A stretch of 32,000 nt of DNA from Candidatus Heimdallarchaeota archaeon (GCA_030149205.1 JASBSB010000004.1:90001-122000); one strand, 5' to 3'; counted from the first letter of the stretch, positions 1 through 32,000 are shown. Notes: generated by a model not told the origin, from the letters alone. Numbers and translations are program-made.

Positions 1-2
1 TT

Positions 3-560
3 CATTGGTTGGCAACTAAGCTCAAAATGTATTATTTCTTTGGACCTGAAACAAGTGATCAGATCTATGGGGTGTCATTGCTCTCGAAATTTCCAATCTC
101 CTCTGCTGAGGTTATCCCACTCCCAAACCAAGAATCCATTGAAAGGGTTTTGGTAAGAGCAACATTAGCCATAGGAACCAAAAATGTCCAGGTCATGATC
201 ACCCATCTTCAGACAAGTTCATACAAGCTAGACCAAAGATTACAGGTACAAAAAATAATTTCTGAGATCGGGACGACACCCACGCTACTTTTAGGTGACT
301 TTAACACACGCTCAGACCTGAACGATGAGGCATACACCATGCTTAATGCAAGGTATGATGACGCATTTGAGATGGCAGGTAACAACCCCAACTCATCCTT
401 AGGATTTAGCTCACCAGCTGGGAATCCCTCTCACAGAGTGGACTACATTTGGTTGACAAGAGGCCATTGGCTTGTTAAGTCAGATTCTGTCAAAACAGCA
501 GGAAATGAGTTTGTTTCAGATCATCTTGCTGTGTATGGCTTGATAAAGATCAATTTTTAA
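3..560 (+). CDS. Endonuclease/exonuclease/phosphatase (EEP) family protein, C-terminal part (5'-truncated by the window edge)
   Basis: The frame is open back to position 3 (HWLATKLKMYYFFGP...). EEP motifs are present: GVSLLSKFPI, ITHL, LLGDFN, RVDYIW, SDHLAV. Confidence 0.9.
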   Translation, partial: HWLATKLKMYYFFGPETSDQIYGVSLLSKFPISSAEVIPLPNQESIERVLVRATLAIGTKNVQVMITHLQTSSYKLDQRLQVQKIISEIGTTPTLLLGDFNTRSDLNDEAYTMLNARYDDAFEMAGNNPNSSLGFSSPAGNPSHRVDYIWLTRGHWLVKSDSVKTAGNEFVSDHLAVYGLIKINF

Positions 561-596
561 AATTTTTAAGGGTGTTTTTAAGAGAAACCCGCAGCT

Positions 597-1202
597 TTAA
601 AATAGGTCATTTTTACGATGCTTTGGACAAACTGGACTTCTGTACTCAACGGTTCCAGCCCCTAAGGTTATTTCATATATATTTAACATTCTTGTCTTCT
701 TTCCACAGAAATGACAATAAAAATGATCCTGAGTGATCTCAGTCCTGGTTGGAAACCTATAGAATCGGTTATGAATCCTTCTCTTTTCGTTTTGCCAATT
801 TGAGGTTAACTCCATCCCAAACTGAGTGTTCTTTGGTCTGTCTCCTGTTTTCGATGTGATATAATACCAGAGAATGAGGTCAAACAACTGAACAAGTTTT
901 TGTGTTGGTATCAATCTTACAGCATTGATCTTGATTATGAACTCCTCAAGGTTTATCTGCACATCTACACGGTTCATCGTATCATATTTAGTTTCCATAT
1001 ATTTTTTATCTATTGAGGACATTGCTTGAGCAAGCTTCTCAACCAAATTATACAATATCTTCTGCTTTCTGAGTTGTGAGGTTTTAAACACAATATACAA
1101 CTCATTGGACTCAACCCGAATCAGCTTTTCTTTGATAGTTAGATTGAAGCTTTGAGCAAATACCTTCATTAATTCAATTGGGTATTGCAGTTGAAGTTTC
1201 AT
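597..1202 (-). CDS. Hypothetical protein with a C-terminal CxxC...CxxH putative zinc finger
   Basis: 201-aa ORF with an ATG start. It contains CHFCGKK and VCPKH near the C-terminus. An AT-rich TATA-like tract lies just upstream. Confidence 0.7.
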   Translation of the reverse strand: MKLQLQYPIELMKVFAQSFNLTIKEKLIRVESNELYIVFKTSQLRKQKILYNLVEKLAQAMSSIDKKYMETKYDTMNRVDVQINLEEFIIKINAVRLIPTQKLVQLFDLILWYYITSKTGDRPKNTQFGMELTSNWQNEKRRIHNRFYRFPTRTEITQDHFYCHFCGKKTRMLNIYEITLGAGTVEYRSPVCPKHRKNDLF

Positions 1203-1420
1203 CTTATACTATATAATATACTTTCTCCTTTATAAAGCTCTTCAGACTGGCATAAAAGTGAATATTTATTTGCTTTTCCTTCATCTTTTTAAATCTTTGA
1301 TTTGGTCAGAATAAACTGAAAGTTTTGTGCATCAGGGTTAGTTATGTATTTCTTATTGATATTCACCACAGCAAGGACTTCAACCTATAAGGTTATCTAA
1401 GGACTGAACTTTGGACACAA

Positions 1421-2353
1421 GTGGTAGTCTCTGCAGCAGTCTTTGCACTTGTCAGTGTTGTGATCTTCAGTGTTACCTCAGTTTACACCAAATTTCTTAT
1501 CCCACAGCTTGGTGGTCCCTACAAATTTCTTGCCACTCAACTTACAATAGGTGGGGTATTCACAACAGCTATCCTGCTCTTTTCAGGTGATACAATACCT
1601 CAAGACCTGCTCCACTCACAGTCTGTTCAATTGGAATTTCTGATATCATCACTGTTTGCCTTCTTTGGTTTTCTAACCCTGATGCAGGGCTTTGCAAAGG
1701 GAAATGCCTCTGTGGGTGGAATCTTTATCTCCTCCAGATTGATCATCAGTATTCCCACTGCCTTCATTTTCCTTGGAGAAAAATTCCCACCTTATATCTA
1801 TCTTTTTATTTTTGTCACTTTTATTGGTGCCATCATAGTCTCATGGGATGAAAGCCTATCATTAGGGGACGTACTCTTCTTTCGTGCAAAGGGTGTAAAA
1901 TGGTTTCTCATGACAATGATCTTCTGGGCACTATCGAATGTATTTATTCGTAAACTTAGCCCCTCTTTGTCCACAGTACAGTTCATTGCTTACAGACAGT
2001 TAGTTATGATAGCTCTGGTTTGGATCTTTTGGGTAAAGTTCCATGCATACTTCGACCCTGAAGATAAAAAGGTCACCCTCACGAAGGTTAGAAACGTTGT
2101 GCTTTATCTCTTAATGACATTGACTGCCCAGTTTCTCTTTGTCTATGCCCTTCAACAATCATTGACACTCTCTGAGGGGATTGGGGTCTTTGAAGGAGTA
2201 TCAACATTTCTTGTCAGCCTGCTCTTTGCCAAATTCTATGGCAATGAGGTCTTACAAGAACAGCTAAGCAAGCGTGGGCTTATTATTCGGAGTGTTGGAG
2301 TTGTCCTCGCAACGTCTGGAACCCTTCTGATTATTCTTACTCAACAGTTTTGA
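1421..2353 (+). CDS. EamA/DMT family transporter
   Basis: 310 aa with about 10 hydrophobic helices in two repeats. The first repeat has the DMT-type signature GFAKGNASVGGIFISSRLIISIPTAFIFLGEK. Confidence 0.8.
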   Translation: MVVSAAVFALVSVVIFSVTSVYTKFLIPQLGGPYKFLATQLTIGGVFTTAILLFSGDTIPQDLLHSQSVQLEFLISSLFAFFGFLTLMQGFAKGNASVGGIFISSRLIISIPTAFIFLGEKFPPYIYLFIFVTFIGAIIVSWDESLSLGDVLFFRAKGVKWFLMTMIFWALSNVFIRKLSPSLSTVQFIAYRQLVMIALVWIFWVKFHAYFDPEDKKVTLTKVRNVVLYLLMTLTAQFLFVYALQQSLTLSEGIGVFEGVSTFLVSLLFAKFYGNEVLQEQLSKRGLIIRSVGVVLATSGTLLIILTQQF

Positions 2354-2428
2354 CTTGGATTAGAGGATCCAAGGAATACCTGCCCTGATTATACAGCAGT
2401 TTAAATACTACATTTTGAATTCTGCCTG

Positions 2429-2776
2429 ATGAGACTCTCTCTCACATTTTCAAAAGAGTTCTGGGAGTTTGTCAAAGACTGTGCAGAGAGCCCAGAGCTG
2501 ATCAATCAGGAAGATGAGCTGCCTGTGTTTATTGAAAAGATGATCATCTTCTCATTCGGTCACTTTCACCCTATTCCACCCCATATAATCTATAATGCCC
2601 CTGCAATTCTTCCTGATACCAAATTTCTGCTGACCGATTATTACATAAACAAAGAGACCATAGATTCGTACAAACGCGAGTCCAAAGCCCATGAGTCAGT
2701 TGATATGTTTATTATGAGACGCGTCTATGAGAACTGGGAGGAGCTGACCACAATATTTTATGAGGTACTCAGATAA
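2429..2776 (+). CDS. Hypothetical soluble protein
   Basis: 115-aa ATG-initiated ORF with protein-like composition. No family recognised. Confidence 0.55.
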   Translation: MRLSLTFSKEFWEFVKDCAESPELINQEDELPVFIEKMIIFSFGHFHPIPPHIIYNAPAILPDTKFLLTDYYINKETIDSYKRESKAHESVDMFIMRRVYENWEELTTIFYEVLR

Positions 2777-2827
2777 CTATTCAGAGAATTATTCAATAAT
2801 CATTCAGTAATTATTCAGACAACTATT
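2771..2827. repeat. Five degenerate 11-12 bp tandem repeats (approximate consensus AGA-AAYTATTC)
   Basis: Units read directly: agataactattc / agagaattattc / aataatcattc / agtaattattc / agacaactatt. Confidence 0.7.
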
Positions 2828-2849
2828 GCGTATAGCGGGGCTTAAACGC

Positions 2850-2857
2850 AAAAAAAA
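2850..2857 (-). terminator. Candidate archaeal oligo(T) terminator for the DinB-family gene
   Basis: A8 on the + strand (T8 on the - strand), about 55 nt downstream of the stop at 2911. Confidence 0.45.
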
Positions 2858-2910
2858 CTGTTGATGCAAAGCTGCAAAACTTAGGATCCAAAAACTGAGA
2901 CACGATGAAC

Positions 2911-3420
2911 TTAAAGTCGTGATTTACCAACCCACTTGGCAGGTTCCAAACCATTTGCTTTCAGTCTCTGATTCAAGATAGCTGTATGCTCCATGATATG
3001 CCTGATGTTGTAAATAATGAGCTCAAACTTGGAAAAGGATAGCCAGGTAAAATTACATGGCTCCTCAAACTGTGAGGCTATATCATTCTCAAAGTATAAT
3101 CTGAACTTTTCGCGAATGATCTTCAAAAATTCAAGCAATTCTGATTTAGGTACAATTTCCTCTGGCTTTTTATCGAAGAACCCCTTTCCCACATGCTTTT
3201 TCAAGCCATCAGGTAAGGAGTACTCTGTGTTTGGATCATCGAACTCAAAAGTAGAGAGATAAAAGTCCATAGAGTTTGTAATATGGAAGGCATGCTGCCA
3301 AAAGGGGGGTACACCGTCGGTCCAGACATGCTCATTAGCATTTTCAACTGCCTTGGTCAACATGTCAAGAGATGAGGCAAGTTGTGTATCAAGTGCTGTA
3401 ACTAGATTTTGAGGATCCAT
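2911..3420 (-). CDS. DinB/YfiT-family protein
   Basis: PFWQHAFH and IYNIRHIMEH give the three-His DinB pattern. The ATG at 3420 is preferred over the track's TTG at 3435. Confidence 0.8.
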   Translation of the reverse strand: MDPQNLVTALDTQLASSLDMLTKAVENANEHVWTDGVPPFWQHAFHITNSMDFYLSTFEFDDPNTEYSLPDGLKKHVGKGFFDKKPEEIVPKSELLEFLKIIREKFRLYFENDIASQFEEPCNFTWLSFSKFELIIYNIRHIMEHTAILNQRLKANGLEPAKWVGKSRL

Positions 3421-3944
3421 ATTGAGATTCTGCAAAGGGCATATAAGAAGATTATCAGAGTCAATCGGATTGCAAGCAATTGATGGAATAAATCGCTTAT
3501 TGCATATTTCGTATAAATATAGAGATGGTAAGATGCAAGAAAGGTAAAGAATGTGAGTAAGATATTAATAGATAGAAAAGGTGACAATATTAATTGCCAG
3601 ACAGAAAACCCCAACTTTAAGTATTAGACCTCCGTAGTTAATTTCGCTTTTGGGATGGATATCCGGAATTATTAGATTTCTCTTTAAATTTCAAAATTTC
3701 GTTCTTAAAACTCAGTTTGCGACATCTAAAATTTTTTTTATTCATTGATTTTAAATTTTAGAGTGTTGAAAATAATCTCTGTCAATCTAGATTCGGGAGG
3801 TTAGGCATGTTTTTGATAGTCTCTATAGACTATAGTAATCTATAACAATATGGACTCAGATAGCTTACTTCCCTTTTATCAAGATACTAAATTTTTATTT
3901 ATAGTACTAAAAGATTATAATTTATTCTTGACAATCATTAATAT

Positions 3945-4067
3945 ATGCAGGAAAAACCATCAGTTTATGAAATGGGACTAATAAAGTACCTGTATTGTAT
4001 CTCTTTGACTGAGTACCACTTCCTCAATACATATCTATGGGCAGATGCTCAAACTAAGGTGACCTGA
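3945..4067 (+). CDS. Possible 40-aa small ORF (MQEKPSVYEMGLIKYLYCISLTEYHFLNTYLWADAQTKVT), not in the ORF track
   Basis: The ATG at 3945 lies 24 nt after TTATAA (3915-3920). The TGA ends 1 nt before the TTG of the next gene. Confidence 0.3.
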   Translation: MQEKPSVYEMGLIKYLYCISLTEYHFLNTYLWADAQTKVT

Positions 4068-4068
4068 T

Positions 4069-4596
4069 TTGAGTATTGGTCAAATTGCGGGAATAATCTA
4101 TTTTACATTTTGGTCTGTGTTTGTCTTCTACCTCTTAACCTATGTAAAATTCCAATTGTCCAGCCTTTTCAGACTTCAAGACACGAGGTCTTTCCTAGAA
4201 TCATATTTAACTTTAAAACGAAGAAATGGTAGATCTTTTGCTTATATCAACTTTTCTGCAAATCTGCTATTTGGGTTTATAGGTTTTTTTATACTATTTG
4301 GAAGAATCATTGAGCTATTTTACAACCTCTATTATTACATTCTGATGTTTGGGGTGACAGTGATTTCACTCATGGCTGTTGAAAGCAGACTTCCCTTAAG
4401 CGCAGACACTCGTGAATATATCATGAGTCAACGTGTTCCTGTAATCTCCCTTTTCTCCCTTTTTTTCACCAGGAATGGTGAAAAGTTAAAATACAGGGCG
4501 GATGTATGGAAGCTCATTCCAATCAAAGAATTAATTGGGTATTATAGCCTTGCAATTTTAGGGTTAATTTTTTATCAATTGTTTTATATCCCTTGA
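4069..4596 (+). CDS. Multi-pass membrane protein, candidate orphan immunity protein
   Basis: 175 aa with about 4 hydrophobic helices. It is preceded by AGGTGACCT (4057-4065), the same SD-containing 9-mer at the same spacing as before the 5902 gene. Confidence 0.65.
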   Translation: MSIGQIAGIIYFTFWSVFVFYLLTYVKFQLSSLFRLQDTRSFLESYLTLKRRNGRSFAYINFSANLLFGFIGFFILFGRIIELFYNLYYYILMFGVTVISLMAVESRLPLSADTREYIMSQRVPVISLFSLFFTRNGEKLKYRADVWKLIPIKELIGYYSLAILGLIFYQLFYIP

Positions 4597-4652
4597 GGAA
4601 AGTTGATTTTTATCTAGATTCATCATACGGGGATGGGGGGAAAAAAAAAATT

Positions 4653-4778
4653 ATTCTGGTAAAAAATGTTATAGTTCAGACATACAGGGTGGCTTACAAG
4701 TAGTTTTTGAGACTTAGGATAATAAAGAAAGATAAGATTTTTTGTTAAGATATGATTTTTGTGCGATAAACTTAAATG
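4653..4778 (+). repeat. Copy 1 of a 126-bp direct repeat ending at the ATG of the 4776 gene
   Basis: Aligns without gaps to 7634-7759, with 15 mismatches counted by hand (111/126). Confidence 0.95.
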
Positions 4779-5891
4779 AGATTGATAGATAACAGATATG
4801 TGTATCTTTGCCTTCATCAGGATTCATTTACAATTAATACAGGTTACAAATACGCTATTTACATCTATTCTCAGACCATCAAGGACGGCGTCACCGTAGA
4901 TGGGGTGAAAGCAGCCGGGGAGTTCATCGCCACCAACATCATCAGACCCATAGTGGAGGGCTTGGCAACCGTGTTTCGAAGCATCCTCACCGCTATGTTT
5001 CTCACACTTGGTGAGACCTCGTCAGGATACCAGACGACGAAAACAGCCACTGGATTTATCTTTAAATCATTTATTGACAATAAGGAGGTAAGTGTATCAG
5101 TGACTGTGGACAGCTCAAATCAACTAATGTTTACTGTTGGTATCAAATCATTCACTATAGATTTGTTTAAGCTCATATTAAATTCAATAATACCTTTTGA
5201 AACCCTTTCTCCCGAAAGTGCGATTAATGGTATAATAACAGCCACAGTTTTCGAGAACATTTTTACAAATATCGCATTTGTTGCTATGGATAAATCTAAA
5301 GAAGCTGGTGCCGGATCAATGGGAATAGGAGCGGCGGTTGCCTTAACAATTTCATTAATGTCAATGTTATATGGTTCAGCAACATTTTTAGGAAATTTTT
5401 TAGCTCGATGGCACAATAGAAATAAATTCAGTGGAGAGGAATTAAAACAATATGATCATCTATTTAAGTCATGGATTTCTTTATATAAGGTTACACTCAC
5501 ACTCTCAATAACCTTATATTATTTGGGTAGAAATTTATATAAACTCCGCAACATTATGAAACAGGAAGGCCAAACTTTGACTTCAAGTATTTCTAAAGTT
5601 TTAAAAGAAAACTTTGAAATTCAAGGCTACACAAGTCCTGCAATTGCGTCAGGTTTATTTTTTGTAGCATTAAGTACAATAGTTATGGATTTTACGGAAG
5701 TCATATTACTTCAACCAACAATGACGATGTGGATAGCTTTCTTAATCGTATTAGCTTCAGAAATAACTACATACGGTCTTCTTGATTTGGGGAAAACTCC
5801 TCTGTATAACTTAAAAATTTTTATATCTGCAATTGTATTTCCAAATACCTTATATAGGTTAGAGTTACTTATTTTGGATAATTTTGTATAG
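4776..5891 (+). CDS. Cassette protein A: shared N-terminal module plus hydrophobic variable C-terminus (candidate polymorphic membrane toxin)
   Basis: 371 aa. The N-terminus RYVYLCLHQ...QTIKDGVTVDGVKAAGEFI is shared with the 7757 and 8935 ORFs. Several hydrophobic, Gly/Ala-rich helices follow. Confidence 0.75.
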   Translation: MRLIDNRYVYLCLHQDSFTINTGYKYAIYIYSQTIKDGVTVDGVKAAGEFIATNIIRPIVEGLATVFRSILTAMFLTLGETSSGYQTTKTATGFIFKSFIDNKEVSVSVTVDSSNQLMFTVGIKSFTIDLFKLILNSIIPFETLSPESAINGIITATVFENIFTNIAFVAMDKSKEAGAGSMGIGAAVALTISLMSMLYGSATFLGNFLARWHNRNKFSGEELKQYDHLFKSWISLYKVTLTLSITLYYLGRNLYKLRNIMKQEGQTLTSSISKVLKENFEIQGYTSPAIASGLFFVALSTIVMDFTEVILLQPTMTMWIAFLIVLASEITTYGLLDLGKTPLYNLKIFISAIVFPNTLYRLELLILDNFV

Positions 5892-5901
5892 GTGACCTAT
5901 T

Positions 5902-6714
5902 ATGAAACTTATTTCAATTCTTGGTTTAAATTTTTTCCTAAGACAATCCTTAGTTTTAACTCTGCTAAGTTTTTTGATCTTTACTCATTTCATAGCTTAT
6001 CCAGTTAAAATTTACTATTTTTACGAAATTTTAACATTTTCGGGTATCTATTTAATGAGTGTAATGTTTTCAATTATTGGTCAATACCAACTCAAAGATA
6101 CTAACCATGGAATAATTTTTGTTAATAAAGAAAGGTGGAAAGTCTTGACACCTATGATGATTTTTTGGTTTGTTTTAATATTTAATGTGTTTTCAAACAT
6201 GATGTATCAGGCAAATACAATATTCCGACACCTTTTTGCTATAATGACTTTTTTTTTACTATTGCATTATTTTGAAACCGTCATTGAAGGGTCACTATAT
6301 CCTCAGTTAATTAAAGAAAGCAGATCCAAATCAGCAACAAAAGTTAACCGTTTCTTGTTCTTATTGAGGTTCTCACTAATTTTTACTATATTTGCATTGA
6401 TTCTTACAAAAAATTCTATTGAGATTCTCCTTATTATTACTACTGTATTATTTGGGGGTTCACTGGTGTCAAGTGCCTTGTTTAACTTAAAAACAAAGTC
6501 CTCCTTAAAAATAACTATCGAGGTGATTCATGCAATTTTCCTCATGGACTTCCTTCTAGTTTTTATCGATTACCTGATTAGTCCTGATTCTAATATATTT
6601 ATATTGGGATTAACTTTTCTTCAGTTGATATTTATATATTTATTAAGTGAACTTCCATACTTATATCAAGTTCCTCAATTGATTTTACAATCATTCATAA
6701 TAAATGATAAATGA
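5902..6714 (+). CDS. Multi-pass membrane protein (candidate immunity partner of A)
   Basis: 270 aa, about 7-8 TM helices, very AT-rich. It starts 10 nt after the stop of A, with a GGTGA SD. Confidence 0.75.
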   Translation: MKLISILGLNFFLRQSLVLTLLSFLIFTHFIAYPVKIYYFYEILTFSGIYLMSVMFSIIGQYQLKDTNHGIIFVNKERWKVLTPMMIFWFVLIFNVFSNMMYQANTIFRHLFAIMTFFLLLHYFETVIEGSLYPQLIKESRSKSATKVNRFLFLLRFSLIFTIFALILTKNSIEILLIITTVLFGGSLVSSALFNLKTKSSLKITIEVIHAIFLMDFLLVFIDYLISPDSNIFILGLTFLQLIFIYLLSELPYLYQVPQLILQSFIINDK

Positions 6715-6925
6715 GGGTGGCATCCTAGCAATACTCTTGACTCTGACACCTTATGTTGGATCACTTGCATATCTCATCTCAGAGGCAGTGGGTTCTGCTG
6801 GTTTAACGGCATTAAAGGCAATCTATAAAACATATCAGATGGGAACTGTATTAATGGTAGCAAGTATAACACATCTGATACTTGCCTCTCTCTTTGCTTT
6901 AAAAGGTGGGAATAGGTTCTTGTGA
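6704..6925 (+). CDS. 73-aa hydrophobic ORF, candidate orphan C-terminal tip (cassette B)
   Basis: It overlaps the previous stop, and its TGA overlaps the next GTG (GTGA coupling). It has two hydrophobic Gly/Ala-rich helices. Confidence 0.5.
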   Translation: MINEGGILAILLTLTPYVGSLAYLISEAVGSAGLTALKAIYKTYQMGTVLMVASITHLILASLFALKGGNRFL

Positions 6926-7545
6926 ATAGGCTGGTGAATAACATGAAGCTTAAAAATAGATTTAAACTGGATGATGCTGTATATTTGATCACACTTCTAT
7001 CAGTCCTTATCTTGCTTTATTCTCGCTTGATTGATAAAATAGGACTTATCGTAACAGCTCTAGCAGTGTTCCTTTATCCCCAGCGTTTCTTTGTGATAGC
7101 TATTTATCAACTATTCAGGGAACATAGAACCAAAAAATTAGTCTATAACCTTTTGGGACTAATACTAATTTTTTCTGCCCTATCACTCTTACTAACTATT
7201 TCTGTTAAAACAAACTCGTTTTTGATCTTAACCCTCACATTCTGTAGTTTTTATGTCCTAAAGGCAATTTTTTTCTACAGGGTTTATGATAGAGACCTCA
7301 AAGATAGGAAATACCGTAAAACAGTTACAGGGGCGGTATTCAGGGTATCCACACCGTATTATTTTCTTGTGTTCTTTTTAGTAGCAGTGATTCTTCAGCC
7401 TGTGAGTCCTTTAGATCCCAGTGGATTCACATTTTTGATGCTTGTAATGGTCATTTCAATTTTCTTTAATGGCTTCTGTAATTGCGATGATATCGATCAT
7501 GAACTAAAGAGCATTTGGCCAAAAGGTATCCCAACTTGTTGTTAG
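6922..7545 (+). CDS. Multi-pass membrane protein (candidate immunity partner of B)
   Basis: 207 aa with about 6 TM helices and basic loops. It is coupled to the 73-aa ORF. Confidence 0.7.
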   Translation: MNRLVNNMKLKNRFKLDDAVYLITLLSVLILLYSRLIDKIGLIVTALAVFLYPQRFFVIAIYQLFREHRTKKLVYNLLGLILIFSALSLLLTISVKTNSFLILTLTFCSFYVLKAIFFYRVYDRDLKDRKYRKTVTGAVFRVSTPYYFLVFFLVAVILQPVSPLDPSGFTFLMLVMVISIFFNGFCNCDDIDHELKSIWPKGIPTCC

Positions 7546-7633
7546 GCAAGCTGTATATGTACGTTGAAAAATATTAATTTCTATAACCGATGTATGATTA
7601 GGGTCGAAGAAGTAAATTGATGTGATAACATTA

Positions 7634-7759
7634 ATTCTGGTAAGAAATGTTATAGTTCAGACATACAGAGTGAATTACAAGTAGTTTTTGAGATTGAGGA
7701 TAATAAAGCAAGATTAGAAGCTATGTTAAGAGATAAATTTTGTGCGATAAACTTAAATG
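7634..7759 (+). repeat. Copy 2 of the 126-bp direct repeat, ending at the ATG of the 7757 gene
   Basis: Offset 2981 from copy 1. Similarity resumes in the coding region at tatgtgta..ttgccttcatcagga. Confidence 0.95.
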
Positions 7760-8131
7760 GTTTTAATGTATATCAGGTATGTGTACCCTTGCCTTCATCA
7801 GGAATCTTATGAAACTGGAACACACAGCGACTTCATTGTCAGGTCTATCAACCAACAGACCATCAGGGACGGCGTCACAGTCTACGAGGTGAGGTATGCT
7901 GGAGAGTTTATCGTCAACATACCCATGCCTATTGCAGAAGAAATGATGAATGTGTATCGCTCAGCAATACTTGGTCTGCTACAGATTGTTGAAACAATAA
8001 TTTCAGTAAGTGTGACTGTGGATTCCTCAGGGAATATCTTGATTCAGTCTAATACATACATGATGTTTTACACATTTTACCATGTTGTTTTAGCAGTGGT
8101 ATATGCTTTGATAGAAAACCAACCATTTTAG
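7757..8131 (+). CDS. Cassette protein C: short, internally deleted paralog of A
   Basis: 124 aa. It shares RYVYxCLHQ, QTIxDGVTV, AGEFI and SVSVTVDSS with A. It lacks about 20 aa between these blocks and nearly all of the C-terminal region. Confidence 0.7.
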   Translation: MVLMYIRYVYPCLHQESYETGTHSDFIVRSINQQTIRDGVTVYEVRYAGEFIVNIPMPIAEEMMNVYRSAILGLLQIVETIISVSVTVDSSGNILIQSNTYMMFYTFYHVVLAVVYALIENQPF

Positions 8132-8136
8132 GGGGC

Positions 8137-8880
8137 ATGTATATGAAAGACTCACTTCAGTACTACTTAGAGAACATAATCATAATTGGGTCTCTTCTAA
8201 CAGTACTTTTAGTATACAGTTTGACTTGGACATTATTCTATGCAATAAGGCATGATAAAGTAATAGCCTTGATTTTACAGGGGATTCTCATTCTAATGTG
8301 GTGGATTCTCTCTAATTTCTTTAACTTCTTTGTTTTTTACACACTCGTTGAGCTGCCAAACCGAATTCTACTAAAAACCAGCGTTCTGTTATTGTTTCTG
8401 CTTTATCCATGCGAGTACCTACTTTTCAATAGCTATCCAGACTCGATCAACACTTACACTGTTTATCTTGCATTATTTGGTCCATTCCTAATTGCAATTA
8501 TTGCCATCTACAAAGTGGTTAAAGTTAGAAACAATTTGCAAACCAGATTGGAAAAGAGGCAAGGGTTATATCACTCCACTTTTTTAGCGTTATATTTTTT
8601 ACTTATGAATCTATTTCTTACTTCAGGGTGGAGGTTGCAAAATGAAAAACTAAGTATCTATCTATCATTTGAAACCGTTTGGTATTTAGAATTTATAGGA
8701 GTAATAATCGTTCTGCTGCTCAACGTCTTGCTCTTCCCAAATACGAAACTTGACATTAATGGTGTCCCTATCTTAAAAGGGTTCGTGTTTCAACTCTCTT
8801 CTGATTCAGATGAGGACAATCACTCACCTCCCAAAAATGATGAGGTTCAGACAAGTCAAAGTAATTTTGACCTTGGTTAG
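8137..8880 (+). CDS. Multi-pass membrane protein (candidate immunity partner of C)
   Basis: 247 aa with about 6 TM helices and an acidic tail. It starts 5 nt after the stop of C. Confidence 0.75.
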   Translation: MYMKDSLQYYLENIIIIGSLLTVLLVYSLTWTLFYAIRHDKVIALILQGILILMWWILSNFFNFFVFYTLVELPNRILLKTSVLLLFLLYPCEYLLFNSYPDSINTYTVYLALFGPFLIAIIAIYKVVKVRNNLQTRLEKRQGLYHSTFLALYFLLMNLFLTSGWRLQNEKLSIYLSFETVWYLEFIGVIIVLLLNVLLFPNTKLDINGVPILKGFVFQLSSDSDEDNHSPPKNDEVQTSQSNFDLG

Positions 8881-8934
8881 TGTTTAACTTTCAAGGTTCA
8901 GCTGTGGTTTCAAAAAACAAGAGAAATCTTTAAT

Positions 8935-10047
8935 TTGAAAGCATTGAATAATAGCTATGTGTACACCTGTGTTCATCAGCAAGAATTTGTGTTAGGGTAT
9001 TCAACACAATACAATTTCAATCAAACTGGATTTCAATATACCAATAACGGCATCACCAACTTCGTCGACGGGATCAAGGCTGCGGGGGAGTTCATCGTCA
9101 ACACAGTATTGACAGCCCTGATTGATATGACCATCTTTGTGATCAAGAACATCATAGATGGACTTGTTGAGGTCGTGAAAAACCTGTTGCCCACTCTTCC
9201 CATATCTAAGACTCCCTCAGGTTACAAGATAGGGTCAGTTGCCATTGATATCTTCCGGGAGGGATTAGAGCTAAAGCTGAGGGTTGATAGGATGACCTTA
9301 AACTTCGGGACATTTTACTTTGGTGCACCGATAGATGTCGAGACATTGGGGATAGAGAACCCCAACTGGTTGATCCTAGGGCTATCAGCCCTGCAGACCG
9401 TGTCAATCCCATTGATCATGGTCTTGGATGCAACCGGTAGAAAGGATGCCTCTAACACTGCAATGATTGCCAGTCTTGTCCTGTTCTCCCTGGGCATTCT
9501 CCTGAATAGTTATGTGGTCTTGAGCAACAACTCCTTGGATAAACAGACCAGAAAGGATTTTTCAAAAGGATTAGGCTTGTTTTTAATCTTTGGAATTATA
9601 ATCCCTGATATCTTCATCTTTGGAACAAACTCAAAAAATCCTCGACATAAAGGAAGAACTATAAGTGAAAATATTAAATCTATTGGTTTTCCAGCAACAT
9701 TTTTAGGTACTCTGTTTAGAAATTTGAATGCTGCGTATTCTTCAATTTGGGTTTCCTTAGGTTTTGCTCTTTGGGATTTCTTTAACAGTATCATATTAGA
9801 TTCTGAAAAAAATCTTGAAAAACGATTTGAGGAAATTATCATTTTAATTCTTAATTTAGTAATTGTTTCTTCAACATTTTTACCAGCTATAAATAGAGCA
9901 ATTCAGAAATCAACAGAGATCCCAGGGAGTAAATTTGGGTCACTTAGAGGGATGAATAAGGTTCATCAGTATGTAAAATTCCAACTTATTATTTCATTCA
10001 TATTGATTTTGGTGCTTACCCTCATGGAGTCTTGGTTAATAAAATAA
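8935..10047 (+). CDS. Cassette protein D: shared N-terminal module plus a different hydrophobic C-terminus
   Basis: 370 aa with SYVYTCVHQ...FVDGIKAAGEFIVN. The C-terminal region shows no obvious similarity to that of A. The start is TTG and the frame stays open back to 8881. Confidence 0.75.
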   Translation: MKALNNSYVYTCVHQQEFVLGYSTQYNFNQTGFQYTNNGITNFVDGIKAAGEFIVNTVLTALIDMTIFVIKNIIDGLVEVVKNLLPTLPISKTPSGYKIGSVAIDIFREGLELKLRVDRMTLNFGTFYFGAPIDVETLGIENPNWLILGLSALQTVSIPLIMVLDATGRKDASNTAMIASLVLFSLGILLNSYVVLSNNSLDKQTRKDFSKGLGLFLIFGIIIPDIFIFGTNSKNPRHKGRTISENIKSIGFPATFLGTLFRNLNAAYSSIWVSLGFALWDFFNSIILDSEKNLEKRFEEIIILILNLVIVSSTFLPAINRAIQKSTEIPGSKFGSLRGMNKVHQYVKFQLIISFILILVLTLMESWLIK

Positions 10048-10066
10048 ACACCTAGGAGTGACTAGA

Positions 10067-10780
10067 ATGCGAAGTGAAAAGGTAATTATATTTTTAGACG
10101 AGTTTGTTAGTTCTTTGCTGGTTATAATCGAGATTGTGATCCTTTTATTTCTGGTGTATTTTCACAGACCTTTTATAATTGTATTTGGGAGCTATTTTGT
10201 TTTTAAATCAATATTTGTTTTACTGTTGTTCAAATTTATTTTTTCACATAAATCATGGTTAGTAGAACAGGGGGTCATTCATTCCGTCTTTATAGATGCG
10301 GTTTTTCCAGTTATTTTATTAGTTTCCCAGTTTGTCTTATTTGTATTTTATATGAATTATATGCTTAATACTGGGATCTATTTACTGATTAACGTGATAA
10401 TCGTAATACTTGGATCGAATTATTCTAAAATAAACCCAACAATGTTTTACTTTTACCTCTCAACAACGAATCCTATTGAATATCTTAGAGAATATAGAAT
10501 TGATACAAAAATAGATTATATGATCATCTTACGTGCAAGTCTTCTTTCTTTGATAGCGTTTTCGGCAATTGTGAGTTTGATTGCCGTAAATTCAAATTTC
10601 AAGTGGATTCAAGTCAATACAATTTTTGAATTCATTGCTTCACTAGGGATATTCTTCTTACCCATACAAAATTATCGAGATCGGCTCATAAATCAAAGAT
10701 ATTACAAACTGATGAAAAAGCTAAGTAAAGGTGAGGAACCAGTGGAGTTTTGGAGAGCAAGGTGGAGGTTGCGGGGTTAA
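10067..10780 (+). CDS. Multi-pass membrane protein (candidate immunity partner of D)
   Basis: About 238 aa with about 6 TM helices. The ATG at 10067 follows SD-like AGGAGTGA. The track uses GTG 10058. Confidence 0.75.
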   Translation: MRSEKVIIFLDEFVSSLLVIIEIVILLFLVYFHRPFIIVFGSYFVFKSIFVLLLFKFIFSHKSWLVEQGVIHSVFIDAVFPVILLVSQFVLFVFYMNYMLNTGIYLLINVIIVILGSNYSKINPTMFYFYLSTTNPIEYLREYRIDTKIDYMIILRASLLSLIAFSAIVSLIAVNSNFKWIQVNTIFEFIASLGIFFLPIQNYRDRLINQRYYKLMKKLSKGEEPVEFWRARWRLRG

Positions 10781-11057
10781 TAATCACCAATCACCTACGG
10801 AAATCAGTTTTTTAAATTCAAAAGTTGGATCTGTCTTTGAACTTTCTGTATTTTTTTGTGATCTTAATTTTAGTAGCAAAGAAATTACTCCTCTGAACCA
10901 AAAATTCTAAATGAAACAATCAACCTTCTTCAACAAAATTTTTATGGAACTCATACCATCTTTTGAGTCATCAATCCCAGCCACGGTTAGGTGACCAAGT
11001 TCACTCTTTAGATTCAAAAATTTTCAATGGTGATTAACTGATTGATTTGTTGGGACT

Positions 11058-11336
11058 TTAGCTGTCAATCTTATTCAGCAGTTCCTGAAGAGCCTGCTTG
11101 ACCTCTGGGCTAATTTTCTTGGGATCAATGCTTTTGACCAGTTTCTCCAATCCCACTGTGTCAACCACCTTCTCCAGTCCCACTGCATCAATCAGTTTCA
11201 GTCTCACTGCATCAACCACCCTGTTGATCCCAACCTCCTCGATCACACGCTCCAGCCCCACCTCATTGATCACCCAAGCCACGCCTAAGAACTCTACTGC
11301 CTCCTTGATACTGATTGATTCGGGGTCTGTTGACAT
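11058..11336 (-). CDS. Small protein made of 9-aa repeats (approximately xxVGLEKVV), possibly the remnant C-terminus of a longer gene
   Basis: Units: EFLGVAWVI/NEVGLERVI/EEVGINRVV/DAVRLK-LI/DAVGLEKVV/DTVGLEKLV. The ORF is visibly more GC-rich than its flanks. Confidence 0.7.
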   Translation of the reverse strand: MSTDPESISIKEAVEFLGVAWVINEVGLERVIEEVGINRVVDAVRLKLIDAVGLEKVVDTVGLEKLVKSIDPKKISPEVKQALQELLNKIDS

Positions 11337-11686
11337 CGCTTGCCGCTCCTTCTTATATAACAGTTAGCTAACAGAGATAATAAACCTGTTCTTTCGTGTT
11401 ATCGTGTCCTGAATTACCTTTCTTTTCATCTACTCACTGACAATGAGCAGGATCTGATTCGTTATAATCTTAATGATCTAACTCAACTAATAGGTGTATC
11501 AATCCCTGACATTCATTGAAACCAGTTTACACCTCAAGAGATCCGGATTGATGAATGTGGGAAATATCAATTCATATCATTTGTGTAGAAGAAATACTTA
11601 GGATTAAATACCTAGGAGTCCTAGTTACCTTAATGATTCTTATACAGGAAGATGGGATCAGTTGGTCCGATGAAAATTCCTCAGAG

Positions 11687-12466
11687 ATGTCATCATACCC
11701 ATTCATTCTCCTCCAACTATTTTTATATCTTGCACTACTCGTCTCTTCCTTTTTAGTTCTTAATAAATTAAATTTTTCGCAAAATGTTTTGAATATTTCT
11801 TTGGAAGTAATGTTGTTGATTACTGGTCTCACTATCCGGAGGCGTTATCTTCATCCTGACTTTAGCCTGGGATTTAGGTGGACTAACAATTATGATACAT
11901 TTCGAGGTGTTAGCAGTGATATGAAAATCAAAAAAATTCAGATTATTGGTAGTATTTTGGTTATGTTGATGCTTCCATTAATTACGATTTTAATGGTTAA
12001 TTTTGCTGGTGTTGAGGGTATTGATTTGTTTTATACAGCCGTTTTTCATTATGTATCAATTATTTTAGGGTTAGTAATGTATCCAATTGTAAAGTACGAT
12101 AAGGGTAAAATGTCAAAAGAAAGTTTGAAGATTGAGCAAAATTACTTTGGGATGAAATTTATGTTTGAGGGTTCAACTGATGAGATAAAATTAATAGGTT
12201 TGCTTGTTAAACCTGTGGAATTGTTTGAGAATGGGAATATCATGTTATCTTTGTTATTGGATCAAGATTATTACTGTGATGTTCAAATTACTCATAGACA
12301 TGGTCAAGATTCAAAATCTGGAAGAAGAGGTGAAATCTCTCAGATTTTAGACAGGATTAAAGATTGGATTGAGACTAATCTTGATGTTCCATTGGAGGTT
12401 TTTGGGAATAAAGAAGATTGGAACAGGTATTGGGAGAACAAAAAGCTTGTAAAAAGATGGGTATAA
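11687..12466 (+). CDS. Membrane protein with about 4 N-terminal TM helices and a soluble C-terminal domain
   Basis: Track ORF is 11555-12466. The ATG at 11687 (MSSYPFILLQ...) begins the coherent hydrophobic region. No family recognised. Confidence 0.65.
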   Translation: MSSYPFILLQLFLYLALLVSSFLVLNKLNFSQNVLNISLEVMLLITGLTIRRRYLHPDFSLGFRWTNNYDTFRGVSSDMKIKKIQIIGSILVMLMLPLITILMVNFAGVEGIDLFYTAVFHYVSIILGLVMYPIVKYDKGKMSKESLKIEQNYFGMKFMFEGSTDEIKLIGLLVKPVELFENGNIMLSLLLDQDYYCDVQITHRHGQDSKSGRRGEISQILDRIKDWIETNLDVPLEVFGNKEDWNRYWENKKLVKRWV

Positions 12467-12566
12467 ATTAAGGTGAAAAGTTTATAGCTAAATACATAGT
12501 GAGATATAAACACACAATGAGATATAGTCAAATTTTGGGACTATATATCATATTTTATTAATATAC

Positions 12567-12610
12567 TTCAATGTTATATTTCTATGTTATATTTCAATGT
12601 TATAATTCAA
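12567..12610. repeat. 13-bp tandem repeat, about 3.4 copies (TTCAATGTTATAT)
   Basis: ttcaatgttatat / ttctatgttatat / ttcaatgttataa / ttcaa. Confidence 0.9.
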
Positions 12611-12839
12611 CAAAAATGGTAGAATAAACCTTTCCATATGCCAAGTTTATCTGGTTTAAAATAAATTCTACCAGCTCATAATTTAGAATAAAAATTTTAA
12701 TTACCCAGTAAAACTATCATTGAAGTAAGTCAGAATAATATGTATTCCACTATGAAACAGTACTGATTATTGTAGATATAAAGTTCACCTGCATTTTCCC
12801 AAAACCGAAAGGTATAATTAAATTCAATCAAGTTGAATA

Positions 12840-14792
12840 GTGTTGAGCTTTATTGAGAAAAGATTGAGGAATACCTCAAGACAGGGATTGGTTATCCTTT
12901 TATTTTTGATTATAACTCTGAGTTTAGGGGGAGGTGGGTTATTAATTGGTTTCTGGCTCGGGTCCAACTCAAGAAACAAGACAGATACAGGTCAGATAAA
13001 GATTGGGATAGTAGATTCGGGATGTGATACATCTCAATCTACACAGGTGAAGGTATATGAGGCCTTTACCAACAGAACTTATTTTTATTCACCATCTGAT
13101 AACTACACTTATGATTTTTTGAATCATGGCTCATTTGTTTGTGAAATCATAATCCAAGAGACATCGAATCAGTTGATCTATTCAGCAAAGGTGGCATCAT
13201 TGTTCGGGCAGATCACATTTGCTGGGTTGTATGGGGCAATTAAATGGTTGGTTGAGATTGTGGGGGTTGACATTGTAAACCTTTCCTTAGGGGCTCTGCC
13301 AACTCAGTCACCTAGATTAGTTGATGTTTTTAGGAACTATACTGAGCACTATGGGACTATTTTTGTGTTTTCAACGGGGAATGATGCCAACACTCAGCTT
13401 TCAAGTATTGGGAAGGGTCAGTGGCCAGCTCTGCTTCCATGGACTGTTGGGGTTGGCGCAAGTAAATCAAATCCGTTTATCTTTGCTTCTTATTCTGACT
13501 GGGGAAGGACACTTTATGGTTCATATGTTGCAGATTTTACAGCAGATGGTTACTTTGCCCTGAGTTACAATAATGCAAAGGAGGGTACCTCATTTGCGGT
13601 TCCCAGAGTCACTGCAATGTTAGCCAACCTTATGCAGGCATTCAAAACAAGGGGATTAGCGATCACTCCCTCGACAATACAAACCTTTGCGGTGTTGATG
13701 TCTACAGGTTATTCGACTCATCATTTTGATCAGCGGTTGGGTTGGGGGACACCAGTATTTCCTGATAAGGTCACTCTGGATAATATAATCTCTATATATA
13801 AACATAGGGACACACAGTTCATTTACGGGACAAATGAAACTGAACGAATCACCAGATTTTTGGGAGAGAATTTTACGATCTCTTGGAAAGTCACTCAAAA
13901 TCTGTTAGCAGATTCAATCCAAAGTCTTCCTGACATCTCAGGGAATGGTAGTGTAATGTCACAATTAAGGTACAAAGATTCAGGAAATTGGGGGAAAATT
14001 CTTCAGATGAGGGTTGAAATTCCTAAAAATACTACATTGGGGAATTATACAAATACAATAAGAATGCCAGGGGGTTCACACCTGGATTATACTTATGTGG
14101 TTAACGGATCATATACAAAGAAAGTTCTAATAGATAACTCATTAAGTGTTAACGGGTACAATCATCAATTTGGTCAGTTATTGTTTTTAAACATGAAACT
14201 GAGGTCTGATAATATTTTGCCAGAATTTACCTTCACTAAATCTAACCTCAGTAAGTATTCTGATGTGGTCTTGTTGGAACCATATAGTGCAGATTTCACC
14301 AAGGAGGAGGGATTTTTCATGAATGCAACAGCAAATGATGCGCAGAGGTACTTTGATTTCCTTAAAGCTGGCGGTAAATTAGTGACTCTTTTAGGCGAGG
14401 AAAATCAGCTTCCAAAAGAATTTTTAAGACCATTGTTGGAACCATTAGGGTTAAATGCGAGCTATAATCTACCTTCAATCACAGATAACAAAATAGTGAT
14501 AGTTAATACCTTTGCAAATTTTGACTTTAGCAAGGGTACAAGGGGAGTGTATGGGAATGGTGTAGCATTAAACATAACAAATTCAACGATGGTTACCCCG
14601 TTTGCGACATATTTAGACAGTTATACAGACCTAGCAGGAATTCACAGCAGAAAGATTGTTTTTGGGGGTAATGGGACATTTGGTCTTGGTACATTTTATG
14701 TGTATTCAGGTTATGTTGGTCTGACTAACCCGAGGATTGACCCTGCTCAGGGTGACTCCTATAAATTATTCTTAAAGATTATTTTGAAGTAG
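12840..14792 (+). CDS. S8 (subtilase) serine protease with an N-terminal membrane anchor and a C-terminal GIFT/DUF4350-like domain
   Basis: Catalytic motifs are GIVDSG (D), LNHGSFV (H), STGND (oxyanion N) and GTSFAVP (S). The N-terminus has a TM segment. The C-terminal pattern is KVLIDNS...YSDVVLLEP...FLKAGGKLVTL. Confidence 0.88.
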   Translation: MLSFIEKRLRNTSRQGLVILLFLIITLSLGGGGLLIGFWLGSNSRNKTDTGQIKIGIVDSGCDTSQSTQVKVYEAFTNRTYFYSPSDNYTYDFLNHGSFVCEIIIQETSNQLIYSAKVASLFGQITFAGLYGAIKWLVEIVGVDIVNLSLGALPTQSPRLVDVFRNYTEHYGTIFVFSTGNDANTQLSSIGKGQWPALLPWTVGVGASKSNPFIFASYSDWGRTLYGSYVADFTADGYFALSYNNAKEGTSFAVPRVTAMLANLMQAFKTRGLAITPSTIQTFAVLMSTGYSTHHFDQRLGWGTPVFPDKVTLDNIISIYKHRDTQFIYGTNETERITRFLGENFTISWKVTQNLLADSIQSLPDISGNGSVMSQLRYKDSGNWGKILQMRVEIPKNTTLGNYTNTIRMPGGSHLDYTYVVNGSYTKKVLIDNSLSVNGYNHQFGQLLFLNMKLRSDNILPEFTFTKSNLSKYSDVVLLEPYSADFTKEEGFFMNATANDAQRYFDFLKAGGKLVTLLGEENQLPKEFLRPLLEPLGLNASYNLPSITDNKIVIVNTFANFDFSKGTRGVYGNGVALNITNSTMVTPFATYLDSYTDLAGIHSRKIVFGGNGTFGLGTFYVYSGYVGLTNPRIDPAQGDSYKLFLKIILK

Positions 14793-15996
14793 TTTCTGGT
14801 GTCGTGGATGCTTTTTCTTTATCTAGGATGAGATAGATTAAGCTTAGAACTGTTTGTATAACTAAGACAACTGCAAATAGAACATAGATAGAATTGGTGT
14901 AATGTAACAGGCTTCCATACATAATATTCCCGCTCATCAGCCCAACTCCAATGATAAAGTTCAGGTATCCAAACCCAGTTCCTCTGTTTAAAAGAGAGGT
15001 TTCTTCTACAACCTTTACCTTATAAATTGTCTCCTGACTCCCTATAATCACTCCATAAATTACGGTTACTGCTAAGTATGAATAGATGCTATTAAGCGCA
15101 ACAAAGAGTAAAGGTAATCCGCTAAGAAATATTACCAAAGCAAATGCATATCCTCCTATTTTCCTATAAATTTGAGATACAAAAACAGCAAATATTCCGT
15201 CAATAAGTTGAATTGCTAAATACAAAAGAGGGACGATCCATACTTTGATTGTCTGACCTGCTGTAAAAAGCAACAACTGAACTGGGAATAAGAAGATGGT
15301 ACTAAGTCCAATAATCACAATAAATACCTTGAGCTTTCGACTTAGCTGAGGTTTGGTACTATCCCCATGGTTCTTTGCGATATGCGCTTGTAATTCTTCA
15401 TCAAGGGATTTATCAGTTTCTCTATGGTAGAAATAATAAATTGAAGTTATAGTGATAAAGAGAATGAAATATGGATAGAACATAATTAGAAAGGATGCTT
15501 TAATGGTGCTAAGATTGAATAAAGCCAGAGAAATTAAGAGAGGGCCTCCTACCGCACCTATCTGATCCAGAGCCTCTGCATATCCGAATGCCTTTGCAGA
15601 TTCAATATCCTTAGTTAGAATTGAAAAGATTGTCTGTTTTGCTGGTGTTCTTAATCCTTTTCCAAATCTCTCAGTGAAGATAAAGAGAATGATTAGATCC
15701 ACAGAATTAAAGATTCCCAATAGTGGGATAGAAATAACCAGTAAATATCCTGTTACAGTAAAAACCCAATGGAATTTAAACCTATCAACCAGCAGTCCAG
15801 AGATGAGTCTGGTGAAATATCCAGTAAAATCAGAAAGCCCAAATATCAATCCTGCTGCCAACACAGTAAATCCGAGTGATTCAATATAACTCGGAATTAT
15901 GGATCTGCCGCCTTCATAAATAATGTCACCTAACATCGAATTAATTCCAAACACAAGAATAATGAAGCTAGGGGAAAGAGGGTTAATTTTCTTCAC
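14779..15996 (-). CDS. MFS transporter
   Basis: 405 aa with about 12 TM helices and the motifs ISGLLVDRFK, ERFGKGLRTP and NRGTGFG. Confidence 0.92.
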   Translation of the reverse strand: MKKINPLSPSFIILVFGINSMLGDIIYEGGRSIIPSYIESLGFTVLAAGLIFGLSDFTGYFTRLISGLLVDRFKFHWVFTVTGYLLVISIPLLGIFNSVDLIILFIFTERFGKGLRTPAKQTIFSILTKDIESAKAFGYAEALDQIGAVGGPLLISLALFNLSTIKASFLIMFYPYFILFITITSIYYFYHRETDKSLDEELQAHIAKNHGDSTKPQLSRKLKVFIVIIGLSTIFLFPVQLLLFTAGQTIKVWIVPLLYLAIQLIDGIFAVFVSQIYRKIGGYAFALVIFLSGLPLLFVALNSIYSYLAVTVIYGVIIGSQETIYKVKVVEETSLLNRGTGFGYLNFIIGVGLMSGNIMYGSLLHYTNSIYVLFAVVLVIQTVLSLIYLILDKEKASTTPETTSK

Positions 15997-16217
15997 TTCT
16001 AAGGAGTTATTGAGATGTTTATAAATTATGTTAGTGGAGGTAATGTTTATTGATAATTTTCTTTTGGAGAGGAGTTAGATTTAATATTATTAATTGTAAA
16101 AAAATTTCAGGTTTACAAGCTTTTCATGATGGATTTAATTTGAATTGTTCATAAAATCAACCAAATGGAATTATTTCTTGAGGTAAAGTTTTATTTGCTT
16201 TATTTTTCATTCACTCA

Positions 16218-16916
16218 ATGGTTTTGGAAGCTGTCCTTTTAGATATGGACGGGACAATAATTGACCTTGAGAAGAGGTGGGTTGAACCACTTCTATCAAT
16301 GGTTCGAGAAGTAAAACCAGATTTTGATATAAAAAATGTTGAGGACCACCTAGATGAGATCATTCTTAAGGCAGGTGGAAAATCAAAGAGGTTAGTGTTT
16401 AATACCTTATGGACAGTCACAAAGATAGCGAAATTAACCTTATTTGAGAGATTAAAGCTGTTTAAGAAAATGTTTTCACAAAAAGAGGTTTTTAGAACCG
16501 TAGAATTAATTGACGGTGCAGATGATTTGATTGAATATCTAAAATCTTCTAAGTATAAAATTGGTATCGTTACCACAGCAGGAGAGAAAACCATGGACTC
16601 CTTTTTTGAACGGTATCCAGAGTTTGATTTTATTGAGGTTGTTATTACTCGACAATCTGTTCACCACACAAAACCTGATCCAGAAGGTGTAAAAAAGGCT
16701 TGTAAGTTGTTGGGTGTATCATCTAAGAAAACAGCTCTTATTGGTGATTTACCGACAGATATTCAAGCAATACATCGAGCAGGTGGAATAGCTATAGCCG
16801 TATTGGGAAAATATGGAAATTACACAAAAGGCTTTTTGGATCGTAAAAATCCGGATTATTTGGTAAAAGACCTTTTTGAAGTAATAAGTTTGTTAAAAAC
16901 TCTTGAAAACAATTGA
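16218..16916 (+). CDS. HAD-family hydrolase (phosphoglycolate phosphatase-like)
   Basis: Motif I is DMDGT, motif II is IVTT and motifs III/IV are KPDP...IGDLPTD. Confidence 0.92.
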   Translation: MVLEAVLLDMDGTIIDLEKRWVEPLLSMVREVKPDFDIKNVEDHLDEIILKAGGKSKRLVFNTLWTVTKIAKLTLFERLKLFKKMFSQKEVFRTVELIDGADDLIEYLKSSKYKIGIVTTAGEKTMDSFFERYPEFDFIEVVITRQSVHHTKPDPEGVKKACKLLGVSSKKTALIGDLPTDIQAIHRAGGIAIAVLGKYGNYTKGFLDRKNPDYLVKDLFEVISLLKTLENN

Positions 16917-17025
16917 ACAAAAACTTTGTTCAATAAATAAAATGACAAAATTATGCAATAGTTGTTTTACAGAGGTTTTTTTGGAGGGCTATAATTTTAA
17001 ATAGAATAAAATTATTTTCGTATTT

Positions 17026-18804
17026 GTGTTTATAAAATCTGAATCAATACAGTTTGAGGAGACCTACTCAGACAAGGATTCAGAATCATTATTTATTGCA
17101 GAGTTACGTCTAACAGAAGTGATTAACTCGAATTATCTCAACAAATTTGCAACGTTTAATTATTATCAAGGGACGGATATAGTCAAGGAGATAATTCTTC
17201 ACCAGGAACTACAACACCTTCCAGATTCAATTGCTGAATTTAAATACCTCAAGTCATTGAAACTGGAGTTCCCTGTTGACAAGCTTTCAGAAAAATTAGC
17301 TGATCTCAACTATTTCGAGGAAATATATCTTTACAAACCTAGAATCGTTCCTATGGACAAGAACTATCGGTTACCCAAAAACATTAGTGATATCCCCCTG
17401 AAAATTTTAAATCTAAACGTTCCCAACCTGATAAATGGGTTTCATGGAGGAACCTTAGAAAAGTTAAAAATTTTGAAGCTTAATCAATTTAACCGGGTAA
17501 AGTTTGAAGATATAGATACAGAGTTTATTGAACCACTTAAAAGTTTGAAATCATTACATATTTTAGCAAACCGAAGTGTAGATGATAGAGAACAAGACTT
17601 AATTTCAATCTTTTCAGGTCTTTCAAATTTGGTAAACCTTCATCTTAATAAGATCGCGATTACAGAATCAGCATTTTCAGCTCTCCCTGAGAAATTAAAA
17701 GAGTTATCAATCAGCAATGCGAAGCTTTCCCTCAGAAACGGAGACCTAAGGAGGCTGAAGAAATTAAAGTCACTAAGATTGGACAAAACCAGGTTAAATA
17801 AACTTCCAGAAGAGTTTTTCTCTGGATTAAATCTGACTGTTTTAAATCTTTCAGAGAACTATTTTGAGCTATTGCCGGAATCTATATTTGATTTACAAAA
17901 TTTATTTTATCTGACCTTTCAGAAGAATCAAATCACAAAATTAACCTTCCAGATAAGTGAACTTTCTTATCTTCAATATCTGGACTTATCACATAATCAT
18001 TTATACAAATTACCCACAAAAAAGATCTTTCTCCCTAATTTAAAGTATTTGAATCTCTCTTACAATCATATTGCCAGATTTGATGAAGATAATTTTGATG
18101 TTCCTTCACTCGCTGTACTTAATCTTAGAAATAATATGATAAAATATATCAACTTTAATTTTAATTATAGTAATCTCAGGCAACTAAATCTCAGTGACAA
18201 CAATATTCATAACTTTGGTTCAGGTTTTAAGCATCTAAGCAACTTAGAGAAGCTGTATGCTACATGGAACAACATAGTTGTTTTCCCAGAGGAGATTTTC
18301 TATCCAAATTTGAAGGAGATTGATTTAAGCTATAACTATTTGAAAAAGTTCCCAATTGCATTAACAAAATCAGAAAAATTGCATACTTTGAGATTAGATT
18401 CAAATCATATTAAGGAATTTACAGATGAGCTATGTAATTTAAAGGGGTTAAAACATATTAATGCCTCTTACAATTATATTCGGAAGTTACCTAATTGCCT
18501 TTCAGGCTTTACAGAGTTAAAGACTCTGAACTTAAAGAATAATCAGTTGACTGGATTGCCGCTCTCCCTATTTGACCTAAAGAAGCTTGAAGTTTTGGAT
18601 CTGGAAATGAACCTTCTTAGAACCTTAGATTCAAAAATCAGCAACCTTGAAAGGTTGAATGTTGTTAATTTAAGTGATAACCTTTTAGAAACACTTCCCA
18701 AATCAATAACTGAATTGAAGAACTTAAATCTGATATATGTTGAGAATAATCCCTTAAGGTCTGTTCATGAATCTCTTAAAAAATTGCTCTCATCAAATTA
18801 TTGA
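17026..18804 (+). CDS. Leucine-rich repeat protein
   Basis: Roughly twenty LxxLxLxxN repeats, for example LQYLDLSHNHLYKLP and LEVLDLEMNLLRTLD. No TM segment or recognisable effector domain. Confidence 0.92.
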   Translation: MFIKSESIQFEETYSDKDSESLFIAELRLTEVINSNYLNKFATFNYYQGTDIVKEIILHQELQHLPDSIAEFKYLKSLKLEFPVDKLSEKLADLNYFEEIYLYKPRIVPMDKNYRLPKNISDIPLKILNLNVPNLINGFHGGTLEKLKILKLNQFNRVKFEDIDTEFIEPLKSLKSLHILANRSVDDREQDLISIFSGLSNLVNLHLNKIAITESAFSALPEKLKELSISNAKLSLRNGDLRRLKKLKSLRLDKTRLNKLPEEFFSGLNLTVLNLSENYFELLPESIFDLQNLFYLTFQKNQITKLTFQISELSYLQYLDLSHNHLYKLPTKKIFLPNLKYLNLSYNHIARFDEDNFDVPSLAVLNLRNNMIKYINFNFNYSNLRQLNLSDNNIHNFGSGFKHLSNLEKLYATWNNIVVFPEEIFYPNLKEIDLSYNYLKKFPIALTKSEKLHTLRLDSNHIKEFTDELCNLKGLKHINASYNYIRKLPNCLSGFTELKTLNLKNNQLTGLPLSLFDLKKLEVLDLEMNLLRTLDSKISNLERLNVVNLSDNLLETLPKSITELKNLNLIYVENNPLRSVHESLKKLLSSNY

Positions 18805-18856
18805 AGAAATACCTGAACTACAATAGAACCCTAAATAAAGAAATTTTTAGCAATCT

Positions 18857-18875
18857 TGTTAATGACACATTAACA
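18857..18875. promoter_or_regulatory. Candidate operator: perfect 8-3-8 inverted repeat TGTTAATG-aca-CATTAACA directly upstream of the TATA-like TTTATATT (18879-18886) of the metal ABC operon
   Basis: The palindrome is read directly from the sequence. The 19-bp size and position fit DtxR/MntR-family operators (inference). Confidence 0.6.
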
Positions 18876-18886
18876 GGGTTTATATT

Positions 18887-19906
18887 ATGTTAACAGGGGT
18901 GCGATTTGTGAAAAACTATTTATTGATGTCATTGATACTGGTGTTGCTCATCTCAAATGCATCCACTAGTTTTGCTCAGTCGTCTCAGATTTTGGTTGTT
19001 GGCACCACATCTGTAGTAACTGATATAGTTAGGAACATCTTACCCCAGAATTTTAAGGTAGAAAGCCTAATGGGGTTAGGACAGGATCCACATGAGTTTC
19101 AACCCACTCTTCGTAGTGCAGAGTTACTAAATCAAGCGTCAAATGTGGTTTATCTGGGAAACGGAATTGAAGAAACACTTTCAAATGCGTTAGCTGCCAA
19201 ATCTAGTCAAGGTAAGGCAATAGAAATGCTGCAAGGTGTTTCTAACTCTTCAAGGATATTTGAAGGCGGTGGATTAAATCCTCATTTTTGGATGGATCCA
19301 GTTATTATTTCCAAAGTGGTTGAATACATTGCTGGAAAATTTATAGAACTTTACCCACAGTTCAACTTATCAATTTCTACATTAAAGAAAAATTATATTA
19401 ACGACCTAAATGCAACAAATGCATTTTTACTTTCAGAATTTTCATCGATTGCGCAGTCTGAAAGGTATATTGTTACTCCTCATGACTCCCTGGTGTATTT
19501 TGGTCACAGATATAATTTCACAACCATCTCACTGGAGGGTTTTAGCACCCAAGCTCAGGTAGGACTAAATGAATTCACTGGGTTAGCGAAATTTATTAAG
19601 GAACATAAGATCAAAAGTATATTTTCAGAGACTACTCTTCCATATAATCGGGTTAAAGCCATACAGGAAGCAGTAATTAATCTAAATTGGTCGGTCTCAA
19701 TAGGGGGTTCATTATATGTTGGTTCATTGGGAGATTCTCAGGCTAAGTCTTACATTTCAATGTTAAAGTACGATGGCAATTTAATAACGACTGGATTGAC
19801 AAAACCTGTAACCATAAATCAAAATTTAGATCTATACCCTGTGGGGTACTTTCTGGTCAGTATACTTACATTAGTTTTATTCAGGAGGAAATATTATGCA
19901 AGATAA
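18887..19906 (+). CDS. troA: Mn/Zn/Fe ABC transporter substrate-binding protein (TroA/MntA family) with a C-terminal membrane anchor
   Basis: His ligand motifs are DPHEFQP, NPHFWMDP and TPHDSLVYFG. It has a signal peptide and a C-terminal TM plus RRK. The true start may be GTG 18908 or later. Confidence 0.88.
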   Translation: MLTGVRFVKNYLLMSLILVLLISNASTSFAQSSQILVVGTTSVVTDIVRNILPQNFKVESLMGLGQDPHEFQPTLRSAELLNQASNVVYLGNGIEETLSNALAAKSSQGKAIEMLQGVSNSSRIFEGGGLNPHFWMDPVIISKVVEYIAGKFIELYPQFNLSISTLKKNYINDLNATNAFLLSEFSSIAQSERYIVTPHDSLVYFGHRYNFTTISLEGFSTQAQVGLNEFTGLAKFIKEHKIKSIFSETTLPYNRVKAIQEAVINLNWSVSIGGSLYVGSLGDSQAKSYISMLKYDGNLITTGLTKPVTINQNLDLYPVGYFLVSILTLVLFRRKYYAR

Positions 19907-20711
19907 TCAAAAAATCATAAGCGATCAAGATATTAAAATACACAATCTAACTGTTGTATACCGAGGTATTCCGGTTTTATGGGAGATAAATAGTGTAATA
20001 AAGAAAGGGATGCTCACCGCAATTGTGGGTCCAAACGGAGCAGGTAAATCTACCCTGTTACAAACACTCTTAGGCCTTAAAAAACCTAGAACTGGTTCGA
20101 TTAAACTGGGAGATCAGAATTTAATTAAAATGAAGGATAAAGGTAAATACATTTCTTACGTCCCTCAAAGAGAATCTATTGATTGGGATTTTCCAATTTC
20201 ATGTATTGATGTTGTCAAGATGCCATTAACAGCAAAACTCAGTGGATTTAAAAGAACTCCAAAAGAGTATGATGATCTGGCATTAGAGTATCTTGAGAAA
20301 TTTGAGATGGCTCTGTTTAAAGATAGACAAATTGGTAAGCTTTCTGGAGGACAAAGACAGAGGATCTTCTTAGCACGGTCACTGATACAAAATACGGAGT
20401 ATCTAATATTAGATGAACCTTTTGGAGGAATAGATGCAAAAACCGAAAGAATGACTTTGGAATTACTTACAGAGTTAAAAGAGAAAGGTAAGACAATAGT
20501 GGTTGTCACACACGATTTGAGTTCCATATCTAAATACTTTGATGAAGTGATTTTGCTGAATACACAAGTTGTGGCTCAAGGAAAACCAGAGGCTGTCCTT
20601 ACAAAGGAAAATCTTAAGGTCGCCTATGGAAGTTTTCTACATCTTCAGACTGAGATGAAAAACGAAAGCAATGATCATCATCCCAGTCATCATTCGGAGG
20701 GAAGTCACTGA
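19896..20711 (+). CDS. troB: Metal ABC transporter ATP-binding protein
   Basis: Walker A GPNGAGKS, signature LSGGQRQR, Walker B LILDEP, H-loop VTHD and YVPQRESIDWDFP. Confidence 0.92.
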   Translation: MQDNQKIISDQDIKIHNLTVVYRGIPVLWEINSVIKKGMLTAIVGPNGAGKSTLLQTLLGLKKPRTGSIKLGDQNLIKMKDKGKYISYVPQRESIDWDFPISCIDVVKMPLTAKLSGFKRTPKEYDDLALEYLEKFEMALFKDRQIGKLSGGQRQRIFLARSLIQNTEYLILDEPFGGIDAKTERMTLELLTELKEKGKTIVVVTHDLSSISKYFDEVILLNTQVVAQGKPEAVLTKENLKVAYGSFLHLQTEMKNESNDHHPSHHSEGSH

Positions 20712-21850
20712 TGGTGAGTTGGTTAATATCAGTGCTTAACACCTTAGGTATATCATTTACTCTAGCAGTAATTCTTACAGGAACAATATTAATAAGTGCC
20801 ACGGCAGGTTTTTTGAGTAATTTTTTGGTTATTCAGAAACAAAGTGTTTTAGGTGATGCATTGGCACATTCTTCATTACCGGGGGTTGTTCTTGCCTTTC
20901 TTTTATTTCAGACTAAGGATATCTTTACTCTTATGGTCTTTGCCCTGGTTTTCGGTTTGTTAAGTTCAATATTAATCAATGTGATTACAGATGTAACTCC
21001 ATTAAAAGGAGATGCTGCTATAGCCATCTCCCTCTCATTCTTTTTTTCAATCGGAGTTACTTTGTTTTCTTATGTCCAACAGCTTCAAATCGCGTCTCAG
21101 GCAGGGCTAAGTGAATTTATTTTTGGAAGTCTCACCTATCTCACTTATTCGGATCTGATTCAATACTTAGGGTACTTCATTCTCATTCTTTTCATACTGT
21201 TCGTCTACAAGCAGCAGTTTAAGACAGTATTGTTTGACCGAGAACTTTCTAAAATATTAGGCTTGAACATCCTTTGGTTTGATTTTTTAAGCTATTTTAT
21301 TATCACATTAACAGTGATACTTGGCCTACAGTTGATAGGAATTGTTTTGATTGCTGGTTTGCTTGTTATCCCAAGTATAGGTGCAAGAAGATGGACTGAC
21401 AACTATTCTAAGTTATTTTTTATTTCTAGTCTTCTAAGTGTAATAGCCGGAGTTACAGGTGTGTTAATTAGCGTGGTTTACAGAGGTGTTCCACCTGGCC
21501 CAATAATTATTTTAAGCCTAACCATTCTAACTATCATCTCAATCATCTTTGGTACAAGAAATGGCTTGCTAACTGACTATCTCCATGTAAATCTATTCCA
21601 TAGAAGAATGAATCATGATGAGAAGTTAACCCTCTTGATCAATTCCTTAAAGCCCGAAATCCAAAAGTCTGGTCTAAAGGTTTTCGAGTTCAACAAGGGA
21701 GATTTTCCCGAAATAACAGACGAATTGCTAGAGGCCCTTTCTGATTGTGGTTATTGCAAGATGGTATCACCCGAAAAATGTGTGTTAACCTATGATGGGG
21801 TTAAAAAAACACAAACCTTGATCACTAAAGGAGAGTTGACTAATGATTAA
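20711..21850 (+). CDS. troC: Metal ABC transporter permease with a C-terminal winged-helix-like extension
   Basis: ABC-3 motifs GDALAHSSLPG, FIFGS and LFDRELS. There is an extra soluble tail of about 90 aa. Confidence 0.88.
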   Translation: MVSWLISVLNTLGISFTLAVILTGTILISATAGFLSNFLVIQKQSVLGDALAHSSLPGVVLAFLLFQTKDIFTLMVFALVFGLLSSILINVITDVTPLKGDAAIAISLSFFFSIGVTLFSYVQQLQIASQAGLSEFIFGSLTYLTYSDLIQYLGYFILILFILFVYKQQFKTVLFDRELSKILGLNILWFDFLSYFIITLTVILGLQLIGIVLIAGLLVIPSIGARRWTDNYSKLFFISSLLSVIAGVTGVLISVVYRGVPPGPIIILSLTILTIISIIFGTRNGLLTDYLHVNLFHRRMNHDEKLTLLINSLKPEIQKSGLKVFEFNKGDFPEITDELLEALSDCGYCKMVSPEKCVLTYDGVKKTQTLITKGELTND

Positions 21851-22715
21851 TGTTTTGTTGGACATCTTCATATTGCTCGTCTTGGTAGCCATCACAAATT
21901 CTCTACTTGGAGGGATACTCTTACTCAGGGGAAATACTTTGATAACTTTTGCATTAGCACATTCCATTGTTTTTGGTTTAATTGCGACCTTCATAATAAC
22001 GGGATCAGACAACATATTGGTCTTATTTTTTGGAGCTATGATTTCAGGAGTATTAGTCGCATTACTGGTTGAGTTATTTGATCAGGTCGAATTAATTAAT
22101 GTAGATGCTGCTCTCGGAATAACCTATCTCTCAATATTTTCTCTTGGACTTATTCTGTATTCACTATATGGGGCTCATCAGTTGTTTAGTCCAAACTCAA
22201 TAGTAACAGGGAGCATAGTTTTGACACCTTTTAACAGGCTAGTGTTAAATGGCATAGATATCGGTCCTGTTTTGACTTGGGTTCTCCTTCCCGTATCAAT
22301 ACTTACTTTGATATTTTATTTAAATTTCAGGAGGAAAATAGAAATAAGCATGTTTGATCCAACTTTAAGTAAGTTAATGGGAATCTCAGCATTCCAGATT
22401 AACCTAATGGTAACAACATTGGTCAGCCTTGCAACAGTAATCACCTTCAAGGTTGCAGGGATTATTGTGGTTGTTGCGTTTTTTGTCATCCCTGGTGCTG
22501 TAGCTTATTTGTTTTCAAATAACTTTTCAAGAATTTTAATATCTGCAGTGTTTATAGCAGTTTTATCAACTTTAATTGGACTGATTTTTATCTCAAATTA
22601 CACTACCGTGGAACCTGCAAGTATAAACGCAATTATTCTTGGTGTGATTTTTATATTTGCACTGTTTGTTTCCCCGAAAAGTAAATATTCAGATATTTGG
22701 AGAGAGACAAATTGA
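21843..22715 (+). CDS. troD: Metal ABC transporter permease (second subunit)
   Basis: ALAHSIVFG, SMFDPTLS and FFVIPGAVA. The start overlaps the previous gene. Confidence 0.88.
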   Translation: MINVLLDIFILLVLVAITNSLLGGILLLRGNTLITFALAHSIVFGLIATFIITGSDNILVLFFGAMISGVLVALLVELFDQVELINVDAALGITYLSIFSLGLILYSLYGAHQLFSPNSIVTGSIVLTPFNRLVLNGIDIGPVLTWVLLPVSILTLIFYLNFRRKIEISMFDPTLSKLMGISAFQINLMVTTLVSLATVITFKVAGIIVVVAFFVIPGAVAYLFSNNFSRILISAVFIAVLSTLIGLIFISNYTTVEPASINAIILGVIFIFALFVSPKSKYSDIWRETN

Positions 22716-23164
22716 ATAAACCAATTTATTCATTGGATCTTACAAGATCTGAAAAGGAGATTTTTCTTTTTCTCATCTCATCTAATTATCATTCAAAAAA
22801 CTACCTACTTACTTCAAAACATATTGGGGATCAGTTAAATGTCACACGACCACGTGCACACAATATTCTCAAGGGATTAGAGGTAAAATCCATCGTAAAA
22901 AATATCGAGCGAAAGGGTTTTGTCTTGACAAATCATGGAATTGCAGTACTTGAGGAATTCATTCATCGTTTAAAGATTTTTGAGATGTATCTGATCAGGG
23001 TTTTAGAGATTGATGTTCAAACTGCGCAACAAGATTCTATTGCTGCAGGAATGTATCTTAGTCATGATACCATTGACAGGATGTGTGATTTGTTAGAACG
23101 TCCGAAAACGTGTATTCATTCCATCTCTATTCCACATCACATACGAATTGAAACTAGTCCATAA
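22697..23164 (+). CDS. troR: DtxR/MntR-family metal-dependent transcriptional regulator
   Basis: It has an N-terminal wHTH (LNVTRPRAHNILKGL...FVLTNHG), HRLKIFEMYL and a C-terminal RPKTCIH. It is last in the troABCD order. Confidence 0.8.
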   Translation: MERDKLNKPIYSLDLTRSEKEIFLFLISSNYHSKNYLLTSKHIGDQLNVTRPRAHNILKGLEVKSIVKNIERKGFVLTNHGIAVLEEFIHRLKIFEMYLIRVLEIDVQTAQQDSIAAGMYLSHDTIDRMCDLLERPKTCIHSISIPHHIRIETSP

Positions 23165-23194
23165 TGTTTATTTTTTCAAAGTTAACTCATTATT

Positions 23195-24127
23195 ATGGAA
23201 TTTCCTGAGGAGTTAATGTTTCATGTTAAACCTACTAACCAGCGGCTTAGAACAAAAGGATATCCTCTTGTTCAAATTCAGTCTGAGGTCATCAAAGAAT
23301 TAGGCTTAACTGAGAATCAGCTAGTGGTGATAGAGTATAAGGGTTCAAAGGTTTTAGGAAAAACACAGATTAATGATCAAATAGAAGAGAGAGATCAATG
23401 CTTATTAGACTTTACTCTTCGTGCTCAGCTTGGAATGCCAAAGTTACCCTCATCCAATAATGATTATGGGATTATTAAAATTGGTAAAATACAAAAATCC
23501 AGGGTTAAAATTAGTTTGCGGTCTGTCACTGTGTATCTAATTAGGCTCATTACTTTTTATTCACTCTACACAAAACTAGCACCACTAGATACACGAACAG
23601 TTCAATTAAAAATTTCAAGACCATCACCACAAGATGTGGAAAAAAATGTTGCAGTGCTACGGAAGGAATATCTTGACCTACTTGGTTTAGAAATTGGTCA
23701 ATTCATAACAATTACCGCCCCAATCCTTACAACTTCAGGGTATAAACTATCAGAAATTAGCATTCGAACATTTGGAGGAATCAAGGAGAAATTTTCACCT
23801 GATGATGAGATGAGTGAGGATTATCCAGAGATTAATCGAATATATTTGGATAAGAACAACAGAAACGAATTAAAAATTCAAGAGAGGTTATCTGAAGAAC
23901 AATGGCCAATTGTGATGATCAAACCTTCGATATTCAATTTGTTTATTGATAGATCCTTGCTTTATGCAATTACCTTTTTTTTGATGATTAGTCAATTTAT
24001 TAATCTCATTAAATTTCTCCCCTTTAATCTTTCAAACGACTTAATATTACTTCTGGCTTTATTTCTCTCAACATGGTTTATTTCACTTCTAATCTATCTA
24101 AACATCAAATCAAAGATTCAGTTTTAA
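23195..24127 (+). CDS. Protein with two CDC48-N-like double-psi beta-barrel domains and two C-terminal TM helices
   Basis: Two repeats fit the pattern: VQIQSEVIKELGLTENQLVVI...CLLDFTLRAQLG and DVEKNVAVLRKEYLDLLGLEIGQFITI...IYLDKNNRNELKI. The C-terminus is hydrophobic. Confidence 0.65.
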   Translation: MEFPEELMFHVKPTNQRLRTKGYPLVQIQSEVIKELGLTENQLVVIEYKGSKVLGKTQINDQIEERDQCLLDFTLRAQLGMPKLPSSNNDYGIIKIGKIQKSRVKISLRSVTVYLIRLITFYSLYTKLAPLDTRTVQLKISRPSPQDVEKNVAVLRKEYLDLLGLEIGQFITITAPILTTSGYKLSEISIRTFGGIKEKFSPDDEMSEDYPEINRIYLDKNNRNELKIQERLSEEQWPIVMIKPSIFNLFIDRSLLYAITFFLMISQFINLIKFLPFNLSNDLILLLALFLSTWFISLLIYLNIKSKIQF

Positions 24128-24165
24128 GCAGATATGTTTATTACGATCATATCAATTTTTGACAC

Positions 24166-26271
24166 ATGAGTGACAGTAATTCTCATGAGGATCATAAATC
24201 TCATACTAACCATGAAATGAAAATGGGATCTAAGGGGTCAGATAGTGCAACCCATCATAGCGATAAAGAACATTCCAACCATGAAAGTATGCAGCATAAG
24301 GGTCACAGCAACCACCATAAAATGATGGTTGAAGATTTCAAAACAAGGTTCATAAGAGCTGGCCTTGCATCAGTCTTTGTCATAGTTCTCTCACCCACGG
24401 TTCAAGAGTTTTTTAAATTCAACCTAAAGTTTCCTTTTGTTGAGTGGGTGTTATTGATACTTTCAACTTACATCTACTTTTATGGTGGTAAACCATTCTT
24501 TATTGGTTCAAGAGATGAATTAAAAAAACTCCTTCCAGGTATGATGACTCTGGTAGCCTTTGCGATTTCAGTGGCCTATATTTACAGTGTATCTCTAATT
24601 TTGTTTAGTAACTTCATACAGGGAAAGTCATTCTTCTGGGAATTGGTTACCTTAATTGATGTAATGCTGTTTGGACATTGGATTGAGATGAAATCTGTTT
24701 TAGGAGCATCTGAAGCTTTAGAAAAACTTGCCGCCTTAATGCCATCAGAAGCACATCTTGTAGAGAGTGATGGGACTATTAGAGAAGTTCCGTTAACCAA
24801 ATTACAAAAGGGGGATTTTGTCTTAGTAAAACCAGGGGAAAAGGTACCATCTGATGGAGTTGTTATTGAAGGATCATCTTCGGTTAATGAATCTTTTCTA
24901 ACCGGTGAATCTTTACCTGTAGAGAAATCGGTAAATTCTGAGGTTATAGGTGGTTCAGTTAATGGATCTGGTTCAATCAAGGTTAAAGTTACTAAAACAG
25001 GAGAGGAAACATATCTCTCTCAAGTAATAGAACTTGTAAATCAAGCACAGAGTACCCGATCAAAAGCTCAGGATTTGGCAAATCGTGCTGCTTTTTATCT
25101 GACTATCATTGCGATTCTAAGCGGTCTAGGGACACTATTTTATTGGTCTGTTTTCACTTCATTAGGGCTGGCTTTTGCCCTCCAAAGAATGGTAACAGTG
25201 GTAGTAATTGCTTGTCCTCATGCTTTAGGGTTAGCGGTTCCTCTTGTTGTTTCTGTATCAACCTCAATTTCTGCAAAAAATGGTCTCCTGATAAGAAATA
25301 GGACTTCATTCGAAAGAGCTAAAAATTTAAAGGCAATTATTTTTGATAAAACTGGGACTTTAACCAAAGGAAATTTTGGAGTGACCGATATAATCAGCTA
25401 TGATGATTCATTGACTGAAATTGATGTTGTACAAATAATGGCATCCATAGAGCAAAATTCCGAGCATCCAATTGCAAGTGGGATAGTGAATTTTGCAAAA
25501 ATTGAACGAATTCAGACGAAAGCTATTACAGAATTTTCTGCTATTCCAGGTAAAGGTGTTTCTGCAAAGATTGATGGCTTACAGTATTTTATTGTCTCTC
25601 CCAATCATTTGAAGGGACTTAGTTTAGAGTTTGATGAGGCTCGATATCAACAGGTCTCTGAACAAGGGAAGACGGTTGTATTTCTTATAACTGAAAATAA
25701 AGTATTGGCAGCAATTGCTTTAGCTGACCAAATTAGAGAGGAATCAAAAGAAGCAATTTTGCAACTGAAACAACTGGGGATAAGACCAATAATGCTTACA
25801 GGTGACAATCAAAAGGTCGCAAAATGGGTAAGCAATGAACTGGGTATTGAAGAGTATTTTGCTGAGGTTCTTCCCCATGAAAAAGCAGAAGTTGTCAGAA
25901 AGGTTCAAAATAACGGAAATATATTAGTAGGGATGGTAGGAGACGGAATTAATGATGCTCCAGCGTTGGTTCAAGCGGATCTTGGTATAGCAATAGGTGC
26001 GGGAACAGATGTGGCTATAGAATCAGCGGATGTTGTTCTGGTTAGAGATGATCCACGTGATATACTAACAATTTTGAAATTATCTAAAAGCACATACCAA
26101 AAAATGAGAGAAAATTTAGCATGGGCCACAGGGTATAATGTGTTCGCACTTCCGTTAGCTGCAGGTATACTTTATTCATTTGGTTTTCTATTATCTCCAG
26201 CAATTGGAGCTTTGCTTATGTCTTTGAGTACGGTAATCGTAGCTATAAACGCTAAATTCTTGTCAATTTGA
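24166..26271 (+). CDS. copB: Copper-translocating P1B-type ATPase (CopB subclass)
   Basis: His-rich N-terminus without Cxx[28 protein letters not shown], and YN and MSLS in the last helices. Confidence 0.95.
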
Positions 26272-26360
26272 ATAGTTTTCAAACGATATTGCAACGTAAA
26301 TTCCCCAATTATAATCTTTTAAACGAAGATTTTATTAAGTTTTGAATTGCACTTTCGAAT

Positions 26361-29300
26361 ATGCTAAAAGCAAGAGCATTAGTTATATTTTTTGGATTGA
26401 CAATGTTATTTCTGCTTCAACCTATTTCTGGTGTGCAAGCTCAAGTCATCACTCCAAAAAATTTACCCTCAACTCCTCATCATTTTACGGTTCAAAATTC
26501 ACCCGTAAACATTCAAAGTTTAAAAGCATCTGAATATTTAATTTTTCTTCCAAACCAAGAAGAATTTAATGGTATTCTTTCAATGTTTCATGTCAAACAG
26601 AGTTATTCAAACCTTAGAGCTGTAATAGTAGATTTGACAACGAATCAATACAATATGGCTAAATCTTTGTATGGATCTCATATCTATGAAACTTCAAAAG
26701 TTGGAAACTTTTATGCTCCAAAAACAGTCAAAACTAACCCGAGTGATATCGTGACAACTGGTCTTGACACATTGAAATTGATGTCAGTTGATAAATTATA
26801 TAGCCTTGGTTACAATGGGTCCGGAATTAATGTTGGTATAATTGACAATGGGGTAAATATAAACCATCCCGCATTGAAGGGTAAGATTACAACTCAAGTA
26901 CAGGTTGGTACTGGTACACTGAGTTATAACCATGGTACTCCTGTATCAGGTATGATCGTTGCGGATGGCTCAGTGGATTCAAAGGCCTATGGAACTGCTG
27001 TTAACGCTTCTATTTACTCAGTCGCTATGGTTGAAACCAGCGCTGGTTCATTTACATTACCAACCGTCTTAGCTGGAATGAATAGAATGTTAGCCTTTAA
27101 CAAAACAGTACACATTGTAAATATGTCAGTAGGTGGTGGAGGAAATGTTTTTAATGACATATTGAAAGTGTTTAACAGTGTGAACATGTTGGTTGTTGCT
27201 TCTGCTGGAAACGGGGGCCCAGGTAGTACAGAGACAAAAGGGCCTGTAGGATTCCCAGCAGGAACAATTGACGCAGTTGCAGTTGGAGCCACAGATCTAA
27301 CCAAAAAAATCGCTGGATTTAGTTCGAGAGGTCCGACTTCTTCTTCAATAATTTTAAAACCTGATGTGGTTGCCCCAGGTGAACTGGTATATAGTACTAC
27401 AAGGACTGGCTTTGGTGCAGTAAGTGGGACAAGCTTCTCATCACCAGCAACTGCAGGAGCCCTTGCAACATTAGCCAGTGCATTAAATGCAAAAGGTTAT
27501 GTTTGGAACATTGGAACCTTAAAGGCAGCGCTAATTAGGGGTGCTGAAGGTACTGACGGTGGTAATTATAACACTGGTATGGGATTTGTAAACATCTATA
27601 ACTCCTATACTTATTTGATGAACCAAAACTCAGCTTCTACAGTTGCAAGAGCTTTAGCTGTTACACCCACAAATTACAAACTGTTTAGAACCAACTATTT
27701 TAGTGAAATAACAACTCAAATACATGGATATACATTGATAACATCTCATCCGAATGAAACCAGCTTTAGTATATCTGGAAACCTTTCAAGTGTTCTGTCA
27801 GTTTCATCTTCTCAAATTAACAATTCATTATTTTCACAAGAAATACCACTTACCTTAAATTCTATAGGTGCTTCGATTGCTGCTTACTCAGGAACTTTAA
27901 AGGTAAGTTTAGGCACTCAGTCAATTTCTATCCCAATAACATTGCATATAACAGGAAAAGCAAAAGCAATCATGGGATTTGATTTAAGACATACTGATTG
28001 GGATAATATAGGTGCTGACACCTTAACTGGATCAAACACTGGGAACATGGTTAACCTGGCTTATGATAAGGGTATCTGGGTAGAAACTTTCAATACACCA
28101 ATCACAAGCTCACTTCTTTCTAAGTTTGACATTGTATGGATTCCTGATCCTGTTGATGGAACCTATGATGCTAAATTCCCTTATACTGGAGCAAACTTTC
28201 TTCCATCTGAAATCACTTCATTGGAAAATTATGTCAGCTCGGGTGGAAATTTATTAATTACATTTAATGGATACTTTCAATCTCAGGGAGTAACAACTGG
28301 AACAAATGCAACTGCAATTAATCAACTGATAGGTAAATTTGGTGTCAATACGTTTAATAATCTAACATTTGCATCAGATGTTCATGTTGGTGTAACTGCA
28401 AATAACTTTACCAGTTTAACCAAAGGTGTTGGCACTCTGTCGCAGTTTGGTAACTTTATGTCTTTGGATCCATCAGTGGCAGCAGCTAAAAATGCTGCAT
28501 TATATCCATTAACAGGAGACTATTCTAAAACACAGTATGCTGCCTTTGACCAAATAGGTGGTGGAAGAGTTATAATTAGTGACAATAACTTTTGGACAGA
28601 TAATGGAGGAAGTAGCGGTGATCCCAAATATCCATCGGGTGATAAAATTCTTGCTTCAAATGCATACGATTGGTTCTTGGCTAAGGATAAAATAATTCCA
28701 CTTAATATGAAGGTTGAGAATCGAAATATCAAACTAACAGTCGGCGCATTCTCTGGTGGTTCTCCAGTGTCGAATCTAAATGCAGTAAGACTTCATGTGG
28801 GTGCAATACCCAAGGAGACTTTACCGATGACTTCATTAGGGGCTGGCAAGTTTTCATTGGATTATAAGGCTACACTTGACGGTATTCATGTTATACAGGT
28901 TGCAAACTCAGCTGGTGAGTATGTAAGACTTAGCACGCTTCTTGATCTGCTTCCGCCTCAAATTTCAACTAACTTGAAAAATGAAACTTATGTAGATCCA
29001 GGCCTCCAGTACATAAAGTTTGAATTTAATATAACGGATTCTACCTATCAGGTTAAAGGAAATGATATTACAATAATTTTGGATGGAAACGTCCAAAACA
29101 GAACTGAAGCAACAAGGATTGTAAATGGAAAACAACTCATAATTGTAATTTCGGTTCAAAACCTAGATCCCAACAAAAAGCTTCATACGCTAAAAATAGA
29201 GGCAAAGGACATGTCGAACAATATTGGGACATTTATTCTTATATTCCAGCGTGGCATAGCTCCTTCTACAACTTCAACATCTAAGGCAGCAGGGGGATTC

Positions 29301-29396
29301 CTTCCCTTTAATTTTCTACCTTTTGTAATTACATTAATTGGGATATTTCCCTTGATACAAAAGTATCGTAAAAAACTGAAACGTTCTGAATCATAA
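26361..29396 (+). CDS. Large secreted, membrane-anchored S8 protease (prodomain, S8, Ig-like linker, GIFT/DUF4350-like domain, beta domains, C-terminal TM)
   Basis: Catalytic motifs are GIIDNG, YNHGTPVSG, SAGNGG and GTSFSSP. Also present are KPDVVAPG, MGFDLRH...FDIVWIPDP...YVSSGGNLLI, a signal peptide and a C-terminal S/T-linker-TM-basic tail. Confidence 0.92.
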   Translation: MLKARALVIFFGLTMLFLLQPISGVQAQVITPKNLPSTPHHFTVQNSPVNIQSLKASEYLIFLPNQEEFNGILSMFHVKQSYSNLRAVIVDLTTNQYNMAKSLYGSHIYETSKVGNFYAPKTVKTNPSDIVTTGLDTLKLMSVDKLYSLGYNGSGINVGIIDNGVNINHPALKGKITTQVQVGTGTLSYNHGTPVSGMIVADGSVDSKAYGTAVNASIYSVAMVETSAGSFTLPTVLAGMNRMLAFNKTVHIVNMSVGGGGNVFNDILKVFNSVNMLVVASAGNGGPGSTETKGPVGFPAGTIDAVAVGATDLTKKIAGFSSRGPTSSSIILKPDVVAPGELVYSTTRTGFGAVSGTSFSSPATAGALATLASALNAKGYVWNIGTLKAALIRGAEGTDGGNYNTGMGFVNIYNSYTYLMNQNSASTVARALAVTPTNYKLFRTNYFSEITTQIHGYTLITSHPNETSFSISGNLSSVLSVSSSQINNSLFSQEIPLTLNSIGASIAAYSGTLKVSLGTQSISIPITLHITGKAKAIMGFDLRHTDWDNIGADTLTGSNTGNMVNLAYDKGIWVETFNTPITSSLLSKFDIVWIPDPVDGTYDAKFPYTGANFLPSEITSLENYVSSGGNLLITFNGYFQSQGVTTGTNATAINQLIGKFGVNTFNNLTFASDVHVGVTANNFTSLTKGVGTLSQFGNFMSLDPSVAAAKNAALYPLTGDYSKTQYAAFDQIGGGRVIISDNNFWTDNGGSSGDPKYPSGDKILASNAYDWFLAKDKIIPLNMKVENRNIKLTVGAFSGGSPVSNLNAVRLHVGAIPKETLPMTSLGAGKFSLDYKATLDGIHVIQVANSAGEYVRLSTLLDLLPPQISTNLKNETYVDPGLQYIKFEFNITDSTYQVKGNDITIILDGNVQNRTEATRIVNGKQLIIVISVQNLDPNKKLHTLKIEAKDMSNNIGTFILIFQRGIAPSTTSTSKAAGGFLPFNFLPFVITLIGIFPLIQKYRKKLKRSES

Positions 29397-29456
29397 AAAC
29401 TACTTTACTTATTCTCAAGTCGAAAAGAATATTAGAATTACTTGTAACTTTAATTA

Positions 29457-29936
29457 ATGGAAATTCTACAGATCAACATAAAATCTAGAAAGGTTGGTGA
29501 ACCGGGTATCCCTAAGCACCCAGTAAACGAAGTTGTTGTAAGCCAATCTGGTGTATCTGGTGATTTTAATGTCTATAGATTTAATTCTAAGAAAAATACC
29601 CCTGACAGGGCTGTGTTAATTATGACTGAAGATATACTTAATCAACTTAACAAGGAAGGTTGGAAAGTTAAATCTGGAGATCTTGGTGAAAATTTTTTGA
29701 TTGATGGGGTAAGCTATTCAGAGCTAGAAGCTGGAATGAAGGTAAAGCTTGGTGGAATACAAATTGAATTGACCGAACAAGCACAACCTTGCAGGACATT
29801 AAGACATTTAAGATATATTGGGGACGAAAACATCAATGGTTTTATTAATACTCTGAAGGGAAGAAGAGGCTGGTATGCAAAAGTTATTCAAGAGGGTACG
29901 GTCAATGTACACGATCCCATTGCCTTAATGGTGTAG
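29457..29936 (+). CDS. MOSC domain protein (YiiM-like)
   Basis: DRAVLI, GDLGENF, QPCRTL (conserved Cys) and RRGWYAKVIQEG. Confidence 0.88.
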   Translation: MEILQINIKSRKVGEPGIPKHPVNEVVVSQSGVSGDFNVYRFNSKKNTPDRAVLIMTEDILNQLNKEGWKVKSGDLGENFLIDGVSYSELEAGMKVKLGGIQIELTEQAQPCRTLRHLRYIGDENINGFINTLKGRRGWYAKVIQEGTVNVHDPIALMV

Positions 29937-29937
29937 T

Positions 29938-30909
29938 TTAATGTATAAATTGAAAGATCAAGAGAAAAAATTGGACTATATGGGTAATCAACTGATTAAT
30001 ATCAAAATTTTGAATTATTGAAACGATATCAAGGTTCAGTATCCATCCTTCATTGGCCTGAAGAAAAATGATAGAGAATACGCTTAGCCAAAGATGTTTC
30101 CCATTTGAGTTGATTGAATCATAGGAGATCTGACTGGAATTTAATATATTTTCTTGGACTCTGCTCGTTAGTTGACTACCTTCTGCAATCATTGCGTCAT
30201 CCATCCATTGAAGATTTTTTAGATAATTTGAGAAGGTATTGCTTATAGAAGCTCTAGATGCCATCATCATTGGGGCCTGTATCCCCAAGAAAATGATATT
30301 TAAAGAAATTTTCTCTGTTTTTTGGAAGAAGCTTAAATCAATATTTCCAGAGCTAATCAGGTTCAATCCAGTCACAACTAAATAAAACCCAAAAGCCACG
30401 AAAGTTAAAACTTTGATCAATCTAATAAGTTCTTTTCTGGGGTACAGAAGACCATAAAAAAATGAGGCAACAGTGCCACGTTTTGGTGCAAAAGGATCGA
30501 TTGTTAAACTTAAATACCTCATATCAGCGGTCAATTTCCAAGTCAAGAATAATGCTAAGATAATTCGTGAGAGACCTGATAATACCACAGGTTCACTGCT
30601 ATGAAGACCCTGAGTCGCAGCGAGAAAAATCCCAAGATTTACACTGGTGAAAGCCACAGCACTAACTGTAATATCAAAAAGTGCAGTAATGTTATTTAGA
30701 TAAACAAAAACCAATAGAACTGCTGCGATAATCAATGAATATGTGATAATAATAATTCTTTGATTCTGTATTAAATGTGAGTAATAAATGTTTAAAACAA
30801 AGAAAATCAATGAAAGATAAAAGGTAAAATTCGCAACTTTTTTTTCGTTGATATTGAAATTCGCAGGTAAGTTCACAATATATAATATTGAATTTGAAAT
30901 ATATAACAT
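29938..30909 (-). CDS. Hypothetical multi-pass membrane protein
   Basis: 323 aa with about 7 hydrophobic helices. It converges on the MOSC gene. No family recognised. Confidence 0.65.
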   Translation of the reverse strand: MLYISNSILYIVNLPANFNINEKKVANFTFYLSLIFFVLNIYYSHLIQNQRIIIITYSLIIAAVLLVFVYLNNITALFDITVSAVAFTSVNLGIFLAATQGLHSSEPVVLSGLSRIILALFLTWKLTADMRYLSLTIDPFAPKRGTVASFFYGLLYPRKELIRLIKVLTFVAFGFYLVVTGLNLISSGNIDLSFFQKTEKISLNIIFLGIQAPMMMASRASISNTFSNYLKNLQWMDDAMIAEGSQLTSRVQENILNSSQISYDSINSNGKHLWLSVFSIIFLQANEGWILNLDIVSIIQNFDINQLITHIVQFFLLIFQFIH

Positions 30910-31041
30910 TTTTTAAATGACAGAGTTACTAGAAAGTGGTATCACCCTTTAATTATAAGAATTTATTAAATTTGTTGAACTTAAATTGTATGAATTTAGA
31001 ATAAATATAATTCTTCTAAATTATTGTTTCAAATATTTCTC

Positions 31042-31839
31042 TTACTCATCCAAGTTAACTAGAAGATTACCATTTTTGTCAAAGAAACGATTCTTATAAC
31101 GCCAAGCCGTTAAAAATCTAAATGTGGCTTTTTTCTGTGTTAGAAATTTTATATACTTATTTGAACCGCTCACTGACTTCATTCTTGGAACTAGAAAGTC
31201 AGCTATAGTACTTGGTTTTTCTGCTAATATATTAAAAATTTTTTTTGTTCTGTTATTTGATCCAGTTAGCAATAAATCAGTTAGCACCATTCCAGGACTG
31301 GCTGTGTGAACTCCAACTCCTGAATTTTTTAGTTCTAGGGTTAATCCTTTAGCAATCATTGGTATTGCTCGTTTTGTGGTCGAATACGGTAAGTATCCAC
31401 GTGTAACTCGCCCATTGCTCCCTAGTCCGTCGATATTGAATATTTTTCCAGAATTTTGGTTGATTAATATAGGTAGTACCGCTCTAGTACAATATAAGGT
31501 TCCTAGCAAATTTGTTTCAACTATTCTTCTAATGGTTTCAATATTATAGTTTGAAAAATCAACATGATCTTCCGAATCAATACCTGCATTGTTTATCCAA
31601 ATATCTATAGCTCCGAGAACCTCTTTTGAATAGGTTACCAAAGAATCAACTGCTTCATATTTAGTAACATCTGCTTGGAATGTGTAAAGTTGATTCGTAT
31701 CCCTAACTGAGTTTTTTGCTTTTGATAGGTTTTCAAGACTCCTTGAAGAAATAACAACAGAATCCCCTAATGAAATAAATTTTTTTGCGAGTGCTAATCC
31801 TACCCCTTTTGACCCACCAGTTATAACCACATTGACCAT
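31042..31839 (-). CDS. Short-chain dehydrogenase/reductase, NOL/NYC1 (chlorophyll b reductase)-like subgroup
   Basis: TGGSKGVG, INNAG, YSTTK (YxxxK), plus IFNIDGLGSNG, SPGMVLTDLL and NILAEKP. The ATG is at 31839, with an alternative TTG at 31890. Confidence 0.85.
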   Translation of the reverse strand: MVNVVITGGSKGVGLALAKKFISLGDSVVISSRSLENLSKAKNSVRDTNQLYTFQADVTKYEAVDSLVTYSKEVLGAIDIWINNAGIDSEDHVDFSNYNIETIRRIVETNLLGTLYCTRAVLPILINQNSGKIFNIDGLGSNGRVTRGYLPYSTTKRAIPMIAKGLTLELKNSGVGVHTASPGMVLTDLLLTGSNNRTKKIFNILAEKPSTIADFLVPRMKSVSGSNKYIKFLTQKKATFRFLTAWRYKNRFFDKNGNLLVNLDE

Positions 31840-31886
31840 AATTAGAGGAAATAGAACACCCTTGATAAAGTGCAAGAAATCAGAAA

Positions 31887-32000
31887 TCAAATATTGTAGG
31901 TTTTTTTATTCATAACTTGTTTAATTGTCAATAATCCCGATTCTAAGTTAAAAATAATGGTTCTCCCAAAATTTTCCCCTACATCTTTAGCCACAACTGG
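31887..32000 (-). CDS. cheD: 3' end of chemoreceptor glutamine deamidase CheD (partial, not in the ORF track)
   Basis: The reverse strand from 32000 reads PVVAKDVGENFGRTIIFNLESGLLTIKQVMNKKTYNI*. This matches the CheD C-terminal [ED]DxGGxxGRTIxF...G pattern. Confidence 0.8.
   Translation of the reverse strand, partial: PVVAKDVGENFGRTIIFNLESGLLTIKQVMNKKTYNI

Follow-up and report, generated by a model that had tools for sequence, protein, structure and literature searches.

A 32,000-nucleotide stretch of a Heimdallarchaeota (Asgard archaeon) genome, hereafter the window, carries a small array of gene pairs, in which genes of one family, sharing an N-terminal part and differing in a hydrophobic tail, are each followed within a few nucleotides by a gene for a multi-pass membrane protein. 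The array is real and, judged by comparison of sequences, is an undescribed system of the polymorphic tail/partner type whose function we infer. Its layout resembles bacterial toxin/immunity or self-recognition loci, built from undescribed domains. The gene family, which has no annotation, bears every genomic mark of a cognate two-protein system that is diversifying, and it is linked to giant surface proteins with lectin domains.

ORF calls placed the genes of the array where the first-pass annotation had put them, all on the + strand, and the remainder of the window holds ordinary chromosomal genes. The array (genes are named by their first nucleotide) is headed by a partner-type membrane gene (4069-4596, 175 aa, three predicted transmembrane (TM) segments) with no family gene adjoining it upstream. 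Three family genes follow, each with a multi-pass membrane gene close behind, as had been claimed: 4776 (4776-5891, full-length, 371 aa, from ORF calls and BLASTP), with partner 1 after 10 nt (5902-6714, 270 aa, about eight TM segments); 7757 (7757-8131, truncated, 124 aa), with partner 2 after 5 nt (8137-8880, 247 aa, five TM segments); and 8935 (8935-10047, full-length, 370 aa), with partner 3 after 10 nt (10058-10780, 240 aa, five TM segments). Between the first two pairs, a 73-aa two-helix ORF (6704-6925) overlaps partner 1 by 11 nt and is itself overlapped by 4 nt by a partner-type membrane gene (6922-7545, 207 aa, six TM segments). A complete cassette consists of a leader, an alpha/beta module, an ETL[GS] junction and a hypervariable tail, then a tightly coupled partner. 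In 4776 the leader with YVYxCxHQ spans about residues 1-40, the module about residues 41-141, the ETLS junction residues 142-145 (nt 5199-5210) and a hydrophobic tail, which we call type A, residues 146-371. The 8935 protein has the leader, the module, an ETLG junction at residues 136-139 (nt 9340-9351) and a second type of tail. The 124-aa translation of 7757 contains the leader, the module helix and a short hydrophobic end, with neither the ETLG junction nor a long tail.

The N-terminal sharing that had been noticed among 4776, 7757 and 8935 is clear: YVYxCxHQ and AGEFI are invariant in all three proteins, and 4776 and 8935 match over residues 1-103 with an E value of 8e-14 (BLASTP). On this evidence the common part is a lineage-specific YVYxCxHQ leader plus a predicted alpha/beta module that ends in the ETL[GS] junction, which is near-invariant at the boundary between module and tail. 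The predicted structure of the module is a 41-residue helix packed against a five-stranded sheet (pLDDT 82, pTM 0.67). Foldseek gave a best E of 0.65 against the PDB and 0.075 against AFDB clusters. The best VIA-align matches were frataxin-like alpha/beta sandwiches, with a Z of 5.7 that falls within the tool's range for common arrangements.

Phage tape-measure proteins (PhageMin_Tail, PF10145) have a repeated helical motif that the module's helix, W/V-D-G-[IV]-K-A-A-G-x-F-I, matches. Tape-measure proteins gave 59 partial matches, at profile positions of about 15-70 only and usually in 3-7 repeats; unlike the module proteins, these matches have no beta part, ETLG junction or tail. Membership of PF10145 was rejected, as the window proteins have no match to it and only the module helix resembles the tape-measure repeats. 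The likeness is probably one of helical motifs.

An 18-nt element that includes the start codon (GTGCGATAAACTTAAATG at 4761-4778) occurs 11 times in the genome at up to 2 mismatches, every time at a cassette start. In the window it ends a conserved region upstream of cassette 1 (4646-4778, + strand, from DNA identity and alignment) and another upstream of cassette 2 (7634-7759, + strand, with the element at 7742-7759). The cassette 1 region is 86% identical in DNA to C1:17457-17297 and 75% identical to window 7634-7919. Every copy in this genome has its own start codon and leader, unlike classic silent orphans. Other genera have the headless organisation too, but with a different conserved leader, MGFRIRxVDxLY.

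The C-terminal regions of the two long proteins are unrelated, as had been proposed: the tails of 4776 and 8935 have no BLAST similarity and a profile-profile probability of 0.1%. The type-A tail of 4776 resembles only those of its full-length paralogs C1:34330 and C1:55481 and the fragment C1:32931, while the 8935 tail shares about 24% identity with P0093 and P0143, which come from other metagenomes. A set of 87 tails fell into about 60 similarity clusters, which iterative search did not unite. Tail similarity was detectable in only 13 of the 132 pairs with 40-69% module identity, and in some pairs the tails are more similar than the modules. Length and character are similar throughout, at about 200 aa with 3-6 strongly hydrophobic segments in a multi-pass arrangement. 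The first-pass description of Gly/Ala-rich tails and AT-rich partners agrees with the composition: the G+A share of tails is 14%, compared with 6.8% for partners and 11.5% for the genome's other membrane proteins, and GC is 28-35% in partner DNA versus 40-43% in the module. Tails contain 2.1 small-xxx-small motifs per 100 aa, whereas partners contain 0.28 and other membrane proteins 0.99 (p 3e-5 and 5e-4). A terminal hydrophobic-His helix motif is found in 29 of 87 tails and in 4 of 86 controls. Given the uniform length and character and the terminal His helix in a third of the tails, one fast-evolving domain fits better than an arsenal of different toxins. The 73-aa ORF 6704 is probably a remnant of the C-terminal end of a tail; it weakly matches the C-terminus of C1:29727 (E 9e-4), and the terminal hydrophobic-His helix can be read directly in its translation.

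The partners are equally variable multi-pass membrane proteins, rich in Phe, Ile, Leu and Tyr. They are distinct from one another within the window, as had been stated, but they are not all unique, since 8137, 10058 and 4069 have paralogs in the other array of this genome. The paralog of 4069 (C1:40698-41240) is also placed ahead of a family gene, and the DNA upstream of 4069 (3940-4062) is 83% identical to C1:41369-41247. Partner 2 has a paralog at C1:53146-53913. Partner 3 has two intact paralogs, C1:15355 and C1:18953 (the latter directly follows the remains of a decayed leader), and two that are broken fragments; its family was not found in 11 other genomes of the Heimdallarchaeota family. 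By this measure partner 3 belongs to a species-specific partner family, and partner families turn over at the species level. Partner 1 has an N-terminal NFFLRQ motif, as do the partners of other type-A tails; against a five-member NFxLRQ partner cluster it gave no HMM match and an hhalign probability of 11%, so homology is not demonstrable at this level. No paralog of 6922 was found in the genome, and a UbiA match to it was disregarded (19.6 bits, below the 34.2 cut-off). The tails of 8935, P0093 and P0143 are distantly conserved, yet their partners have no detectable similarity; co-inheritance of tail and partner is thus seen only in recent duplicates.

The family is larger than the three ORFs counted in the window, with about 20 copies in the genome. 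Contig C1 carries two arrays, of which the one in the window is the smaller, and the family cassettes occupy about 50 kb of that one contig. The pair 7757/8137 has, from the comparisons that follow, been duplicated as one unit: window 7741-8663 is 80% identical in DNA to C1:54311-53393, 7757 has 83% amino acid identity to C1:53924 (dS 0.20, dN/dS 0.47), and 8137 matches C1:53146 with a dS of 0.80 and a dN/dS of 0.38. We count the difference in dS between family gene and partner as mosaicism. The sequence of 7757 equals the first 116 or so residues of C1:23644 (313 aa). DNA identity between cassettes has sharp breakpoints, with mosaic recombination at the 5′ end. Among duplicates, dN/dS is 0.1-0.5, indicating purifying selection; together with homologs in other genomes, this argues that the genes are not chance ORFs. 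Decay is asymmetric, in that truncated or remnant family genes (7757, 6704, C1:28754, C1:51260 and C1:17078) adjoin intact partners. Truncation affects about half of the family copies, and there are partner fragments that contain stop codons; eight or nine copies retain frames of 310-614 aa in 35% GC DNA.

Giant Laminin-G surface proteins (1200-2700 aa) that bear a signal peptide, found within the same genus, have this module and tail as their C-terminus. The giants include P0075 (2661 aa, signal peptide), P0037 (1988 aa), P0080 (1199 aa) and, in the same-genus genome G003, a frame of at least 2524 aa that ends in module and tail. The expectation that the module would also occur at the end of very large secreted proteins was therefore borne out, and a full-length parent exists in relatives. 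The window's own genome has headless copies only and no giant parent. Laminin_G_3 is present in every giant that has a Pfam match. Pairs of giants align at 25-39% across 1000-1700 aa, and the alignment stops at the module; as far as these alignments go, their variability is confined to the tail, and no conserved C-terminus is common to the homologs. The start points of short forms are scattered over the pre-module region of the giants, like those of orphan cassettes. Of the 15 relatives with room downstream, about 13 have a hydrophobic ORF at a distance of -23 to +11 nt, matching the idea that homologs elsewhere are followed by small membrane genes, and a partner-type gene is also present after the giants. 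Tandem pairs are seen in same-genus and same-family genomes. The module is confined to one Heimdallarchaeota family (five of 10 other genomes there, 0 of 290 elsewhere in the phylum). The relatives carry the name Candidatus Heimdallarchaeota, so the guess of an Asgard host was correct.

No known family, transporter and structural families included, matched the window proteins: no Pfam, NCBIfam, PHROG or PADLOC family was significant, in keeping with the fold searches. Trafficking and pre-toxin domains (TPS/VENN, Rhs/YD, LXG, PT-TG, PT-HINT, DUF4157 and others) were absent from them in Pfam at E up to 1. In the giants, Pfam at E up to 0.01 returned Laminin_G, Pentaxin and sub-threshold matches only, with no trafficking or pre-toxin domain. 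Family searches recognised no toxin, immunity, peptidase or secretion domain in either set.

We give about an even chance to the reading that the arrays are polymorphic tail/cognate partner cassettes whose source is the C-terminal part of a giant Laminin-G surface protein restricted to a single Heimdallarchaeota family, and that act in conflict or self-recognition. Each tail would bind its own partner within the membrane. A tail without its partner may be harmful, by forming a channel or pore, or may mark the cell as non-self. In that case the arrays would be a store of alternative tail/partner specificities and of spare protective partners, to serve conflict or kin discrimination among related archaea, as in bacterial polymorphic toxin/immunity or Ids-type identity loci. 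A polymorphic toxin/immunity or kin-recognition locus is what the first-pass annotation had suggested. The checks came out favourably, so the genomic architecture fits that reading; the function that it named we can only infer.

Among the alternatives, the one that survives best, unlikely as we consider it, is that module and tail serve simply to anchor a giant adhesin by several membrane passes and that the downstream gene encodes an assembly, stabilising or signalling subunit. The arrays would be duplicated, partly decaying headless copies with no role in conflict, and variability would result from lipid-facing sequence being weakly constrained and from the joint drift of two membrane proteins that pack together. 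The tails are multi-pass segments of a typical kind, at the end of signal-peptide-bearing surface proteins. Their uniform length and frequent terminal His helix suit an anchor, as do the lack of toxin-like domains in our searches and the dN/dS of 0.2-0.5, which indicates moderate constraint only. However, the same protein pairs have alignable ectodomains (25-39%) and unalignable tails, the opposite of what a plain anchor would predict. About 20 headless copies also retain intact frames, the conserved start element and the leader. Finally, partners persist intact beside truncated family genes and in extra copies, whereas an obligate subunit of a lost protein should decay too.

Multi-pass tails would be expected to insert co-translationally in the producer's own membrane, as an anchor does, which makes them awkward as a delivered toxin. 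We know of no delivery route in archaea for such a multi-pass domain. It is conceivable, if distinctly unlikely, that giant Laminin-G adhesins with interchangeable tails act on touching cells, the tail entering the neighbour's membrane and perforating it where the cognate partner is missing. The tail could pass by membrane fusion, protrusion contact or vesicles. [quoted passage not shown] Models of how eukaryotes arose give a central place to contact between cells and to membrane mixing.

We hold it to be very unlikely that the cassettes are cell-autonomous membrane toxin/antitoxin or abortive-infection modules, in which headless proteins act in the producer and the tail depolarises the membrane once the partner is lost or inactivated, for example by virus infection or island loss. 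In its favour, every cassette has a start of its own, a conserved upstream element and no signal peptide, the gene pairs are tightly coupled, small-xxx-small motifs abound in the tails, and in other organisms the genes for the giants are surrounded by PIN, DUF433, MJ0235 and integrase genes. Conversely, PADLOC defence models gave no match, a low-sensitivity scan did not find the module on viral contigs, and the surroundings in the window are ordinary chromosomal genes. That the same module and tail end an extracellular giant adhesin points to a role at the cell surface and not inside the cell. Least probable of all is that the arrays are mostly dead DNA, the debris of repeated 3′-end duplication of a giant gene lost in this lineage: the missing parent, the truncated half of the copies and the stop-containing partner fragments would suit it, but the eight or nine long frames at 35% GC, the dN/dS of 0.1-0.5, the start element and leader maintained at 11 sites and the headless organisation of other genera with their own conserved leader speak against it.

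Recognition and conflict among Asgard archaea are, to our knowledge, almost wholly undescribed. If the toxin or recognition reading is true, the polymorphic-toxin principle would extend to multi-pass membrane domains. If the tails are only anchors, they would still represent a membrane-anchoring module and an alpha/beta fold family that are both new.

Several known systems bear comparison. Membrane-acting toxins with membrane-embedded immunity include CdiA-CT/CdiI of E. coli EC93 and the pore-forming colicins with Cai/Cni-type immunity; TspA of the S. aureus T7SS is a membrane-acting toxin with tandem TsaI immunity genes. The cassettes are like these in pairing a putatively membrane-active C-terminal region with a multi-pass neighbour that may neutralise it, in their putative tandem extra immunity-type copies and in glycine-zipper-like motifs. 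CdiA-CT, colicins and TspA are exported as soluble or unfolded domains via T5, T7 or Tol/Ton and are not known to have more than one or two hydrophobic hairpins, whereas the tails here have 3-6 TM segments. Pfam, Foldseek and VIA-align gave no sequence or fold relationship between them and the window proteins.

IdsD and IdsE of Proteus mirabilis are adjacent membrane proteins whose variable hydrophobic regions must match; they are strain-specific and serve recognition, not enzymatic killing. The cassettes likewise join two membrane proteins with variable hydrophobic regions, for which matching is putative. A type VI secretion system moves the Ids proteins, which form a single pair, not arrays; unlike the window cassettes, they are not known to have a giant adhesin parent, and no homology is known.

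The VARTIG module of Thermococcales consists of a large multi-Ig surface protein, whose C-terminal Ig domain is hypervariable by recombination, and variable downstream genes; its authors liken it to polymorphic toxin systems, and its function is unknown (Makarova et al. 2021, PMC8416519). Both are archaeal surface proteins with a hypervariable C-terminal region and variable downstream genes, but the variable part is an extracellular Ig domain in VARTIG and a membrane-embedded tail here, with Laminin-G in the parent. Membership was rejected on these grounds: no Ig domains, Laminin_G_3 in the giants, a variable membrane tail and Heimdallarchaeota as the taxon.

The closest framework is that of the polymorphic toxin systems defined by Zhang, de Souza, Anantharaman, Iyer and Aravind in 2012 (Biol Direct 7:18, as cited in PMC6393860). 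Unlike those systems, the proteins here have no known trafficking, pre-toxin, peptidase or toxin domain, and the host is an Asgard archaeon without known delivery machinery. Instead of a series of unrelated enzymes, the variable region is in every case a multi-pass membrane domain, similar in size throughout, and the cassettes have their own start codon, leader and upstream element. Like those systems, the family has a large secreted parent with a conserved body, present in relatives only and not in the window's genome, and a conserved junction motif followed by a hypervariable C-terminal region. A small gene lies immediately downstream, matching in position; it may protect against the cognate C-terminal region, a putative toxin. 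Finally, arrays of 5′-truncated cassettes, each with its downstream gene, bear the signs of recombination.

The family is far larger than the three copies noticed at first reading. Iterative search of the 3.3 Mb, 12-contig genome recovers about 20 family-derived ORFs, every one on the contig that contains the window (C1, of which the window is C1:90001-122000), in a main array on the minus strand (about C1:15-57 kb) and in the window array on the plus strand (C1:94-101 kb). Along its entire length, the family gene at window position 4776 resembles C1:34330 (375 aa) and the last 360 aa of C1:55481, a 614-aa paralog that heads the main array (C1:55481-57325, minus strand; L021:5484-7325). The membrane genes that follow the family genes, here called partners, are also represented in the main array: 8137 resembles C1:53146, 10058 resembles C1:18953 and C1:15355, and the membrane ORF 4069 resembles C1:40698. 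Family gene 7757 and its partner 8137 were duplicated as one unit, with DNA 80% identical over 928 nt. Two near-identical 56-aa ORFs on the plus strand (C1:22052-22222 and C1:46044-46214) lie antisense to broken fragments of 10058-type partners (C1:22125-22280 and C1:46117-46608). These fragments contain stop codons, and the antisense ORFs are probably artefacts of partner pseudogenes.

The window array itself is largely as the first-pass annotation described it. All nine ORFs assigned to one strand are present there, on the plus strand, with unchanged coordinates. The N-terminal part said to be common to 4776, 7757 and 8935 was found in each, with YVYxCxHQ and AGEFI invariant in all three, and BLASTP aligns 4776 with 8935 across about 100 N-terminal residues (E 8e-14). 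The C-terminal tails of the 371-aa 4776 and 370-aa 8935 proteins, described as unrelated, give nothing in BLAST and a profile-profile probability of 0.1%. Directly 3′ of each of the three family genes is a membrane gene of about 240-270 aa, after gaps of 10, 5 and 10 nt, and the 73-aa ORF at 6704 overlaps one neighbour by 11 nt and the other by 4 nt. The array was also said to lack known enzyme or transporter motifs, and for all of its proteins matches in Pfam, NCBIfam, PHROGs and PADLOC are below threshold. A UbiA match for 6922 (19.6 bits, cut-off 34.2) and a holin match for 6704 (12.7 bits, cut-off 25.4) were disregarded. Rfam and tRNA scans found nothing in the window or in the main array, and protein-atlas look-ups of the 4776 tail and its partner 5902 gave values at chance level (0.77-0.84).

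Each protein runs from a leader (M..RYVYxCxHQ.SF) through the module to a near-invariant ETL[GS] and then the tail. Upstream of nearly every copy is an 18-nt element, GTGCGATAAACTTAAATG, whose 3′ end is the start codon, with an in-frame TAA just 5′ of the start. Allowing at most two mismatches, the element occurs 11 times in the genome, and all 11 occurrences are at cassette starts; some copies have a further 120 nt or so in common upstream of it. Because this start element precedes the copies, we regard the cassettes as genes in their own right, equipped with a start signal, and not as silent fragments.

A structural model of the module, built with 72 homologs (pLDDT 82, core above 90; pTM 0.67), places a 41-residue helix on a five-stranded antiparallel sheet. 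Searches with this fold turned up no convincing relative: Foldseek E values were 0.07 or higher, and the best VIA-align matches, frataxin-like sandwiches, had a Z of 5.7, which is within that tool's range for common arrangements. A pilin-like fold (long helix plus sheet) was dropped, as pilin matches reached only a Z of about 4 at an rmsd of about 7 Å. The profile gave only chance-level matches to PDB sequences. The full-length 4776 model (pLDDT 57) is poor outside the module and was therefore left out of the fold searches.

Among 1.84 billion representative proteins, the module profile has only 155 matches. The full module is present in 91 of them, and nearly all of these have ETL[GS] at its end followed by 180-260 aa with 3-6 hydrophobic segments. 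Another 59 are partial matches to phage tape-measure proteins (P0066, P0088 and P0097 among them), confined to profile positions of about 15-70 and usually repeated 3-7 times per protein. The module helix, …DG[IV]KAAG.FI… (window 4896-5020 and 9070-9200), resembles the repeated helical motif of tape-measure proteins (PF10145). Only the helix matches. We regard this as probable helical-motif similarity, not family membership.

A search for the module at the C-terminus of very large secreted proteins had been proposed, and in relatives of the window's organism a complete module and tail do end such giants. They include P0075 (2661 aa, with an N-terminal signal peptide), P0037 (1988 aa) and P0080 (1199 aa, no Pfam match). 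Further giant frames were found in a same-genus genome (at least 2524 aa, with the contig end falling inside the module) and in another genus (1184 aa). Every giant except P0080 carries Laminin_G_3/ConA-like lectin domains. The short forms are mostly 300-450 aa. Some begin within the conserved region that precedes the module in the giants, at many different points, and others open with a leader specific to the lineage: YVYxCxHQ in the window's lineage, MGFRIRxVDxLY in other genera. The window's genome yielded no giant; the sole match to the giants' ends is the 614-aa protein C1:55481, which matches their last 540 or so residues and lacks their first roughly 2000. The giant parent appears to have been lost from this genome, or to be unassembled in it.

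The tails are hypervariable. The giants are 25-39% identical to one another over 1000-1700 residues, and their alignments end at the module, leaving tails that cannot be aligned. Among 132 pairs of modules that are 40-69% identical, tail similarity was detectable in only 13, and clustering of 87 tails gave about 60 groups. Neither iterative jackhmmer searches, run with reversed and membrane-protein decoys, nor hhalign united them. There are pairs in which conservation is higher in the tail than in the module (26639 and P0083: tail E 3e-17, module E 0.002), which points to mosaic histories. The tails do have some regularity, and their length is uniform. A terminal helix with a histidine between hydrophobic residues, 10-24 residues from the C-terminus, occurs in 29 of the 87 otherwise unalignable tails as against 4 of 86 membrane controls. 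It is present in all three giants with complete tails (P0075, P0037 and P0080) and in C1:30930 and C1:44578, and the same motif can be recognised in the 73-aa ORF of the window (6704-6925).

The presence of a small membrane gene 3′ of homologues, another proposed check, bears out in about 13 of the 15 relatives with enough downstream sequence, where a hydrophobic ORF lies at -23 to +11 nt. Partner-type ORFs also follow family genes in two further arrays of relatives, and follow giants. The partners are not conserved in sequence. Of the 10058 family, the window's genome contains three intact and two broken copies, and 11 related genomes contain none. The tails of P0093 and P0143 are of the 8935 type, and the partners of these two proteins have no detectable similarity to 10058; no link could be demonstrated between 5902 and the NFxLRQ cluster, the partners of other 4776-type tails. 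Tails and partners differ in composition, with G+A at 14% in tails versus 6.8% in partners and small-xxx-small motifs at 2.1 versus 0.28 per 100 aa; other membrane proteins of the genome lie in between on both measures. Co-folding the 8935 tail with its partner 10058 gave a score of 0.00, which weighs neither for nor against binding.

The first-pass annotation guessed an Asgard host, and the module-bearing relatives are indeed Candidatus Heimdallarchaeota archaeon. Across 300 genomes sampled from the phylum, the module is confined to the window's taxonomic family (5 of 10 other genomes there, 0 of 290 in 29 other families), and it is multi-copy in every genome that has it. A low-sensitivity search with one exact peptide pattern found no relative on viral contigs. 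In other organisms, giant and short family genes adjoin phage-type integrases and small TA-like genes (PIN, DUF433, MJ0235-like, TumE), as at L042 18725-21421, L043 115-1796 and L055 2082-2495. This suggests that the family genes of those organisms lie on variable genomic islands.

Outside the array, the window is ordinary chromosome, with EamA and MFS transporters, a P-type ATPase and an SDR, among others. A znuABC-type metal-uptake operon (18887-23164, plus strand) encodes a ZnuA-type binding protein, an ABC ATPase, two ABC-3 permeases and a DtxR-like repressor. Also on the plus strand are a 592-aa leucine-rich-repeat protein (17026-18804; LRR_8, E 4.5e-41, seven stretches) and two subtilases (Peptidase_S8), one of 1011 aa (26361-29396) and one of 650 aa with an N-terminal TM segment (12840-14792), 2 kb downstream of the array. 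The latter was considered as a releasing peptidase; no subtilase lies beside the giants' loci examined, so we treat its position as coincidental, and neither subtilase could be linked to the array. Shortly past the downstream end of the array, a 92-aa ORF on the opposite strand (11058-11336, minus strand) has repeated VGLE[KR]V-type units and matches no assigned family.

The locus was first read as a polymorphic toxin/immunity system. The structural part of that reading holds. A giant parent that is secreted exists in relatives, a conserved junction leads into a hypervariable C-terminal region, a small gene lies next to it, and truncated cassettes form arrays. The part that depends on trafficking, pre-toxin or toxin domains being recognisable does not hold. 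We give an even chance to a system of cognate tail/partner specificity serving conflict or self-recognition; its toxin/immunity variant is a tentative proposal, and its non-lethal recognition variant is unlikely. Several cautions apply. The tails have the look of a single, rapidly evolving type of domain and not of a set of diverse toxins, we know of no delivery route for them, and the window's genome has headless copies only and no giant parent.

The multi-pass tails should also anchor in the producer's own membrane, and a simple anchor paired with an accessory subunit is possible, if rather doubtful. Around half of the family copies have been truncated or reduced to leader remnants, and the partners beside them are intact; one decayed leader immediately precedes an intact 10058 paralog. 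Such an asymmetry would not be expected of an obligate subunit; it is expected if the partner is useful alone, as an immunity protein would be. Toxin/antitoxin-like modules acting within the producing cell are quite improbable. Decaying debris, for all the truncated copies, is very improbable, as dN/dS between duplicates is 0.1-0.5 and the genes are therefore maintained. In the duplicated pair, dS is 0.20 in the family gene versus 0.80 in the partner, and DNA identity among cassettes breaks off sharply; gene conversion at the 5′ end would account for both.

In mechanism, the nearest analogues are toxins that act on membranes and are countered by immunity proteins in the membrane, and the identity pair IdsD/IdsE of Proteus; neither is homologous. 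Full-text search of the literature found no description of the family. Among known concepts, polymorphic toxin systems come closest (Zhang et al. 2012, cited in PMC6393860), again without homology. The nearest archaeal analogue, also not homologous, is VARTIG (PMC8416519).
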